IMG/VR virus record: IMGVR_UViG_3300007351_000024 | Source of the DNA: a virus | Length of the DNA stretch: 43,535 bases | Direction: 5' to 3' (one strand) | In this document: piece by piece, positions 1 through 43,535 of the stretch | Numbering within the stretch: position 1 is the first letter of the stretch | How the letters are laid out: the number at the start of each line of letters is the position of its first letter | Program-made: the position numbers and the translations under genes | Notes under the pieces: model-generated | Seen by the model: the letters and a program-made list of their open reading frames with translations, nothing else | Databases searched by the model: none | Told to the model about the DNA's origin: nothing

Positions 1-99
1 TCAGAGATGGCCTATCAAGAAAAGAGTACGGAATATCGGGAATGTGCCAAAAGTGCCAAGATAAAGTCTTTAGTGAATAATTCCCCCCTATAACATCTA
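1..99. repeat. Terminal overlap, copy A. It is identical to 43437..43535, which indicates a circularly closed or terminally redundant genome. Bases 1..80 duplicate the 3' end of the gene at 43331..43516.
   Basis: Base-by-base comparison of both ends gave an exact 99-nt match, 'tcagagatggcctatc...cccctataacatcta'. Confidence 0.9.
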
Positions 100-106
100 T
101 ATACCT

Positions 107-490
107 ATGACAAATAAAGAGAACCAATGTTGTAATGATTGTTGCCCGAAAGATATGGAGGATATTAACGGCGACCGTGTTTTGATTTCAGACCCTTCTT
201 GCATAAATGACACTTGCCCCTGCCACACCGTAGAGAAAGAGGACGGGGGTTGGATAAAAAGGTTCAAGGGACTTTGCTTTCAGTTTGGTTTGGGAGACAT
301 TGGTGAAGCCGCGATGATTGATTACATCTCCAAAGTCCGAGCAGACGCTATTCAGGAAGAACGAGAGAGGATATTGGCGGCAATACCTCAAGAAGATATT
401 AATTTTCTATATCTCTCTAAAGAGAATCGTGAGTTTGCGAAACAACTGCGCCAGTTCATTACCAACCCCACTAACACAAAGGAATCATGA
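107..490 (+). CDS. Hypothetical protein with a Cys-rich N-terminus
   Basis: 127-aa ORF. Its stop overlaps the next start (ATGA at 487-490). The N-terminus reads 'QCCNDCCP...CINDTCPCH'. Confidence 0.55.
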   Translation: MTNKENQCCNDCCPKDMEDINGDRVLISDPSCINDTCPCHTVEKEDGGWIKRFKGLCFQFGLGDIGEAAMIDYISKVRADAIQEERERILAAIPQEDINFLYLSKENREFAKQLRQFITNPTNTKES

Positions 491-822
491 ATTACGAACT
501 AGCAAAGGAACTAAAAGAGGCGGGGTTTCCGCAAGAGGGCAAAGGGGAAATTCTGTTGGGCTGGCCAACGCCGACCACTAACGAGTACACCCGCTCTACA
601 CCTATACGAAAAGAGCCTTTAGACGAGGTATACGTTCCCACCCTAGAGGAGCTTATAGAGGCGTGTGGAAACTCATTTTGCACACTTGGGAGGCCACGAA
701 TTGATAGCAACAAATGGACTGCCTATGCCTATGTGATTCCACACAAAGATTGTATTGCCTCGACCCCCGAAGAAGCAGTAGCCAAATTATTCATCGCATT
801 ACAAACTAACAAAAAACAATGA
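487..822 (+). CDS. Conserved hypothetical phage protein (N-terminus MNYELAKELKEAGFPQ)
   Basis: 111-aa ORF with an ATGA overlap to the upstream gene. The N-terminal 'ELAKELKEAGFPQ' and 'VPTLEELIEACG' resemble a recurrent uncharacterised phage/bacterial family, recalled from memory only. Confidence 0.65.
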   Translation: MNYELAKELKEAGFPQEGKGEILLGWPTPTTNEYTRSTPIRKEPLDEVYVPTLEELIEACGNSFCTLGRPRIDSNKWTAYAYVIPHKDCIASTPEEAVAKLFIALQTNKKQ

Positions 823-858
823 GCTACATTATTAACATTACTAAGTAATAAAATAACT

Positions 859-1179
859 ATGCAATTCAGTCATCAAGGAGATATTTGCTTTCACCCTTTC
901 AAGGGAGAATTAGAAGGCAAGAAATTAAAGCACAAAGGTTCCTACATCGTCGGATATGGAGAAGCTACAGGCCACCACCACACCGTATCAGTTGCCAATC
1001 CAGACGACCTAGAAATCGTACAAGTTGCTGATGGGTACATCATGCGCCTTAAAAGTGAAGGAATCGTGAGGCACCAAGAACACAAGGAAATTAAACTAGC
1101 GCCTGGTACATATCGCATCGGGCACGAGAGAGAAATAGACTACTTTGCTGATGGAATTACAAGGAATGTCATAGATTAG
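859..1179 (+). CDS. Hypothetical protein (His-rich motif 'GEATGHHH')
   Basis: 106-aa ORF followed 2 nt later by the next ATG. The pattern 'HQGD...GEATGHHH...HQEH' recurs in small phage proteins of unknown function. Confidence 0.6.
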   Translation: MQFSHQGDICFHPFKGELEGKKLKHKGSYIVGYGEATGHHHTVSVANPDDLEIVQVADGYIMRLKSEGIVRHQEHKEIKLAPGTYRIGHEREIDYFADGITRNVID

Positions 1180-1181
1180 GT

Positions 1182-2324
1182 ATGAAGAAAATATCCACTC
1201 TCACTAAAGAACAGGAAGCGGCAATCCCCGCATATATCCAGAAATGGATTGATTTAGCATCTGCACCTATTAACCGCGCAAAGGTCAAAGAAATCTTCAA
1301 GAAGATATACGGAGAAGAAAAGATTGTCGTGTTCGGAGAGTCATTCCAAAATACGATTGATTTGATTCGGGTAGCGACTGAAGGAAAGAAATTGGAATAC
1401 GACTCCCAACTCGACTCCCAACTCCGCTCCCAACTCTACTCCCAACTCGACTCCCAACTCGACTCCCAACTCGACTCCCAACTCCACTCCCAACTCCGCT
1501 CCCAACTCCACTCCCAACTCTACTCCCAACTCGACTCCCAACTCCGCTCCCAACTCTACTCCCAACTCGACTCCCAACTCGACTCCCAACTCCGCTCCCA
1601 ACTCCGCTCCCAACTCGACTCCCAACTCCACTCAAAAAATATCAAGTACTCATATTATGTATCCTACTATCTCTACGACTGGGCGGGATACTACGACTAC
1701 ACAGAAAATCTTGGAGTTGAGTATGACAAAGAATCTCTAAAACAGTACTTCGATATTCTCCTCAACATTCCTATAGTTATTTTTATTGGAAACGTTCTTT
1801 TCGTATGCGAAAAGCCGACAGTTCGTTGGAGTAACGGACGACTTCATTCAAGCCAACTTCCTGCAATCGGATGGAAAGATGGGACAGGATTCTACTATCT
1901 CAATAGCGTTAATTTTCCCAAAGATTTGTGGGAGAAAGTTGTCAGTGGAAAGATGCCGTTTGAGGAAATTCTCGCAATCGAAGACATAGACCAACGCACC
2001 CAAGCAATGCGATTCGGCGATGTGAAAGAGTTTATCAAGATAGCAAAAGGGGAGTTGCTCGATGAGCACTACAAGACACGTTTAGATGGCACTAAAATCA
2101 GATACCAACTCTATAAGTTTCCTAAAGGGATTACGATAAAAGACCGCCCACTATTCACAGAAGACGCCTACTACATGATTTACGACGATGTAGTGCCTGG
2201 AAGCGATAAGTGGTACATGAGCGGCGTGCCTGAATACACAACAGTTAAGGACGCGATGTCTTGGAAGTTTTCCATCTCTCCTAAAGAATGGGAATCCCTG
2301 ACTCCAGGTTTAACAATGAATTGA
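1182..2324 (+). CDS. XSQL tetrapeptide-repeat protein with a globular C-terminal domain of unknown function
   Basis: 380-aa ORF. Residues about 74-151 are 19 perfect (D/R/Y/H)-S-Q-L units. The C-terminal half ('[38 protein letters not shown]') looks like a folded domain. Confidence 0.75.
1401..1634. repeat. 12-bp in-frame tandem repeat, 19 full units plus a partial one (NNC-TCC-CAA-CTC)
   Basis: Read directly. 'tcccaactc' is invariant in all 19 units. Only the first two bases of the preceding codon vary (gac/cgc/tac/cac). Confidence 0.95.
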
Positions 2325-2351
2325 ATCTTTATCCGATAAACCAAAACAATC

Positions 2352-2744
2352 ATGAGACCTATTCGTTTCAGGGCGTGGGACGGGGAAAAGATGATTGATG
2401 ACTTCGTGTTGGATTGGAGACAGGGATTCATTTGTACTTCGGACGGTAAGTATCACTCATTTGCCCCTACGTCTCCAAATGCAAAATACAAGCTCATGCA
2501 AGCCACAGGATTGTCGGATAAGAACGGAACTCCCATCTTTGAGGGGGATATTGTACGCTACAAAGACCGATGGCAATACCGCGTAGAGTACCGTCCGCCT
2601 TTCTTTCTCATAACATGGGGAGACGAATATCAACCCTTACCAGCATCAAGTGCTGATGATATTGAAATTCTCGGAAACGTCCACGAACATCCCCACCTCT
2701 TATCAAACAGCGGCACTACCAGAGAATCAGATAACACGAAATAA
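2352..2744 (+). CDS. YopX-family protein
   Basis: 130 aa. 'MRPIRFRAWDGEKM', 'LMQATGLSDKNGTPIFEGDIV' and 'ILGNVHEHPHLL' match the YopX signature (IKFRaW / QyTGLkDKNG..IyEGDI / GNIyenPeLL). Confidence 0.8.
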   Translation: MRPIRFRAWDGEKMIDDFVLDWRQGFICTSDGKYHSFAPTSPNAKYKLMQATGLSDKNGTPIFEGDIVRYKDRWQYRVEYRPPFFLITWGDEYQPLPASSADDIEILGNVHEHPHLLSNSGTTRESDNTK

Positions 2745-2747
2745 GGT

Positions 2748-2888
2748 ATGGAGAAAGACGAAATGATAGTTGTAATCATGACTGACATAGAAGAGGCGCG
2801 GCAAATTAAGTCTGCGAATTACCTGAACATTCTACCCGCAGGCGGCCGAGAACACATTATCGAAGCGGCAGAAGAACTTGAAGACTAA
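2748..2888 (+). CDS. Small hypothetical protein (46 aa)
   Basis: The ATG lies 3 nt after the YopX stop (taa-ggt-ATG), which is the typical junction of this genome. It is too short for the ORF track. Confidence 0.35.
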   Translation: MEKDEMIVVIMTDIEEARQIKSANYLNILPAGGREHIIEAAEELED

Positions 2889-2906
2889 CCCAATTCCTCG
2901 CTATAT

Positions 2907-3146
2907 ATGAAAAAGAAAGAAATCAAAGATGAAATAATACAATTGTTTAGGACAAGGAAATTTACCGTTGTAACTCACGACCGAGGTACCTACTCAATAT
3001 ACGTCGGCCATTTTTTTGACTACGAAGACTTACCTGATAAACCCGACTATGAAGTGCATGACGGCGGCTCCGACGATGATGGGTACATCCCTGCTATCGT
3101 GTCTTATATGACGGAAGCTCTCGGCGGTTCGAGTTTGTCTATATGA
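2907..3146 (+). CDS. Hypothetical protein
   Basis: 79-aa ORF with an acidic C-terminal half. An ATGA overlap leads to a following 42-aa ORF. Confidence 0.55.
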   Translation: MKKKEIKDEIIQLFRTRKFTVVTHDRGTYSIYVGHFFDYEDLPDKPDYEVHDGGSDDDGYIPAIVSYMTEALGGSSLSI

Positions 3147-3271
3147 AACCCAATAAAAAGAAGAAAGTACGGAAGGTGAAGGCGTGGGTAATTCCCGACC
3201 GTGATTCTGAAATAACTACAATCATATCAATCGGCACCATTGTTTACACATTACCCCCTAAAAAGAAATAG
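3143..3271 (+). CDS. Small basic hypothetical protein (42 aa, MKPNKKKKVRKVKAW...)
   Basis: ATGA overlap with the upstream stop. Its own stop lies 3 nt before the next ATG (tag-agt-ATG). Confidence 0.3.
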   Translation: MKPNKKKKVRKVKAWVIPDRDSEITTIISIGTIVYTLPPKKK

Positions 3272-3274
3272 AGT

Positions 3275-3592
3275 ATGGCTGATTACCCTACAGAAGAAGA
3301 GTTGAAGAAGATTCAAGAGTGGCCTTGTGAGAATGACGGCTTTTTGAGTTTAGCTGAATACGTCTGTTCCCTTTGGCACTTCTCCGATTGGGCAGAGTTT
3401 AGAGACTGGAAAAAGGATGATTTTGATACTGAATATCGAGAGCTCCGACTTGCTACTGCTGGATGGAGTGGAAACGAGGATATTATCTCGGCACTTTACG
3501 ACAACACCATGTTCCGAATGTTGTGTTGGCAATCCTCTCATAGAGGCGGCCTCCATATCTTCCATATACCAAAATTAAAATCTAAATCCTAA
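3275..3592 (+). CDS. Hypothetical protein
   Basis: 105-aa ORF. 'ATAGWSGNEDIISAL...SSHRGGLHIF' resembles a recurrent phage protein family of unknown function. Confidence 0.6.
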   Translation: MADYPTEEELKKIQEWPCENDGFLSLAEYVCSLWHFSDWAEFRDWKKDDFDTEYRELRLATAGWSGNEDIISALYDNTMFRMLCWQSSHRGGLHIFHIPKLKSKS

Positions 3593-3640
3593 TATGCCCA
3601 ATAAAGAAGAAGGAAAGAGGTGTGATATCAAACTGTAGGT

Positions 3641-3982
3641 ATGCGCATTGCTTTTGATGTTGACGATACTCTTCTAATCCCTAGTGTCGCTTCTGGATTT
3701 GGACGTGATACTCCTAACTATGAAGTAATAGCTATATACAAATGGTTCCAATCCCAAGGGCATACGATGATAATTTGGAGTGGTAGTGGTGTTTATTGGG
3801 CTAAAACATGGGCAGAAAAGTTCGGACTCACAGCTGACGAGTTTCCGGTTAAAGGGAGTGTACCAGTAGACATTGCCTTCGATGATTGCGATGTTGAGCT
3901 AGGAACTGTGAATGTTCGGGTAAAGAGAATTAACAATTCAATCAGCAGGGAAGAGTGGAATCGTACGAAGCGGCCATCATAG
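3641..3982 (+). CDS. Small HAD-superfamily-like protein (putative phosphatase)
   Basis: 113 aa. Motif I is 'FDVDDTL' (DxDxT), motif II is 'IIWSGS' and motif IV is 'IAFDDCD'. The assignment rests on motifs only. Confidence 0.55.
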   Translation: MRIAFDVDDTLLIPSVASGFGRDTPNYEVIAIYKWFQSQGHTMIIWSGSGVYWAKTWAEKFGLTADEFPVKGSVPVDIAFDDCDVELGTVNVRVKRINNSISREEWNRTKRPS

Positions 3983-4352
3983 GTGGTATAATCCCTTTCA
4001 GCACATTCCAGCGGAGGAGAGTTGATGGGGGATTCAATGGGAGCGTGGCGCGGCTTGTTCCCGTGGTAATTTTTTGTCCCCGCGAGTTGAGACCACGGCA
4101 AAAACTCGCATTCCCCACCAACCCTTCTCTTAAAACATGAGAGGAACCTATACACATGTTGGGGAGTATTTTCATCTCTTCGGAGGTGCTCTTTGTTTTC
4201 TCCCCAACAGGTGTGTGGGTTTATCCACAACCCCCACTTGTGAAGATAGCGTGAAGAATTTATACTGTTCGGATATGAGCGTGGGACTCAAAAGTTATTA
4301 TGACTGCACAACTTGCCCACGCTCGTTGTGTGGTCGTAATAATTTTTGATGT
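3983..4352. other. Structured 370-nt region upstream of the replisome-organizer gene. It is a candidate replication origin and/or structured RNA, or alternatively two coupled small ORFs (3955..4140 and 4137..4349).
   Basis: A 10-bp perfect stem (4157-4166 with 4200-4209) encloses the hairpin catctc-TTCG-gaggtg (4173-4188). A 7-bp stem pairs 4279-4285 with 4316-4322. Interleaved inverted repeats are ccgtggt 4061-4067 with accacgg 4092-4098, and gcgagtt 4082-4088 with aactcgc 4103-4109. A perfect DnaA box sits at 4221-4229. Confidence 0.45.
4221..4229 (+). promoter_or_regulatory. Perfect DnaA-box consensus TTATCCACA
   Basis: Exact 9-mer about 125 nt upstream of the replisome-organizer gene. 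The chance expectation is about 0.3 perfect hits per 43 kb on both strands, so its position is what makes it suggestive. Confidence 0.4.
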
Positions 4353-4865
4353 ATGGCACAGAAAAGAATGTTTGACCGTTCAATTGTAGACAATGAACGC
4401 TTTGTCGATATGCCAATGTCCTCAAAAGGACTGTATTTTCTTTTGGGCATGTCTGCAGATGACGAAGGATTTGTGAGTGCGAAAGCGGTATTACGAGTAC
4501 ATGGAGGGACTGATGACGACCTTAATATCTTACTAGCCAAGGGTTTCTGCATCCGTTGTCCAAGCGGAATCATCGTTATTACTCACTGGCGTAAGAATAA
4601 TTGGCTTGATAGCAGGCGTTTAAGGAGAACTGAATACACGGAAGATAAGAAATGGCTCGCATTGACAAGTAATGGCGATTATGTGCTTAGCAACGGCTTA
4701 GCCAGTGTAGAGGAGAGTAGAATAGAAGAGAATAGTAAAGCTACCGCTAAAATACAAAATCCCTTTGAAGGCAGGGAACTCACTAAAGAAGAGAGACTCA
4801 CTAGACTCCGAGAGATTAAGGAAAGTTCGCGTAAGGTTGCCGACTCGAAAAAACTTGACTCTTAA
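4353..4865 (+). CDS. Phage replisome organizer, N-terminal-domain family protein
   Basis: 170 aa. 'KRMFDRSIVDNERFVDMPMSSKGLYFLLGMSADDEGFV...LLAKGFCI...GIIVITHWRKNNWL' matches the Phage_rep_org_N pattern (F..mp.saq.LYfhL.m.ADDdGFv ... I.HW...N). Confidence 0.75.
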   Translation: MAQKRMFDRSIVDNERFVDMPMSSKGLYFLLGMSADDEGFVSAKAVLRVHGGTDDDLNILLAKGFCIRCPSGIIVITHWRKNNWLDSRRLRRTEYTEDKKWLALTSNGDYVLSNGLASVEESRIEENSKATAKIQNPFEGRELTKEERLTRLREIKESSRKVADSKKLDS

Positions 4866-4898
4866 AAGAGACCCATGTGTTTATACACAGAAGGGAGG

Positions 4899-4927
4899 TT
4901 GACAAACCTAACGGCAGGATATAGGAT
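4899..4927 (+). promoter_or_regulatory. Possible sigma70-type promoter, TTGACA-N17-TAGGAT
   Basis: Perfect -35 hexamer, a 17-nt spacer and a TAnnnT -10 that ends 6 nt before the ATG at 4934. Hexamer matches of this kind are common by chance. Confidence 0.2.
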
Positions 4928-4933
4928 AGGGAT

Positions 4934-5338
4934 ATGGAGATACTTATGTTAAGTGTTGGCGGTTTTATGTTATTTATAACTGGTTACAGTTTTGGTGTCG
5001 TAAATAGAAACAGTAATGATGTCATACCGACTATTGTTCCTATGTTTCCTGATTGGCGTTGCGGGTGTGGTTGCGGAGGAAATCAGTGCTACAACTTTCA
5101 CTGCTCATCAAATTGTTCTAAATACAATCGTACTTACCCCATGGAATGGAGAACGGCAAGCGAAGCGATTGCTTACAATAGCGGGGTAAACTTTGGCTAC
5201 GAACAAGGAGAGAAGATTGGATATAAAAATGGGATGTACAAAATGCGCGAGACCTCAAAAGAAGAATTTATTGCAAAGTTCAACGGGGCACTAAAACCTT
5301 TGAGTGAGCTCAAAAAAGAGTTCGGGATTGAACTATGA
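4934..5338 (+). CDS. Membrane-anchored Cys-rich hypothetical protein
   Basis: 134 aa. The N-terminus is hydrophobic ('LMLSVGGFMLFITGYSFGVV') and is followed by 'WRCGCGCGGNQCYNFHCSSNC'. The start could instead be the ATG at 4946. Confidence 0.6.
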   Translation: MEILMLSVGGFMLFITGYSFGVVNRNSNDVIPTIVPMFPDWRCGCGCGGNQCYNFHCSSNCSKYNRTYPMEWRTASEAIAYNSGVNFGYEQGEKIGYKNGMYKMRETSKEEFIAKFNGALKPLSELKKEFGIEL

Positions 5339-5457
5339 AAAATCCTGCCGCAGTAGCTCTCGGAAAAATCCGCACCAAGAAAAAAGCTCGTGCATCTCGT
5401 ATTAATGGGAAGCTAGGTGGAAGACCTAAGAAACCACCCAAGAATAAACAGGTATGA
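5335..5457 (+). CDS. Small basic protein (40 aa, MKNPAAVALGKIRTKKKARASRINGKLGGRPKK...)
   Basis: ATGA overlaps at both ends (5335-5338 and 5454-5457). The 'NPAAVALGK...GG..K' motif recurs in small bacterial and phage proteins. Confidence 0.5.
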   Translation: MKNPAAVALGKIRTKKKARASRINGKLGGRPKKPPKNKQV

Positions 5458-5699
5458 AGAAGGTAAAATCAATCACCATGAATAAACTACATAAGAGTAA
5501 GAAGGTGAAGAGTTGGTATGAATTAGAAGAGTACGAAACCCTTATAGAAAAACCATTCATCTTTGATGCTATCGGGCCGCTAAAGTTAGTTCGTAAGGTG
5601 GGGAAGAAACGAGTTGAGTTTGAGATTCCTATGGCGAAGTTGCTTGATTATGTTTGGTTAATCCCGACACCAGAACTCCCCCCAAGAATAGGTAAATAG
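5454..5699 (+). CDS. Hypothetical protein
   Basis: 81-aa ORF coupled to the upstream gene by ATGA. Confidence 0.55.
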   Translation: MKKVKSITMNKLHKSKKVKSWYELEEYETLIEKPFIFDAIGPLKLVRKVGKKRVEFEIPMAKLLDYVWLIPTPELPPRIGK

Positions 5700-5703
5700 G
5701 TTT

Positions 5704-5964
5704 ATGAAAGAGCTAGATATAAAAATTAAGTTGCCAGCCGAGATAACGGTGCACATGCCAGCTTTAGGTGACATTAGTATTGAAAGTGTCTACGAGGCTA
5801 TAGGCACAAATGGATTAAAACTCTTGCAGGATATTATATTTGATAGGGTGATGGACGCCTTCATTGCTGAACAAGAACCCTTTATAAAGGAAAAGGTGGC
5901 AGAATTACTAGAAGAAAAACGAGATGATTTAAAGAAACTTCTCGCCCCCACACTAACAAGATAA
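5704..5964 (+). CDS. Hypothetical protein (acidic, helical)
   Basis: 86-aa ORF. Its ATG lies 4 nt after the upstream stop. Confidence 0.55.
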   Translation: MKELDIKIKLPAEITVHMPALGDISIESVYEAIGTNGLKLLQDIIFDRVMDAFIAEQEPFIKEKVAELLEEKRDDLKKLLAPTLTR

Positions 5965-5971
5965 GAAATAT

Positions 5972-6130
5972 ATGGACGAAAAAGAGAAAATAGAACTGTT
6001 ATTAAAGCTTGCGGAAATGGAGCGAGACAACAAACCAATTGTTGAAAAAGTAAGCGATGTTGTTGTTGATGTGGTAGAAGCTCCTTTCAAAATCGCTGGA
6101 AGATTATTTGATGATATATTCGGAACTTAG
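5972..6130 (+). CDS. Small hypothetical protein (52 aa)
   Basis: ORF found by hand (MDEKEKIELLLKLAEMERDNKP...). It fills a gap in a tightly packed + strand array. Confidence 0.4.
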   Translation: MDEKEKIELLLKLAEMERDNKPIVEKVSDVVVDVVEAPFKIAGRLFDDIFGT

Positions 6131-6153
6131 CCACCCCAAGAAATAATATAAGT

Positions 6154-6303
6154 ATGGATGAAATTAAAAAAAGGATAGGAATTATCATAAAGTTGTTTGA
6201 GAAAATAAAAGAAGAGAAGTTAGGAACCGAAAACGAATTGCGACTCATTCTTAATGATATGAAGAGGATATCAAATATATTGGAAGCAACCATAAGGAAC
6301 TAG
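6154..6303 (+). CDS. Small hypothetical protein (49 aa)
   Basis: ORF found by hand (MDEIKKRIGIIIKLFEKIKEEK...). The antisense 68-aa ORF at 6087..6293 is low-complexity and judged spurious. Confidence 0.4.
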   Translation: MDEIKKRIGIIIKLFEKIKEEKLGTENELRLILNDMKRISNILEATIRN

Positions 6304-6306
6304 AAT

Positions 6307-6468
6307 ATGAGAAGTAGACAAGAAATATGGAATGGATTTAATTCTGATACCGTGGAACGCGATTTTATTGTTGATGTTTTAGAAGTCTTACTCGACATCC
6401 GCGAACTATTACAAAACCCGCCAAAAGAAATCACAGGCGTACCAAACCAAATAACTACCTATGAGTAA
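6307..6468 (+). CDS. Small hypothetical protein (53 aa)
   Basis: ORF found by hand. Its ATG lies 3 nt after the upstream stop. Confidence 0.4.
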   Translation: MRSRQEIWNGFNSDTVERDFIVDVLEVLLDIRELLQNPPKEITGVPNQITTYE

Positions 6469-6589
6469 GAAGAAAAAAGACCATGATGTATGTTTAGATT
6501 TAAATTGTAAGCGAGAACGATGTTTTTGGCATAGATGGGCGGCGAGACTAAAGATAACAAGGAAAGCTCAAACACCCCATGCTACCTAG
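6461..6589 (+). CDS. Small basic Cys-containing hypothetical protein (42 aa)
   Basis: ORF found by hand (MSKKKKDHDVCLDLNCKRERCFWH...). It overlaps the upstream ORF by 8 nt. Confidence 0.3.
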   Translation: MSKKKKDHDVCLDLNCKRERCFWHRWAARLKITRKAQTPHAT

Positions 6590-6601
6590 ACCAATGAGGA
6601 C

Positions 6602-6919
6602 ATGAAAACATCTCCAACTCAAAGAACCTTAAAAGAACTACGAAAGAGAGGCGTTCCTTGTGCCGTCACGGAGCACTGGAATAGCTTTGCCAAGATACGC
6701 CAAGACCTCTTTGGAATCTTTGACATTCTCTACCTTGAAAACTCGATTGTAGGCGTGCAATGCACTTCAGCAACGAATCATACGGCTCGGGCACTTAAAG
6801 TGCGCCAGAGTCCAATTTTAGGGGCTTGGCATAGTGCTGGAGGTCGAATAGAGGTATGGAGTTGGCGTAAAGTGGCCAAGACAGGAAAATGGGTGTCACG
6901 GATAGAGAAGATAACTTGA
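6602..6919 (+). CDS. Putative PD-(D/E)XK-type nuclease / Holliday-junction-resolvase-like protein
   Basis: 105 aa. 'E..(n)..RQDLFGIFDILYLE...VGVQCTS' resembles restriction-endonuclease-fold motifs (D...D/E.K-like). The function is tentative. Confidence 0.45.
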   Translation: MKTSPTQRTLKELRKRGVPCAVTEHWNSFAKIRQDLFGIFDILYLENSIVGVQCTSATNHTARALKVRQSPILGAWHSAGGRIEVWSWRKVAKTGKWVSRIEKIT

Positions 6920-6923
6920 CACT

Positions 6924-7148
6924 ATGAAAGAAACATGGAAAGAGCACAAAGGATTTAAGGACGAATCACCTCGTCCCATGTACATCCAATTCCCAGACTG
7001 GTGGTATAAGGAGCACAACCTAGAGCCAGTGGAGCTTTGGACACTTAAAAATATTAAGTTAGAGGTTATAGGTAAGTCCAATTTACCTACTTATACACAC
7101 GATGAACTTGACCAAGAAATAGCACAAGATACCATGAAGGGCACATGA
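6924..7148 (+). CDS. Hypothetical protein
   Basis: 74-aa ORF with an ATGA overlap into the GT6 gene. Confidence 0.55.
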   Translation: MKETWKEHKGFKDESPRPMYIQFPDWWYKEHNLEPVELWTLKNIKLEVIGKSNLPTYTHDELDQEIAQDTMKGT

Positions 7149-8350
7149 AGGTGCGAAAAGCAAAAATCGCTCTCCCAAAAAATAAGTATTTCTCCAAGTT
7201 TGAAGTAAATGATGACGGACTGGTAGCAGAAATTAAGGAAAAGAAGAAAGTAGCACTCCTATTCGTGTGCCTTAACGACCTCTACTGGCCGTATGTTATC
7301 CAGGTAGTAAAGGACTGTAAGAAACATTTTCTTCCTCACCACAACGTAGATTTCTTTGTCTGGTCAGATTTGCACCGTTTCCAAGAAGTGAAGAACAGTA
7401 TTGTAGCTGAATCTGAACACATTGTAGGTACTCCAAAGGAGAAAGCCGCCAAAGCAGTAGATTTTGCGGTAAAGACCATCCAATACTTCCAGCTCTATCC
7501 CGCTACCCCACAGTACGTCCAAGACCTACAGAAGATGCAGGTCTTTTATCGCGTTGACCCCTCTAAAGGAATTGCCTTTATCGAAGCCGCTGTAAATCAA
7601 GATGACGAGAAACAGGTCAACCATTTCGTAGACATCCTTAAATCAGTGTGTTTTTCCATCATTCGGTCAGCAGAAGAAGAATTGGAGAACTTCCTAAAAG
7701 GAGTAACGCTTATCGAATCAGACCCTGCGCCATGGCCAGCACCTACACTCATGCGCTACCACCTCTTCTTAAACGAAGAGGAAAGACTGAAGAAGTACGA
7801 CTATTTGTTTTACTTAGATTCCGACATGAAAGTCGTCCAGAAGGTGAGTGATGAACTCTTAGGAGAAGGTCTTACCGCCGCACCTCACCCTGGCTATGCG
7901 GTAAATAAGCGTATGTTGCCTCCGTATGAGCCAAATCCAGAGTCTACCGCCTACATTCATCGTTTGGGTCATGTTGTTGAGGAAGAGCCTGGAAAGAAGC
8001 GTTTTTACCCGTTCTACGCGGCAGGAGGACTCCAAGGAGGAGTCGCAAAGAAGTTCTTAAAGGCCATGAGGGTAATGAAAAAGGGAATCAATGATGATTT
8101 TGACAAGAATTACACCGCTATCTGGAACGACGAAAGCCATTGGAATAAGTATCTGTGGGAGTACCAGAGAAAAGGTGGCGACATTACGTTCCTTGACGTT
8201 TCATATGTATACCCTGATTCTCTCTTGAAAGAGTATTACATCCCCATGTGGGGCAAAGAATACGAGCCCAAGATAATCACCCTTACAAAACCTTGGTCTG
8301 TCTCAAAAGAAGGAGGTAGACAACTCTCGGAGTTCATCAAACCGCAATGA
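7145..8350 (+). CDS. Glycosyltransferase family 6 (ABO / alpha-1,3-Gal(NAc)-transferase-like), DXD-containing
   Basis: 401 aa. These motifs align with human GTA/GTB as I recall them: 'KKHFLPHHNVDFFVWSD' (KHF..GH.V..YVFTD), 'YDYLFYLDSDM' (DYLVCVDVDM), 'LTAAPHPGYA', 'YEPNPESTAYI' (YERRPQSQAYI), 'FYAAGGLQGG' (FYYLGGFFGG) and 'IWNDESHWNKYLW' (VWHDESHLNKYLL). Confidence 0.85.
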   Translation: MKVRKAKIALPKNKYFSKFEVNDDGLVAEIKEKKKVALLFVCLNDLYWPYVIQVVKDCKKHFLPHHNVDFFVWSDLHRFQEVKNSIVAESEHIVGTPKEKAAKAVDFAVKTIQYFQLYPATPQYVQDLQKMQVFYRVDPSKGIAFIEAAVNQDDEKQVNHFVDILKSVCFSIIRSAEEELENFLKGVTLIESDPAPWPAPTLMRYHLFLNEEERLKKYDYLFYLDSDMKVVQKVSDELLGEGLTAAPHPGYAVNKRMLPPYEPNPESTAYIHRLGHVVEEEPGKKRFYPFYAAGGLQGGVAKKFLKAMRVMKKGINDDFDKNYTAIWNDESHWNKYLWEYQRKGGDITFLDVSYVYPDSLLKEYYIPMWGKEYEPKIITLTKPWSVSKEGGRQLSEFIKPQ

Positions 8351-9012
8351 AAACTACTTGCATAATTCCGAGCTACAACCAAGAAGAATACTTGGAAGAG
8401 GCGATAGAATCGGCCTTAGCTCAATCAGTTCCCTGTGAAGTACTTGTGATAGACGATGGTAGTACGGATAACTCCCTTGCAATCGCACAGAAATACGAGC
8501 CACGAGTGAGGGTAATTAGTCAGGTGAATAAAGGATTAGCGAGTGCGCGGAACACGGGGATAATGAACGCGACTGGAGAATACATTTTACCTCTCGATGC
8601 GGACGATTCCTTACTTCCTAGGTGTGTTGAGGTCTTAGAGATGATTGCCGATGCAACTGGCGCAGAGGTTGTATCTCCATCATTTCAGGAGTATGGGTTA
8701 GGAACTGCCACAGTTACCTTGATGGCGAATCCTACATTGGAGGACTTCAAAGTAGGTAATCGTGTTGGGTATTGTTCTCTGATAAAGAAATCAGCTTTGT
8801 TAGAAGTTGGAGGATATTCACCTCGAATGGTTGAAGGATACGAAGACCTGCATATGTGGTTCAACTTACTCACCAGAGGTTTTAGAATCGTTACCGTACC
8901 GGAGCCGTTATGGAAATATCGAATTAAAGAAAAGTCCATGTTTAAGGATGCACTCAAACACCACGACAAGCTAATGGCGCAGATTTATAAGGATTTTCCA
9001 CAAGCAAAATAA
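8347..9012 (+). CDS. Glycosyltransferase family 2
   Basis: 221 aa. 'CIIPSYNQEEYLEEAIESALAQS', 'VLVIDDGSTDNS', 'NKGLASARNTGI' and 'LPLDADD' form the classic GT-A/GT2 signature. It has an ATGA overlap upstream. Confidence 0.9.
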   Translation: MKTTCIIPSYNQEEYLEEAIESALAQSVPCEVLVIDDGSTDNSLAIAQKYEPRVRVISQVNKGLASARNTGIMNATGEYILPLDADDSLLPRCVEVLEMIADATGAEVVSPSFQEYGLGTATVTLMANPTLEDFKVGNRVGYCSLIKKSALLEVGGYSPRMVEGYEDLHMWFNLLTRGFRIVTVPEPLWKYRIKEKSMFKDALKHHDKLMAQIYKDFPQAK

Positions 9013-9013
9013 T

Positions 9014-9613
9014 ATGCCTAAAGTCTCTATAGTCATCCCCTATCACGATACTCCACAGACAGCGTTCTTTCTATGTCGCTTACTGGCAACACTCAATGAA
9101 CAGACATATCAAAATTACGAGATTGTTCTAATGAAAGAGGGAAGAATGGGAAAGACCTACAATGCGTGCATAAAGAAAGCCACGGGGGACATTATAAAGC
9201 TCATGGGAATGGATGATTACTTCTTTGACAAAGATTCATTACAGAAAATTGTAGATGCTTTCAAACATGAGGAGGTGTATTGGCTTGCCACCGCATGTCT
9301 GCACGACCAAGGGAAAGGACCAAATAATTACCACGAAGCGAATTGGAATGACAAGCTGTTTAAGGGATACAACACAGTAGGTGGATTTGCGACCATCAGT
9401 TTGAGAAACAAGGATATACCAGAAATTGATGAATCACTTGATTGGACGGTAGATGTGGACTGGTACTGGCGTATTTATAAGCAACACGGCCTCCCTTACA
9501 CGATTAAGGATGCCGTCGTGGTCATTGGTGTTGGGCCTCATCAAACCACGGAGAAAATTAGCATGGAACAGAAGAATAAAGAATGGGAGGAAACTTCTAA
9601 AAAATATGAGTAA
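9014..9613 (+). CDS. GT2-like (GT-A fold) glycosyltransferase
   Basis: 199 aa. 'VSIVIPYHD...LATLNEQTYQNYEIVL' and 'GDIIKLMGMDDYF' (DD as a DXD-like motif) are present. It is more diverged than the preceding GT2. Confidence 0.65.
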   Translation: MPKVSIVIPYHDTPQTAFFLCRLLATLNEQTYQNYEIVLMKEGRMGKTYNACIKKATGDIIKLMGMDDYFFDKDSLQKIVDAFKHEEVYWLATACLHDQGKGPNNYHEANWNDKLFKGYNTVGGFATISLRNKDIPEIDESLDWTVDVDWYWRIYKQHGLPYTIKDAVVVIGVGPHQTTEKISMEQKNKEWEETSKKYE

Positions 9614-10625
9614 ACGAGTATTGTTAACTGGCATTTCAGGTTCGATTGCGACTCATTTTGTAGCGCACTTCATGCACAACACCGATTGGGAAATAATCGG
9701 CATTGACTCGTTCAGGCACAAAGGATGGGGTGAGCGTTTGCTTGAAGTTACCAGTGAACACCCTGAATGGAGAGACAGAATCTCTGTCCATACCCATGAC
9801 CTCTCGGCTCCCCTTTCACCGATTCTTAAAAGACGCCTTGGGAAGATTGATTACATCATCTCTATGGCTTCCCTTTCTGACGTAGAAGCCTCTATTCAAG
9901 ACCCTGTGCCTTTTGTACAAAACAATGTTAACTTAGCCCTTAACTTACTTGAATATGCGAGAGAAGCGAAACCCGAAGTCTTTATCCAAATCTCAACCGA
10001 TGAAGTCTACGGTGCGTCTGCCTCGAAGTTTGGTGATTTACGGAAAGAGTGGGATGCCATTATCCCTTCTAATCCCTATGCCGCTTCAAAGGCGGCGCAA
10101 GAAGCCATAGCTATCTCTTACTGGAGAACCTATGGTGTCCCTGTAATCATCACAAACACGATGAATAACTTTGGGGAAATGCAACAACCCACTAAATATC
10201 CCGTGATGATTCAGAAAGCAGTAGAAAATGGCGAAACTATTCTCATTCATGGAAGGGAGGGACAAATCGGCTCTCGCTCATACATCCACTCACGGAACTT
10301 TGCGGATGCAATTTTGTTCATTCTCAAGAATCTTCCTCCTCACATGCACGTACCGCTTTCAGCGGATAGGCCGGATAGGTATAACATTGCAGGAGATAAA
10401 CAACTGGATAATCTTGAACTCGCACAGACAATCGCCTCTCTCATGGGGAAAGAATTAAAATACGAACTCGTTGACTCTCACAGTGCCCGACCTGGACACG
10501 ACCCGCACTATGGCCTTGATATGACGAAGCTATACAGCAAGGGTTGGAAATCACCGAAAACGTTTGAAGAATCCCTTTCTGGAACTATCAAATGGCAACA
10601 GGAGCATAAAGAATGGATTGAATAA
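9606..10625 (+). CDS. NDP-hexose 4,6-dehydratase (RmlB/RfbB-like extended SDR)
   Basis: I moved the start from 9453 to the in-frame ATG at 9606 ('MSKRVLLTGISGSIATH', a Rossmann motif). 'STDEVYG', 'YAASKAAQE' (YxxxK), 'TNTMNNFGEMQQP' and the C-terminal 'RPGHDPHYGLD...GW.P' are all present. Confidence 0.85.
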   Translation: MSKRVLLTGISGSIATHFVAHFMHNTDWEIIGIDSFRHKGWGERLLEVTSEHPEWRDRISVHTHDLSAPLSPILKRRLGKIDYIISMASLSDVEASIQDPVPFVQNNVNLALNLLEYAREAKPEVFIQISTDEVYGASASKFGDLRKEWDAIIPSNPYAASKAAQEAIAISYWRTYGVPVIITNTMNNFGEMQQPTKYPVMIQKAVENGETILIHGREGQIGSRSYIHSRNFADAILFILKNLPPHMHVPLSADRPDRYNIAGDKQLDNLELAQTIASLMGKELKYELVDSHSARPGHDPHYGLDMTKLYSKGWKSPKTFEESLSGTIKWQQEHKEWIE

Positions 10626-10626
10626 T

Positions 10627-10776
10627 ATGTTAAAACTTCCTCCCAAATACAAGACAAAAAGAAAAGGGCGTCCACAACCCAACTCTCACCCCTGGAAACA
10701 GGTTTTCGTACTCACCTATCCTAAGAAAATCTTTTCTTCTGGGTATAAGATAAAAAAGAACCATGCGACCCGTTAG
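10627..10776 (+). CDS. Possible small basic protein (49 aa)
   Basis: The ATG lies 1 nt after the dehydratase stop, the typical junction here. It fills an otherwise unusual 137-nt gap and overlaps the GT11 start by 14 nt. It has no recognisable motif. Confidence 0.3.
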   Translation: MLKLPPKYKTKRKGRPQPNSHPWKQVFVLTYPKKIFSSGYKIKKNHATR

Positions 10777-11350
10777 ACAAGTCATCGGAGGGTTGGGCAA
10801 TCTCATGTTCAAGGAGGCGTTTTTGTGGTCTTTGGCGCGTGAGAAGTTGATACCTGATGTGTATGTTCAGGGTGAACATTATTGGGAAAAATATGCACAT
10901 GAGATACAAACACTATTTGGTCATGGTATTGGCCATGATGAGCGCATTGCTCTACATATTCGTAGAGGAGACTACTTAAAAGTTCAACAATTTCACGTCA
11001 ACCTTTGGGACACTGATTATTATAAAGTAGCAGTTTCTCTGTTCCCAAAAGAAAAGTTCCTCGTGTTTTGTAAGGACAATCAAAGTGAAGCACAAGACAA
11101 GGATGACCGTGAGTGGTGTGAAAAGAATATCCCATCATTGGGTATTGATTTTGAACTCCACAATCACACAACAGAAACAGAGGATATGAACACAATGGCC
11201 AGTTGTAAAGGGATTATCATGGCAAATAGTAGCTTTTCTTGGTGGGCGGCGTACTTAGGAAATCCTAAAAAGAAAGTCGTTTGCCCTGCGAAATGGTTTA
11301 CGGATGGAGCACAAAGGACGCAATTACTTTCTAAGTGGACTCTTGTATGA
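10763..11350 (+). CDS. Glycosyltransferase family 11 (alpha-1,2-fucosyltransferase-like)
   Basis: 195 aa. 'VIGGLGNLMFKEAF' corresponds to GGLGNQMFQYA, 'ALHIRRGDY' to HIRRGDY, and 'MANSSFSWWAAYLG' to SNSTFSWWAAYL. Confidence 0.85.
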   Translation: MRPVRQVIGGLGNLMFKEAFLWSLAREKLIPDVYVQGEHYWEKYAHEIQTLFGHGIGHDERIALHIRRGDYLKVQQFHVNLWDTDYYKVAVSLFPKEKFLVFCKDNQSEAQDKDDREWCEKNIPSLGIDFELHNHTTETEDMNTMASCKGIIMANSSFSWWAAYLGNPKKKVVCPAKWFTDGAQRTQLLSKWTLV

Positions 11351-12291
11351 AAGTTGCAATCACAGGTTCATTAGGTCTTACAGGTTCAGCTTGTATGGAG
11401 ATGTGTAAGAAGAAAGGATGGACTCCTGTTGGAGTAGACGCAAATATGCGCAGCTACTTTTTCGGTACTCCTAAACAGGAATATGGCGATTCCATTGAAC
11501 TGGATATAAGAAACCAAGAAGCTGTTGAGGAGCTTTTTAAGCAACACAAGTTTGACGCAATCATTCATACAGCCGCACAACCATCTCACGATTGGGCAAA
11601 GAACGACCCTTTAATGGACTTCGATACAAATGCACGAGCCACCCTCATTCTCTTAGAGGCGACACGCAAGTACGCTCCAGATGCAATTTTTGTGCATGTA
11701 TCTACTGACAAGGTATATGGTGAAAATATGACAGGAAGTGAAAAACCTTTCACTGAAACGCTTGGATTAGACTTTGCAGGTGTTCGTTCCCTATTTGGAT
11801 GCTCAAAAGCCGCTTCTGATATGTACGCACAGGAATATGCAAACTATTTCGGAATGAAAGTTGTAGTGTTTCGTCCTGGGTGCATAACAGGAAAAGTCCA
11901 TCAAGGTGCGGAATATCACGGATTCCTTGCGTATCTAGCGAAGTGCATTAAAGAGGGAATTACCTACAAAGTGCATGGGGATGGCAAACAAGTACGCGAC
12001 CAAATACATGCGAGTGATTTAGCAGATGCGTTCGGGCACGTTATTTCTGACTTTAAGGGAAGTAATGTCTACAACATTGGGGGTGGACCGAACCGTTCTG
12101 TTTCTCTCCTAGAGGCAGTTGATATGATTGAGAAAGAGACAGGGAAGAAAGCCAAATTAGAGTTTGGATTCCCTAACAGGAGAGGAGACCGCCTATGGGA
12201 TGTACATGATGTAACAAAGTTCCGTTCCGATTACCCTGATTGGGACTATCAATACTCACTACAAGATATTATTAAAGAACTTTCTGCATGA
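11347..12291 (+). CDS. NAD-dependent sugar epimerase/reductase (extended SDR, CDP-paratose/tyvelose 2-epimerase-like)
   Basis: I set the start at ATG 11347 (ATGA overlap with the GT11 stop; 'MKVAITGSLGLTGSA'). 'STDKVYG' and 'YGCSKAASDMYAQEYANYFGMKVVVFRPGCITG' (YxxxK) are present. Confidence 0.8.
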   Translation: MKVAITGSLGLTGSACMEMCKKKGWTPVGVDANMRSYFFGTPKQEYGDSIELDIRNQEAVEELFKQHKFDAIIHTAAQPSHDWAKNDPLMDFDTNARATLILLEATRKYAPDAIFVHVSTDKVYGENMTGSEKPFTETLGLDFAGVRSLFGCSKAASDMYAQEYANYFGMKVVVFRPGCITGKVHQGAEYHGFLAYLAKCIKEGITYKVHGDGKQVRDQIHASDLADAFGHVISDFKGSNVYNIGGGPNRSVSLLEAVDMIEKETGKKAKLEFGFPNRRGDRLWDVHDVTKFRSDYPDWDYQYSLQDIIKELSA

Positions 12292-13454
12292 AATATAAAT
12301 GGCGATACGGAGGGGCGCTAGTCGGTAAGGAAGAACGTAAGGCAATTCTTCGTTCCTTTGATAGCGGATGGTTCCCATGGGGTAAGGAGGGTGAAAAGTT
12401 TGAAGAAGAAGCCGCCAAGTATCTTGGAGTAAAGTATGGTCTTGGTGCTAACAGTGGCTCAAGTGCTGGATTACTTGCGTTAAGTGCCCTTGAATTGGAA
12501 AAGGGTAGTGAGGTTATCATTCCGGCGGTTACATTCCCTACAATCTTCAACATAATTCTTCAGTGTGGCCTCATTCCTGTTGTCGTAGATACCAAGGTAG
12601 GAACCTACAACATAGACCCTGACCAGATAGAAAAAGCAATTTCAGGAAAGACGAAAGCGATTATCTGTGTCCATGCAGTAGGGAACCCCTGCGACATGGA
12701 ACGCATTATGAAGATAGCTAACGAACACAAACTATATGTCATTGAAGACAACTGCGACGGTTGGGGAGGTACTATTGGCTCTAAAAGAGTTGGAACATTT
12801 GGCCACATATCCTTCACCTCATTCCATGCCGCGCATATTGTTGCTATGGGACAAGGTGGGGGAGTATTTACGAACGATAGAGAACTTGCCCGTAAAGTGC
12901 GAATGTATCGAGACTGGGGAAGACAAAGTGAAATCAAAAGCAGAATCAACAATAAAAAATGGCCGACGCTCCCCGAAGACCAAGACGCGAGGTTCATCTA
13001 CGAAAAGATAGGGTACAACCTTTCTCCTCTTGAATTACAAGCGGCGATGGGGAGAGTTCAGTTGCGAAAGACAGAGAAAATTAAACGATTGCGGAGAAGA
13101 AACTTTGATTATCTCTATAAAGAACTTTCAAAGTTTGATGACTTAATAATGCCAATAACAGTAGAGGGTGCTAACCCCTCATGGTTTTCTTTTCCCCTTA
13201 CAACGACGGAAGAACGTATGCCGCTTCTCATGCACTTAGAAGAGAACGGTGTAGAGACAAGAAGCATGTTTGCAGGGAACGTGCTACGTCATCCGGCCTA
13301 TGAGGGAGTGCCACACCGACAAGTGGGGAATCTCCAAAACTCTGATTACATTCTTCGCCATTCATTCTGGATACCTGTGCATCCTCGCTACTCTCCAAAA
13401 GACCTTAAAGGAATGGTTAAGGTCTTCGAGAAGTTCTATGCTAAAACTTCCTAA
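12288..13454 (+). CDS. DegT/DnrJ/EryC1-family PLP/PMP enzyme, sugar 3-dehydrase-like (E1/ColD-like). His occupies the Schiff-base Lys position.
   Basis: 388 aa. Motifs are 'NSGSSAGLLAL', 'IIPAVTFPT', 'EDNCDGWG', 'SFHAAHIVAMGQGG' (typical aminotransferases have SFH..K....GEGG), 'RDWGR', 'GYNLSPLELQAAMG', 'PSWFSFP' and 'FAGNVLRHPAY'. Confidence 0.8.
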   Translation: MKYKWRYGGALVGKEERKAILRSFDSGWFPWGKEGEKFEEEAAKYLGVKYGLGANSGSSAGLLALSALELEKGSEVIIPAVTFPTIFNIILQCGLIPVVVDTKVGTYNIDPDQIEKAISGKTKAIICVHAVGNPCDMERIMKIANEHKLYVIEDNCDGWGGTIGSKRVGTFGHISFTSFHAAHIVAMGQGGGVFTNDRELARKVRMYRDWGRQSEIKSRINNKKWPTLPEDQDARFIYEKIGYNLSPLELQAAMGRVQLRKTEKIKRLRRRNFDYLYKELSKFDDLIMPITVEGANPSWFSFPLTTTEERMPLLMHLEENGVETRSMFAGNVLRHPAYEGVPHRQVGNLQNSDYILRHSFWIPVHPRYSPKDLKGMVKVFEKFYAKTS

Positions 13455-14022
13455 CGTAACACTCATTCTCCTCACTAACCGCGACTTCGCGGGAGCTAAA
13501 AAAGCTATTGATGAGTCATGCAATGAGATAGAGTTTGGAGGTGTAAAGCTGATTTGGGATGAAAAGATTTCCTCCATTGATGAATGGAATCGCAAGGTAA
13601 TTCAAGAGTTACCAGATTATGTTCACACTACCCATGCCCTCCTCATTCACCAAGACGGCTACGTAAAGAATCCAGCGTTATGGAATACGGAATGGTTGCT
13701 TTTAGATTACATAGGTGCTCCATGGCCTATGCCTGTAGATAATTTTTCCTACAAGGATGATAAAGGTAGACTGCAACGAGTTGGAAACAGTGTGTCGTTA
13801 CGTTCTAAGGAGCTCATGGAATTAGTAAGAACGAGAGAGTGGCGACCTTACTACGGATTTACTAATGAGGATGGCTTTATCTGTTGCCATAACAGGGGTT
13901 GGCTCGAAGACCAAGGGTGTAAGTTTGCAACGCTTGAGCAAGCAGTTCATTTCTCTAAGGAACATGAGATACCAGAGAATAAAGGCATTAACACGTTTGC
14001 ATTTCATAAAGTAGATGTATGA
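13438..14022 (+). CDS. DUF5672-like putative glycosyltransferase
   Basis: I set the start at the in-frame ATG 13438 ('MLKLPNVTLILLTNRDF'). 'HQDGYVKNPALW...LDYIGAPW...VGNSVSLRSKEL' matches my recollection of the DUF5672 pattern (H.DG...n...W..fl.yDYIGAPW...vGNGGfSLRs). Confidence 0.55.
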   Translation: MLKLPNVTLILLTNRDFAGAKKAIDESCNEIEFGGVKLIWDEKISSIDEWNRKVIQELPDYVHTTHALLIHQDGYVKNPALWNTEWLLLDYIGAPWPMPVDNFSYKDDKGRLQRVGNSVSLRSKELMELVRTREWRPYYGFTNEDGFICCHNRGWLEDQGCKFATLEQAVHFSKEHEIPENKGINTFAFHKVDV

Positions 14023-14531
14023 GTATTGCAGAAGAAAAATACGAAGAGCTACTGAAAACCCCCTCGGATGTAAACATGCACTTCCCTACAATACGGAAGT
14101 ATGTGAAAGAGGGAGACATTGTCGTTGAGCTGGGCGTGCGTAACTGTGTTTCTACGTGGGCACTCTTAGTGAGTAAACCAAAGCATCTTATTTCAGTAGA
14201 CATAGTTGCTCCTCCTTTTGGGAATGTCTTGGAAGTAGAACAAGCGGCACGAGAGCAAGGAAGTGGATTTAATTTTGTACAGCAAGACTCAATAAACATT
14301 GAGATTAAACCTGCGTGCGATGTCCTGTTCATAGACACACTCCATTTGTATAGCCATATCGTCAAAGAGTTGTGGCGTCATGCGGGAAGAACAAAAAAGT
14401 ACATCATCTTCCATGACTATCTCATTCCTGAAGTCAGCGCATGTATCCATGATTTTCTCTACAATCCTGATTGGGAATGGCAAGAAATTAACTCGGAGGG
14501 AACGGGACTCGCAGTAGTGAAGCACGTATGA
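14019..14531 (+). CDS. Class I SAM-dependent methyltransferase
   Basis: 170 aa. 'SDVNMHFPTIRKYVKEGDIVVELGVRNCVSTWALL' and 'DVLFIDTLHLYSHIVKELWRHAGRTKKYIIFHD' match a common phage and bacterial methyltransferase family. It has ATGA overlaps on both sides. Confidence 0.7.
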   Translation: MSIAEEKYEELLKTPSDVNMHFPTIRKYVKEGDIVVELGVRNCVSTWALLVSKPKHLISVDIVAPPFGNVLEVEQAAREQGSGFNFVQQDSINIEIKPACDVLFIDTLHLYSHIVKELWRHAGRTKKYIIFHDYLIPEVSACIHDFLYNPDWEWQEINSEGTGLAVVKHV

Positions 14532-15220
14532 TTCTCATAACAGGTTACAGAGGATGGATTGGCTCTCTTCTTGCTGATGAGTTTGACGAGTTTTCAGGTA
14601 TTGATGTAAGAGATGGGACAAACCTCATTACGTGTGCTCTACCACCTCCAGAAGAAGTAGATATCATCTATCATCTTGCGGCTCAATCTTCTGTGGAGTA
14701 TTCATGGTACGACCCAATCCATGATGCAGATAACCTGCGAATGACTATTAGGTTAGTACATGCGTATCCTGAAGCGAAACTTATCTATACAAACTCTGCG
14801 GCATCAAAAGACCGTTCATCTCCGTATGGATTCTCTAAATGGGCGTGCGCTGAATATATCAAGCAATTCCACAACAATTACGTCATTTGCACACTCCCTA
14901 ATGTATATGGCGAGGGTTCCCGAAGTGTCGTAGATATCTTCAAAGAACTGGATGAAGTGGAGGTATATGGAAGTGGAGATAACACAAGAACGTATGTGCA
15001 CGTAGATGATATCATTCAAGCACTGCTCAAAGCCCAAGATTGGCGGTGTGGTGAATATGAGTTGGGTAATGGAATAGCAACGAGTGTTATTGAACTCGCA
15101 CAAGGAAAGAAAGTGAATCATTTGCCTCCTCGTATGGAATCGAAAGAATCTGTCATTCAGAACTCTACTCCAAATTGGGAACCGAAGATAAATGTGTTTG
15201 AGTATTTGAAAGATGTATGA
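14528..15220 (+). CDS. Short NAD(P)-dependent epimerase/reductase (SDR)
   Basis: 230 aa. It has 'MILITGYRGWIGSLL' (Rossmann motif), 'IIYHLAAQSS', 'YGFSKWACAEY' (YxxxK) and 'LPNVYGEG'. Confidence 0.7.
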   Translation: MILITGYRGWIGSLLADEFDEFSGIDVRDGTNLITCALPPPEEVDIIYHLAAQSSVEYSWYDPIHDADNLRMTIRLVHAYPEAKLIYTNSAASKDRSSPYGFSKWACAEYIKQFHNNYVICTLPNVYGEGSRSVVDIFKELDEVEVYGSGDNTRTYVHVDDIIQALLKAQDWRCGEYELGNGIATSVIELAQGKKVNHLPPRMESKESVIQNSTPNWEPKINVFEYLKDV

Positions 15221-16017
15221 TTGCTGGGATTTTCCATGAAGGTAGCGGATTAGGCGACCAACTCTTTAGATACATTACTGTCAGGACTCTTGCAGAAGAA
15301 AAAGGATATAAGTTTTCTATGGTTTTTCCCGAAGCATTCAAAGCAAACTTCTTTCTTAATTTAACTACTATTGAACCATTCCAACCAAAGTCTAAAGACT
15401 CTACATTTCACGCGAGTCGTTGGAATGAGAAAGAAGTAAAAGAAAATGGTTTAGACATTCGGTCCTACGACCCTGAAATTAACTTTGTAGAAGATAACAC
15501 CGTTATTGATGGTTCATTTGAAGACTCAAAGTATTGGGGACACAACTTAGATAACATTAACAAGTGGTTGCGAGTAGAACCGTTAGAAGTACCTAACGAT
15601 ACTGTAGTTCTCGGTTTTCGAGGTGGAGAGTATTACACAGACCCGAATCTTGGATTACCAAGAGAGTATTTTGAGAACGCAATGAGTTATTTTACTCCTC
15701 GTGTTGAGTTTCAAGTGCATACCGATGACCCCGATTTTGCGATGAAGTTCTTTCATAGCGTGAAAGGGAACATGAGCTTTGTAGATAACAAACCTATTTC
15801 ACATAGTAAACATGAAAATATGGGATTCAATTGGAGGTCAGCGCGATTTGCAAAGCACGCAATAATTCCTAACAGTGCTTTCTTTATTCTTCCTCGCTTA
15901 CTGAAACATCATGAAGACCCTACTGCTGTGACGATAGCTCCGCGTTATTGGGCTAGACGCAACACAAAGACCTGGGCTAGACCTGCTTGTTACTACAAGC
16001 AATTCACGTATGTTTGA
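15217..16017 (+). CDS. GT11-like / fucosyltransferase-fold glycosyltransferase (diverged)
   Basis: 266 aa. 'GSGLGDQLFRYITVRTLAEEKGY' is motif I-like, 'VLGFRGGEYY' stands in place of HIRRGDY, and 'AIIPNSAFFILPRLL' stands in place of SNSTFSWW. Confidence 0.5.
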   Translation: MIAGIFHEGSGLGDQLFRYITVRTLAEEKGYKFSMVFPEAFKANFFLNLTTIEPFQPKSKDSTFHASRWNEKEVKENGLDIRSYDPEINFVEDNTVIDGSFEDSKYWGHNLDNINKWLRVEPLEVPNDTVVLGFRGGEYYTDPNLGLPREYFENAMSYFTPRVEFQVHTDDPDFAMKFFHSVKGNMSFVDNKPISHSKHENMGFNWRSARFAKHAIIPNSAFFILPRLLKHHEDPTAVTIAPRYWARRNTKTWARPACYYKQFTYV

Positions 16018-16065
16018 TTACCCGAAAAGTTGGGTTTGGAATCTTATTCTTAGAGTAATCGAACT

Positions 16066-16710
16066 ATGGAAGCGGTACTTGTAAATTACAACTATAACCC
16101 GACGTGGGTGCTAGAATATCCTGATTTAGAGCCAATTATTTACGATAGGAGCGACGATGGGATTGAGAGGAATCTGACGCGCTATGGCCCTGTATATAAA
16201 ACAGAGAATATTGGCAATGTTGATTACGACAAACTAGGATACTTAATCAAAAACTATGATGCTCTTCCTGAATATTTCTTGTGGGGGAAATCGAACCTAT
16301 TCAAATACATTTCAAAAGAAGAATTTGATGCAGTCAAAGATAATCAAACCTTCACTCCATTGCTAACACAGAACCACCATACGTACTCTGATAATACGTT
16401 GCCTGAAGGTAATCCGGTTTGTTTCTACAAAGACAAAATGTATCACGAAAGAAAAGGCATCGTTAATACCCTTCCAGGGTTAATGCTCCACAAATACTTC
16501 GATTCGTGGGAAGAGTGGTGTAAAGAGTTTCATATTCCTGAAGTTGGTCATATTCCCTTTCCACCAGGTGGCAACTTTATCCTCACACGAGAAGCAGTTT
16601 GGAAATATAGTCGTGATTTCTACCAAAAGATGCGTGATACACTGGACTATACACAGCTTCCTTTTGAAGCGCAGTTAGCCGAGAGGAGTTATTACTTGTT
16701 ATGGCGATAA
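16066..16710 (+). CDS. Hypothetical protein inside the glycan operon
   Basis: 214-aa ORF that overlaps the next gene by 10 nt. 'NIGNVDYDKLGYLIKNYDALPEYFLWGK' is faintly reminiscent of DUF3431-type proteins, with very low certainty. Confidence 0.55.
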   Translation: MEAVLVNYNYNPTWVLEYPDLEPIIYDRSDDGIERNLTRYGPVYKTENIGNVDYDKLGYLIKNYDALPEYFLWGKSNLFKYISKEEFDAVKDNQTFTPLLTQNHHTYSDNTLPEGNPVCFYKDKMYHERKGIVNTLPGLMLHKYFDSWEEWCKEFHIPEVGHIPFPPGGNFILTREAVWKYSRDFYQKMRDTLDYTQLPFEAQLAERSYYLLWR

Positions 16711-17477
16711 TTGATTGTTTCACCTATAACGGAGAACGAGATATCTTGCGAATTCATCTTGAATGTACGCCATGGGTAGATAAGTACATCATCGTTGAAG
16801 CAAATCAGACATTCACAGGGAAGCCAAAACCTCTCTATTTCTTCAGGGACAATCGCTATTACAAGAAATGGTGGAACAAGATTGATTATTTCGTGGTAAA
16901 TAAGTGGGACGATGATGCTCTCTGGGAAACAGCACGTTCTAGTCCACTCACAAAAGGGGCAGAGCACTGGAAGCGAGAGTTTTACACAAAAGAGCATGTA
17001 CTTAGAGCTCTTCGCTCATGTGGTACTCAACCTGACGACATTGTATATGTAGGGGATGTAGATGAGATTCCTATGCAATGGAATGGTCCTATGCCAGCTA
17101 AATTACGGCTTAAAGTCTATGCGAATTACCTCAACAATCGCTCAAACGAGCTATTCTGGGGCACATACGTAGCGCCATATAATTATTTTAAGGACAGGTT
17201 GATGAATAACGAACGCAACAGGAAAGATATCCGAACCAACGAAGAATGTGGCTGGCATTTCACTAGCATGGGGGGACTAAAGGAAGTACAACGCAAACTT
17301 AATGACACTTACACAGCCGAAACATATGCCGCACCACAGATTCTTGAAATGGTTCCTGAACGCCACGCAAAAGCAGTAGATATATTTGGAAGACACTACA
17401 CATTTACGGTGGATGAATCGGAATGGCCTACGTATCTCAAGGAGAATAGAGCTAAGTTCAAACATTTATGTCTGTAG
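16701..17477 (+). CDS. Glycosyltransferase family 17-like (GnT-III-like), paralogue 1
   Basis: 258 aa. It has 'IIDCFTYNGERDILRIHLE...VDKYIIVEANQTFTGKPKPLYF', 'VGDVDEIP' and 'CGWHFTSMGG', which is the GT17 pattern (DcF.f.nE.d.L..Rl...VD.FviVEs..TF.G..Kpl ... DvDEIP ... GWHfS). Confidence 0.75.
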   Translation: MAIIDCFTYNGERDILRIHLECTPWVDKYIIVEANQTFTGKPKPLYFFRDNRYYKKWWNKIDYFVVNKWDDDALWETARSSPLTKGAEHWKREFYTKEHVLRALRSCGTQPDDIVYVGDVDEIPMQWNGPMPAKLRLKVYANYLNNRSNELFWGTYVAPYNYFKDRLMNNERNRKDIRTNEECGWHFTSMGGLKEVQRKLNDTYTAETYAAPQILEMVPERHAKAVDIFGRHYTFTVDESEWPTYLKENRAKFKHLCL

Positions 17478-18250
17478 TAGATTGTTTCACGTATTCGGGA
17501 GAGGTAGATATGCTCCATTTGCACTTATCCTGTCTTGACCCATACGTTGACCACTTTATACTAGGAGAAGCCGCGATAACGTTCTCTGGTCGCACAAAAC
17601 CTCTCTATTTTGACGAACAGTATACACAAGAGAGATTCCAAAAGTTCGTTCACAAAATCACCTATGCAGTCGTGGATGACTTCTATCATCCTAGTATTCT
17701 CAAGTACATGCAGAGGTTTAATTGGTATGAGATGAACTATCCATTCAAGATGTCTTTCAACCAAAAAGAACACCTGCAAGTAGGGTTGTCAGCACTAGGA
17801 TTAAAGGAATCTGACACTGTATATTTCGGCGATTGTGATGAGATTTGGACGCCACAAACACCTCAAAAGGAAGCGCATAAGTTGGAACAACTCATGTACT
17901 CATATCACCTAAACAGGCGTTCAACAGAGAAATGGGCGGGCACGTTTATTGCTCCTTACAAGGAAGTGAAAGAGAAAGGAATCAATCATTTGCGTAAAGA
18001 AACCACCAAGACACTACCAAATGGCGGCTGGCACTTTACGAATATGGGTGGCCTAGAGGCGGTACACAAGAAACTACGAGACTACGACCACCAAGAGATA
18101 AACACGGCGGACATCCATTCCAACCTTGAAAGGAGATTCAAAGAAGGCATTGATTTCTTGGGTAGAGAACACCGTATGTATGTAGATGAATCAGAGTGGC
18201 CTATCTACCTAAAGGAACATAGAGAAGAATACAAACACTTATGTCTATAG
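17468..18250 (+). CDS. Glycosyltransferase family 17-like, paralogue 2
   Basis: 260 aa. It has 'VVDCFTYSGEVDMLHLHL...VDHFILGEAAITFSGRTKPLYF', 'FGDCDEIW' and 'GGWHFTNMGG'. It shares the C-terminal '...EWP.YLKE.R..(F/Y)KHLCL' with paralogue 1. Confidence 0.75.
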   Translation: MSVVDCFTYSGEVDMLHLHLSCLDPYVDHFILGEAAITFSGRTKPLYFDEQYTQERFQKFVHKITYAVVDDFYHPSILKYMQRFNWYEMNYPFKMSFNQKEHLQVGLSALGLKESDTVYFGDCDEIWTPQTPQKEAHKLEQLMYSYHLNRRSTEKWAGTFIAPYKEVKEKGINHLRKETTKTLPNGGWHFTNMGGLEAVHKKLRDYDHQEINTADIHSNLERRFKEGIDFLGREHRMYVDESEWPIYLKEHREEYKHLCL

Positions 18251-18369
18251 GGTGGGTAGCAACAGTAAAAGATGGGAAGATGTATATTGCTTCTTCAAAG
18301 GAAGAGTTAGAGGAAAAGATACGCAATAATGAATGGACTAAGGAGTTTATTACAGAACAAAAAGAGTAA
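18241..18369 (+). CDS. Small hypothetical protein (42 aa)
   Basis: Its ATG is embedded in the same 'ttATGtct(a/g)tag' junction that starts paralogue 2. Its stop lies 2 nt before the next ATG. Confidence 0.35.
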   Translation: MSIGWVATVKDGKMYIASSKEELEEKIRNNEWTKEFITEQKE

Positions 18370-18371
18370 GT

Positions 18372-18662
18372 ATGCAAGAAGAAGAGAATACAGGAGAACA
18401 GGAAAAAAACAGCAGAGAATGGCTTAAACCTTATCAATACAAGAAAGGGCAAAGTGGAAACCCTGATGGAAGACCTAAAGGTTCCGTATCGATGAAGACA
18501 TATGTGAAGAATAAGTTGCTCTCAATGACTCCAGAGGAGAGAGAAGAGTTTTTAGAGGGAATTGATAAGAAGACGATATGGGAGATGGCAGAGAATAAAC
18601 CAACCCAAGACCTACAAGTAGATGCAGATGTCAGAGAACACATCATCAGCGTTGACGAATGA
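18372..18662 (+). CDS. Putative small terminase / DNA-binding protein (DUF5681-like 'GNPDGRPKG' motif)
   Basis: 96 aa, immediately upstream of the large terminase and overlapping it. The motif is 'KKGQSGNPDGRPKGS'. Confidence 0.5.
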   Translation: MQEEENTGEQEKNSREWLKPYQYKKGQSGNPDGRPKGSVSMKTYVKNKLLSMTPEEREEFLEGIDKKTIWEMAENKPTQDLQVDADVREHIISVDE

Positions 18663-20025
18663 GAGCATTGATAAGTTCTCGGACTTGTCAGGTTTCTTTC
18701 CTAAACAGCGTGAAGCACAAGAGGCAAGCAAACGCTTCAAGTTCACTTTATTTGGTGGAAGTGTAGGAAGTGGTAAATCAAGGTGGCTTCGCTGGATGAT
18801 GATTTACTGGCTCTTAAAGTACTACTCCAAGTACAAGATAAAGGGCATAAGAGCAGGATTGTTTTGTGAGGATTATCCCAGCTTGAACGACAGACACTTA
18901 ACCAAGGTTCGCTTTGAGTTCCCTGAATGGCTAGGAACATACAACGAGTCTAAAAAAGAGTTCACTCTTAAAGAGAAATATGGAAGTGGCATCCTTGCGT
19001 TTCGTAACCTTGATGAACCAGAGAAATACTTGTCTGTTGAGTTTGCTGTCATGGGAGTAGATGAAATCAATCGTAACCCTAAGACCACTTTTGATATGTT
19101 GCGTTCACGTCTTCGATGGCCTGGTATTAAAGATGTGAAGTTCCTTGCGGGATGTAACCCTCTAGGAGAGGCGTGGGTAAAGAATATCTGGGTCAAACGT
19201 CTCTTCTCACCAGAAGAGAAAGAGCAATACGAGTTTGTGTTCGTTCCTGCATTACCTACTGACAATCCACACTTAGATGCGTCGTACTACAAATCTCTTG
19301 AATCACTGCCTGAAACACAACGCAAAGCATATTTGGAGGGAAATTGGGATGCGTTTGATGAAGGCATGGATGAGAAGGGCTACTTGCGTTTAGTGAATGA
19401 CAGAGAATTACGTGGCTCAATGGTACAAACAGGAGAGCACTCTGGGTACAGAGTATTAGGCGTTGACCCTGCGGCTGGTGGAGACAATTCAGCCATAGTG
19501 TTGAAGAGCGCAAACCTGCAAGAAATCCTCTTCAATCAGAAGCTACAGAACACCATGGACTTAGTTGGAGTCATTATGGAGTTATATAGGGACTATGAGG
19601 CGGCAATGATTGTAGTGGACTCAACAGGAGTAGGACGTGGAGTGTATGACCGCTTACGTGAGACAGATTATCCTGTGAGGAATGTGGACTTTGGTTCTAA
19701 GCCAACAGATGAAACGATGTTTAAGGACATCAAGGCAGAGCTGTATTGGAAACAGCGAGAATGGCTCTTAAAGGGAGGACGCTTGTTACATAACTACGGA
19801 TGGAATGAGTTTGAGATAGTGAAGTACAAGCACATGGATGGAAACTCCAAGATTCGCATACAGCCTAAAGAGGAGTTGTTCAGAGAGGGCATCGCTTCTC
19901 CCAACTGTGTGGACGCTGCCGTATTGACGATGGCAATAAGCGACACCACAATAAGAAGCAATCGTATGCTTAACAGCGGTACTGTGTTTAGAGACAAAAT
20001 GCTCGACGTATGGCAAGGAAACTAA
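18622..20025 (+). CDS. terL: Terminase large subunit
   Basis: 467 aa. It has a Walker A motif 'GGSVGSGKS' and a Walker B-like 'VMGVDEINR'. The C-terminal nuclease-like region includes 'VLGVDPAAGGDNSAIV'. It sits upstream of the portal gene. Confidence 0.9.
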   Translation: MQMSENTSSALTNESIDKFSDLSGFFPKQREAQEASKRFKFTLFGGSVGSGKSRWLRWMMIYWLLKYYSKYKIKGIRAGLFCEDYPSLNDRHLTKVRFEFPEWLGTYNESKKEFTLKEKYGSGILAFRNLDEPEKYLSVEFAVMGVDEINRNPKTTFDMLRSRLRWPGIKDVKFLAGCNPLGEAWVKNIWVKRLFSPEEKEQYEFVFVPALPTDNPHLDASYYKSLESLPETQRKAYLEGNWDAFDEGMDEKGYLRLVNDRELRGSMVQTGEHSGYRVLGVDPAAGGDNSAIVLKSANLQEILFNQKLQNTMDLVGVIMELYRDYEAAMIVVDSTGVGRGVYDRLRETDYPVRNVDFGSKPTDETMFKDIKAELYWKQREWLLKGGRLLHNYGWNEFEIVKYKHMDGNSKIRIQPKEELFREGIASPNCVDAAVLTMAISDTTIRSNRMLNSGTVFRDKMLDVWQGN

Positions 20026-20453
20026 AGAAAAAGAAAGATTCGATTGACCTACAGAAGTTTGGAGGAACCGATGATTTAGGGAAGGTTGATTTTGATGGGC
20101 ATCAGCATGATGTGCAGTCTATTGAAGTGAAGTCAGAGACTAAGTTGACTGATGACCCATTTGAAGGAGCAGTAGCTATCATTCGTAAGTTTACCTTTGG
20201 TGCAAACCCTCAAGCGTTCAAAGAGTATAAACCTACCAAGCAAGAACTGTTCAATTCACACTTGAAAGGCATTGAGATTGCATTGTGGAGAGACGGTATG
20301 CAGATAAACACACGCATTGAACCACAGATACATTTCGATGAGAAGCAATTACGCTATTCAATTTTTGTTGGCGCAAAGCCAGCACGAGGTCATTTAGTAA
20401 CACAGACTCCATTAAGCCTACGGGAGATAGCACAAGATACACATGGCATATAG
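20010..20453 (+). CDS. Hypothetical protein between terminase and portal
   Basis: 147-aa ORF that overlaps both neighbours. Confidence 0.55.
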   Translation: MARKLKKKKDSIDLQKFGGTDDLGKVDFDGHQHDVQSIEVKSETKLTDDPFEGAVAIIRKFTFGANPQAFKEYKPTKQELFNSHLKGIEIALWRDGMQINTRIEPQIHFDEKQLRYSIFVGAKPARGHLVTQTPLSLREIAQDTHGI

Positions 20454-22422
20454 CATGAACGCAGAGTCGAAGAAGTTTCGGGACGCATTGCCCGAGGGTA
20501 TTAAGCGACTCTATACGTACTACGATGAGTCGTTTTACTATCTGAATCCGCGCAAGATGCGCCAAGTGAACCAGATTGCATTAATGAATAACCTTCAGAG
20601 AGGTGATGAGAACATTGCATCTACTCTCTTGCTCACGCTCTTTAATCGCGTCATGTCGTCCCTCTATGATAACAAGATGCAGATTAAGTTCGTGCCATCA
20701 GAGGAATTGAGTCAGAAGAAGATTAACTCACTCAATGTGTTAGCACAGAACGACTATCGAGAGATGGATAAGGCACAACTCGACTACGATTGGACGTGGG
20801 ACACACTCTTCTTTGGAAGAGGCTACATGGAAACGTTACGCTTTGACCAAACACGAAAGATAATGCGCCCCCATGTCATTAACCCTCTCGTATTTGGGTA
20901 TGACCCCTTCTTCTCTGAACCACAAGAGTGGCGCTACTACTGGAAGTGGCTTACTAAGAGTAAGCATGAGTTAGAGCAGTTGATTAACGCTGGCGTCATT
21001 ACAGGTATAAAGAGTTGCGAGGAGATTCAATCAGGTGTTGACCCGTATTTGTGGAACTACAAGATAATCAGAGACAAAGCAAAGTTTGTTACTCCTAATC
21101 CTGATGACTCATATAACGGAGATATCTACCAAATCATGGAGATGTTTGCCTATGATGAGGATGGAGATAAGTGTGTGTATTGGCTCGACAAAGATTTCTC
21201 TAAAGTCTTGTATCATTTCAAATTAGACTTACGAGATGGTGAAGATTTAATCGCTCCGAATGGTCAGGTAATAAAAACAAAGAGCAAATGGCCTATTGTT
21301 GTGAAAGAAGCGTTCCGTGAACCACACTCAACAATTAACTTCTCTGTTGCTGACCTCTTAGAAGACAAACACCGTGCTCGTTCTGTCCTTCTTAACCTTG
21401 CATTTCTTGCGGCAAAGGACAAAGCAAATCCTCTGTATCAATACGACCCTGATAAAGTGCGTGATGTCTCACAACTTCTTTCACGTCAGATATACCAGCA
21501 CATTCCTGTTACTGACGTAGTGAACGCAATCGCTCCTCTCAACACTGATGCGGCTCTTGACCCATCCCTTCAAGCGTTCATGCAGGTATTGAATACCGAG
21601 GCTTCTGACCCTGTGGGAACCAACATACAGGCTTCACCTCGTAAGTCATCAGAGACTGCTACAGAAGCCGCTATCCAACAGCAACTATCAGACCTTGCAC
21701 AGTCTTTACAAAGTAAAGTACTCCAATTCGGTGAGGCAGAGTTCTGGAGCCATTGGTATTGCAGGTATCGTCGTTACACTAAGGCTGGGAACATGAAGAT
21801 GGCAACTGTGGTAGGGGTTAAAGACGTTACTTTTGAGCTTATTGACCTCGGAGACATACAGACCAAATACCCTCCTGGTGTCCTAGTCTTCTCTGCGAAA
21901 GAAGCTGAATACAAGGAGCTTGTAGAGCGTAGAGACTTCATGGAGCTATACCCAGCATTTCAGCAGACGCTCTCTCCTGACGGTATGCGAAACTTCCAAA
22001 AGTACGTATTCTTCCCTAAGTTCCAATCCTTAGACCCTCAAACTATCGAGGTTCTTCTACCTGACTCTATTGACGAAATTACCGCTACCCAAGAGAATGA
22101 ATTACTAGATAAGAACGAAATGGTACAAGTGCAAGAAACTGACAATCACGAACAGCACTTAGTTGTCCACTCACAAGCTATGAACTCGTGGGCTAAGTGG
22201 ATACACATTGAATGGCATAAAACATTACTTGCAGAACAAAAGAAGATGCAAATGATGCAAGCACAAATGCAACCAATGCAGGGAGAGATGGGAGCACCTG
22301 GTGTTCCTCCTGAACCTGAAATCCCACAGCCAGGGGTTGCAAACCAAAACCCAAGAGAGGCGGCTTCCTCTCTTCGGAAAGAGACATTAGCAAATATCGG
22401 CCAAAAGAATATGCAACAATAA
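20443..22422 (+). CDS. Portal protein (putative)
   Basis: 659 aa. The assignment rests on size and position downstream of terL, plus a Q/M/P-rich C-terminal tail. No motif I can name with certainty. Confidence 0.7.
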   Translation: MAYSMNAESKKFRDALPEGIKRLYTYYDESFYYLNPRKMRQVNQIALMNNLQRGDENIASTLLLTLFNRVMSSLYDNKMQIKFVPSEELSQKKINSLNVLAQNDYREMDKAQLDYDWTWDTLFFGRGYMETLRFDQTRKIMRPHVINPLVFGYDPFFSEPQEWRYYWKWLTKSKHELEQLINAGVITGIKSCEEIQSGVDPYLWNYKIIRDKAKFVTPNPDDSYNGDIYQIMEMFAYDEDGDKCVYWLDKDFSKVLYHFKLDLRDGEDLIAPNGQVIKTKSKWPIVVKEAFREPHSTINFSVADLLEDKHRARSVLLNLAFLAAKDKANPLYQYDPDKVRDVSQLLSRQIYQHIPVTDVVNAIAPLNTDAALDPSLQAFMQVLNTEASDPVGTNIQASPRKSSETATEAAIQQQLSDLAQSLQSKVLQFGEAEFWSHWYCRYRRYTKAGNMKMATVVGVKDVTFELIDLGDIQTKYPPGVLVFSAKEAEYKELVERRDFMELYPAFQQTLSPDGMRNFQKYVFFPKFQSLDPQTIEVLLPDSIDEITATQENELLDKNEMVQVQETDNHEQHLVVHSQAMNSWAKWIHIEWHKTLLAEQKKMQMMQAQMQPMQGEMGAPGVPPEPEIPQPGVANQNPREAASSLRKETLANIGQKNMQQ

Positions 22423-22423
22423 T

Positions 22424-22879
22424 ATGGGTTCTAGAAATTATGCGGCAGGGCAACCAGTAGGGGACAATTCCGTTCCTCTCTATGATTCACCACCGCCTTT
22501 CAAAGCAATAGTTACATGGGCAAAGGATGCCGCAGCAGGTACATCCTCAATCCTTAACCTTTCGGATAACACAACAGCAGTTGAGATTGGTGCAGTTGGA
22601 GCGACTGCGTTCATTCGATGGGTGGGTTTCTCTGACGCACAGAACAGTGTTGCGGCTACGTCTGTCATTAGTGCAGAAGGAACTGCTAACTTCGACCACG
22701 CAATCACGACAGGCACAGTCAGACGCTTCGTTGTGCCTATAGAACGAGCTTACACAGCTAACCCTTCTTCACAGGTTGGTGCGGCTGTCGCTAATGGCTT
22801 GTTCCGTTACTTAGCAATCAAAACTTCAGGGGGTGGCTCTGTCCTAGCCACTGAATACGGAAAATCTAACAGCTACTAA
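22424..22879 (+). CDS. Hypothetical virion-module protein (Ser/Thr/Ala/Gly-rich, beta-rich)
   Basis: 151-aa ORF. Its ATG lies 1 nt after the portal stop. Confidence 0.6.
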   Translation: MGSRNYAAGQPVGDNSVPLYDSPPPFKAIVTWAKDAAAGTSSILNLSDNTTAVEIGAVGATAFIRWVGFSDAQNSVAATSVISAEGTANFDHAITTGTVRRFVVPIERAYTANPSSQVGAAVANGLFRYLAIKTSGGGSVLATEYGKSNSY

Positions 22880-22880
22880 T

Positions 22881-23099
22881 ATGGCAAAGAAAAAAGGAAC
22901 TAAAAACAAACCGAAAGCCCCTGCTTTCGTAGAAGAAGTCTCTTCAGGGTGGGTTCATGAAGAAACCGGAGATACCATTACTGAATCAGCACCTCTTAAA
23001 GAGACAATCACAACACTCTCCATTGACACAGGAAGAGAAGAAACGAACACTATAGTTGCAAAGATAAATGAAATTATCGAGCACATTAACAAGCAATAG
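22881..23099 (+). CDS. Hypothetical protein
   Basis: 72-aa ORF. Its ATG lies 1 nt after the upstream stop. Confidence 0.55.
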   Translation: MAKKKGTKNKPKAPAFVEEVSSGWVHEETGDTITESAPLKETITTLSIDTGREETNTIVAKINEIIEHINKQ

Positions 23100-23101
23100 A
23101 T

Positions 23102-23233
23102 ATGCCTTTAACGCCTAAAGGAAAGAAGATAATGCGAGCAATGAAAAGTGAGTATGGAAGTAAAAAAGGAAAGCAAGTGTTTTATGCGAGCAGAAACAAA
23201 GGGCGAATTAAAGGTGTTGAAAAGCGAAAATAA
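23102..23233 (+). CDS. Small highly basic protein (43 aa, MPLTPKGKKIMRAMKSEYGSKKGKQVFYASRNKGRIKGVEKRK)
   Basis: ORF found by hand. The 'KKGK.VFYAS.NKG.I.GVEK' pattern recurs in small phage proteins, as I recall. The antisense ORF 23108..23326 is judged spurious. Confidence 0.5.
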   Translation: MPLTPKGKKIMRAMKSEYGSKKGKQVFYASRNKGRIKGVEKRK

Positions 23234-23234
23234 T

Positions 23235-23378
23235 ATGAGCTTTATGGACATGACACCAGAAGAAACAAATGAAGACGCCATTACAAGTAACGAAGACAAC
23301 AATGAAGAAGGGAATGAAAATGACACAGCAACAGAAGATGCAGAAAGCCCGCTCGCGGATGAAGAACGTAGCGAGTAA
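23235..23378 (+). CDS. Small highly acidic protein (47 aa)
   Basis: I placed the in-frame start at ATG 23235, 1 nt after the preceding stop. The sequence begins 'MSFMDMTPEETNEDAITSNEDNNEEGNEND...'. Confidence 0.45.
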   Translation: MSFMDMTPEETNEDAITSNEDNNEEGNENDTATEDAESPLADEERSE

Positions 23379-23436
23379 GGCGATGAGTAAAAATTACAAG
23401 TAATGGTCGAGGTTTACAAGAAATAATAAAAACAAT

Positions 23437-23961
23437 ATGGCAATACGAATCCCATTAAAAGTAGTCAAGACTTCAAACAACAGTGGTGAGGTAGGTGCAG
23501 GAAGTGCCGCAGGTGTTGTTGCAATTCCGTTCACTCTTCCTCAAGACATTGACGGGGTTATTGTGAAGTTCCGAGCCTCAACCGTAGGTGGTGGAGTATC
23601 AGCATTGTTCCAAACATCTGATGACGGAGGAACGACATGGTACGACGTGGCACGCACTTCAATCGTGTCCAACACCGCAAACCTCTACAACCCTGAATGG
23701 CTTAACATCCCAGTTGCAGGGTTCGGTTTTCCGACTGTTGCAGTAGGAAGTACGGTTGCTACTGGCTCTGTATTCGGAGTTGGTTCAATCCTTACAACCC
23801 CTCGCAGTACTGCCGCTTCAACCCTCGCACAGAGGAGTTACAGCGGCCTTCCAGTCTTGGGTACTTACAACCGCGTGGCTCTCATCATTACTGGTGATTT
23901 GACTGCTTCAACAGTCCTCACTACAGAGGTATTGGTGAACAGCCAAGCGGCAACAGCGTAA
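23437..23961 (+). CDS. Hypothetical virion-module protein with a single BNR/Asp-box motif
   Basis: 174 aa. 'TSDDGGTTW' fits S-x-D-x-G-x-T-W. The composition is Ser/Thr/Val/Gly-rich. Confidence 0.6.
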   Translation: MAIRIPLKVVKTSNNSGEVGAGSAAGVVAIPFTLPQDIDGVIVKFRASTVGGGVSALFQTSDDGGTTWYDVARTSIVSNTANLYNPEWLNIPVAGFGFPTVAVGSTVATGSVFGVGSILTTPRSTAASTLAQRSYSGLPVLGTYNRVALIITGDLTASTVLTTEVLVNSQAATA

Positions 23962-24326
23962 TGAATAACTCACTTTTAGCGTTCGGTGCTCATTCTCTTG
24001 CTGAAGAAACACAGTCAGAAGATAGGACAGTGGCTCTACGGAAGAGAGAAGAGGAGCTAGTGCGAATCATAAAAGCACTTGATGCGTTAGAAGTGAGTGA
24101 AGCATGGAGTTCTTTGAAAAACGATGTCTTTGAACCCTTACGGAATACTCTTGAGCTCAAGATATTCCAAGAGGCAACAAAGGAGAAACCCGATATGTCG
24201 GTCTTAAATGGTTTGAGAGGTGAATGGACGTGGGCTAAACGCTACGCCGACCTCTCTGTCTTTAGGAACGAAAAGAGGGTTGAACTTATTGGCCTAAGAA
24301 AATCATTGTATGGCACAAACGAATGA
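23961..24326 (+). CDS. Hypothetical protein
   Basis: 121-aa ORF. TAATG junction with the upstream gene (the ATG at 23961 overlaps the upstream taa stop by 1 nt). Confidence 0.55.
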   Translation: MNNSLLAFGAHSLAEETQSEDRTVALRKREEELVRIIKALDALEVSEAWSSLKNDVFEPLRNTLELKIFQEATKEKPDMSVLNGLRGEWTWAKRYADLSVFRNEKRVELIGLRKSLYGTNE

Positions 24327-24732
24327 GGAATCCAACGAGATTCCGGCGACGGTGCGCCCATCGGCTCCTGTACCGCCAGCTCCTCAACAATGGATTATGC
24401 CTCGGCATAAGCGCATTGAAGGAGATGAAGGTTTTTCTTCGCCGGTAGTAAACAGATACCCACAAGTACGTGGAGGCATCTGTGAATACTGCGGGGTTAT
24501 TGACCCGAGATTGCCCTCAACAGAGCAATATAAGCTCTGTGAGCACTATCGCGGACAGGAATTGTTCTGTGTGTATTGCCCGAAAAACGGTACAAACAGC
24601 AGAGAACACATTACTGGACACACAGTGTATAACATTTATGACCATCCAGACGACCCGTCTAAGTTACTGGTCTTCTGCGATGCGTATGAGTGTAATAGGA
24701 AGAACAACGCTCGGTTCAAATTGTCCCGTTAA
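24310..24732 (+). CDS. Cys-rich (putative zinc-binding) protein in the head module
   Basis: 140 aa. The Cys pattern is 'CEYCG...C...CVYCP...C...C'. Confidence 0.55.
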   Translation: MAQTNEESNEIPATVRPSAPVPPAPQQWIMPRHKRIEGDEGFSSPVVNRYPQVRGGICEYCGVIDPRLPSTEQYKLCEHYRGQELFCVYCPKNGTNSREHITGHTVYNIYDHPDDPSKLLVFCDAYECNRKNNARFKLSR

Positions 24733-24734
24733 TC

Positions 24735-24762
24735 GTATTAAGTGATTGACCGTACTTAATAC
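24735..24762 (+). terminator. Hairpin (9-bp stem gtattaagt/acttaatac, 10-nt loop) in the gap before the scaffold gene
   Basis: Read directly. There is no trailing T-run, so it may be an attenuator, a processing site or a regulatory site rather than a strong terminator. Confidence 0.3.
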
Positions 24763-24830
24763 TGTAAGAGGTCTTTCGTGAGCAGTGGTTCGTCGCCCTG
24801 CAAACATTGTTACCAAATAAATCAAACAAT

Positions 24831-25274
24831 ATGACTGAAAATACTACTAATCAACCCGCTTCAACTCCAGAGGAACCAAAAGAACCTTCTAGGAGTGAAG
24901 AGCGGATAACACAGCTCTCTGAAAAAGTTAAAGCGGAAGCTGAAGCGAAAGAGCAAGCCTTGAAAGCACAGGCAGACGCTGAAAAGCGTGCTCAATTTTC
25001 GGAAGGATATGCTGATTTTGTCGTTGCTCATCCAGCTGCTAAAGAGTTTAAGGAGCAGATTAAGGAAAAAGTACTGGCTGGCATGTCTGTAGAAGATGCA
25101 GGATACGCTATCTTAGGAAAAGCAGGAAAGCTCGGAGGTGTTGAAGTCCCACAACCACAAGTTGCAGGAGGTTCAGCGTCCACGACTCCAGCTCCGGCAG
25201 GTCAAAAACCTGTTCAGGAAATGTCCCAAGATGAAAGGCGTGCAGAACTTGCCAAAGCGCTTCAGTGGACGTAA
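24831..25274 (+). CDS. Scaffolding protein (putative)
   Basis: I chose the ATG at 24831 over the TTG at 24807. It is a 147-aa charged helical protein ('EKVKAEAEAKEQALKAQADAEKRAQ') directly upstream of the capsid gene. Confidence 0.65.
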   Translation: MTENTTNQPASTPEEPKEPSRSEERITQLSEKVKAEAEAKEQALKAQADAEKRAQFSEGYADFVVAHPAAKEFKEQIKEKVLAGMSVEDAGYAILGKAGKLGGVEVPQPQVAGGSASTTPAPAGQKPVQEMSQDERRAELAKALQWT

Positions 25275-25299
25275 TAACAGGAATTAGAGAGCCAATAAA

Positions 25300-26394
25300 A
25301 TGGCTTTAACAGCAAGAGGTTCAGGATGGGGTGGCTCGTCAGCAAACACATCGGAACTCCTCGTCGCGTATATTACGGAGAGGATTCGTGCAATGGAACC
25401 AAAACTCGTGTATGCGGGTCTTGGTACTCGTCGAGACGCCCCGAAAGGAACTGACCGAATCCTTTTCCCGCAAGTCAACCAGATTCCTAACAAAATCAAC
25501 ATCGCAGTAACCAGCTCGGTAACGAGCTTCGGTTCTCTCGTTGGTGGTGGCGTTGGTGGTTCTGTGTATGGTGCGGGTGCTTCGGTTGAAGGACAAGCGA
25601 ACATCGCCCCAGGTGCTCCTCGTTCTTCGTCATTAGGTATGGCCGCAATCGCAGAGGGCACAAACCCGACAGCAATTGCATGGGGTGCAACATCATACGG
25701 CTCGGGTCCGTTCCAATACGGCGTAGTCGTAGAAATTACTGACCTTCTCATTCGTGATTCCGCTATTGATACAGTGGACGCATGTTCTGAAGAAGTGCAG
25801 AAAGCATTGGCACGTCAAGTAGATGCGTTCCTTCAGACGGTTGTGAACGCAGGTACGAACGGTGTCATTTACGCAGGTGGTAAGACTTCAAGAACAGGTC
25901 TTGCTTCTGGCGACACCATCACACAAACAGAAATGATTAAGGCCGTTACGTGGATGCGTTCTGCGAACGGTGCTGGTGTTGATGAGTGGGAAGGAGGGTA
26001 TTACGCCGCAGTCATCCACCCAGGTGTCTCTGGCGACCTCATGTCCAACTCTCAAACTGGTGCGTATCAGGACATTGCGCGTTACTCCAACGTTGCCGAC
26101 CTCAAGGAAGGTAAATTGGGTGGTTTCCGTGGTGTTCGATACCTCGAAACAGCAGGTCAGCAATACTACGCCTCAACGGTGAACGTATTTCCGACTACTG
26201 TTGTAGGTAGAAACTCCTTTGGTTGGGGCTTCTTCCAGCAACCGACGCCGTATTTGGTCAATGAACCAGACTCGGCGAACCCGTTGCAACTCTTCACATC
26301 AATCGGTGGGAAAGTAACCTTGGGATGTACTCGCTTTGAGGACAAGCCAGGAGTCTTTCGTGTCGTGCGTGTTGAAAGTGCCTCCACCATATAA
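25300..26394 (+). CDS. Major capsid protein (HK97-fold, putative)
   Basis: 364 aa, directly after the scaffold gene. The N-terminal 'ITERIRAMEPKLVYAGLGTRRDAPKGTDRILFPQ' resembles many HK97-type capsid proteins. The antisense ORFs here are judged spurious. Confidence 0.8.
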   Translation: MALTARGSGWGGSSANTSELLVAYITERIRAMEPKLVYAGLGTRRDAPKGTDRILFPQVNQIPNKINIAVTSSVTSFGSLVGGGVGGSVYGAGASVEGQANIAPGAPRSSSLGMAAIAEGTNPTAIAWGATSYGSGPFQYGVVVEITDLLIRDSAIDTVDACSEEVQKALARQVDAFLQTVVNAGTNGVIYAGGKTSRTGLASGDTITQTEMIKAVTWMRSANGAGVDEWEGGYYAAVIHPGVSGDLMSNSQTGAYQDIARYSNVADLKEGKLGGFRGVRYLETAGQQYYASTVNVFPTTVVGRNSFGWGFFQQPTPYLVNEPDSANPLQLFTSIGGKVTLGCTRFEDKPGVFRVVRVESASTI

Positions 26395-26433
26395 GGTGGC
26401 TATGGTTAGCTCCCAAATCTTGGGGGCTACCAC

Positions 26434-27123
26434 ATGGCTAACTTTTCAGTGCTTGCCGCAGTAACATACACACAACAACTGTGTCAAACAGACTCTAATG
26501 GCATTGGAAGCACGCTAGGTCTTGCGCTCTATAACGATGCTCGAATGGAGTGGACGCGAGACATGCTGAACAAAGGGATGGATGCCGCAGGGTTACAGGA
26601 AGCATATAGAGATTTAACGACGAGCACTCCTAATACCTATACATGGCCGGACGATATGTTTGCTCTTAAGACTATCGAGGTTAATTGGCAAGACACCCAA
26701 GAGCAGAATTACTTACAAGCACGACAGGTTGACGTTGCGAACATTCAATATCGCTCGTTCTCGTGGTTGAGAGAGAATCAGGACCAGCAATTACCTCTGT
26801 TTGATAACCGTGGTAATACTTTTGAGATATTCCCTACACCACAGACCTCTAATTCACAAGGAATCCGTATCTTTTACTTCCTGCAACCTACTGAAGCAAC
26901 GAGTGTGAACGACACTATCCCCTATCCGCAGCTTTTGGACTATCGAACCCTATCTACAAAGATGGCCTCTATGTACTATCGGTCTCAAGAAGACCCAAAC
27001 ATGGCTTCGGTGTTTGAGAATGAGTATCAGCAGAGGATAGGTAAGGTTGTACGTATCGTTGAACAGGGTACACAGCAACCTAAGACACCTACTCCTGTCC
27101 GATTATCAGGGTGGAACTTTTAA
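26434..27123 (+). CDS. Putative head-completion / head-tail adaptor protein
   Basis: 229 aa. The assignment rests only on its position directly after the capsid gene. Confidence 0.45.
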   Translation: MANFSVLAAVTYTQQLCQTDSNGIGSTLGLALYNDARMEWTRDMLNKGMDAAGLQEAYRDLTTSTPNTYTWPDDMFALKTIEVNWQDTQEQNYLQARQVDVANIQYRSFSWLRENQDQQLPLFDNRGNTFEIFPTPQTSNSQGIRIFYFLQPTEATSVNDTIPYPQLLDYRTLSTKMASMYYRSQEDPNMASVFENEYQQRIGKVVRIVEQGTQQPKTPTPVRLSGWNF

Positions 27124-27128
27124 TATGT

Positions 27129-27350
27129 ATGTCATCATGGACAAGTGTAGTTACGCAAACAACAGGAGGATGGGCGAGTGTGGCGAACGCGACAGTTCCT
27201 TCCTCAATCGTTGCGAGAGTTGGAGAGCCAATAGGATTGCTGATGGCTTTGACACATGGAGTAACATCAACTATTACCGGAGTTCCATGGACGAATGTAG
27301 ATATTCAAACAAGCGGAGGTTGGACTTCCGTAGCAACACAAAACACATAA
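27129..27350 (+). CDS. Small Trp-repeat protein (73 aa)
   Basis: It contains two copies of a motif of about 18 aa ('SWTSVVTQTTGGWASVAN' and 'PWTNVDIQTSGGWTSVAT'), mirrored by a DNA direct repeat. The overlapping frame 27125..27361 is also open but looks non-protein-like. Confidence 0.45.
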   Translation: MSSWTSVVTQTTGGWASVANATVPSSIVARVGEPIGLLMALTHGVTSTITGVPWTNVDIQTSGGWTSVATQNT

Positions 27351-27353
27351 TAT

Positions 27354-28400
27354 ATGGCTAACAACATTCCAATCACAGAGGGGCAAGGGCAATCATCTGT
27401 TGCAGCAGAGCAGATAGGTGCTATTAAGTATCAGCAAATTAAAGTTATAGGCGGTGAAACCGGCTCTACGTCCGTCATGGGAGTAAACCCTGACCGTTCT
27501 ATCAACGTCTCTGTTTTGGGAGTAGTAGCAACATCAGGTTCTTCTATTATTGCCGCGACATCGGTAATGGGGGCGAATGATACTGAAACAAATAGTCAGG
27601 CGATGTTCGCAGGAGTGAATAATGGCAAGGTAGTGGGCGTTGTCTATCCAATGGTCTTCAACGGCTCCTCCTGGGGACGAATGAGAGGGGACACTACAGG
27701 TGGACTTATAGTACAGGCAAGGGGCACTTCTTCCTTCATAGGAGTAATAAAAGGTTCTGTTGCAACGGCATTGTTAGACAGCTCTGCTTCTGTCATCACA
27801 GTCTCGCAAAACTCTTCCGTTATTTCCGTCCCCGTTGGTTCCGTCATTACGGTGTGGCAAGACTCTTCGGTTCTTGCTGTTCCAGTAGGTTCTACTATCA
27901 ACGTATGGCAAACTCCTTCAATCGTTGGAACATACGCTGAAGATGCGGCGCACTCTCCAGGGGATAAGGGGGTTTTCCAACTCGGCGTAAGGAATGAGAA
28001 CCTTACATCTGTAACAAGTGCAACGAACGATTACTCGCAATTCACTGTTGGTGCGGCAGGAGAACAAATAATCGCAGATGCTCCATTCACTAAATGGGTA
28101 AGTGGAATTGCAGACCTACGAGTAGTACAAGGAGCTTCAGTAACTGCTATTGCGGCTCAAGGAGCGTCCGTATTTACGTATGTTCGTGAAGTCCAGGTGG
28201 CTAACTTTGGCTCTTCATCTGTTCTTGTGAAGATAGCAGGGGGTCTTGGCTCAACATTGGGTTGGACTATTGCACCAGCAGGAGGTGGTTCTAACTTCAC
28301 TACCCGATACAAAACAGGTGAAAATAGTGCAGTTACTGCCTCTATAAATGGTACTGCTTCTGTATTAGTAACAGTCTCTGGTTTTACAGCGGGTATATGA
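27354..28400 (+). CDS. Fibre/spike-like structural protein (Ser/Val/Gly/Thr-rich with internal repeats)
   Basis: 348 aa. It has repeats such as 'SSVISVPVGSVITVWQDSSVLAVPVGSTINVWQ' and lies in the tail module. Confidence 0.6.
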   Translation: MANNIPITEGQGQSSVAAEQIGAIKYQQIKVIGGETGSTSVMGVNPDRSINVSVLGVVATSGSSIIAATSVMGANDTETNSQAMFAGVNNGKVVGVVYPMVFNGSSWGRMRGDTTGGLIVQARGTSSFIGVIKGSVATALLDSSASVITVSQNSSVISVPVGSVITVWQDSSVLAVPVGSTINVWQTPSIVGTYAEDAAHSPGDKGVFQLGVRNENLTSVTSATNDYSQFTVGAAGEQIIADAPFTKWVSGIADLRVVQGASVTAIAAQGASVFTYVREVQVANFGSSSVLVKIAGGLGSTLGWTIAPAGGGSNFTTRYKTGENSAVTASINGTASVLVTVSGFTAGI

Positions 28401-29119
28401 GAAATCTAGCAACCTCGAAGGGAGAATACGATGAGACACCTTTTGGAATTATAAAGGGAGCGGAGATATTGACATCAGATGATTTACAGTGCATTTCGGA
28501 TTTATCATCCGAACTAAAAGAGAACTTCCTTAAATCTCAAGTTTTTAGAACACGTACTGAAATGGAGATATCAGTGTTAAACGAAGTTAAACACCCAACT
28601 CCTGCATCGAAGTATTGGCAAGCGGTTAGAGAGCAAAATGTTATGTTCCACGAATTGGTGATGTTGTCTTACGACTATCGTAAAAATCTTGTTGAGATAA
28701 AGATGCTACAAAGGGATTTGAAGAAAGAAAAAGACTCTCTCAAGAAGGAGCTTCTTCAAATAGAGATAGATAAAAAGCTATTCCTCTCTAAGAGTCATGA
28801 GAAAATCGCTAAAGATAGGATACGAGAAGTACGCTCTTGGTCTGAAATTAAGCAACGAGAGGCAAAAAAGCTCTCTAAAGAGGAGCTGGAAGATGTTGAT
28901 ACTCACCAGTTAATCTCTTATACCAAGAGGTGGATAAAACAGGCATCAATTCTTACAGCCAACGCCTCTCATGGAGAGAGACAGAACTTGCTTGGTCAAT
29001 TATGGAGCGGAATAGAAGAATGTAATAAAAGAGGACTTCTTTCTAAAGTTCTTGAAGAGTTTGACCACTCAATTCCGATTATCTCTTCTATTACTGAAAG
29101 ATATGTACTGAAGAAATAG
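28397..29119 (+). CDS. Lys/Glu-rich coiled-coil hypothetical protein (AT-rich gene inside the tail module)
   Basis: 240 aa with an ATGA overlap upstream. The sequence includes 'LQRDLKKEKDSLKKELLQIEIDKKLFLSKSHEKIAKDRIREV'. Confidence 0.6.
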   Translation: MRNLATSKGEYDETPFGIIKGAEILTSDDLQCISDLSSELKENFLKSQVFRTRTEMEISVLNEVKHPTPASKYWQAVREQNVMFHELVMLSYDYRKNLVEIKMLQRDLKKEKDSLKKELLQIEIDKKLFLSKSHEKIAKDRIREVRSWSEIKQREAKKLSKEELEDVDTHQLISYTKRWIKQASILTANASHGERQNLLGQLWSGIEECNKRGLLSKVLEEFDHSIPIISSITERYVLKK

Positions 29120-29120
29120 T

Positions 29121-30014
29121 ATGGCAGGTGTATGGTCAGCAGGAGGGGCATTACCAGCCGCAAGAAATTACGGCTCACAAGGTTTTGGTTCACAAACTGA
29201 CGCGGTGCAATGGGGGGGTCGTGATACCGGTGAGGCAAATACGAATACTTCTAATGAATACAACGGTACTTCATGGTCCGCTGGTGGTTCTCTTGCAGAG
29301 ATAATGTCCTTGGCAGGAGGAGCAGGAGTTGGTCAAACTGCGGGGTTGTCTATTGGAGGACAGTGGGCTACAAATCCGTCCACTGTCTGTTATACCTACA
29401 ATGGAACTTCTTGGAGTTCTACAGGTTCTTTGACCGTTGGGAAGTTCTCCCCAGGGGGATGGGGTTCACAATCTGACGCAGGAGAGGCGGGGGGTGGTAA
29501 TGCAGGGCCGCGTAATGAGACAGAGGAGTTTAACGGTACAACATGGAGTTCAGGAGGTAATCTTGCAACAGCAAGAGACCAACCATTTGCTGCAGGCTCT
29601 GGTATTTCGGCAGGATTAGTAGGAGGAGGTACAGGACCACTTGATAGTTGCGAAGAATACAACGGAACCTCTTGGAGCGCGGGTGGGACACTTGCTACCG
29701 CAAGAAAGTGGCCTTACGGGGCTGGACTCCAAACAGCCGCTTTCGCCTCTTGTGGTTTTGGGGCGGCGAATGCATTACTAAGTACTACTGAAGAATATAA
29801 CGGAACCGCTTGGAGTGCTGGTGGAGATATGAATACTGCTGGTGGACAAGGTGCCGCCGCAGGTGCATCTTCGAGCGCTGGATTGGCTACTGGTGGATGT
29901 ACAACATCCGATAATGCCTCTACTGGTCTAACTCGCACAGAGGAATACACTATTGCCGCAGGTGGAGGGGATATATCACGAGGTCTATTTACTCTCTTAG
30001 GAGTAGGAAACTGA
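29121..30014 (+). CDS. Kelch-like six-blade beta-propeller repeat protein (E-Y/F-N-G-T-x-W-S-x-G-G repeats)
   Basis: 297 aa. There are five full repeats of about 45-50 aa beginning (E)EYNGTSWSAGG. An N-terminal half-blade ('VWSAGGALPAAR') and a C-terminal 'TEEYT' strand suggest velcro closure of the propeller. Confidence 0.7.
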   Translation: MAGVWSAGGALPAARNYGSQGFGSQTDAVQWGGRDTGEANTNTSNEYNGTSWSAGGSLAEIMSLAGGAGVGQTAGLSIGGQWATNPSTVCYTYNGTSWSSTGSLTVGKFSPGGWGSQSDAGEAGGGNAGPRNETEEFNGTTWSSGGNLATARDQPFAAGSGISAGLVGGGTGPLDSCEEYNGTSWSAGGTLATARKWPYGAGLQTAAFASCGFGAANALLSTTEEYNGTAWSAGGDMNTAGGQGAAAGASSSAGLATGGCTTSDNASTGLTRTEEYTIAAGGGDISRGLFTLLGVGN

Positions 30015-30015
30015 T

Positions 30016-31668
30016 ATGCCTCAAAAAGACGTACAGACATTGGTAATAAATAACTTCACAGGCCGTCTCACTCGGTTCTTAAATGGTGATTTGAATAGTG
30101 GCTTTGCAAAGTTCTCTACCTCGTTCGGCTATGACCCGTTCTCCAAGCCCTCTAACTTGACGTGGAACTATCAACCTACAGATATCAAAAATCTAGGCAA
30201 GTCTTCCATAACAAGTGTTGGTCTAGCTGGCTTTAAGACTTCTGACCCTTTTTATACTCTCGTTGATGCGGGAGGTAAGGTTTACATTGTTTCAACAAAT
30301 CAATCAACTATTAATGTAGGGGTGTCTGTAACCACTAATGCTCTCTATGACAATGCTTCGCTTATAGCGAATTACAGTACCCTCACTGGCCCGTTTAATT
30401 ATGGTGCTGGAATTGTCCCAAAAGGTACAGGAGAGTTCTATTGGTCTTCTGACAATAACATTCTTGACGTTGAAGCTGATTTATCTGGTTCAAGTGTATT
30501 AGCACAATTTACAAACGCTTCTTCGAGTGTTACGCAAGGAATTCCACATCCTCTTATAGAGTTCTTGGGTAAGTTCTACTACGGTAATGGAAATAACATA
30601 GGAGAAATTGCAAATAATGTGCTCGTAACTGGCTCAAAATTATCACCAGGCCTTCCTAGTGGTATGAGAGTTACTGACCTTGATGTTACTCCAGAGGGGG
30701 ACTATCTTATTATCACTGCAAGTGATTCGGCTAGTCCTCAAAGCCGTGATTATATCGGCCAACTTTCTAATGGTCCTATTAACTATGCTGCTAACTCGTA
30801 CATCTTCTACTGGAACGGCGTTGATGATGGAGTAACGACGTACAAAAAGCTCCCTTCTTTTCCTGCCCAAGCCCTAGAAACGTTCCTCGGCAATCAATTT
30901 ACTTTTATCCAGGATGCGTTTGGCGCGGCCTTATTGGAGGGAAATAAGAAGTTACTTACTCTTCCTAACAATCTACAGCCTACTCCCAATGCTTTAAGTC
31001 CAAATGGCACATTTCTTACCTGGTCATGTGTAGAGGGAACAGGAAGTGTCACGAGCGGAACGGTTCGCTATGAAGACACTTACACTTCGCTCTATTATTT
31101 AGGAAAACTAGATGAAGAAAATCCTACAGGACTGTGGAGAATGTTAAGAATTGCACCTACTTCTGACCAAGCGTACGTCAGTCCCATGAATCAGGTCATA
31201 AACAACTTCTCTCAAATGGGTGATTTGGTAGTTGGCTGGGGGAAACACTATATCTCAACAGAAGAACGTAACTCTCCATATCCTGATACCATTACTCAAC
31301 ACTTTTATCGTTGGGTTTTCTCTCCAGCGGCAAACACTTCTCCTGTTCTTGGAGTCTACGAAACACAAACACAACTCTTTTCTAAGAAAATCCATGTTAA
31401 CCAAGTCCGTGTTTACACGGAGCCAACTGTAGCTAACAATGGATTCCAGATTGACCTCATAGGTTCAGATGGTAGTTCCTTTTACACAGGAAACTACACC
31501 TTTGCGGCAGGAAGCGATGTACAGAGTCTTCAAGGTTCTCTTGAACGTATAAACTTCAACCCCTCTGTAGACGCTGGCTATGCCTTGGGGGTCAGAATCA
31601 CAAATACAGGCACGACAAACATGACGATAAAGAAGATTGAATTGGATATTTCACAAGAAGGAAAATAG
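30016..31668 (+). CDS. Large tail/baseplate-type structural protein (putative)
   Basis: 550 aa. Its ATG lies 1 nt after the upstream stop. The composition is beta-rich and it sits in the tail module. Confidence 0.6.
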   Translation: MPQKDVQTLVINNFTGRLTRFLNGDLNSGFAKFSTSFGYDPFSKPSNLTWNYQPTDIKNLGKSSITSVGLAGFKTSDPFYTLVDAGGKVYIVSTNQSTINVGVSVTTNALYDNASLIANYSTLTGPFNYGAGIVPKGTGEFYWSSDNNILDVEADLSGSSVLAQFTNASSSVTQGIPHPLIEFLGKFYYGNGNNIGEIANNVLVTGSKLSPGLPSGMRVTDLDVTPEGDYLIITASDSASPQSRDYIGQLSNGPINYAANSYIFYWNGVDDGVTTYKKLPSFPAQALETFLGNQFTFIQDAFGAALLEGNKKLLTLPNNLQPTPNALSPNGTFLTWSCVEGTGSVTSGTVRYEDTYTSLYYLGKLDEENPTGLWRMLRIAPTSDQAYVSPMNQVINNFSQMGDLVVGWGKHYISTEERNSPYPDTITQHFYRWVFSPAANTSPVLGVYETQTQLFSKKIHVNQVRVYTEPTVANNGFQIDLIGSDGSSFYTGNYTFAAGSDVQSLQGSLERINFNPSVDAGYALGVRITNTGTTNMTIKKIELDISQEGK

Positions 31669-31669
31669 T

Positions 31670-31945
31670 ATGGACGAGGAAACAAAGAAACAAGTAGTAA
31701 AGATGATAGACGAAGCGGTGAATAAGTACGCTCGTTTTAACAATCGAAAGATTGGCGATACTCCCACAGACGATAACCAGTTAACGCCACGCGGATATGT
31801 GAATCTTTCAGGAGTGAGAGCAGACAGACCGTCTTCACCAGTGCAAGGACAGCAATTTTTTAGTACACAAGACAGATACCCGTGGTTTTACGATGGTGTC
31901 GCATCGTGGGTTTCAGCAACAGGCTCAACTGTAGGAGGCTTATAA
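31670..31945 (+). CDS. Small tail-associated protein (91 aa)
   Basis: I set the start at ATG 31670, 1 nt after the upstream stop. 'TPRGYVN...RPSSPVQGQQFFSTQDRYPWFYDG..W' resembles a motif seen in phage fibre N-terminal or adaptor segments, as I recall. Confidence 0.5.
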   Translation: MDEETKKQVVKMIDEAVNKYARFNNRKIGDTPTDDNQLTPRGYVNLSGVRADRPSSPVQGQQFFSTQDRYPWFYDGVASWVSATGSTVGGL

Positions 31946-31952
31946 TACACGT

Positions 31953-34271
31953 ATGGTAGATACACGATACCAATTACAGCCAGGAGAGAGCATAGCCGCA
32001 TACAACGCGCGTGTACAACAGTACTACTCGCAACCTGCGGCACAAACTCCTACCACCCCCTCTCCACAACCTACGACAGTCCCGAGCGGAAGTGTACCTA
32101 CATTTGAGTTCCTACAACAAAATCCTGGGGCATTAGGCATGTACCAAGGAAGAGCAGTAAAAAGTACTGGCTCACAGTATTATCTTCCATATTCAGGAGA
32201 AGGAACGGCAGAACACTATTTCAGCAAGAAAGAGGGTCTGCCATCAGGTGCTATCTTATTCGACCCTCAATACACAATGCAACCAGGTGAATCTGAAGCT
32301 GCCTATCTTCAAAGAGTCCAAAGTCTATTGGCTAACCAATCTCAACCAACCCAACAATCTTCTCAACCAACACAACAAGCCACCCAACCAACACAGCAAT
32401 CATCCAACATAAGCCAACAAGACTACCAACTGAAGCCGGGAGAAACCATTGACCAATACAACGCACGCATAGCGGCTTTACGTTCAGGGTCTTCCTCCAC
32501 TTCTACAACAACTCCGCAACAAACAGGAGCATTGGTATATGACCCTACTAAGAATCCTTCTGTAGTAGACCTTCTTAACTCTGTTGGTCAGGACGCTTCT
32601 TTTGCAGCACGACAACAACTTGCACAGCAGTATGGGATACAGAACTACTCTGGTACTGCTTCTCAAAATCAAGAATTGGCAAAGAAGTTTACAGAAATGT
32701 ACAACGCGAAGAAAGGCTCCACTGCTCCTACTTCTCAATCGGAGTACATGTCTCAAGCTAAGACATACGATGAGGAGAATAAACCTGAAGGAACTATCGA
32801 AGAAGCTGAAAAAGACTTCATTTCTAACTACTTGTCAATGAATCCTGTTTTGAAGTCTCTCTATGATTCAATAAACCAAGAATTGAGTGCTCCAGTAAAG
32901 AAAACAACTCTTTTAGAGGAGTATCAGAAGATAATACAAGAGCAGGGGATTCTTCCATTACAGACAGAGCTAATGAACATTCAGAATGTGATGGAAGGAA
33001 GCGAAGACGATATCCGTAACGAGATTACGGCTAGTGGTGGTTTGGCTACTGACTCACAGGTATTGGCCTTAAAAGGTGCCCGAAATAAAACTTTGTTAAA
33101 AGAGGCAAATCACCTACAACAACAGTTGGCTATTAAGCAAGACTATGTTAATCAAATCATGCAGTTCACGCAGCTTGATAGAGAACAAGTGGAAAAGGAT
33201 TTGGATAGGAAACTAGGCTTGCAAGAGAAGCTCTATACGTTAAATGAGAACATTACTTCTGCAGCGCGTGAAAACTATGACCGAGTAATCAAAACTGGAG
33301 GATGGGGTGCATTATCTGAAATGCTTGAAGATTCGCCTAAAGAACGTGAGATGGCAGAGGCCTTTTTGGGTCTTCCTTTCGGTTCTCTTTCCAATGATTC
33401 GTTCCTTACCAAAATGACACCAGAAGAAGAGAAGAAGTATCAGTTCGTCTCTGGCACTGAAAATCAGCGGTCTGGCTTCTTCGACCCGACTACCGGAGAG
33501 TTCACACCTCTTTCTGGTGGTGGAGGAGGAACTGGAGGAAGAGGATTGGACTTTGGGGGTTACGCGTATGGAACTCCAGAATATACCGTTGCAGCTATTC
33601 GTGAATCTTCAAAATACGGGAAGACTCGCTTACTCGCAGATGAAAGGAAGGATATTAACTCTGCTAAACAAGCCCTTGGTTCTCTTGAGATTTACAACCA
33701 ATTGTTAAATGGAAAACTCGATAATGCCCTCTCTAAGGAGGTATTTGGTGAAAAATCAGGTGTCATTACGGGACGTATTCGTACCCTTCAAGGTATATGG
33801 GGTTCTGACCCAAATGCCGCCGCCGTGAACGCGGTAATTCAGGGTATTATTCCAACAGTGGCAAGAGGTATCTTTAGAGAAGTAGGTGTCCTAACTGACG
33901 CTGATATTGCGAATTACAAAAAGACCGTTCCTGATATCAACAAGCCAGAGAACGCAAACAGACTCATTGAGCTAGTTCTACTAAAGACACTTGAACGGGC
34001 GTATTCAAATACCCTGCTTACTGCAGCACAGAATCAAACTAACGTGTCTAACTTTGAGGATGAATACCTAGATGTAACAAGGAGGATTTCAAGTCTTTCT
34101 TCTCCTACTGCCGCAACTACCAAGACCGGAACTCTCCCTAACGGAACAAAAGTCACCCTCAACGCTGATGGTTCGATTACTGATGCACAGGGAAACAAGT
34201 ATGATGAAGATGGGAATAGAATAGGGACGGCTATTCCATGGAACGCACTACAGTTTAGTAAGATACAATAA
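31953..34271 (+). CDS. Large virion protein with three Y-x-L/M-x-PGES/T modules, S/T/P/Q-rich linkers and a long helical region (tape-measure- or internal-protein-like)
   Basis: 772 aa. The modules are 'YQLQPGESIAAYNARVQQYY', 'YTMQPGESEAAYLQRVQSLL' and 'YQLKPGETIDQYNARIAAL'. Linkers include 'QSQPTQQSSQPTQQATQPTQQSS' and 'SSSTSTTTPQQT'. There is also a Gly run, 'SGGGGGTGGRG'. Confidence 0.65.
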   Translation: MVDTRYQLQPGESIAAYNARVQQYYSQPAAQTPTTPSPQPTTVPSGSVPTFEFLQQNPGALGMYQGRAVKSTGSQYYLPYSGEGTAEHYFSKKEGLPSGAILFDPQYTMQPGESEAAYLQRVQSLLANQSQPTQQSSQPTQQATQPTQQSSNISQQDYQLKPGETIDQYNARIAALRSGSSSTSTTTPQQTGALVYDPTKNPSVVDLLNSVGQDASFAARQQLAQQYGIQNYSGTASQNQELAKKFTEMYNAKKGSTAPTSQSEYMSQAKTYDEENKPEGTIEEAEKDFISNYLSMNPVLKSLYDSINQELSAPVKKTTLLEEYQKIIQEQGILPLQTELMNIQNVMEGSEDDIRNEITASGGLATDSQVLALKGARNKTLLKEANHLQQQLAIKQDYVNQIMQFTQLDREQVEKDLDRKLGLQEKLYTLNENITSAARENYDRVIKTGGWGALSEMLEDSPKEREMAEAFLGLPFGSLSNDSFLTKMTPEEEKKYQFVSGTENQRSGFFDPTTGEFTPLSGGGGGTGGRGLDFGGYAYGTPEYTVAAIRESSKYGKTRLLADERKDINSAKQALGSLEIYNQLLNGKLDNALSKEVFGEKSGVITGRIRTLQGIWGSDPNAAAVNAVIQGIIPTVARGIFREVGVLTDADIANYKKTVPDINKPENANRLIELVLLKTLERAYSNTLLTAAQNQTNVSNFEDEYLDVTRRISSLSSPTAATTKTGTLPNGTKVTLNADGSITDAQGNKYDEDGNRIGTAIPWNALQFSKIQ

Positions 34272-34276
34272 GATAT

Positions 34277-37200
34277 ATGGCAATAAAATGGGAAAAGGAG
34301 AAGGAATCAAACGGAATCCAGTGGGATTCTAAGGATTTGTCGCGCTCACAAGCCGTCTTAGGTTCTTCGCAAAGAATCCTCGACACCATTTTGGGTGCGA
34401 GTAATTTGGTTAATCAGACAATTGGACGCCCTTTTATTGATATTGCGGCTATGCCTGTACAGGCAGGAGCTAAGAAATTAGGACTTCCTGACCCATACGC
34501 TGATAAAGCACTTGGTGGAGTGGATGTTGCTTCAGTAGATGAACCTCTTAGAAAGGCAGGCTCTGCTGGAGAGCTAGCTTCGTATGCGTTCCCCTTCAAG
34601 ACAGCGGCTACCGGACTAGCGAACTTTGCGAAACCCCTTTTAGGTAAGGCTGCAGGTTTATTTGGAAACGTAGGCGCTGGCGCTGGTGCAGGATATGGAG
34701 TTGATGTCGCTATGGATATGGCCGGAGGAGAACAAGATATTGGAGAAGTCTTAAAGCCCGGGGCTGCTACTGCAATTGGAGGAGGATTACCTGCTGTAGG
34801 CGCGATTGGAGGTGCGGTACGGAACGCTATTCCAAAACTCCTCTCATACACTTCAGATGTACCAGAGGAGGCATTTTCTATGATGCTCCAAAGAAGGGCT
34901 CCTGTTATGAGTGCAGTTCAATCAGGAGTTACCCCCGAGCAATCCCTTCAAGCATCACAACAAGCTGTACGAGGATTACGCAAGAAGCTCTCCCAAGAAT
35001 GGGAGGAATCGGCACAAGCTATTTATGATGAGTTCGCCGATAAAAGTATTCTGTTTAGTGGTTCACTAGAAAGAAAATTGCACTCTGTTGCTACAGAGTT
35101 TGGATTAGACTTACCCCAGAATCTAAAGAATGTCTCTGCTAAAGAGACTATGGATTTACTTAAAAAGATTGGTGAGCTTCCAAGAGGCGTTCTAACCTTG
35201 TCTCCCAAGGGGGCTGTTGTTCGTGAGGTGCAAGAAGGAATAAAAGACAAAGCCATTGAGGCCTTCGGAGGAAAGAAAGGCTCTCTTGCAACGCTGTATA
35301 AGAATTACTCCACGAAGAAAGGTATATTTGATGCTGCTAATGACATTGTTAAAGCATATTCAACTGGTAAACCAATACAACAAAGTTCTGCATTAGGCAG
35401 GTTAATGGCGGTGTTTAACGAGAACAAGGGCGCATACCTTGATGCTATTCTTGACCTTGAGAGAGAAACGGGAACTGACTTGCTATCTAATGTCATAGCC
35501 ACAAAGATTTCTCCTGTTCTTCCATCTGCATCTTCTGCAATGACTGCTTCTGGGACTTTAAGTTCGGCTAAATCCCTTACTGATAAGGCTCTTAACTTAT
35601 TATTACTACCTCTTACTTCTCCCCGTACTGCTGCATTTCTTGCTAGAGTTGCCGGAAGGATGAAGATTCCTCCATTACAAAGGACTCCAGGGGACGATAT
35701 CTTAGACCGTTCTAAACAGATTATCCAAGAAGAAGGAGGAGAAGGAGGTTTTGTGAGAATCCCAAAAGCTAAGGGGGGCACCCCTAAAGATGCGCCAACC
35801 TTACAATCTCTGACCAGAATGGCAGAGGAGGTCAAAATTCCTACCGTTTCAAGACGGTATATAGAAGACCTCTCTAATCGTCCTGATATTAAACAGCCTG
35901 AAAGAGACTTGTTACGAAAGTTCTTGGCAGACGAAGGAGACGAAGTAGACGTAGCTAACTTCGCCAACAAGATAAAGACAGAGTTGTTGCCTTTGAAACG
36001 AAACGCGCCCAAGGTAGGAGACAGCGCAAGAGATGCGGGTATTACGAGTACACGTTACGAGAACGTAACACTTCCTAGTGAACAACGAGGACCAGTATCC
36101 AATTACTCCGAGCATGTATATGAGAGTCCTATAGAAACAAGCGCCGGAAAAGTTCACTTCGGTAATTCGTACGACGGTGCTAATAAGGGCTACTTCGCAC
36201 ATACCCGTATAGAGGATGTAGGTTCAATGCACGAAAATGCCCTAACGGGTGCAAGTAAAACATATGCAGGAGATACACGCCGCGTCATCGAAATCCAATC
36301 CGACCTTTTTCAGAAAGGGAGGTTGGAAGACGAGATGCCCAAAATCGGAGAAGGTGCGAACCGCGCAGGTGCAGAGCAAATTGCTAAAACAGACCCTAAA
36401 TCATTTGCCACCAAAGAACTCGCACGCGAAGCAGAGTTGAAGAAACTCGAACCCTACCGCAACACTTGGTGGGAGCGCATCGTGCGTGAAGAAGTAAAAC
36501 AAGCCGCCAAGGACGGCAAAACTAAGCTCCAATTCCCTACCGGAGAAACAGCTATGAAGATTGAGGGATTGGGAATACCAGAAGGAGATAGATTTCAAAT
36601 CGTTGGCGAGTCTGTTGCTGATGTTGGCCGTAACAATGCGGGGTTGGCAAGAAATATGGGAAATCTTACTGCCGACAAGTTAAAAGTTGGCACGGTATAC
36701 ACAACCGACCCGACTGTATACGGACGTAACAATTACCTAAATGCCGATACGCAACACCAGTGGGTCATCACCGACGTACTAGGAGATGGGAAGTTTAAGG
36801 CGATGCCGAAAGAACATATTGATTCCTATGCTGAATCCGCTGGCCTGAATAATCTTTCTACCGAAGAACTACTAAACTATGCCGAGCATCATGCAACTCA
36901 AAATTTCTGGGGTTCTAAGGAAACCTTCGACATCTCCGGCAAAGTAGACACCAACAACCCTATCTACAAGTTCTACGAGAAAGACGTGCAGAAATACCTC
37001 ACCAACAAATACAAAGGAAAGGTAATCACTGACCCACAGGGTGTGAAGTGGGTAGAGATAGACGTACCAAAAGAGGCGAAACGATTGCCTGTAGAGGCGT
37101 TTGGTGTGGGAGCAGTTACGTTACCAGGAGATAAAGGAATCTTTGAAACGGAAGGAAATCCCCCAACTGATTTTGAACCAACCCCTGAAGATGTTGAAAC

Positions 37201-37732
37201 TAGAGTTAACGAGTTCCGAGCTTCACAAGGGTTGCCAAGTCTTAGAATGAATCCAGAACTTTCTTCCTACGCTCAAGAGAGGGCAGAAGAAATGGCTTCT
37301 AGTGGGGTCTTTTCTCACTACTCTCCTGGAGAGACAGAGCAAACAGCTATACAAGGTGAAGATTTTGAAGGATTGGAAAACGTATACGAAAATATAGCGT
37401 GGGGAGAAAAAGGTTTTTCTGATGCTACTTCGACATCTAAGACATGGGAAGAATCAAAAACAGGACATCGAGAAATACTTTTGAATCCTAATATTTCAGA
37501 ACTCGGCACAGGAGTTGCAAAAGGAAAATATCGTGGTAAAGACGCGTTTTTCGTAGCACAGATGTATGGTATTCCTTCTATCCGTCCTTCTGCTGCGACT
37601 ATTGAAAGAAGCAGAGTTCCAGAAGAAGGAAAGGCAATTTTATCTCTTAGAGTATTACCCATTTCTAATTTCGAGACGCGCCCTATGGAAACAGATATGG
37701 CCGCCTCAACTCCTAGAACTCTACAGAGGTAA
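34277..37732 (+). CDS. Very large virion/tail protein with a Gly/Ala-rich hydrophobic N-terminal region and a C-terminal CAP/SCP/PR-1 (YkwD-like) domain
   Basis: 1151 aa. The CAP motifs at about nt 37205-37571 are 'VNEFRASQGLPSLRMNPELSSYAQERAEEM', 'FSHYSPGE', 'ENIAWGE', 'W..SKTGHREILLNPN', 'ELGTGVA' and 'FFVAQMYG'. Confidence 0.8.
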   Translation: MAIKWEKEKESNGIQWDSKDLSRSQAVLGSSQRILDTILGASNLVNQTIGRPFIDIAAMPVQAGAKKLGLPDPYADKALGGVDVASVDEPLRKAGSAGELASYAFPFKTAATGLANFAKPLLGKAAGLFGNVGAGAGAGYGVDVAMDMAGGEQDIGEVLKPGAATAIGGGLPAVGAIGGAVRNAIPKLLSYTSDVPEEAFSMMLQRRAPVMSAVQSGVTPEQSLQASQQAVRGLRKKLSQEWEESAQAIYDEFADKSILFSGSLERKLHSVATEFGLDLPQNLKNVSAKETMDLLKKIGELPRGVLTLSPKGAVVREVQEGIKDKAIEAFGGKKGSLATLYKNYSTKKGIFDAANDIVKAYSTGKPIQQSSALGRLMAVFNENKGAYLDAILDLERETGTDLLSNVIATKISPVLPSASSAMTASGTLSSAKSLTDKALNLLLLPLTSPRTAAFLARVAGRMKIPPLQRTPGDDILDRSKQIIQEEGGEGGFVRIPKAKGGTPKDAPTLQSLTRMAEEVKIPTVSRRYIEDLSNRPDIKQPERDLLRKFLADEGDEVDVANFANKIKTELLPLKRNAPKVGDSARDAGITSTRYENVTLPSEQRGPVSNYSEHVYESPIETSAGKVHFGNSYDGANKGYFAHTRIEDVGSMHENALTGASKTYAGDTRRVIEIQSDLFQKGRLEDEMPKIGEGANRAGAEQIAKTDPKSFATKELAREAELKKLEPYRNTWWERIVREEVKQAAKDGKTKLQFPTGETAMKIEGLGIPEGDRFQIVGESVADVGRNNAGLARNMGNLTADKLKVGTVYTTDPTVYGRNNYLNADTQHQWVITDVLGDGKFKAMPKEHIDSYAESAGLNNLSTEELLNYAEHHATQNFWGSKETFDISGKVDTNNPIYKFYEKDVQKYLTNKYKGKVITDPQGVKWVEIDVPKEAKRLPVEAFGVGAVTLPGDKGIFETEGNPPTDFEPTPEDVETRVNEFRASQGLPSLRMNPELSSYAQERAEEMASSGVFSHYSPGETEQTAIQGEDFEGLENVYENIAWGEKGFSDATSTSKTWEESKTGHREILLNPNISELGTGVAKGKYRGKDAFFVAQMYGIPSIRPSAATIERSRVPEEGKAILSLRVLPISNFETRPMETDMAASTPRTLQR

Positions 37733-37737
37733 TAAAT

Positions 37738-38016
37738 ATGGAAAGTCCAGATATTATCTTCAAACTTGGGGAAATCAGCGGAAAGCTCGACAGTACGGGA
37801 GCTGCAGTCATTTCAGTCGGTAACGAGGTAAAATCTCTTAGAGATGATTTTAATACTATGGAAAAAGGCCGTCTGACCCGTTTAGAGGTTTCTTTCAAAT
37901 CTCTTGAGACTCAAGTAGAGACAAGAGCTAAAAGTAGCGGATTCTGGTATGCAATCTTTGCTTCTGCTTCTGCTTCTGTTATATCGGGAATCGTTCTTTA
38001 CGCGTTATTGAAGTAA
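37738..38016 (+). CDS. Tail-anchored membrane protein (holin/spanin-type candidate)
   Basis: 92 aa. It has a helical N-terminal part and a single C-terminal TM segment ('FWYAIFASASASVISGIVLYALL'). It lies next to the lysin gene. Confidence 0.5.
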   Translation: MESPDIIFKLGEISGKLDSTGAAVISVGNEVKSLRDDFNTMEKGRLTRLEVSFKSLETQVETRAKSSGFWYAIFASASASVISGIVLYALLK

Positions 38017-38070
38017 CTAGATGACTAATATCCTCGCATTGTATCTTACAAGAGTAACCATGAATCTGAT

Positions 38071-38718
38071 ATGAAGCATAATGATTTTTTACTTGGTTTA
38101 GCAAATCCGGTTCCTTCTGTCGTTCTCAAGAAGTACCCTCAAGGTGGAATATTCCAATTCTGGGGAGAGAACCCTAGGCTTTACTCTGAAGCATTTGGTC
38201 ATAAAGATGACCTCCATAAGTTCTTAGGAGGCCATTCAGGGTTAGATATCGTTGCGCCTCATCGAACTCCTATCTGCGCTGCACATGATGGCTTTGTTTC
38301 AGGTCTAAAGACTGACCCTAAGAACCTCGGAGGATTGGTGATTTGGATTCAATCTCCTTCACTAGACTTGAACGGCAATCAATCGTGCCTCGTTACTGCT
38401 TACGGACACTTGGATGAGATAAAAGTTTCTCCAGGACAACAGGTAACGAAAGGAGAAGTAATCGGATTCATGGGTAATACTGGCTTCGTGGTAAGCGGGG
38501 GGACAGCGTATTGGGGAAATGCTCCTGCAGGTAAAGGAACACACCTCCATTTCACCCTCTACGAATACACAGTGAAGGATGGCGCCCTATCTCCTAGGTG
38601 GAATAATAAGATGCAGAACTCCACAGACCCGCTCCCCTACCTTAGGGGTGATTTTACAGGTTCTATCGGGGTTCTTAAACAAGCTCTCGCCTATTTAGCG
38701 AAATGGTCGAAAGTTTAA
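38071..38718 (+). CDS. M23/LytM-family peptidoglycan endopeptidase (endolysin candidate)
   Basis: 215 aa. Motifs are 'GGHSGLDI' (HxxxD), 'YGHLDEIKVSPGQQVTKGEVIGFMGNTG' and 'GTHLHFTLY' (HxH). Confidence 0.85.
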   Translation: MKHNDFLLGLANPVPSVVLKKYPQGGIFQFWGENPRLYSEAFGHKDDLHKFLGGHSGLDIVAPHRTPICAAHDGFVSGLKTDPKNLGGLVIWIQSPSLDLNGNQSCLVTAYGHLDEIKVSPGQQVTKGEVIGFMGNTGFVVSGGTAYWGNAPAGKGTHLHFTLYEYTVKDGALSPRWNNKMQNSTDPLPYLRGDFTGSIGVLKQALAYLAKWSKV

Positions 38719-38738
38719 CAGCATAATAGCTCAAAAAT

Positions 38739-39038
38739 ATGGAATTACTCGCCTCACTCGTAAATGGTGTGATTGCTCTCATCGTAACAGCAGTACCACT
38801 CATTGTATTGAGTAACTGGTTCATGGCAGGTATTAAGAAGTTCATGGATAAAGCGGAAACTACAATGTGGCTTCGCGGTATCTTGGTTCTTTTCTCTGCT
38901 GTAGCCGTGATAATTTCCGCCTCTCTTACAGGAGAAGCAGTAGACTACAATCAGGTTTCTGACCTCGTTGTAACAGGTCTCACAATCCTTGTAACTGCTG
39001 TAGGCGCACACCTGTCTTATAAAGTGATAAAGGCATAG
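38739..39038 (+). CDS. Three-TM small membrane protein (holin candidate)
   Basis: 99 aa with three hydrophobic segments. It lies immediately downstream of the lysin. Confidence 0.55.
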   Translation: MELLASLVNGVIALIVTAVPLIVLSNWFMAGIKKFMDKAETTMWLRGILVLFSAVAVIISASLTGEAVDYNQVSDLVVTGLTILVTAVGAHLSYKVIKA

Positions 39039-39053
39039 CCTTCTCACAACACA

Positions 39054-39079
39054 AAGACCCCGCTTGATTGCGGGGTCTT
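39054..39079. terminator. Bidirectional hairpin terminator between convergent gene blocks
   Basis: The structure is aagaccccgc-ttgatt-gcggggtctt, a 10-bp GC-rich stem. It sits between the end of the + strand genes (39038) and the end of the - strand genes (39130). Confidence 0.65.
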
Positions 39080-39129
39080 GTGCTATGAAAGAAAACGGTA
39101 CATTGAACCAATGTAACTCGGGTAAGTTA

Positions 39130-39327
39130 CTACAACTGATTACCACGATTTGATAACAAATACACTCTCTCCTTTTTGTCAGGAGTACGTGGGGTATAGC
39201 ACTCTATATATTTCTTACCCTCATTATCTATATAAACTTTATTTGGTTTTCTATCGCCCATCATTAGTAGCCATTTCAATTCTTCAGTTGTAAGGTCTGA
39301 TTCAGTCAATTCTCTTGTTTGAGCCAT
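39130..39327 (-). CDS. Small hypothetical protein (65 aa)
   Basis: I trimmed the start to the Met at 39327 because a terminator-like hairpin plus T-run (39346-39381) occupies the longer ORF's N-terminal extension. The composition is AT-rich like the rest of the phage. Confidence 0.45.
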   Translation of the reverse strand: MAQTRELTESDLTTEELKWLLMMGDRKPNKVYIDNEGKKYIECYTPRTPDKKERVYLLSNRGNQL

Positions 39328-39345
39328 AGTAAATGTGATTACTGG

Positions 39346-39381
39346 TAAAAAGCGCCATCCCGCGCCCGAAGGTGGGGATGG
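39346..39381 (-). terminator. Rho-independent-type terminator on the minus strand
   Basis: The minus strand reads ccatcccc-acc-TTCG-ggcgcgggatgg followed by cgcttttt. It lies directly after the stop of 39395..39814. Confidence 0.55.
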
Positions 39382-39394
39382 AGTTGGAGGAAGT

Positions 39395-39814
39395 TCAGAT
39401 GCTTGAGCCACGCACGGGTTCCTTCGGAACCGGGAACCCTGTGTACTGCTTGATTGGTTCACGGAAGCGCATCACTGCGCCACCGACGTTCACGCCGTAG
39501 ACGTTCATCTCGCCGATGCGCCATTCCCCGACCTTGTTGGAGTGGTAGCCGTGGTAGGCAACCAGCTCCATGAGAATCTGGCCAGCGAGACAGACGGGAG
39601 AGCCAGCCGCAGTGTTTATCTGCGTCAGGACTTCCATACCGTTCGTGCCGTCCCACAGGTCGAGATACTGACGCGCCTGCTCTTCCGTGTCGCAGGAAAC
39701 GCCAGCAGCAGAACCACGCGCACCCACCGGCGGTTCAGCGTGTGCGAGGGGAACGCCCCCACTCGCGATGAACAGGCATGCGATGTAGGGTAGTACCGTT
39801 GACTTCCAGTTCAT
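39395..39814 (-). CDS. Secreted hypothetical protein (signal peptide) in the GC-rich island
   Basis: 139 aa. 'MNWKSTVLPYIACLFIASGGVPLAHA|EPP' looks like a Sec signal with an AHA cleavage site. GGAG lies 8 nt upstream of the ATG. Confidence 0.6.
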   Translation of the reverse strand: MNWKSTVLPYIACLFIASGGVPLAHAEPPVGARGSAAGVSCDTEEQARQYLDLWDGTNGMEVLTQINTAAGSPVCLAGQILMELVAYHGYHSNKVGEWRIGEMNVYGVNVGGAVMRFREPIKQYTGFPVPKEPVRGSSI

Positions 39815-39959
39815 TGCCGTTACTCCGTTTGTAGCGCTGTTCGAATTGTGCGTCGAAGTTCGCGCAATCTTCGCCGCAGTACTCCAACCCGTTCATGCGC
39901 CTCCCTTTCAAGAAGGGTTTACCGCACGTCGGGCAATACTTTTGCGTTCCTCGTATCAA
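39735..39959 (-). CDS. Small zinc-ribbon protein (TTG start) in the GC-rich island
   Basis: 74 aa. The Cys pattern is 'CPTCGKPF...YCGEDC'. A canonical SD, AAAGGAGG, lies 6 nt upstream of the TTG. The 3' end overlaps the next gene by 80 nt, which is unusual. Confidence 0.5.
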   Translation of the reverse strand: MIRGTQKYCPTCGKPFLKGRRMNGLEYCGEDCANFDAQFEQRYKRSNGNELEVNGTTLHRMPVHREWGRSPRTR

Positions 39960-40251
39960 GGCATTCCTCCTTTCTTTTTGAGAATTACGGGCAACTGAAT
40001 TGAATGGAGCCGAAAAAGAGTTACTCCCAACGGGTAACGACAGAACTAGATTCCTCTAGCTCCACTCCTTCAATCCATGTATCCGTAATCCTCTTATATC
40101 AAAGAACTTCAATCAGTATACTCCTTTCTTCATGCCTACTCATCCCTACACGTTTCCCCAGATTTTGGGCATTATTCTTCTCGTAGATAATTCCAAGACC
40201 GGCATGTAGGGAGGAGGAGACACGAGGTCTCCTTGCAACTTTCTAGCGATT

Positions 40252-40872
40252 TTATTGACTCAAAAGAGCGATTACCTGTTCAAGCAAAGACAATACCTGC
40301 TGTTGCAAGTACATTATCTCTGCTTCAGGTGTGAACGGAATACCATGGAACGCATAGTGAGCTGGAGTCTGGCACTCTGGATAGCCAGTCAAAGGAGAGC
40401 ACATACCGCCGCCTCCACCGAAGCTCATGCCGTGGCCGCCGCCTCCGCCCTCATCAGGGTCTACGCGTAGAGGAGTCGTAACCTCGCCTAGTACTGTGTT
40501 CGTACAGTCAGGAGAAGCGCCGCCGTTAAAGAAGTCTTCCTCACCAGAGTCCACGATTACTTTCAATGTGTAATTGAGGTGCGCTGGCGCGTTGAAGACG
40601 AAAGGGAACTCAAAGACACCTGAACCTGAAAACGAGTTGACCGTCGTTGTTGCGAGCGGCTCATCGTTCAGGTACGAGTACAGGGAACCTACGTTGTTGT
40701 TACAACCGCTCCCGCTCTTTGTAACGGTAACTGTTGCTGTAACTTGCTGACCTTCTATTGCGATTTCTGGGTCTACGACAACGGAATCAACGCTCACTGA
40801 TGCGAACGCCGTGCCGCCGGAAAAAAGAAAGGCAACGAAGAGACTGATTGCTGATACTGTTTTTGTTCTCAT
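40252..40872 (-). CDS. Secreted protein with a beta-sandwich (CARDB/Ig-like?) region, a poly-Gly linker and a C-terminal amphipathic helix
   Basis: I trimmed the start to the Met at 40872 ('MRTKTVSAISLFVAFLFSGGTAFA|SVS', a signal peptide). Other segments are 'VTATVTVTKSGSG', 'DEGGGGGHGMSFGGGGGMC' and 'EIMYLQQQVLSLLEQVIALL'. Confidence 0.65.
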   Translation of the reverse strand: MRTKTVSAISLFVAFLFSGGTAFASVSVDSVVVDPEIAIEGQQVTATVTVTKSGSGCNNNVGSLYSYLNDEPLATTTVNSFSGSGVFEFPFVFNAPAHLNYTLKVIVDSGEEDFFNGGASPDCTNTVLGEVTTPLRVDPDEGGGGGHGMSFGGGGGMCSPLTGYPECQTPAHYAFHGIPFTPEAEIMYLQQQVLSLLEQVIALLSQ

Positions 40873-41378
40873 TTGTTTAGTGTTAATCGGATAATTCGCA
40901 GGGAGAGATGTGAAGAGAAGTCGGGGCGGGAAACCAGCGACAGGCTGCATGACGTTTTCTTTTTTAGGAGATTGCCAGTCCTGTATTACTACAGGAGTAC
41001 CCCTTACTCTTCACGTTCCTCCCTACGAGCGAGAGAAAAGCTGGGAGGGAGGGCGGAAGGTTTTGTATCCAGCGTCAGTGGTACCACTGAGGACACGCGT
41101 CATAGCCGCTATGCAGCCGTCCTTCCCAAATCGTCTTCTCCCCCTCCAAACTTTCCTCTCTATTTCAATGAACAGTTTTCGACCAAGTAGTTTTACGCCT
41201 TGCTTAGGGCACGAACTTACGGTAATCCTAATTCTTCTTGCCAATCCAGTGTTCGGCGACATCGTTCGCAGTTACATCTCTTGCCGAACTTTTGTATTGA
41301 AGGTACTTTTCCATGTTTATCTTTTGTTGGTCTTGACCAGTTCTTCCTATTTACGCTACTACGTCGCTCTCCCATACG
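40873..41378 (-). ncRNA. Roughly 500-nt apparently non-coding, highly structured leader/ncRNA candidate upstream of the secreted-protein gene
   Basis: On the minus strand I see the hairpin tcctgta-GTAA-tacagga (40979-40996, a GNRA loop) and a 16-nt perfect palindrome tcagtggtaccactga (41075-41090). The palindrome is enclosed by ggaagg/ccttcc (41055-60 with 41121-26). A G-rich tract (41044-54) can pair with either of two C-rich tracts (41018-24 or 41138-47). The only ORFs here are short or low-complexity. Confidence 0.4.
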
Positions 41379-41765
41379 TTAGAACTCTGGCATTGGAAAA
41401 TCATCTTCTCCTGAATCCATCTTTAATCGCTCCGAGATTGCGATGTTCTCTTTATGTATCGCTTGGAGCATAGGGATTACCTGTAAAGTGAGGAGATTCT
41501 TTATCTCTGCCGTTGCTCCATTAGAAGCCGCAGGGCTTGCATCCCTTGTCCCTTTTGGCATGGAGAAGTTGATGTATTCTCCTTTTGGCTCAACGTCTAT
41601 GCTCACCCTATCTCCTACCGCCCAATCTGCATTATCGTTGTTAGCGAATCCAGAGAGCCACTTATCTCCGTACTCTTGGCACTTAATTCCAAGGGAAACG
41701 AAACTTTTACCAGTTCTTTTGGAAGTACGAGGTGTTCTCTTAATTTCTGTGATGGTAACTATCAT
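41379..41765 (-). CDS. SSB-like protein (small OB-fold-like N-domain plus an acidic C-terminal tip ending in Phe)
   Basis: I trimmed the start to the Met at 41765 (ATGA coupling). It is 128 aa and ends '...DSGEDDFPMPEF', which resembles SSB and T7 gp2.5 acidic tails. The assignment is tentative. Confidence 0.4.
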   Translation of the reverse strand: MIVTITEIKRTPRTSKRTGKSFVSLGIKCQEYGDKWLSGFANNDNADWAVGDRVSIDVEPKGEYINFSMPKGTRDASPAASNGATAEIKNLLTLQVIPMLQAIHKENIAISERLKMDSGEDDFPMPEF

Positions 41766-41860
41766 ATAACTTTTCTTATTTCTTCTACTACTAAAGCACA
41801 CGCTACTAATATTGACCCGAAGCCCATAATGGTAACTCCAACTAGGAATAGGTTAGTCAT
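41762..41860 (-). CDS. Micro-ORF encoding a 32-aa hydrophobic peptide
   Basis: The product is 'MTNLFLVGVTIMGFGSILVACALVVEEIRKVI'. It has ATGA overlaps with both neighbours. Confidence 0.35.
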   Translation of the reverse strand: MTNLFLVGVTIMGFGSILVACALVVEEIRKVI

Positions 41861-42168
41861 GATTGTTCCTTAGAAGCTCTATATGCTAATCGAGTATTGC
41901 TCTTATCCAGTTCATGAATGAGCCACTGTTGCTGTTTACTTAACTTCTCATGTACGTCAGCTTGCATCCCTTTGTTTCTCCTATACTCATCGAGTAACTT
42001 GTTCCATTCTTGTTGTGGTAGTCCTTCATCTTCTTTCTCCTTAAAAGCAGAAGATAACTCGTTGTACATGGCACGTATGGCTTTTGGTTCCATTTCCTCT
42101 TGGGGTTCATAGTCATATTCTATGAACTCATAAGGTACGGGAGTTGCGATGCGGAACTTTAGAATCAT
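41857..42168 (-). CDS. Hypothetical protein
   Basis: 103-aa ORF with ATGA overlaps at both ends. Confidence 0.6.
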   Translation of the reverse strand: MILKFRIATPVPYEFIEYDYEPQEEMEPKAIRAMYNELSSAFKEKEDEGLPQQEWNKLLDEYRRNKGMQADVHEKLSKQQQWLIHELDKSNTRLAYRASKEQS

Positions 42169-42317
42169 AGATATGTCAAAGGTGGCACGTGGCCTTTTGT
42201 TTCTAAGTGCTTTAACAACTGGTCAATGCTCATTACCTCTTCTTCGGTTTCTTCTTCTGGCTCATCTTCCGGTAATGTCGGCTCTTCTGGGTCTTGTGAA
42301 GGTGGTAAGTAACTCAT
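42165..42317 (-). CDS. Small acidic protein (50 aa)
   Basis: The product begins 'MSYLPPSQDPEEPTLPEDEPEEETEEEVMS...'. It has ATGA overlaps at both ends. Confidence 0.4.
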   Translation of the reverse strand: MSYLPPSQDPEEPTLPEDEPEEETEEEVMSIDQLLKHLETKGHVPPLTYL

Positions 42318-42409
42318 ACAAAGTCAACAATTATACGGACAGGAAAATACACCGCCGCGCTGATAATCACTAGCCATGTGAACACGTCTATTGCTTTTTC
42401 GTAGTTCAT
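42314..42409 (-). CDS. Micro-ORF encoding a 31-aa peptide with a TM-like segment; first gene of the minus-strand operon
   Basis: The product is 'MNYEKAIDVFTWLVIISAAVYFPVRIIVDFV'. It has an ATGA overlap downstream. Confidence 0.35.
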   Translation of the reverse strand: MNYEKAIDVFTWLVIISAAVYFPVRIIVDFV

Positions 42410-42547
42410 ATCGTTGGTTCCCTTAGTTGATATACAGAGAGTATATTCCCATGTTGATAACAAGTCAACTTCCCTAACTACCCTTTTCGTGTTCTATTGT
42501 GTGGACAACGCTTGCGTATATAGTAGTGGGTGCTACCATATGTGGAT
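42410..42547. promoter_or_regulatory. Divergent intergenic control region between the minus-strand operon and the plus-strand genes
   Basis: This is the only place in the genome where transcription must diverge. It contains the palindrome atatac-agaga-gtatat and the imperfect repeat gttga-N7-tcaac. No promoter hexamers could be assigned with confidence. Confidence 0.4.
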
Positions 42548-42724
42548 ATGGTGCTGTCAGGATACGAAAGAACTAAAAAATGGCGTAACAAAGCCAAAAA
42601 TAAGGGATATACCCGTAAATACATGAAGCGCAAACGTAGAGAGTATCGCTTGAAATATCTCAAAGGTCAGATACGATATGAGGATATACCAAAGTCGTAT
42701 AGGTACTTCACTGACACCCTATGA
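42548..42724 (+). CDS. Small highly basic protein (58 aa)
   Basis: I chose the ATG at 42548 within ORF 42530..42724. The sequence includes 'ERTKKWRNKAKNKGYTRKYMKRKRREYRLKY'. It has an ATGA overlap into the next gene. Confidence 0.45.
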   Translation: MVLSGYERTKKWRNKAKNKGYTRKYMKRKRREYRLKYLKGQIRYEDIPKSYRYFTDTL

Positions 42725-43023
42725 ACCTGAAAGAGTTGCTAGAACAAGTCAAAGAAAAATCTCTCACCAAAGAGCAAATAGAGGAGTATTTTGACGCTCT
42801 TACCCATGTATATTCTGCGGTGTGCATAGAACTCGCAGAACTCAAGAAGCAAGAAGCTCTCTACTTTCTTGACCACATGCAAGCCGATGTATCAGATGTT
42901 TCCATAAAAAGGAATTGGAGAGGAACGAAAGAGGGACAAAGGATGCTAGAACTAGAGGCGTACAAAAATGTAATACCAAAAGAACTAGCGAGTCTTCGCA
43001 ACAGAATCTACTCTTTCCTATGA
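42721..43023 (+). CDS. Hypothetical helical protein
   Basis: 100-aa ORF with ATGA overlaps at both ends. Confidence 0.55.
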   Translation: MNLKELLEQVKEKSLTKEQIEEYFDALTHVYSAVCIELAELKKQEALYFLDHMQADVSDVSIKRNWRGTKEGQRMLELEAYKNVIPKELASLRNRIYSFL

Positions 43024-43316
43024 GTCTCCGTTGCCCCATTCCGAAGAAGATGCGTGAGGAACTTGCGCAAGACCCGTTCATGAAGAAATGCGCCCTCTGG
43101 GATGCAGAGTGTATGGGGCGAGTAGAGTGGAATCACGCCGTAACGTATGCCGGAAAGAGACTTAACGAACTCTGGGCGATAATCCCCCTCTGCACAAAGC
43201 ACCACAAAGAAGAAGCAAAAAACCGCATGGCAATAAAAGAAATCGTGCGCGACAGAATCAAACATTTCGGAGCAGAGAAGGAAATTAAACAAAGGTATCC
43301 AAAATTAACCACCTAA
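43020..43316 (+). CDS. Cys/His-rich protein (possible HNH-like or zinc-binding nuclease fold)
   Basis: I set the start at ATG 43020 (ATGA overlap). The pattern is 'CP...C...C.GRVEWNHA...PLCTKHH'. The function is tentative. Confidence 0.5.
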   Translation: MSLRCPIPKKMREELAQDPFMKKCALWDAECMGRVEWNHAVTYAGKRLNELWAIIPLCTKHHKEEAKNRMAIKEIVRDRIKHFGAEKEIKQRYPKLTT

Positions 43317-43330
43317 TCCTATTAGAGAGT

Positions 43331-43516
43331 ATGGAGAAACCTGACTTAAATAAACCGGCGTTCAAAATCTTCCCTGAAATGGCAGAAAGAGTTATTAGAG
43401 GCGATTGTAGTTTTTGCGGCGAACCTGTCGGAAAGTTCAGAGATGGCCTATCAAGAAAAGAGTACGGAATATCGGGAATGTGCCAAAAGTGCCAAGATAA
43501 AGTCTTTAGTGAATAA
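43331..43516 (+). CDS. Small zinc-ribbon protein (61 aa)
   Basis: The Cys pattern is 'CSFCGEP...CQKCQ'. The 3' part lies in the terminal overlap and reappears at 1..80. Confidence 0.55.
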   Translation: MEKPDLNKPAFKIFPEMAERVIRGDCSFCGEPVGKFRDGLSRKEYGISGMCQKCQDKVFSE

Positions 43517-43535
43517 TTCCCCCCTATAACATCTA
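43437..43535. repeat. Terminal overlap, copy B (identical to 1..99)
   Basis: Exact 99-nt identity with the start of the window. Confidence 0.9.

Follow-up and report, generated by a model that had tools for sequence, protein, structure and literature searches.

Serotype conversion by temperate phages is the classical precedent for a phage that remodels the surface glycan of its host. Other viral sugars are placed on DNA or on the particle itself. T-even phages, and clusters of methyltransferase, 5mYOX and glycosyltransferase genes, are associated with glycosylated hydroxymethylated DNA bases, while the chlorovirus machinery for the capsid N-glycan comprises 8–9 transferases together with nucleotide-sugar tailoring and possibly a methyltransferase, as does the operon described here. 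Virion glycosylation is also established in mycobacteriophages (Freeman et al. 2023, cited in PMC12619734). Published surveys have found glycosyltransferases to be common in predicted phages of Patescibacteria (CPR) and read them as genes for cell-surface modification (PMC11310336).

The stretch of DNA analysed here (the window, 43,535 nt) is a complete phage genome of 43,436 unique bp, closed by a 99-bp direct terminal repeat whose left copy (1..99) marks the genome end and is identical to 43437-43535. The ORF list and junction analysis place 14 ORFs, all on the + strand, in a glycan operon at 7145-18250, which at 11,106 bp makes up 25.6% of the unique sequence. The gaps between successive genes are −4, +1, −8, +137, −4, −4, −17, −4, −4, −4, +48, −10 and −10 nt, giving 11 of 13 junctions that overlap or lie at most 1 nt apart, the corresponding counts being 1 of 14 for the early region and 10 of 20 for the late one. 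A preliminary description of this DNA had reported a tightly coupled + strand operon filling about a quarter of the genome, which these values bear out; its “roughly 15 genes” come to 14, also the number in its own list. The largest gap within the operon is a non-coding stretch of 137 nt (10626..10762), and the matching junction in relatives L028, L030 and L032 has nearly no gap.

Two small + strand ORFs of 105 and 74 amino acids (6602..7148) lie upstream, with no function assigned and no match in Pfam or PHROG. The second of these (6924-7148) overlaps the start of the first operon gene through an ATGA, so the coupled unit probably starts at 6602..7148 or earlier. At the other end, 121 nt separate the operon from a DUF5681 small-terminase-like ORF (18372), which was identified, like TerL (18622), by profile searches; the two open the packaging and virion module (18372..20025, + strand). 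No terminator was predicted between the operon and these genes, an arrangement that would also fit a virion-directed function.

As the genes of the cassette are homologous to bacterial genes, an insertion or an assembly chimera, in which host DNA is misjoined into a phage contig, was an early concern. Synteny removes it. To count relatives we took distinct contigs with a TerL 70–78% identical to that of the window and at least 11 kb of sequence upstream of TerL, and the cassette is in the same position in 11 of 11. Independent assemblies from many samples, including a 43,308-bp NCBI contig and a Logan assembly, carry it between the same flanks, and hundreds of close homologues are found on contigs of about 40–45 kb. 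The genome is closed by its terminal repeat, no break in GC content occurs along the block or at either junction, and the ATGA coupling ties the cassette to an upstream phage ORF. We regard the chance of a chimera as negligible.

Profile and fold searches backed nearly all of the initial transferase and tailoring assignments, almost one for one. The first gene (7145..8350) encodes a GT6-family glycosyltransferase of 401 amino acids (Pfam PF03414, E 4e-15). The GT-A/GT6 fold is complete from around residue 35 onwards, some 100 amino acids are inserted at residues ~75–185, and the DXD motif reads DSD; the score against NCBIfam Gltr_6 is 136 bits, under the cut-off of 250. It is followed by a GT2 glycosyltransferase of 221 amino acids with a DAD motif (8347..9012; PF00535, E 2e-35) and a GT2-like enzyme, GT2b, of 199 amino acids (9014..9613; partial PF00535 match, E 2e-8), for which the family alignment contains the GT2 N-terminal and DDY motifs. 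The compact GT11-family, fucosyltransferase-type enzyme at 10763..11350 (195 amino acids; PF01531, E 3e-21) has GGLGN, HxRRGDY and NSSFSWW motifs in its family alignment, and its short length is kept among relatives. A second member of the GT11 superfamily, GT11b (15217..16017, 266 amino acids), gave no match in a Pfam search and was recognised by hhalign (98% probability, E 2e-13 against GT11), with the alignment motifs GSGLGNQ, FRGGEY and NSSF. Two divergent GT17-like paralogues of 258 and 260 amino acids (16701..17477, PF04724, E 4e-19; 17468..18250, PF04724, E 1e-19) complete the operon, while most relatives have just one.

The remaining two transferases belong to families defined as domains of unknown function. 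The DUF5672 protein (13438..14022, 194 amino acids; PF18922, E 5e-11) has an AlphaFold model with a pLDDT of 93.6, whose best Foldseek match in the PDB is PBCV-1 A64R (2p6w, E 4e-5, TM 0.63), with other GT-A enzymes ranking next. The gene at 16066..16710, previously given as of unknown function, encodes a DUF3431 protein of 214 amino acids (PF11913, E 5e-8; model pLDDT 96.7). Its fold matches in the PDB are weak (E ≥ 0.03), but the proteins matched are GT-A enzymes, and matches in BFVD at E 2e-9 are to multidomain viral proteins, one of them annotated as GT-A type. The seven or eight transferases first proposed therefore become eight well-supported predictions and a probable ninth, the GT-A-like DUF3431 protein.

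The sugar-tailoring enzymes point to a particular branch. The protein encoded at 9606..10625 (339 amino acids; PF16363/PF01370, E 1e-38) is an NDP-hexose 4,6-dehydratase with GxxGxxA and YAASK motifs and the Asp-Glu pair in STDEVYG; its top PDB match is 6bi4 (E 3e-41) and its top NCBIfam model is dTDP-glucose 4,6-dehydratase (193 bits, under the cut-off). The gene at 12288..13454 (388 amino acids) had been called a DegT-family enzyme, and the family stands (Pfam DegT, E 2.5e-90). An aminotransferase function was rejected for this gene, which has His where aminotransferases have the catalytic Lys and matches proteins of the E1/ColD type; it scores 376 bits (E 2e-112; cut-off 423) against NCBIfam RfbH and aligns with PDB 3bcx at E 4e-84. 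The Fe-S cysteine loop is missing, and like ColD the enzyme is a His-type, Fe-S-free, PMP-dependent NDP-4-keto-6-deoxyhexose 3-dehydrase. Joined with the 4,6-dehydratase, this assignment indicates a branch of the 3,6-dideoxyhexose type and not an aminosugar.

Three further genes may act in this branch. The extended, epimerase-type SDR at 11347..12291 (314 amino acids; PF01370, E 1e-43) aligns best with CDP-tyvelose 2-epimerase (PDB 9rl0, E 3.7e-39; 1orr, E 3.5e-31), but has Phe in place of the catalytic Tyr of YxxxK (FGCSK), a replacement kept throughout the lineage, which makes it an unproven step in the pathway as drawn. A short SDR of 230 amino acids (14528..15220; PF01370, E 2e-19) with GxxGxxG and YGFSK motifs is a candidate 4-ketoreductase, and its presence varies among relatives. 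The methyltransferase call at 14019..14531 (170 amino acids, putative class I SAM-dependent) is weak, with a PF13578 match at E 1.3e-3, below the Pfam cut-off, and homologues only in L025, L040, L047, L051, L053 and L054.

We also searched for what such a pathway would ordinarily include. As first described, no operon product appears to span a membrane: none has a typical hydrophobic 19-mer, save for one stretch in the buried core of the DegT fold, and the other window ORFs that we searched revealed no initiating transferase, flippase (Wzx), polymerase (Wzy) or ligase, or nucleotidyltransferase. Neither an integrase nor a repressor was detected in the phage ORFs searched. These searches also bear on whether the transferases could add sugars to hydroxymethylated bases in the phage DNA. 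Phage glycosyltransferases related to those of LPS and teichoic acid do attach mono- to trisaccharides to 5hmC, and their clusters can adjoin structural genes (bioRxiv 10.1101/2023.12.21.572611). However, window ORFs of at least 200 amino acids yielded no cytosine methyltransferase, TET/JBP-type dioxygenase, dCMP/dUMP hydroxymethylase or DNA polymerase, and the homologous loci of CPR bacteria are envelope-glycan loci. Nine transferases would go well beyond any DNA glycan known to us, and we consider DNA hypermodification very improbable.

To locate those homologous loci we scanned 185,579 species genomes with the DUF3431 alignment, using one peptide pattern that may bias the taxa found. The scan returned 26 loci, 21 of them from MAGs that are Patescibacteria by record title, including a 326-kb contig, and a 515-kb contig whose title names just an uncultured bacterium likewise carries the module. 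A core set of GT2-like, DUF5672, GT11-like, DUF3431 and GT17 genes is in the same order in CPR chromosomes as in the phage, and the collinear matches run 4,6-dehydratase, GT2-like, DegT, DUF5672, GT11-like, DUF3431, GT17 and then GT2 and GT11. These complete Wzx/Wzy loci also encode RmlA, RmlC, an RmlD-like protein and UDP-glucose dehydrogenase, along with an initiating transferase (Bac_transf), a flippase (Polysacc_synt) and Wzy_C proteins, among them the classes that the phage lacks. Judged by gene content, the cassette thus corresponds to a Wzx/Wzy surface-glycan locus from which the membrane and nucleotidyltransferase genes are missing. The earlier view that it does not resemble an O-antigen or capsule locus transplanted into a phage is right about the missing genes, but the operon is collinear with the cytoplasmic part of such loci.

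The similarity between phage and CPR copies of the core genes equals that among phage copies. Median phage-to-CPR identities are 50% for DUF5672, 46% for DUF3431, 45% for GT17 and 43% for GT2-like, against phage-to-phage medians of 55%, 46%, 43% and 44%, and the highest phage-CPR identity across these four families ranges from 57% (GT2-like) to 76% (DUF5672). A neighbour-joining tree of DUF5672 places the CPR clade within the phage lineage. At the nucleotide level, lineage members L044 and L054 are 65–69% identical to CPR chromosomal loci over 1.7–2.2 kb, and L049 is 73% identical over 0.7 kb. Only part of the cassette appears demonstrably host-shared: GT6, GT2, GT11, the dehydratase and the 3-dehydrase are 26–32% identical to CPR versions or absent there, with no counterpart of GT6 in the CPR loci compared. 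Enrichment of Shine-Dalgarno motifs was seen neither in the phage lineage nor in the CPR loci. Taken as a whole, the homology suggests that the phage host is probably a member of the ultra-small Patescibacteria.

The sugar arm changes within the lineage. Comparing the active-site state of the 3-dehydrase across the phage lineage, CPR copies and distant contigs, we found the His-type enzyme in most lineage members, the window included, a host-like Lys-type aminotransferase in L044 and L054, another type in L049 and none in L042 and L050. Such turnover while TerL remains at least 70% identical is the pattern expected of exposed, selected surface glycans.

As our leading explanation, we tentatively propose that the phage encodes the soluble half of a host surface-glycan pathway with its rare-sugar arm swapped, and runs it on lipid-linked primers of the host. 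Since the phage has no nucleotidyltransferase, the starting NDP-hexose would be made by the host. The 4,6-dehydratase would convert it to NDP-4-keto-6-deoxyhexose, the PMP-dependent 3-dehydrase would take off the 3-hydroxyl as ColD does, and the short SDR and/or the unusual TyvE-like protein would finish the NDP-3,6-dideoxyhexose, with possible methylation by the product of 14019. The 8–9 soluble transferases (GT6, GT2, GT2-like, two GT11-type, DUF5672, DUF3431 and two GT17) would lengthen an oligosaccharide on an acceptor that we infer to be the lipid-linked primer from the host's own initiating phosphoglycosyltransferase, and host flippase and Wzy_C proteins would export and attach it. The infected cell would then show a glycan with a host-type core and a phage-specified rare sugar. 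An altered surface of this kind might mask receptors, exclude competing phages or keep the surface of an episymbiont functional during infection. With no integrase or repressor found, serotype conversion is not directly applicable as a precedent, and it is harder to see what a lytic phage would gain.

Lacking its own genes for export or ligation, the phage could instead produce a lipid-linked or soluble glycoconjugate as a dead end, either sequestering the host's lipid carrier and nucleotide sugars during takeover or forming a glycolipid or small-molecule glycoside, with no new surface glycan. A changed sugar arm could give units unsuitable for the host's flippase or polymerase, and dead-end undecaprenyl-linked intermediates are known to harm cells (PMC11784914). 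We think this improbable, given that 8–9 distinct transferases under lineage-wide purifying selection far exceed what carrier sequestration needs. We know of no precedent for it.

The match of the operon to the cytoplasmic half of a CPR surface-sugar pathway suggests that the surface of the infected cell is most likely what is re-dressed, and possibly the phage's own particle. In the latter case the soluble transferases would build an oligosaccharide in the cytoplasm, directly on proteins of the capsid or tail, and the particle would gain a glycan coat, possibly resembling the host surface. Such a system would be similar to the autonomous glycosylation machineries of chloroviruses and giant viruses and to the capsid and tail-tube glycans of mycobacteriophages. 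The wholly soluble enzyme set, in a genome where lipid-carrier and export genes were not found, would suit this, as would the co-oriented, lineage-fixed position directly upstream of the terminase and virion genes and a scale comparable to that of chlorovirus capsid glycosylation. DUF3431 has matches among glycosyltransferase-type multidomain proteins from giant viruses and phages, and A64R, the top structural match of DUF5672, is the glycosyltransferase acting on the chlorovirus major capsid protein; however, that match reflects a general GT-A fold, and other GT-A enzymes score nearly equally. No protein-recognition domain was found, and the C-terminus of the capsid protein is neither extended nor rich in Ser/Thr. 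Some of the core genes are also present in putative viral IMG/VR contigs without detectable relatives of this lineage's virion proteins, which argues for a common acceptor outside the virion. The homologous host genes belong to lipid-linked Wzx/Wzy loci, and for this reason we rank remodelling of the host surface above virion glycosylation, which we consider possible but rather unlikely.

The preliminary description knew of no phage system with this combination of enzymes, and a comparison with 50,697 deposited phage records agrees: no such system is described in a cultured phage.

The window begins and ends with a 99-bp exact direct repeat (1–99 identical to 43437–43535) that leaves 43,436 bp of unique sequence, and this repeat marks it as a complete genome, either circularly permuted or terminally redundant. 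The ORF list places 14 open reading frames on the + strand within 7145–18250, and at 11 of the 13 junctions between them neighbouring genes share bases or are separated by no more than 1 nt, six of these junctions being of the ATGA type; the other two are gaps of 137 and 48 nt. Junctions this tight account for 1 of 14 in the early region of the genome and for 10 of 20 among the virion genes. A 74-aa ORF 5' of the first operon gene is coupled to that gene via ATGA. The preliminary description had proposed a coupled operon filling about a quarter of the genome, and both points were confirmed, the operon occupying 25.6% of the total. A spacer of 121 nt separates the operon's end from a DUF5681 small-terminase-like ORF, which is followed by the large terminase, and there is no GC break at either operon border.

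The apparent 637-nt gap 5' of the cassette (5965–6601) is filled by several ORFs of fewer than 60 aa and shows no obvious regulatory region, nor was a promoter assigned there. Scans for sigma-70 promoters and for terminators returned fewer sites than in shuffled controls, and are therefore not informative for a host of this kind. At about 39055–39085 there is a GC-rich hairpin with a T-rich stretch after it, directly 3' of the last + strand gene, and the sole minus-strand block comprises five ORFs (39130–42168) whose only family match is a CARDB domain at 40252–40950. The only recognisable replication genes encode a DnaD-like helicase loader (4353–4865, PHROG E 3e-42) and a YopX protein (2352–2744); no polymerase, primase or helicase was detected in the window, so replication must lean heavily on the host. 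The region 31953–38718 encodes a 772-aa protein with a DUF3597/peptidase-like stretch, a 1,151-aa protein with a C-terminal CAP/SCP domain (E 1e-14) and then a 215-aa M23 peptidase, which probably serve tail-associated wall-degrading or lysis functions. Neither tRNA genes nor Rfam families were found in the window.

Within the operon, Pfam matches above cut-off identify GT6 (7145), GT2 (8347), a partial GT2 termed GT2-like (9014), a 4,6-dehydratase-type SDR (9606), GT11 (10763), an extended SDR (11347), a DegT fold (12288), DUF5672 (13438), a short SDR (14528), DUF3431 (16066) and two GT17 genes (16701 and 17468). The GT6 protein contains the complete fold, an insertion of roughly 100 aa and a DSD motif. 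ORF 15217 has no Pfam match and was placed in the GT11 superfamily (GT11b) by profile–profile comparison of its homologue alignment with a GT11 alignment (hhalign 98%, E 2e-13), GT11-like motifs being present. The functions initially assigned to these genes were nearly all upheld by Pfam, hhalign or AlphaFold folds, the weak case being the methyltransferase (14019), for which the Pfam match (E 1.3e-3) falls below cut-off. None of the operon products contains a membrane segment.

Two of these families were compared as AlphaFold models. The DUF5672 model (pLDDT 93.6) has a GT-A transferase fold, and its best PDB fold match is A64R of PBCV-1 (E 4e-5, TM 0.63), the capsid-glycosylating enzyme of that chlorovirus, followed by other GT-A enzymes. 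Ten of its eleven PDB matches at E ≤0.001 are glycosyltransferase structures and the eleventh, 2nxv, is the apo form of majastridin, which is not named as a transferase. The DUF3431 model (pLDDT 96.7) also finds GT-A enzymes in the PDB, weakly (E at least 0.03, TM at most 0.4), and its BFVD matches at E 2e-9 are multidomain viral proteins, one of them annotated as GT-A type; from the model DUF3431 is a probable ninth, GT-A-like transferase. Sequence profiles of GT11b, DUF3431 and DUF5672 gave nothing significant against the PDB, and hhalign detected no relationship of DUF5672 to either DUF3431 or GT2-like. A literature search found no paper mentioning a viral DUF5672.

The sugar-tailoring genes can be read more closely. 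The preliminary description had listed 12288 simply as a DegT-family enzyme, a label that needs revision, as its match to RfbH and E1 and a diagnostic His identify a PMP-dependent 3-dehydrase of the kind found in 3,6-dideoxyhexose pathways. Its best family score is to RfbH (376 bits, E 2e-112), it matches the solved CDP-6-deoxy-4-hexulose 3-dehydrase E1 (3bcx) at E 4e-84, and it has His in place of the aminotransferase Lys, with 'SFHAAH' aligned to 'SFYPAHH' of E1; the structure of the E1 H220K mutant (3bb8) reads 'PAKH' at this site. The Cys-rich Fe-S loop of E1 is deleted in the window enzyme and its lineage and no E3 reductase-like ORF was found in the window, so 12288 should work like ColD, an Fe-S-free 3-dehydrase. 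The 4,6-dehydratase (9606) contains both 'STDEVYG' (Thr-Asp-Glu) and 'YAASK' (YxxxK) and is closest to dTDP-glucose 4,6-dehydratases among its best NCBIfam and PDB matches. The long SDR (11347) is closest to CDP-tyvelose 2-epimerase (E 3.7e-39) but has Phe for the catalytic Tyr of YxxxK ('SLFGCSK' against 'SPYGCSK' in 9rl0 and 1orr), a replacement conserved in 13 of 13 lineage relatives aligned. Several relatives do not have the short SDR (14528), in which YxxxK is intact ('YGFSK'). To read the two long SDRs as a GDP-fucose (Gmd/Fcl) pathway was rejected, as their NCBIfam scores for gmd and fcl are only 36–38 bits.

These motifs and matches point to a predicted 3,6-dideoxyhexose branch, whose last step, by a 4-ketoreductase or epimerase, would fall to one or both of the SDRs 14528 and 11347. 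GT11-family enzymes transfer fucose and colitose (3-deoxy-fucose), which makes a GT11-type enzyme of the cassette a plausible user of the branch product.

Related contigs were gathered by IMG/VR searches with the capsid protein and the DUF3431 alignment. Of the distinct relatives, 11 extend at least 11 kb 5' of the large terminase gene (TerL), and every one of these has 9–13 of the 14 cassette families, arranged in almost the same order and stopping shortly 5' of the terminase; their TerL proteins are 70–78% and their capsid proteins 55–77% identical to those of the window. The same layout is seen in a 43,308-bp NCBI contig and in a Logan assembly, and clusters of close homologues number more than 800 for DUF3431 and more than 1,600 for DUF5672, many on 40–45-kb contigs. 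The cassette is a trait of the lineage and not an insertion. The earlier worry that it might be an assembly chimera of phage and host DNA can be dismissed, since the terminal repeat, the continuous GC content and the shared layout in NCBI and Logan contigs and in relatives effectively exclude it.

What varies among the relatives is the accessory part of the cassette, namely the second GT17, the methyltransferase and the short SDR, and some relatives contain a cytidylyltransferase-like gene or an FkbM methyltransferase. The former encodes 129 aa (PF01467, E 6e-17) and lies just 5' of the GT11-like gene in one gathered contig (L001:171–560) and in some 19 further loci, where it hints at a CDP-activated substituent; the window has no such gene. 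The DegT-fold enzyme occurs in three states: with His and no Fe-S cysteines, kept across this phage lineage; with His and the canonical E1 Cys motif in distant IMG/VR contigs (L059–L101); and with Lys in chromosomes of the Patescibacteria or CPR, a group of ultra-small bacteria (L107–L123), and in phages L044 and L054, where the sequences predict true aminotransferases. Most members of the lineage have the His type, L044 and L054 being Lys-type members; the enzyme of L049 is of another type, and L042 and L050 have none. Several relatives also carry, between the cassette and the small terminase, an ORF of about 500 aa that is GroEL/Cpn60-like as judged from its N-terminal sequence only (L036:12099–13661, L041:14196–15734, L042:11566–13125, L043:10081–11595 and L044:11366–12835); it is absent from the window.

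The cassette is not in any cultured phage. Megablast searches of 50,697 phage records with the operon and with the virion module found nothing, nor did those with two distant IMG/VR loci; tblastn with TerL found only relatives at 24–32% identity, exact-protein look-ups with the window proteins returned nothing on record, and the literature yielded no paper on the NCBI and SRA accessions of the closest relative. In tblastn against phage records the sole match of DUF3431 was a 642-kb uncultured megaphage; GT17 matched this megaphage, one marine single-virus contig and nothing else. The megaphage (LR756502.1, about 445–451 kb) has genes for an E1-like dehydrase, DUF3431 and GT17-like proteins within 6 kb, and the module may thus also occur in huge phages. 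In the distant IMG/VR contigs PHROG scans of the large ORFs flanking the module found no phage hallmark, so the viral nature of these contigs is not relied on; a Clp-like protease lies beside the module in two of them.

The closest cellular counterpart lies in the Patescibacteria. A scan with the DUF3431 alignment of one genome per species (185,579 species), which relied on one peptide pattern, returned 26 loci, 21 of them from Patescibacteria MAGs by record title, on contigs that include ones of 326, 106 and 90 kb; the module is also on a 515-kb contig whose title says no more than uncultured bacterium. In the CPR loci, for example in Nomurabacteria (MFVE01000005.1, L111) and Paceibacterota (L113, L121), the collinear set consists of the 4,6-dehydratase, GT2-like, DegT, DUF5672, GT11-like, DUF3431 and GT17 genes, followed by GT2 and GT11. 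The same loci encode RmlA, RmlC, an RmlD-like protein and UDP-glucose dehydrogenase, together with a Bac_transf initiating phosphoglycosyltransferase (L113:528–1853, E 7e-63), a Polysacc_synt flippase and Wzy_C proteins. By gene content they are complete Wzx/Wzy surface-glycan loci, and the phage cassette is the counterpart of their soluble cytoplasmic part.

The two also differ. The initiating transferase, Wzx, Wzy_C, RmlA/C/D and UDP-glucose dehydrogenase occur only in the host loci, whereas GT6 is found only in the phage, and the host DegT proteins have the aminotransferase Lys where the phage 3-dehydrase has His. The gaps in the pathway noted at the outset were confirmed: no initiating polyprenyl-phosphate phosphoglycosyltransferase was found in any window ORF searched, no Wzx flippase or Wzy polymerase/ligase family in the window ORFs searched outside the operon, and no sugar-1-phosphate nucleotidyltransferase in the window, and all of these are present in the CPR loci. 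In L111, unlike in the phage, DUF5672 and GT11-like are fused in one ORF of 549 aa (L111:8319–9968), which supports a functional coupling of the two.

For the core families, phage and CPR proteins are about as similar to each other as phage proteins are among themselves. Median identities for phage–CPR and phage–phage pairs respectively are 50% and 55% (DUF5672), 46% and 46% (DUF3431), 45% and 43% (GT17) and 43% and 44% (GT2-like), with phage–CPR maxima from 57% (GT2-like) to 76% (DUF5672), and in the DUF5672 tree, built like all our trees by neighbour joining only, the CPR clade is nested within the phage lineage. At the nucleotide level L044 and L054 are 65–69% identical to CPR chromosomal loci over 1.7–2.2 kb, and L049 is 73% identical to one over 0.7 kb. 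The window dehydratase, 3-dehydrase, GT2 and GT11, in contrast, are only 26–32% identical to the CPR versions. Judged from these comparisons, the lineage very probably infects Patescibacteria and has very probably exchanged core transferases with them repeatedly. Shine-Dalgarno-like motifs are not enriched over background in either the phages or the CPR loci; they precede 19–20% of starts in the window (background 15–17%), 10% in related phages L025–L043 (background 13%) and 6% in CPR loci L107–L124 (background 8%). A Bacteroidota host, first considered for the lack of such motifs, was dropped when the CPR loci were found to share this property. The gene-for-gene kinship with a CPR surface-glycan locus provides a concrete host link for phages of uncultivable hosts, and the cassette points to a surface glycan that is probably important in CPR biology, for example in attachment to partner cells or as a phage receptor.

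The preliminary description had offered two roles, glycosylation of the virion and remodelling of the host surface, and the second is now ahead of the first. The reading we favour, at a little under an even chance, has the phage contribute the soluble part of the host surface-glycan pathway, with a rare-sugar arm that differs from the host's. NDP-hexose, initiating transferase, flippase and Wzy_C proteins would come from the host, and the infected cell would display an altered glycan. This is preferred because of the ancestral context of the enzymes, because the classes that the phage is without are exactly those that the host has, and because the sugar arm turns over fast among close relatives, as is typical of exposed glycans under selection. 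Neither a lysogeny module (integrase, repressor) nor Gtr-type families were detected among the window ORFs searched, and without lysogeny genes the payoff of a surface change for a lytic phage is less clear.

That the glycan is instead placed on the phage's own particle is possible, but we think it rather unlikely. In its favour, all operon enzymes are soluble, the operon's position beside the virion genes is fixed across the lineage, its scale is comparable to that of capsid glycosylation in chloroviruses and the fold of DUF5672 is A64R-like, although this last match is a generic GT-A match and the Ser/Thr-rich C-terminal extensions looked for on the virion proteins were not found. A specific form of this proposal, which we consider doubtful, holds that small (about 43 kb), apparently lytic Patescibacteria phages build a host-like oligosaccharide tipped with 3,6-dideoxyhexose directly on their virion proteins. 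The 8–9 soluble transferases would be shared and exchanged with the host surface-glycan locus, and the result would be chlorovirus-style autonomous capsid glycosylation in a bacteriophage, with a coat that mimics the surface of the episymbiont. Sequestration of the carrier, or another cytoplasmic product, is improbable, as it leaves the retention of so many transferases unexplained. Glycosylation of DNA is highly improbable: sugar hypermodification of DNA requires an enzyme that makes a hydroxymethyl-pyrimidine acceptor (bioRxiv 10.1101/2023.12.21.572611), and hydroxymethylase, C5-methyltransferase and TET-like dioxygenase are absent from all window ORFs searched.

If the glycan is on the cell, as we favour, the phage would convert its host's surface, an unusual case for one in which no lysogeny genes are detectable. 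Single glycosyltransferases, or small sets of glycan genes, are familiar in phages. Serotype-converting temperate phages (gtrABC, O-acetylases, phage Wzy; PMC9241936) likewise alter a host glycan via the host's own pathway, but they carry one to three genes for this, which usually encode membrane proteins active beyond the cytoplasm, whereas here there are 14 predicted soluble cytoplasmic enzymes and no lysogeny module was found. With the 3,6-dideoxyhexose pathways (CDP-tyvelose, paratose and abequose with E1/E3; GDP-colitose with ColD/ColC) the cassette shares a 4,6-dehydratase, a His-type PMP 3-dehydrase and a tyvelose-epimerase-like SDR. It differs from them in having neither a nucleotidyltransferase nor an E3 reductase, in a dehydrase that is E1-like in sequence yet without the E1 Fe-S cysteines, like ColD, and in the Phe that replaces the catalytic Tyr of the tyvelose pathway epimerase.

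If the glycan is on the virion, no other known system of virion glycosylation in phages would be as elaborate. Chlorovirus PBCV-1 and giant viruses (A64R, virus-encoded GMD/GMER) likewise combine many soluble transferases with nucleotide-sugar tailoring and possibly a methyltransferase; they differ in their eukaryotic hosts, very large genomes and lack of sequence-level homology to the cassette, and capsid glycosylation has been demonstrated there, whereas here it is a proposal. Glycosylating mycobacteriophages, whose hosts are Actinobacteria, are known to have a few transferases, not 8–9 with a rare-sugar branch, and their glycans are on C-terminal extensions of capsid and tail-tube subunits, none of which are seen here. 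In phages Che8, Corndog and Myrna of this group (Freeman et al. 2023, cited in PMC12619734) the phage-encoded transferases are likewise lineage-conserved and cytoplasmic.

Glycosyltransferase genes have also been noted in predicted CPR phages and read as cell-surface modification (PMC11310336), which agrees with our study in the inferred host group and in the proposed role. That work reports single glycosyltransferase genes in bulk surveys and does not describe a rare-sugar branch or collinearity with a host locus, while the present cassette is a conserved 11-kb, 14-gene operon. Phage glycan genes, serotype conversion, virion glycosylation and giant-virus glycan clusters are all already known, and the cassette is therefore not a new kind of thing. 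What is new is that a 43-kb phage has a soluble pathway of this size and completeness, that the pathway is fixed in a lineage both abundant and uncultured, that it is collinear with, and has exchanged genes with, a conserved Patescibacteria Wzx/Wzy locus, and that its enzymes are unusual. The new enzyme material includes DUF5672, DUF3431, the compact GT11 forms, the Fe-S-free E1-like 3-dehydrase and the tyvelose-epimerase-like SDR without its catalytic Tyr. Set beside the known systems, this is a small phage with a quarter of its genome given over to a complete set of soluble enzymes for glycan assembly, kept at a fixed position throughout its lineage.

Follow-up and report, generated by a model that had tools for sequence, protein, structure and literature searches.

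Does a phage carry the enzymes for building blood-group-like glycans? For a viral sequence of 43,535 nucleotides (IMG/VR record IMGVR_UViG_3300007351_000024, analysed over its whole length and called the window below), a sequence-only reading had proposed that a GT6 and a GT11 glycosyltransferase in one operon form the pair that makes ABH-type determinants, either for mimicry on virions or for converting the host serotype.

A glycan operon at the core of a phage lineage

The window encodes a large terminase, a portal and a major head protein, and its ends repeat, so that the contig is probably circular and a complete genome. The GT6 and GT11 genes, with three genes between them, lie in the 5' part of an operon of 14 genes (~11 kb, 7145-18250) that abuts the terminase genes (18372..20025), its downstream boundary. 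Start and stop codons of the operon genes overlap, and their GC content is like that of the rest of the genome. Besides these two, it holds six to seven more glycosyltransferase-like genes and a pathway for a 3,6-dideoxyhexose (Table 1). For the 4,6-dehydratase, the ATG at 9606 was taken as the start (the listed open reading frame begins at 9453), and the start of the DUF5672 gene was inferred from the L001 orthologue. Operon synteny is kept in ~30 related metagenomic phage contigs of 40-44 kb, across which the transferase genes are retained and the sugar-nucleotide genes are swapped; the glycan operon belongs to the core of a large, uncultured lineage of ~43-kb tailed phages. The window yielded neither an integrase nor Wzx, Wzy, a GtrA-like protein or any other multi-pass membrane protein, which makes the suggested serotype conversion of a lysogen unlikely.

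Table 1. Features of the glycan operon and its downstream boundary in the window
Feature	Position	Strand	Evidence
GT6 glycosyltransferase, 401 aa	7145..8350	+	Pfam, PHROG, NCBIfam, PDB phmmer/profile searches, AlphaFold2 and Foldseek
GT6 inserted accessory domain, residues ~76-195	7370..7729	+	Alignment, insert-length table, pLDDT, P-SSM2 comparison
DXD metal/UDP-binding motif D225-S-D227	7817..7825	+	Aligned with GTA DVD and BoGT6a N95-A-N97
Glu330, equivalent of catalytic Glu303 (GTA)/Glu192 (BoGT6a)	8132..8134	+	HMMER alignments; family-invariant
GT2 glycosyltransferase, 221 aa	8347..9012	+	Pfam PF00535, 122.8 bits
GT2-like glycosyltransferase, 199 aa	9014..9613	+	Pfam PF00535, 34.9 bits; lineage-conserved
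NDP-hexose 4,6-dehydratase, dTDP-glucose type, 339 aa	9606..10625	+	TIGR01181, 192.6 bits (cutoff 365)
GT11-family transferase, reduced N-terminal domain, 195 aa	10763..11350	+	Pfam, homologues, AlphaFold2, BFVD
GT11 HIRRGDY motif	10955-10975	+	
SDR enzyme, nearest CDP-tyvelose 2-epimerase	11347..12291	+	PDB 9rl0, 137.9 bits; 1orr, 111.8 bits
PMP/PLP-dependent NDP-4-keto-6-deoxyhexose 3-dehydratase (E1/RfbH/ColD type)	12288..13454	+	Profile and PDB matches
DUF5672 protein, probable glycosyltransferase-like enzyme	13438..14022	+	Pfam PF18922, 42.2 bits; lineage core
Weak methyltransferase-like protein	14019..14531	+	Pfam PF13578, 20 bits, below cutoff
Short SDR, 230 aa, candidate 4-ketoreductase of the sugar pathway	14528..15220	+	Pfam Epimerase, 70 bits; PHROG 540
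Divergent full-size relative in the GT11-like fucosyltransferase superfamily, 266 aa	15217..16017	+	hhalign
DUF3431 protein	16066..16710	+	Pfam PF11913, 33.4 bits
Two tandem GT17-like glycosyltransferases	16701-17477, 17468-18250	+	Pfam PF04724, 69.2 and 70.9 bits
Candidate small terminase	18372-18662	+	ORF list
Large terminase	18622-20025	+	PHROG 2, 112 bits

The GT6 is of the DXD type and carries an accessory domain

On the GT6 protein, Pfam PF03414 scored 55.8 bits (cutoff 25), PHROG 3317 scored 122 bits and NCBIfam Gltr_6 reached 136 bits, below its cutoff of 250. The closest solved structures in a phmmer search of the PDB were BoGT6a (E=4e-16) and human GTA/GTB (E ~2e-10), which a profile of 49 homologues matched at 4e-28 and 8e-22, respectively. 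Foldseek aligned the AlphaFold2 model (pLDDT 88.9) with BoGT6a, GTA and GTB at target-normalised TM values of 0.65-0.84. Family scores, PDB matches and predicted fold agree with the earlier assignment, confirming a genuine GT6 with the GT-A fold of BoGT6a and GTA.

All motifs named in the sequence-only reading are present and align as it stated: KHF..H.V..V.sD corresponds to GTA residues 64-92, HPGY includes H248, Ala293 and Gly295 of FYAAGGLQGG line up with GTA positions 266 and 268, and WNDES includes W327 and E330. The DXD is acidic, as had been claimed, and the enzyme is predicted to be metal dependent because it is of the DXD type. Residues D225, D227, H248, Y291, A293, G295, W327, E330, K376 and K382 are invariant in the 49 homologues; the catalytic role of the glutamate at the Glu330-equivalent position is described in PMC3516806. 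The enzyme is predicted to be a retaining alpha-1,3-GalNAc/Gal transferase.

Ala293/Gly295, singled out earlier as occupying the positions that discriminate GTA from GTB, are identical to Ala155/Gly157 of the GalNAc-transferase BoGT6a (PMC3516806). Gly250 at position A2 is likewise shared with the fucose-dependent GTA and BoGT6a. Some acceptor residues differ from those of the fucose-dependent enzymes: the acceptor-binding threonine of BoGT6a (Thr134) and GTA (Thr245) is replaced by an invariant Pro260, and Tyr373 falls at the fucose-gating position A7, a placement by motif spacing rather than structural superposition, in which P375-K376-x5-K382 was matched to what we take to be the C-terminal P345-K346-x5-R352 of GTA. 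In alpha3GT, a bulky Trp at A7 keeps out the 2'-fucose. The GT6 of cyanophage P-SSM2, like that of the window, has a Tyr at the equivalent spot. The P-SSM2 GT6 has been placed with PaGT6 in one published DXD clade, of which PaGT6, a Mg/Mn-dependent GalNAc-transferase, is the sole assayed member; it is active on H trisaccharide and 2'-fucosyllactose and not on LacNAc.

The insertion relative to the vertebrate enzymes, previously put at about 80 aa, holds up and is larger: 120 residues separate D75 from P196, compared with 17 in minimal phage forms. The insert is predicted to be a folded domain of ~105 aa (pLDDT 93-98) comprising three helices, a beta-hairpin and a long helix, and it is missing in BoGT6a, in the P-SSM2 GT6 and in part of the phage family.

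A GT11 of half size

Pfam PF01531 matches the GT11 protein with 76.3 bits (cutoff 23.9), covering only positions 145-281 of the 298 in the profile. The elements GGLGN, H65-I-R-R-G-D-Y71, E138..D141.N143 and N155-S-S-F-S-W-W161 vary little or not at all among 40 homologues; the proposed family and its three motifs stand. The AlphaFold2 model (pLDDT 88) groups with viral alpha-1,2-fucosyltransferase-like proteins, its best BFVD matches. The protein has just 195 aa because its N-terminal domain has shrunk to a few helices, with most of the acceptor-side part gone, which leaves it ~70 aa shorter than the 264-aa P-SSM2 GT11; a PDB search gave no full GT-B match. This short length had been missed in the earlier reading. 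More than 1000 homologues of ~170-240 aa, mostly 194-200 aa, were found, and we regard the protein as a half-size variant with predicted transferase activity.

The operon holds a second, full-size superfamily member. Its hhalign comparison with the GT11 (A3 versus A2) gave a probability of 95.9% (E=5.7e-9), and one orthologue matches PF01531 (E=2.4e-4); its motif I is altered to F-R-G-G-E-Y.

Sugar-nucleotide genes around the GT11

Neither gmd nor fcl of the GDP-fucose pathway is encoded in the window, and the GT11 is flanked by genes for the dTDP-glucose-type 4,6-dehydratase, the E1/ColD-type 3-dehydratase and the CDP-tyvelose-2-epimerase-like enzyme, so a dideoxyhexose, not fucose, may be the 6-deoxy sugar. 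The 4,6-dehydratase scored only 38.5 bits with the gmd model and has RmlB-type enzymes as best PDB matches (E=3e-41). The 3-dehydratase reached 376 bits with the RfbH model NF011936 (cutoff 423), 286 bits with PDB 3bcx and 173 bits with ColD; in a residue-level alignment, His replaces the aminotransferase Lys and the Cys-rich loop of E1 is missing. Given the RmlB-like dehydratase and the CDP-tyvelose-epimerase-like enzyme, the sugar made by the phage may be linked to a nucleotide other than GDP, unlike the GDP-sugars that serve characterised GT11 enzymes as donors.

Among the relatives, the GT11 of L018 is immediately followed by a true Gmd (405 bits), accompanied by an aminotransferase (perosamine-type route) and not by fcl, L028 combines an Fcl/ColC-like enzyme with an RfbH-like dehydratase, and L020 carries GalE. 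Since the GT11 is kept in relatives without dideoxyhexose genes, its donor is not tied to the dideoxyhexose pathway.

GT6 and GT11 are recurrent neighbours

Of 17 GT6 loci outside the lineage, 9 (P-SSM2, L035, L037, L038, L042, L044, L045, L046 and L048) have a GT11 within 4 kb and seven have none nearby; within the lineage, GT11 directly adjoins GT6 in four members (L013, L017, L029 and L040). In BFVD, the GT11 model also matches a Megaviridae protein of 958 aa that carries a GT6 annotation. That the two recur as neighbours in viral and bacterial loci of unrelated origin supports the view that they act one after the other on a single galactose, and a functional pair is plausible. Of the proposed ABH pair, both family assignments stand; with gmd and fcl missing, dideoxyhexose genes around the GT11 and divergent acceptor residues in the GT6, the "ABH-type" product is an inference.

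Proposed mechanism and alternatives

In the mechanism that we propose, the phage 4,6-dehydratase, ColD/E1-type 3-dehydratase and SDR reductase/epimerases would turn an NDP-hexose of the host into a 3,6-dideoxyhexose, and a set of soluble glycosyltransferases would then build a heteroglycan. The GT11-type enzyme would transfer a 6-deoxy-L-hexose, either fucose drawn from the host or a colitose-like dideoxyhexose made by the phage, to O-2 of a beta-galactose in it, whereupon the DXD-type GT6 would add alpha-1,3-GalNAc (Gal being the less likely donor) to the same galactose. Expression would fall in lytic infection, from a late operon running on into the terminase genes, and the target may be either proteins of the virion or an envelope glycan of the host, made on host lipid carriers. 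The product would be a blood-group-A/H-like branched epitope or a deoxy analogue. We give this mechanism as a whole an even chance of being right.

A stricter version, in which GDP-L-fucose of the host is the donor from which the GT11 makes Fuc-alpha-1,2-Gal (H) and the GT6 completes the blood-group-A determinant with GalNAc, we consider unlikely. The GT11 motifs and BFVD matches, the GTA- and BoGT6a-like donor and acceptor residues of the GT6, the need of PaGT6 for fucosylated acceptors, the GT11 of relatives that lack dideoxyhexose genes and the gmd of L018 would all suit it; it is at odds with the absence of gmd and fcl from the window, with dideoxyhexose genes on both sides of the GT11 and with the perosamine-type company of that gmd.

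The two enzymes might also be no functional pair, the GT6 using an unfucosylated or non-galactoside acceptor and the GT11 acting elsewhere in the heteroglycan, so that their co-occurrence would reflect a shared large cluster. Pro260 and the Tyr at the putative A7 gate, the three intervening genes, the seven loci without a GT11 and the many alternative partners among seven to eight transferase-like genes are consistent with this, yet we judge it improbable: the two are neighbours in unrelated bacteria and viruses, adjoin each other in four members of the lineage and perhaps form a single protein in Megaviridae, and the A7 Tyr recurs in the P-SSM2 GT6, a clade-mate of the fucose-requiring PaGT6. 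Least probable, and rather remote, is that the GT11-like protein is not autonomous, being a donor-binding subunit of another cluster protein or non-catalytic, with the 15217-16017 relative possibly doing the transfer. Its truncated N-terminal domain, the PDB result and the presence of that full-length protein in the lineage core point this way; against it, the catalytic and donor motifs, R67, R68, D70 and NSSFSWW among them, are all invariant across the family of >1000 homologues, which indicates purifying selection on catalysis, and it is the full-size relative that has the altered motif I.

Relation to previous records

The pairing itself is of limited novelty. Cyanophage P-SSM2 has an annotated GT11 and GT6 in one cluster, three genes apart, a phage clade of DXD-type GT6 has been known since 2012 (PMC3516806) and GT6 and GT11 in soil phages were reported in 2025 (PMC12016548), which weakens the earlier view that a phage-borne module would be notable. 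What is new is that the GT6 has accessory domains, that the GT11 is of half size and that the module holds a core position in a small phage genome. The phage GT6 and GT11 are real relatives of the two families that build the human ABH blood-group sugars.

GT6 and GT11 lie in a 14-gene operon of a phage genome

The genes for GT6 and GT11 belong to a tightly packed operon that occupies a quarter of a phage genome and continues directly into a candidate small terminase followed by the large terminase (see table). The GC content of the operon is the same as that of the remaining genome. Because the contig ends repeat, the window is probably a circular complete genome of ~43.4 kb (~43,436 bp). Megablast of the cluster and the structural region against 50,697 deposited phage records found no close relative, and the major head protein shows only 25-29% identity to head proteins of Bacillus podophages and faecal contigs. 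Scans of the window detected neither a tRNA nor an Rfam match; promoter-like sites were rarer than in shuffled sequence, and the promoter and terminator scans are uninformative about the transcription unit. Expression of the operon appears to fall in the late phase of a lytic infection.

Features of the phage genome and of the glycan operon
Feature	Coordinates	Strand	Assignment and evidence
Terminal repeat	1-99 / 43437-43535		Initial 30 bases recur at 43437, 99 bases from the end (30-base match checked)
Operon	7145-18250	+	14 genes, ~11 kb
Gene 1	7145-8350	+	GT6
Insert in GT6	7370-7729		Accessory domain
Gene 2		+	GT2
Gene 3		+	GT2-like
Dideoxyhexose gene set	9606-15220		Variant carried by the window
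Gene 4	9606-10625	+	RmlB-type NDP-hexose 4,6-dehydratase (TIGR01181 192.6 bits; RmlB PDB matches)
Non-coding gap	10626-10762		137 bp, between 4,6-dehydratase and GT11
Gene 5	10763-11350	+	GT11 (PF01531)
Gene 6	11347-12291	+	SDR nearest CDP-tyvelose 2-epimerase
Gene 7	12288-13454	+	E1/RfbH/ColD-type 3-dehydratase (RfbH model 376 bits; PDB 3bcx 286 bits)
Gene 8		+	DUF5672 protein
Gene 9		+	Weak methyltransferase-like protein
Gene 10	14528-15220	+	Short SDR
Gene 11	15217-16017	+	266-aa divergent full-size GT11-superfamily relative (hhalign)
Gene 12		+	DUF3431 protein
Genes 13 and 14		+	Two GT17-like genes
Large terminase	18622-20025
Portal	20443-22422		Related to the portal of phage SU10
Major head protein	25300-26394
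Tail-region protein	31953-34271	+	772 aa, L-Ala-D-Glu peptidase-like segment
Tail-region protein	34277-37732	+	1151 aa, C-terminal CAP (cysteine-rich secretory protein) domain
Tail-region protein	38071-38718	+	Separate M23 peptidase

The M23 peptidase is the third cell-wall-related feature of the tail region. Within the operon, the gap in front of GT11 contains no promoter, terminator or RNA feature that our scans could find; the same gap is present in the metagenomic locus L004. In locus L001 the dehydratase is longer (365 aa) and reaches right up to GT11. Scanning GTDB genomes with GT6 returned metagenomic bins only, for example "Coxiella sp. RIFCSP" and a "Cellvibrionaceae" bin with a 43,426-bp contig. 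We read the two near-relative bins as misbinned phage contigs; neither points to a host, and neither shows a prophage.

GT6 retains the catalytic residues of its family

The ABO, alpha-Gal and Forssman antigens are made by enzymes of the GT6 family, of which the first gene of the operon encodes a genuine member. Its product scores above the curated threshold of Pfam PF03414 (55.8 bits, cutoff 25), and a sequence search of the PDB gave as nearest solved structures BoGT6a of Bacteroides ovatus (E=4e-16) and the human A and B transferases GTA and GTB (E ~2e-10), matches that were strengthened by a profile of 49 homologues to 4e-28 for BoGT6a and 8e-22 for GTA. The AlphaFold2 model (pLDDT 88.9) found GT-A-fold relatives in Foldseek at E=4e-17 to 1e-14, with target TM scores of 0.79-0.84 on BoGT6a and 0.64-0.69 on GTA/GTB.

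A sequence-only reading of the window had likened this protein, motif by motif, to the human A/B transferases, and all motifs it quoted align as claimed with GTA and BoGT6a. The N-terminal KHF..H.V..V.sD block matches GTA residues 64-92, and H248-P-G-Y, W327 and E330 match the acceptor-binding His, the acceptor-binding Trp and the catalytic Glu (E303 of GTA, E192 of BoGT6a), respectively. The acidic DXD motif pointed out in that reading is borne out by D225-S-D227, which lies opposite DVD in GTA and N95-A-N97 in BoGT6a, and the small residues it had noted in FYAAGGLQGG, Ala293 and Gly295, fall on GTA positions 266 and 268 and are the same as Ala155/Gly157 of BoGT6a, a GalNAc-transferase. On proper alignment the catalytic residues, whose loss that reading had named as a refutation, are thus kept; D225, D227 and E330, together with H248, W327, Ala293, Gly295, K376 and K382, are invariant across the 49 homologues. 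From the likeness of Ala293/Gly295 to BoGT6a, the donor is predicted to be GalNAc. As a GT6 member the enzyme would be a retaining transferase that moves GalNAc or Gal from a UDP-sugar onto a beta-Gal acceptor in alpha-1,3 linkage.

The acceptor site agrees in part with the fucose-dependent (ABO-type) subgroup. His248 and Gly250, at acceptor positions A1 and A2, fit this subgroup, whereas two residues do not: Pro260 stands where GTA (Thr245) and BoGT6a (Thr134) have an acceptor-binding Thr, and Tyr373 is found at the putative position A7, the gate for the 2'-fucose, as placed by the spacing of a P-K-x5-K/R motif and not by structural superposition. The profile alignment to BoGT6a/GTA ends before the C-terminus, and P375-K376-x5-K382 of GT6 was matched to the P-K-x5-R pattern in the C-terminal sequence of GTA. 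Position A7 is small in GTA and BoGT6a and Trp in alpha3GT; what it says about the acceptor is uncertain because the GT6 of cyanophage P-SSM2 likewise has Tyr at that spot.

GT6 homologues carry one of two accessory domains

The insertion relative to the vertebrate enzymes, which the earlier reading had also noticed, comprises the 120 residues between D75 and P196, compared with 17 in minimal forms. AlphaFold2 predicts it confidently: three helices, one hairpin and one long helix make up an accessory domain of ~105 aa. An internal insert of 111-122 aa, always without a Cys-rich tail, is present in 26 of the 49 homologues; in the remaining 23 the loop measures 17-69 aa, and every one of them has a ~50-aa C-terminal tail containing three Cys (CPxC...C..G.GK.H). 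Long insert and Cys-rich tail are therefore mutually exclusive, with no exception among the 49 homologues, and neither is seen in characterised GT6 enzymes.

GT11 is a half-size protein and has a divergent relative in the same operon

GT11 does carry the three alpha-1,2-fucosyltransferase motifs ascribed to it, including HxRRGDY, and matches PF01531 with 76.3 bits (cutoff 23.9). The motifs GGLGN, HIRRGDY, E..D.N and NSSFSWW are invariant or nearly so in homologues, the invariant residues being H65, R67, R68, G69, D70, Y71, E138, D141, N143, N155, S156, F158 and W161. The protein does not have the full two-domain architecture of the family (~260-300 aa): it is 195 aa long and covers only positions 145-281 of the 298 in the PF01531 profile, with ~55 residues before motif I compared with ~140 in the GT11 of P-SSM2. 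In the AlphaFold2 model (pLDDT 88), helices only are followed by a single C-terminal Rossmann domain, and GT11 thus lacks most of its acceptor-side domain. The short length is no artefact, because homologues share it: the family has >1000 members, and those listed are ~170-240 aa long, mostly 194-200 aa. The half-size nature of GT11 had gone unnoticed in the sequence-only reading.

Searching the PDB with GT11 yielded no homologue by sequence; by fold, nothing but C-terminal domains of generic GT-B enzymes matched, and these weakly. Compared with BFVD, a collection of structures predicted for viral proteins, the model matches viral alpha-1,2-fucosyltransferase-like proteins best.

The 266-aa product of gene 11 has no Pfam match but aligns with the GT11 superfamily in hhalign at a probability of 95.9% (E=5.7e-9). 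This profile alignment identifies it as a divergent, full-size member of the GT11-like fucosyltransferase superfamily, of which the operon thus has two members. Its motifs are altered (GSGLGDQLHRY, INFRGGEY, ISNSAF), and the protein is core in the lineage of related 40-44-kb phage contigs that share the operon layout.

The operon encodes a dideoxyhexose pathway and no export machinery

The sugar-nucleotide genes bear the signature of 3,6-dideoxyhexose synthesis, namely a 4,6-dehydratase together with a PMP-dependent 3-dehydratase in which His replaces the Schiff-base Lys (SFHAAH, aligned to SFYPAHH of E1). The window shares this combination with ColD/ColC of E. coli O55 and with E1/RfbH of Yersinia and Salmonella. 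It differs from the colitose and dideoxyhexose systems in that the dehydratase is RmlB-like and not Gmd-like, and the epimerase CDP-tyvelose-epimerase-like and not ColC/Fcl-like, which leaves the nucleotide carrier ambiguous. From E1-type systems it differs in what is missing: Pfam and NCBIfam scans plus alignment found no E3 reductase, Fe-S loop or nucleotidylyltransferase in the operon, and the aligned 3-dehydratase is missing the Cys-rich E1 loop. Because this loop and an E3 reductase gene are both lacking, the alignment suggests ColD-like chemistry within an E1-like sequence, and we infer a ColD-like mechanism acting on a host NDP-hexose.

No gmd or fcl equivalog was found in the NCBIfam scan of the cluster proteins encoded in 7145-15220, nor a corresponding Pfam match in the remaining cluster genes. 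None of the cluster proteins has more than one TM-like segment, that is, there is no multi-pass membrane protein, and the cluster is without Wzx, Wzy, WaaL or a priming transferase.

Related phages keep the transferases and exchange the sugar genes

Metagenomes contain >1000 GT6 homologues (protein clusters at 90% identity), none of them informatively named and many on 40-44-kb contigs. About 30 related contigs keep the operon layout of the window. Essentially core in this lineage are GT6, both GT2 genes, GT11, the DUF5672 protein, the 266-aa protein, the DUF3431 protein and GT17, whereas the nucleotide-sugar genes are exchanged between relatives. Where the window has the dideoxyhexose set, a true GDP-mannose 4,6-dehydratase (405 bits) directly follows GT11 in locus L018 and is accompanied by an aminotransferase. 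L028 combines an Fcl/ColC-like enzyme with an RfbH-like dehydratase, L024 pairs an Fcl-like enzyme with an aminotransferase, and L020 carries GalE; the Gmd in L018 and the Fcl/ColC-like genes in L024 and L028 are adjacent to GT11. By analogy, the swapping of sugar genes around a fixed transferase set resembles the diversification of O-antigen loci, and this resemblance suggests that the glycan is under recognition-driven selection.

One relative, L022, harbours a probable homing endonuclease in its glycan operon: a 187-aa ORF (11648-12211) with an HNH/IscB-like nuclease segment, located between GT2 and GT11.

GT6 and GT11 recur as neighbours

GT11 makes the acceptor for fucose-dependent GT6 enzymes. 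In four members of the lineage the GT11 gene directly precedes the GT6 gene, with an overlap between the two. Outside the lineage, nine of 17 loci have GT11 within 4 kb of GT6, among them P-SSM2 and other viral contigs as well as bins labelled Pirellulales, Akkermansia, Lachnospiraceae, Ginsengibacter and an uncultured archaeon. In addition, a 958-aa protein annotated as GT6 in a Megaviridae environmental sample (BFVD A0A5J6VM96) matches the GT11 model (E=7.8e-6) and may, judging from this model match, be a GT6-GT11 fusion. This recurrent neighbourhood supports a predicted functional pairing of the two enzymes, which agrees both with the role of GT11 in making the GT6 acceptor and with the assay of PaGT6, the GT6 of Parachlamydia acanthamoebae.

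What the operon might build

The proposal that the pair builds ABH histo-blood-group-type determinants holds as far as both enzyme families are present, but several results weaken it. The window has no GDP-fucose route; the genes next to GT11 make a 3,6-dideoxyhexose on an ambiguous nucleotide carrier; GT11 is missing most of the acceptor-side domain; and in GT6 Pro260 replaces the acceptor-binding Thr and Tyr373 occupies the putative fucose gate. Bacterial GT6/GT11 loci form part of O-antigen clusters that also contain wzx and wzy, as in E. coli O86, where WbnK (GT11) and then WbnI (GT6) make a B-like O antigen; the window operon has neither gene, and a complete O-unit locus of the O86 type for an ABH antigen is not present, since no gmd, fcl, wzx or wzy was found among the cluster proteins scanned. 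Colitose is 3-deoxy-L-fucose; WbgN, which is a GT11 enzyme, attaches it at O-2 of Gal.

We give about an even chance to a mechanism, taken as a whole, in which the phage enzymes would make a dideoxyhexose from an NDP-hexose of the host, and a heteroglycan would be assembled by a set of seven to eight transferase-like proteins, all soluble. GT11 would add a 6-deoxy-L-hexose (fucose or a colitose-like analogue) at O-2 of galactose, and the metal-dependent GT6 would then put alpha-1,3-GalNAc on the same galactose, yielding an A/H-like branch or its deoxy analogue. The glycan might be targeted to virion proteins or to a host envelope glycan on host carriers.

Conversion of the host serotype, which the earlier reading had offered next to mimicry on virions, is unlikely in its lysogenic form. 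Among the ORFs scanned, which take in part of the small ones, there is no integrase or recombinase match and no multi-pass membrane protein, and hence no sign of a seroconverting prophage module of the gtrABC, oac or wzy-inhibitor type; the core status of the module and its position next to the packaging genes likewise disfavour classical lysogenic conversion. A role in DNA glycosylation was rejected as unlikely too: we saw neither a base-hydroxymethylase nor a related gene, and the enzymes belong to families that build glycans. A much more specific picture, which we consider improbable in its entirety, is that of a widespread, uncultured ~43-kb phage lineage (groundwater-derived bins, possibly soil) that would devote a quarter of its genome to decorating its virions or to re-coating the infected cell with a self-encoded, diversifying heteroglycan bearing a blood-group-A-like tip in which a dideoxyhexose takes the place of fucose; the two GT6 domains that exclude each other would be acceptor-docking modules, and GT11 a minimal, single-Rossmann enzyme of the fucosyltransferase type.

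Comparison with known systems

Among the closest precedents is the LPS-like cluster PSSM2_260-271 of cyanophage P-SSM2 (GenBank AY939844.2), in which the annotated GT11 (PSSM2_265) and GT6 (PSSM2_268) are three genes apart. Like the window it is a phage cluster with GT6 and GT11 a few genes from each other, GT2 enzymes and a nucleotide-sugar epimerase. Its GT6 likewise has a DXD motif (FDVDM) and Ala/Gly at the donor positions, and shares 37% identity with the window GT6 over the catalytic core; the GT11 proteins are 38% identical over the C-terminal domain. However, P-SSM2 is a 252-kb T4-like cyanomyovirus and the window a ~43-kb phage, its GT6 is minimal (231 aa) without the insert, and its GT11 is full size (264 aa). 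The P-SSM2 cluster is not terminase-adjacent and has no 3-dehydratase in the stretch inspected; both clusters are known from genes alone.

P-SSM2 and many metagenomic, probably phage, sequences belong to a prokaryotic/phage DXD clade of GT6 that includes PaGT6 (Thiyagarajan et al. 2012, PMC3516806). PaGT6, the one member of the clade that has been assayed, is a GalNAc-transferase dependent on Mg/Mn; it uses H trisaccharide and 2'-fucosyllactose as acceptors, is inactive with LacNAc, and thus needs Fuc-alpha-1,2-Gal (PMC3516806). The window GT6 shares with this clade the DXD motif and a soluble catalytic domain without membrane anchor, and differs from it by an N-terminal beta extension and the ~105-aa inserted domain. 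BoGT6a has the same Ala/Gly donor sites, and its acceptor and catalytic sites share His, Gly, Tyr, Trp and Glu with the window GT6, but it has NXN in place of DXD, is metal-independent and carries a C-terminal membrane-binding domain.

Two virion-glycosylation systems, that of mycobacteriophage capsids and tails (Freeman et al. 2023) and the capsid glycans of chlorovirus PBCV-1, share with the window soluble glycosyltransferases, an absence of export machinery, sugar-nucleotide genes and possibly methyltransferase genes. Their enzyme families differ from those of the window, for which virion proteins are one of two candidate targets.

Significance for phage glycan synthesis

A phage-borne A/B/H-like module is less notable than the earlier reading had held it to be, because a phage operon with GT6 and GT11 is already on record in P-SSM2. 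A 2012 paper had described the DXD clade, with its phage and metagenomic GT6 sequences, and proposed it to be ancestral to the vertebrate enzymes (PMC3516806), and phage GT6 and GT11 were reported together in a 2025 soil-virome paper (PMC12016548). New here are a GT6 with swappable accessory domains, the 195-aa GT11, a further and divergent gene of the GT11 type, the connection with dideoxyhexose synthesis and the status of the whole as a core late-operon module of a very large lineage of uncultured small phages. In such phages the DXD clade is itself very large (>1000 protein clusters at 90% identity), and its GT6 genes lie together with GT11 in a conserved late operon. Should the products indeed be epitopes of the A/H-like or colitose type, a large and so far unrecognised reservoir of these glycans would exist in environmental phages, which would also supply glycan synthesis with compact, soluble enzymes, the 195-aa GT11 among them.

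Follow-up and report, generated by a model that had tools for sequence, protein, structure and literature searches.

The analyzed window, IMG/VR record IMGVR_UViG_3300007351_000024, is a phage DNA of 43,535 nt, and its ends share a 99-bp overlap, indicating a complete circular genome. It carries a glycan island (Table 1) encoding GT6-like, two GT2, GT11, GT11-like, DUF5672, DUF3431 and two GT17 proteins, together with sugar-nucleotide enzymes. The deoxy-sugar branch at 9606-15220 lies within this island. In the island proteins, the only TM-like segment is a hydrophobic stretch of the E1-like enzyme, within its Rossmann-like core. Among the 31 loci of the phage clade, 23 keep the compact GT11 gene (cluster 6). 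The DUF5672 protein has no assigned function; in locus L012 (6714-7892), it is fused to a methyltransferase-like domain.

Table 1. Features of the glycan island and of the deoxy-sugar branch within it
Feature	Position	Strand	Evidence
Whole glycan island holding the deoxy-sugar branch	7145..18250	+	14 co-oriented genes directly upstream of terminase
RmlB-like NDP-glucose 4,6-dehydratase with STDEVYG, YAASK	9606..10625	+	TIGR01181, PDB 6bi4
Compact GT11-family glycosyltransferase	10763..11350	+	Pfam Glyco_transf_11, 3.1e-21
CDP-tyvelose-2-epimerase-like (TyvE-like) extended SDR	11335..12291	+	PDB 9rl0, 3.9e-39; 1orr, 3.3e-31
E1-like, His-type, cluster-free PMP-dependent NDP-hexose 3-dehydrase homologue, 388 aa	12288..13454	+	Pfam DegT_DnrJ_EryC1, 2.5e-90
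His183 codon at the Schiff-base lysine position	12834..12836	+	HMMER alignment with E1 His220
RDWGR...GYNL loop, 38 residues, no Cys	12909..13022	+	translates to RDWGRQSEIKSRINNKKWPTLPEDQDARFIYEKIGYNL
DUF5672 protein	13444..14022	+	Pfam PF18922, 4.5e-11
Putative class I methyltransferase (weak)	14019..14531	+	Methyltransf_24, E 1.3e-3, sub-threshold
Short extended SDR, 230 aa, SPYGFSK, candidate 4-ketoreductase	14528..15220	+	Pfam Epimerase, 2.4e-19
GT11-like protein	15217-16017	+	island member

The initial annotation had assigned a 4,6-dehydratase with a TDE motif to this branch, and this enzyme is the constant companion of the E1-like gene. By sequence, the dehydratase is RmlB-like (dTDP/UDP-glucose type) and not GMD- or CDP-type: it scores 192.6 bits with TIGR01181, as compared to 42.8 with the CDP-type and 38.5 with the GMD model, and its best PDB relative is the dTDP-glucose 4,6-dehydratase 6bi4 (3e-41). 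It aligns over its full length with RmlB (6bi4, 1g1a) and shares the T-D-E and YxxxK catalytic residues; however, its TIGR01181 score is well under the cut-off of 365, and its sequence does not discriminate between dTDP and UDP specificity. With this type of dehydratase, the analogy with GDP-colitose and the transfer of this sugar by GT11 enzymes, both suggested in the initial annotation, are hypothetical. The STDEVYG motif is found in all 27 dehydratase homologues, and the gene occurs in every phage locus with enough upstream DNA, abutting the E1-like gene in 13 of the 31.

The DegT-family strings quoted in the initial annotation are all present in the E1-like protein where it had placed them, and the E1-like scaffold it had described is borne out. 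The nearest solved relative in a PDB search is E1 (3bcx, E 4e-84; ColD, 7e-50), the NCBIfam RfbH model NF011936 gives 376 bits (under its cut-off of 423), and the AF2 model (pLDDT 92.8) superimposes in Foldseek with TM 0.94 on E1 and 0.89 on ColD. The GYNL, PSWFSFP and FAGNVLRHP motifs are found in the protein. Bases 12819-12860 encode SFHAAHIVAMGQGG, in which His183 aligns by HMMER with His220 of Yersinia E1 (3bcx), the residue that the H220K structure 3bb8 carries as Lys. His183 occupies the sixth position of the S-F-x-x-x-[K/H] motif, where the Lys-type aminotransferase outgroups read SFYPTKNMTTGEGG; the register behind the proposed Lys-to-His exchange was thus correct. His183 is invariant in alignments A1 and A2 and in 120/120 homologues, and the other cofactor-site residues (NSGSS, D154, S178, N244 of GYN, and R235) are likewise invariant across the clade.

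The loop following RDWGR lacks the clustered cysteines, as had been predicted. Its E1 counterpart comprises 45 residues and contains C251, C253, C257 and C261, so that the phage enzyme has a 7-residue deletion; at the deleted stretch, E1 reads D-C251-Y-C253-APG-C257-DNT-C261. Agnihotri et al. in 2004 reportedly assigned the E1 cluster ligands as C193-X57-C251-X1-C253-X7-C261, and this numbering agrees with the alignment to 3bcx. Of these four, the phage enzyme keeps only the equivalent of C193 (C156 in EDNCDG), which is not diagnostic, because ColD has the same Cys. Sequence comparison supports placing this DegT protein in the E1 lineage, as a His-type (dehydrase-type) member without the three loop cysteines.

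Does the enzyme instead act as a 4-aminotransferase, yielding a 4-amino-4,6-dideoxyhexose? The DegT fold and every cofactor-binding residue are retained, and SpnQ has such a side activity, converting its 4-keto substrate into the 4-amino sugar with PLP and glutamate when no reductase is supplied (PMC8987622). A relative lacking the cluster might be limited to this reaction. However, His replaces the catalytic Lys in all of the more than 150 clade members, while the genuine aminotransferases of the family, represented by the outgroups, retain Lys. E1 shows aminotransferase-like behavior only after the His-to-Lys change (H220K; PMC8987622), as does ColD (H188K/S187N structure 3gr9). In addition, no N-acyl- or N-methyltransferase of the amino-sugar-branch type is present, and we consider a 4-aminotransferase unlikely.

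All of the 120 closest database homologues (67-100% identity) have the His and no loop cysteine, and all 31 phage-clade loci have the His with at most one loop cysteine. This common combination indicates that the gene is under selection, and it reflects neither chance nor decay. The missing cluster, and nothing further, would suggest an inactive remnant or pseudo-enzyme, which is scarcely credible: the clade spans dozens of phage genomes at 57-76% identity with invariant cofactor-site residues, the reading frame is intact, and the inteins that interrupt some members must splice.

Neither an E3-type reductase nor a nucleotidyltransferase had been recognized in the initial annotation. Consistently, no ORF of at least 100 aa in the complete circular genome matches the Fer2, FNR-type or NTP_transferase Pfam domains, and the Cys counts of the shorter ORFs revealed no small Cys-rich ferredoxin-like ORF in the genome. 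Given the 99-bp overlap of the contig ends, these missing E3 and nucleotidyltransferase hits hold for the complete genome. Relatives of the E1-like enzyme are frequently fused to RmlD-like reductase domains; none of the 10 relatives tested is fused to an E3-like domain.

An E1/SpnQ-type reductive mechanism would draw electrons directly from host ferredoxin, flavodoxin or another reductant, despite the missing cluster. E1 is indeed the closest relative by both sequence and model, and SpnQ, the TDP-4-keto-2,6-dideoxyglucose 3-dehydrase of the spinosyn forosamine pathway, relies on general cellular reductases. SpnQ resembles the phage enzyme in being His-type and in having no dedicated E3, and its dTDP-sugar substrate likewise arises through an RmlB-type dehydratase. 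Unlike the phage enzyme, it keeps the [2Fe-2S] motif and requires the general ferredoxin/flavodoxin reductases (PMC8987622). The phage enzyme lacks three of the four cluster ligands and has a shortened loop, which leaves single electrons without a route to the buried PMP-sugar adduct, and neither a reductase domain in ORFs of at least 100 aa nor a small Cys-rich ferredoxin-like ORF was detected in the complete genome. A reductive mechanism is highly improbable.

How does the phage enzyme compare with the known 3-dehydrases? E1 (AscC/DdhC/RfbH; 3bcx, 3bb8), the CDP-6-deoxy-L-threo-D-glycero-4-hexulose 3-dehydrase, is 39% identical to it, has the same DegT fold, the His at the Lys position and the RDWGR, GYNL, PSWF.FP and FAGN..R.P motifs, and is also placed after a 4,6-dehydratase. 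In contrast, the phage enzyme lacks Cys251, Cys253, Cys261 and an E3 (AscD/RfbI) partner, and its locus has an RmlB-like companion instead of the CDP-glucose type and no cytidylyltransferase. ColD (E. coli O55 WbdK; 2gms, 3b8x, 2r0t), the GDP-4-keto-6-deoxy-D-mannose 3-dehydratase, and the C. jejuni HS:5/HS:11 GDP-heptose C3-dehydratases are His-type and cluster-free, like the phage enzyme. They need no reductase, turning over with PLP and L-Glu (ColD, PMC8987622; C. jejuni enzymes, PMC10440746), while PLP and Glu do not support transamination by E1 itself (PMC8987622). However, ColD is only 27-28% identical to the phage enzyme, its motif is one residue shorter (SFYSHHIATMEGG), and its context is GDP-mannose with GMD and ColC, both absent from the phage genome. 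In coarse NJ trees from a 380-column alignment, the phage clade is nearer E1 than ColD: in 93/100 bootstraps, the smallest clade that unites it with E1 excludes ColD.

The neighboring genes had been read as one pathway; the dehydratase linkage is constant, and the later steps vary between phages. The TyvE-like SDR, which probably starts at the ATG at 11347, has a TyvE-type best PDB match, as had been proposed, and shares with TyvE/RfbE (1orr, 9rl0) the extended SDR type and the S-T-x-K-V-Y-G and G-C-S-K context. Unlike TyvE, it reads FGCSK for YGCSK (Phe codon 11794-11796) and STDKVYG for STNKVYG. This Phe, which substitutes for the catalytic YxxxK Tyr, occurs in 17/17 phage loci and, like the Asp for Asn, in 120/120 TyvE-like database homologues, while cellular TyvE-like neighbors retain the Tyr. 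Among related phages with both the dehydratase and the E1-like gene, about 40% lack the TyvE-like gene. The variant also occurs away from any 3-dehydrase gene: a 63%-identical copy belongs to a cellular Wzx/Wzy cluster, and no E1-like gene lies near it. For these reasons, a paratose-to-tyvelose epimerase role is doubtful, and the genes need not make one linear pathway.

The second short SDR of the initial annotation is confirmed as an SDR (weak NCBIfam match to the 4-ketoreductase WbcJ, 1.3e-5; GalE-like in the PDB, 2e-12), and it is a candidate 4-ketoreductase, an assignment that is not confident. It occurs in 11/31 phage loci; seven phages have the Phe-variant SDR alone besides the dehydratase, and five have no extra SDR within the sampled DNA. 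The proposed methyltransferase corresponds to a methyltransferase-like ORF with sub-threshold matches. Among its homologues, 6/7 match Methyltransf_24 and 3/7 match RMNT_CmcI, all weakly; a PDB sequence search gave no match, and the ORF is found in only about six related loci. The chance is appreciable, if somewhat below even, that 9606-15220 is not one linear pathway, with the dehydratase and the E1-like enzyme forming one branch, the Phe-variant SDR working elsewhere, and the short SDR and methyltransferase perhaps also serving another sugar or step. The patchy occurrence and missing Tyr of the TyvE-like SDR, its cellular copy apart from any E1-like gene, and the rarity of the methyltransferase favor such a split, which rivals the pathway and not the enzyme assignment. 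Against it, the genes are co-oriented and densely packed, with overlapping stops and starts (the TyvE-like SDR with the E1-like gene, and the methyltransferase-like ORF with the short SDR). Also against it, the classical Salmonella pathway has a TyvE enzyme acting once paratose has been made.

We think it reasonably probable that the E1-like ORF encodes a functional PMP-dependent NDP-4-keto-6-deoxyhexose 3-dehydrase of the E1 lineage, with neither a [2Fe-2S] cluster nor a reductase partner. ColD-like, reductase-independent C-3 deoxygenation is the most likely and would be the most economical reading: the 3-hydroxyl is probably removed in the ColD way, because both the iron-sulfur site and the reductase partner are missing. 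We infer the following course, including the post-dehydration chemistry and the identity of the amino donor, nucleotide, reductase, final sugar and acceptor.

The RmlB-like enzyme would convert host NDP-glucose (dTDP- or UDP-Glc) to NDP-4-keto-6-deoxyglucose, the C4 keto group of which would form a ketimine with PMP. His183 would then take the C4' proton and the 3-OH would leave, generating the 3,4-ene intermediate. Since no electrons can be delivered, this intermediate would be freed by hydrolysis and tautomerization, as in ColD, producing NDP-4-keto-3,6-dideoxyhexose and ammonia. To regenerate PMP from PLP, an amino acid would serve as the donor, most likely L-glutamate; this half-reaction is assumed, because the clade is closer to E1, which fails with PLP and Glu. 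C4 may be reduced by an SDR, for which the 230-aa SDR is the best candidate here and a different 326-339-aa SDR in other phages. The product may be used by the soluble glycosyltransferases of the phage, possibly after O-methylation.

The phage clade has a bootstrap of 100, and its sister group consists of cluster-free enzymes of uncultured bacteria (bootstrap 94). A YxxxK SDR lies next to the gene in all cellular cluster-free relatives examined, and in one of them a TDE dehydratase does so as well. Among the nearest His-type 50%-identity representatives, 49/120 lack the loop cysteines, spread over several lineages. Cluster-free His enzymes are common, not rare, and the group described here is a conserved lineage rather than a one-off: the cluster-free E1-like type is carried by a large clade from phages and a sister clade from uncultured bacteria.

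The E1-like gene encodes a DegT/DnrJ/EryC1 protein of 388 residues (Pfam, 2.5e-90), for which the best curated family is RfbH (NCBIfam NF011936; 376.1 bits, under the cut-off of 423). The closest solved structure is Yersinia E1 (PDB 3bcx, 4e-84), and ColD is the next (~7e-50). The initial annotation, whose quoted strings are all present in the window, had proposed that this enzyme bears a His at the catalytic Lys position and lacks the iron-sulfur cysteines of the loop. In the HMMER alignment, His183 of the phage enzyme pairs with His220 of E1, and the register is fixed by the H220K mutant entry 3bb8, in which this E1 residue has become Lys. After RDWGR, E1 reads DCYCAPGCDNTC, whereas the phage protein has a seven-residue gap and no Cys at that place. 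The His in place of Lys and the cysteine-free loop are thus confirmed. The [2Fe-2S] ligands of E1, C193...C251-x-C253-x7-C261 (a numbering that agrees with the alignment), have only one counterpart in the phage enzyme, C156 in EDNCDG at the C193 position. As ColD also has a Cys there, C156 is uninformative about a cluster. In addition, the residues that hold the cofactor in this PMP-type fold—the NSGSS motif, D154, S178, and N244 of GYN—are invariant in the phage-clade alignment, and most are kept in a second alignment as well. The AlphaFold model, built from 15 input sequences, is confident (pLDDT 92.8), and Foldseek places E1 at the top (TM 0.94, 39% identity), with ColD at TM 0.89 and 27–28% identity.

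These features are strictly maintained among the relatives of the enzyme. The best 120 matches in a collection of 5.8 billion proteins are 67–100% identical to the query, and many lie on contigs of 40–46 kb. They carry the motif SFHAAHIV[AS]MGQGG, except that two read SYHAAH, and none of the 120 has a Cys after RDWGR. The His motif and the Cys-free loop also occur in 28 IMG/VR loci and in three phage-like contigs binned into MAGs; the loci were retrieved with an alignment query, as a scan of IMG/VR with the single protein gave no match. Since the His, the Cys-free loop, and the cofactor residues are all conserved, the gene is maintained by selection, and we consider it extremely improbable that the protein is inactive.

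A search of 1.84 billion representatives clustered at 50% identity gave 3,223 matches under 1e-30, from which the 120 best of near-full coverage were taken, with the query and E1 also in the set. The Lys column holds His in 119 of these representatives and Arg in one. Among the 120 His-type sequences (query and E1 included), 64 have at least three loop cysteines, as in the E1/SpnQ type, seven have one or two, and 49 have none; His enzymes without the cluster are thus both frequent and varied. In a coarse neighbor-joining tree with 100 bootstraps, the phage clade is monophyletic (100/100), and its sister clade (94/100), likewise cluster-free and sharing the S[FT]HAAHI signature, comes from MAGs of uncultured Gammaproteobacteria, CPR bacteria (Daviesbacteria, Saccharibacteria, Patescibacteria), Gallionella, and Verrucomicrobiota. 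In 93 of 100 bootstraps, ColD is not part of the smallest clade uniting the phage clade, its sister, and E1. The long relatives are either fusions to RmlD-like/SDR or GT2 domains or carriers of inteins, and none of the ten tested contains an E3-like domain. In four homologues (P0109, P0132, P0137, and P0156), Hint/intein domains interrupt the DegT domain close to the EDNCDG motif, and the intein carriers include one 623-residue member of the phage clade. PDB entry 9wvy ("putative NDP-4-keto-6-deoxyglucose-3-dehydratase") gave no match when another cluster-free representative was the query. Automated annotation labels these homologues "CDP-6-deoxy-D-xylo-4-hexulose-3-dehydrase" or "E1". Such labels imply iron-sulfur chemistry and a partnering E3, which cannot be true of the cluster-free proteins.

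The partners of an E1 system were not detected in the phage. The contig ends share an exact 99-bp overlap, which indicates a complete, circularly assembled genome of ~43.4 kb. Among all ORFs of at least 100 residues in this genome, no Pfam match to a Fer2/FNR-type domain was found, nor is there a ferredoxin-like small ORF in the window, and the proposed lack of an E3-type reductase is borne out. The same holds for the nucleotidyltransferase: no NTP_transferase is present in the window, and all 31 phage loci are without one. A cluster of RfbF-like transferases is found in 18 of the 45 Fe-S-type cellular loci, as opposed to 0 of the 31 phage loci. Among the loci compared, E3 did not emerge as a conserved neighbor cluster of the Fe-S-type homologues either. 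One PHROG label of "ferredoxin", on residues 177–249 of the 772-residue protein, was dismissed, as it overlaps matches of the DUF3597/peptidase type, and this overlap suggests a domain common to those proteins instead of a ferredoxin. At the genome start, a 127-residue ORF without a family match has eight Cys with an N-terminal CC..CC/C..C pattern, which differs from that of plant-type ferredoxins.

How might the phage enzyme deoxygenate C-3? Since the enzyme lacks three of the four cluster ligands and no reductase was detected, the two-electron reduction of E1 and SpnQ is left without a route. Direct reduction by host carriers would not need a phage-encoded reductase, but the ligands are missing all the same, and we judge it very unlikely. 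The Phe-variant SDR encoded just upstream was also considered as an E3 substitute that reduces the PMP-sugar adduct. We rejected this idea, since the adduct stays bound to the enzyme, many phages have the dehydrase but not the SDR gene, and one cellular locus has the SDR gene but no dehydrase. The characterized nucleotide-sugar 3-dehydratases comprise only E1, SpnQ, and ColD (PMC8987622), together with ColD-like enzymes from Campylobacter (PMC10440746). The only characterized alternative to reduction is the ColD route, with hydrolytic release and recharging of PLP by L-glutamate (PMC8987622), and the same route has been demonstrated with the HS:5/HS:11 enzymes of C. jejuni (PMC10440746). We favor a ColD-style, reductase-free C-3 deoxygenation by the phage enzyme, which appears reasonably likely from these comparisons. 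The 3,4-ene adduct would be hydrolyzed and tautomerized with the loss of ammonia, yielding a 4-keto-3,6-dideoxy sugar, and PLP would then be recharged from L-glutamate, as in ColD. We regard as unlikely an aminotransferase outcome of the kind that SpnQ gives without a reductase. The ColD-style route is an inference, for E1 itself is reported not to transaminate (PMC8987622) and the phage enzymes stand closer to E1 than to ColD.

The phage enzyme thus differs from each of its models. Like E1, it has the DegT/aspartate-aminotransferase fold, the PMP-binding residues, and a His at the Schiff-base Lys position; unlike E1, it lacks three of the four cluster ligands and has no detected reductase partner, scores below the curated RfbH level, and stands outside a CDP-sugar context, with no cytidylyltransferase and a dehydratase that is not of the CDP-glucose type. 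Like ColD, it is a His-type enzyme with no Fe-S motif; unlike ColD, it lies outside the ColD sequence clade and lacks the GDP-mannose context of GMD and ColC. The enzyme resembles E1 and probably works like ColD.

The 4,6-dehydratase with a TDE motif, also proposed in the initial annotation, holds up. The protein is an extended SDR with the catalytic STDEVYG (T-D-E) and YAASK (YxxxK) motifs, and it matches PDB 6bi4 (3e-41). It is RmlB-like, at 192.6 bits for the dTDP-type profile TIGR01181 (under the cut-off of 365.1), while the CDP-type profile gives 42.8 bits and the GMD profile 38.5 bits. This type argues against a GDP-linked, colitose-type donor, and no ColC-like gene was identified in the window. 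The dehydratase is present in every phage locus sampled far enough upstream, and in 13 loci its stop codon directly adjoins the E1-like start. The cellular cluster-free relatives lie in clusters rich in glycosyltransferases and methyltransferases, with an ordinary YxxxK SDR adjoining, and one cellular locus (L082) has as neighbor a TDE dehydratase that shares 37% identity with that of the phage. The conserved core is a two-enzyme module, in which the 4,6-dehydratase would act on host NDP-glucose and the His-type PMP enzyme would then deoxygenate C-3.

The later steps are more variable. The SDR annotated as tyvelose-epimerase-like is indeed closest to TyvE (PDB 9rl0, 3.9e-39; 1orr, 3.3e-31), but the catalytic Tyr of its S/T-Y-K triad is Phe: it reads FGCSK for YGCSK, with STDK for the preceding STNK. 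Both changes are common to 17 of 17 phage loci and to the 120 nearest database homologues (120/120), whereas Tyr and Asn are both retained by the TyvE-like genes of the fetched cellular loci. About 40% of the related phages lack the gene, and a 63%-identical Phe-variant SDR (L110:10001–10975) is encoded in a cellular Wzx/Wzy cluster that has no 3-dehydrase/E1-like gene. The Phe-variant SDR may be part of another branch. Apart from the 4,6-dehydratase, it is the only SDR that accompanies the E1-like gene in seven phage loci and is accompanied by the short SDR in ten cases, including the window; five phage loci have another YxxxK SDR of 326–339 residues directly after the E1-like gene, one has the short SDR with a further divergent SDR, and five have no extra SDR in the DNA sampled. 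The 326–339-residue SDR replaces the TyvE-like and short SDRs in a phage subgroup (L012:5743–6723, L014:2732–3751, L020:2330–3340, L026:5218–6228), and in L012 a DUF5672 domain is fused with a methyltransferase-like domain (6714–7892). The replacement and the fusion indicate that the tailoring end of the pathway diversifies between phages. The short SDR, with SPYGFSK and a weak match to the 4-ketoreductase WbcJ, is the best reductase candidate in the window; for comparison, the GDP-mannose dehydratase of PBCV-1 is reported to carry out such a product reduction itself. The methyltransferase assignment is weak: Methyltransf_24 is matched by the ORF (E 1.3e-3, below the cut-off) and by six of seven homologues, and the rhamnosyl-O-methyltransferase/CmcI family by three of the seven, but all of these matches are weak, and a PDB sequence search with the ORF gave none. 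The neighboring GT11 assignment is sound (Pfam, 3.1e-21).

Features of the phage genome and its glycan island
Feature	Position	Remarks
Contig-end overlap	1–99; 43437–43535	99 bp, exact
Cysteine-rich ORF	107–490	127 residues
YopX protein	2352–2744	
Glycan island	7145–18250	GT6-like, two GT2, GT11, GT11-like phrog_2644, DUF5672, DUF3431, two tandem GT17
Deoxy-sugar branch	9606–15220	Central part of island
RmlB-like 4,6-dehydratase	9606–10625	
GT11	10763–11350	
Phe-variant, TyvE-like SDR	11335–12291	Phe codon 11794–11796
E1-like gene	12288–13454 (+)	His183 codon 12834–12836
Methyltransferase-like ORF	14019–14531	
Short SDR	14528–15220	
GT17 paralogues	16701–17477; 17468–18250	
Large terminase	18622–20025	
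SU10-type portal	20443–22422	
Major head protein	25300–26394	
Adaptor	26434–27123	
DUF3597/peptidase-like segment protein	31953–34271	772 residues
CAP-domain protein	34277–37732	1151 residues
M23 peptidase	38071–38718	

The deoxy-sugar branch is embedded in an island of 11 kb, about one quarter of the genome, that immediately precedes the terminase. Its 14 genes all have the same orientation, and nine or ten of them are soluble glycosyltransferase-like genes. GT17 is the family of β-1,4-mannosyl-glycoprotein GlcNAc-transferases, mostly eukaryotic; the two paralogues here are in tandem, while the related phages usually have one region that matches both. Wzx, Wzy, and an initiating phosphoglycosyltransferase are all missing from the island, and its proteins showed no membrane-spanning segment in a hydropathy scan, which together suggest a cytoplasmic acceptor such as virion proteins. 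Virion glycosylation and host-glycan remodeling are the obvious possibilities for the purpose of the glycosyltransferases. The island DNA matched nothing related among the INPHARED cultured phages, in which its proteins have only distant homologues (at most 39% identity) and the terminase only matches of 24–31% identity. Among the ORFs scanned, none could be assigned to a DNA polymerase, primase, or helicase family. Island-bearing phage-type contigs also occur in MAGs labeled Cellvibrionaceae (L030; 43,426 bp), Zambryskibacteria (L031; 55,859 bp, which exceeds the genome length of this phage type), and Coxiella sp. (L032; groundwater); these assignments are probably binning artifacts and not host evidence. 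Outside the island, a protein with a C-terminal CAP (cysteine-rich secretory protein) domain and one with a DUF3597/peptidase-like segment, labeled peptidase, endolysin, or "ferredoxin" in PHROGs, are probably tail or injection proteins.

A joint reading of these results is tentative and, taken as a whole, rather doubtful. A large E1-lineage branch, in environmental phages of ~43 kb and in uncultured bacteria, would deoxygenate C-3 without iron-sulfur and independently of the ColD clade. The phage two-gene module of RmlB-like dehydratase and cluster-free dehydrase would be self-contained and would make the precursor of a 3,6-dideoxyhexose from a universal NDP-glucose of the host, and the Tyr-less TyvE-like SDR, of non-canonical chemistry, would help to build an unusual, possibly methylated dideoxy sugar. 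The soluble phage glycosyltransferases would then attach this sugar to a cytoplasmic acceptor, for example virion proteins. A literature search for cluster-free E1-lineage enzymes or phage 3,6-dideoxyhexose pathways found nothing relevant. The finding is not very surprising, since ColD is already cluster-independent and the trait is frequent in sequence space. These comparisons should be useful to deoxysugar enzymologists and to annotators of phage glycan genes. If the ColD-type chemistry is true, new small enzymes would become available for dideoxy sugar production, reductase-free C-3 deoxygenation would be widespread and would have arisen, or been kept, inside the E1 lineage, and phages could make 3,6-dideoxyhexoses from host NDP-glucose by a minimal, metal-free gene set.
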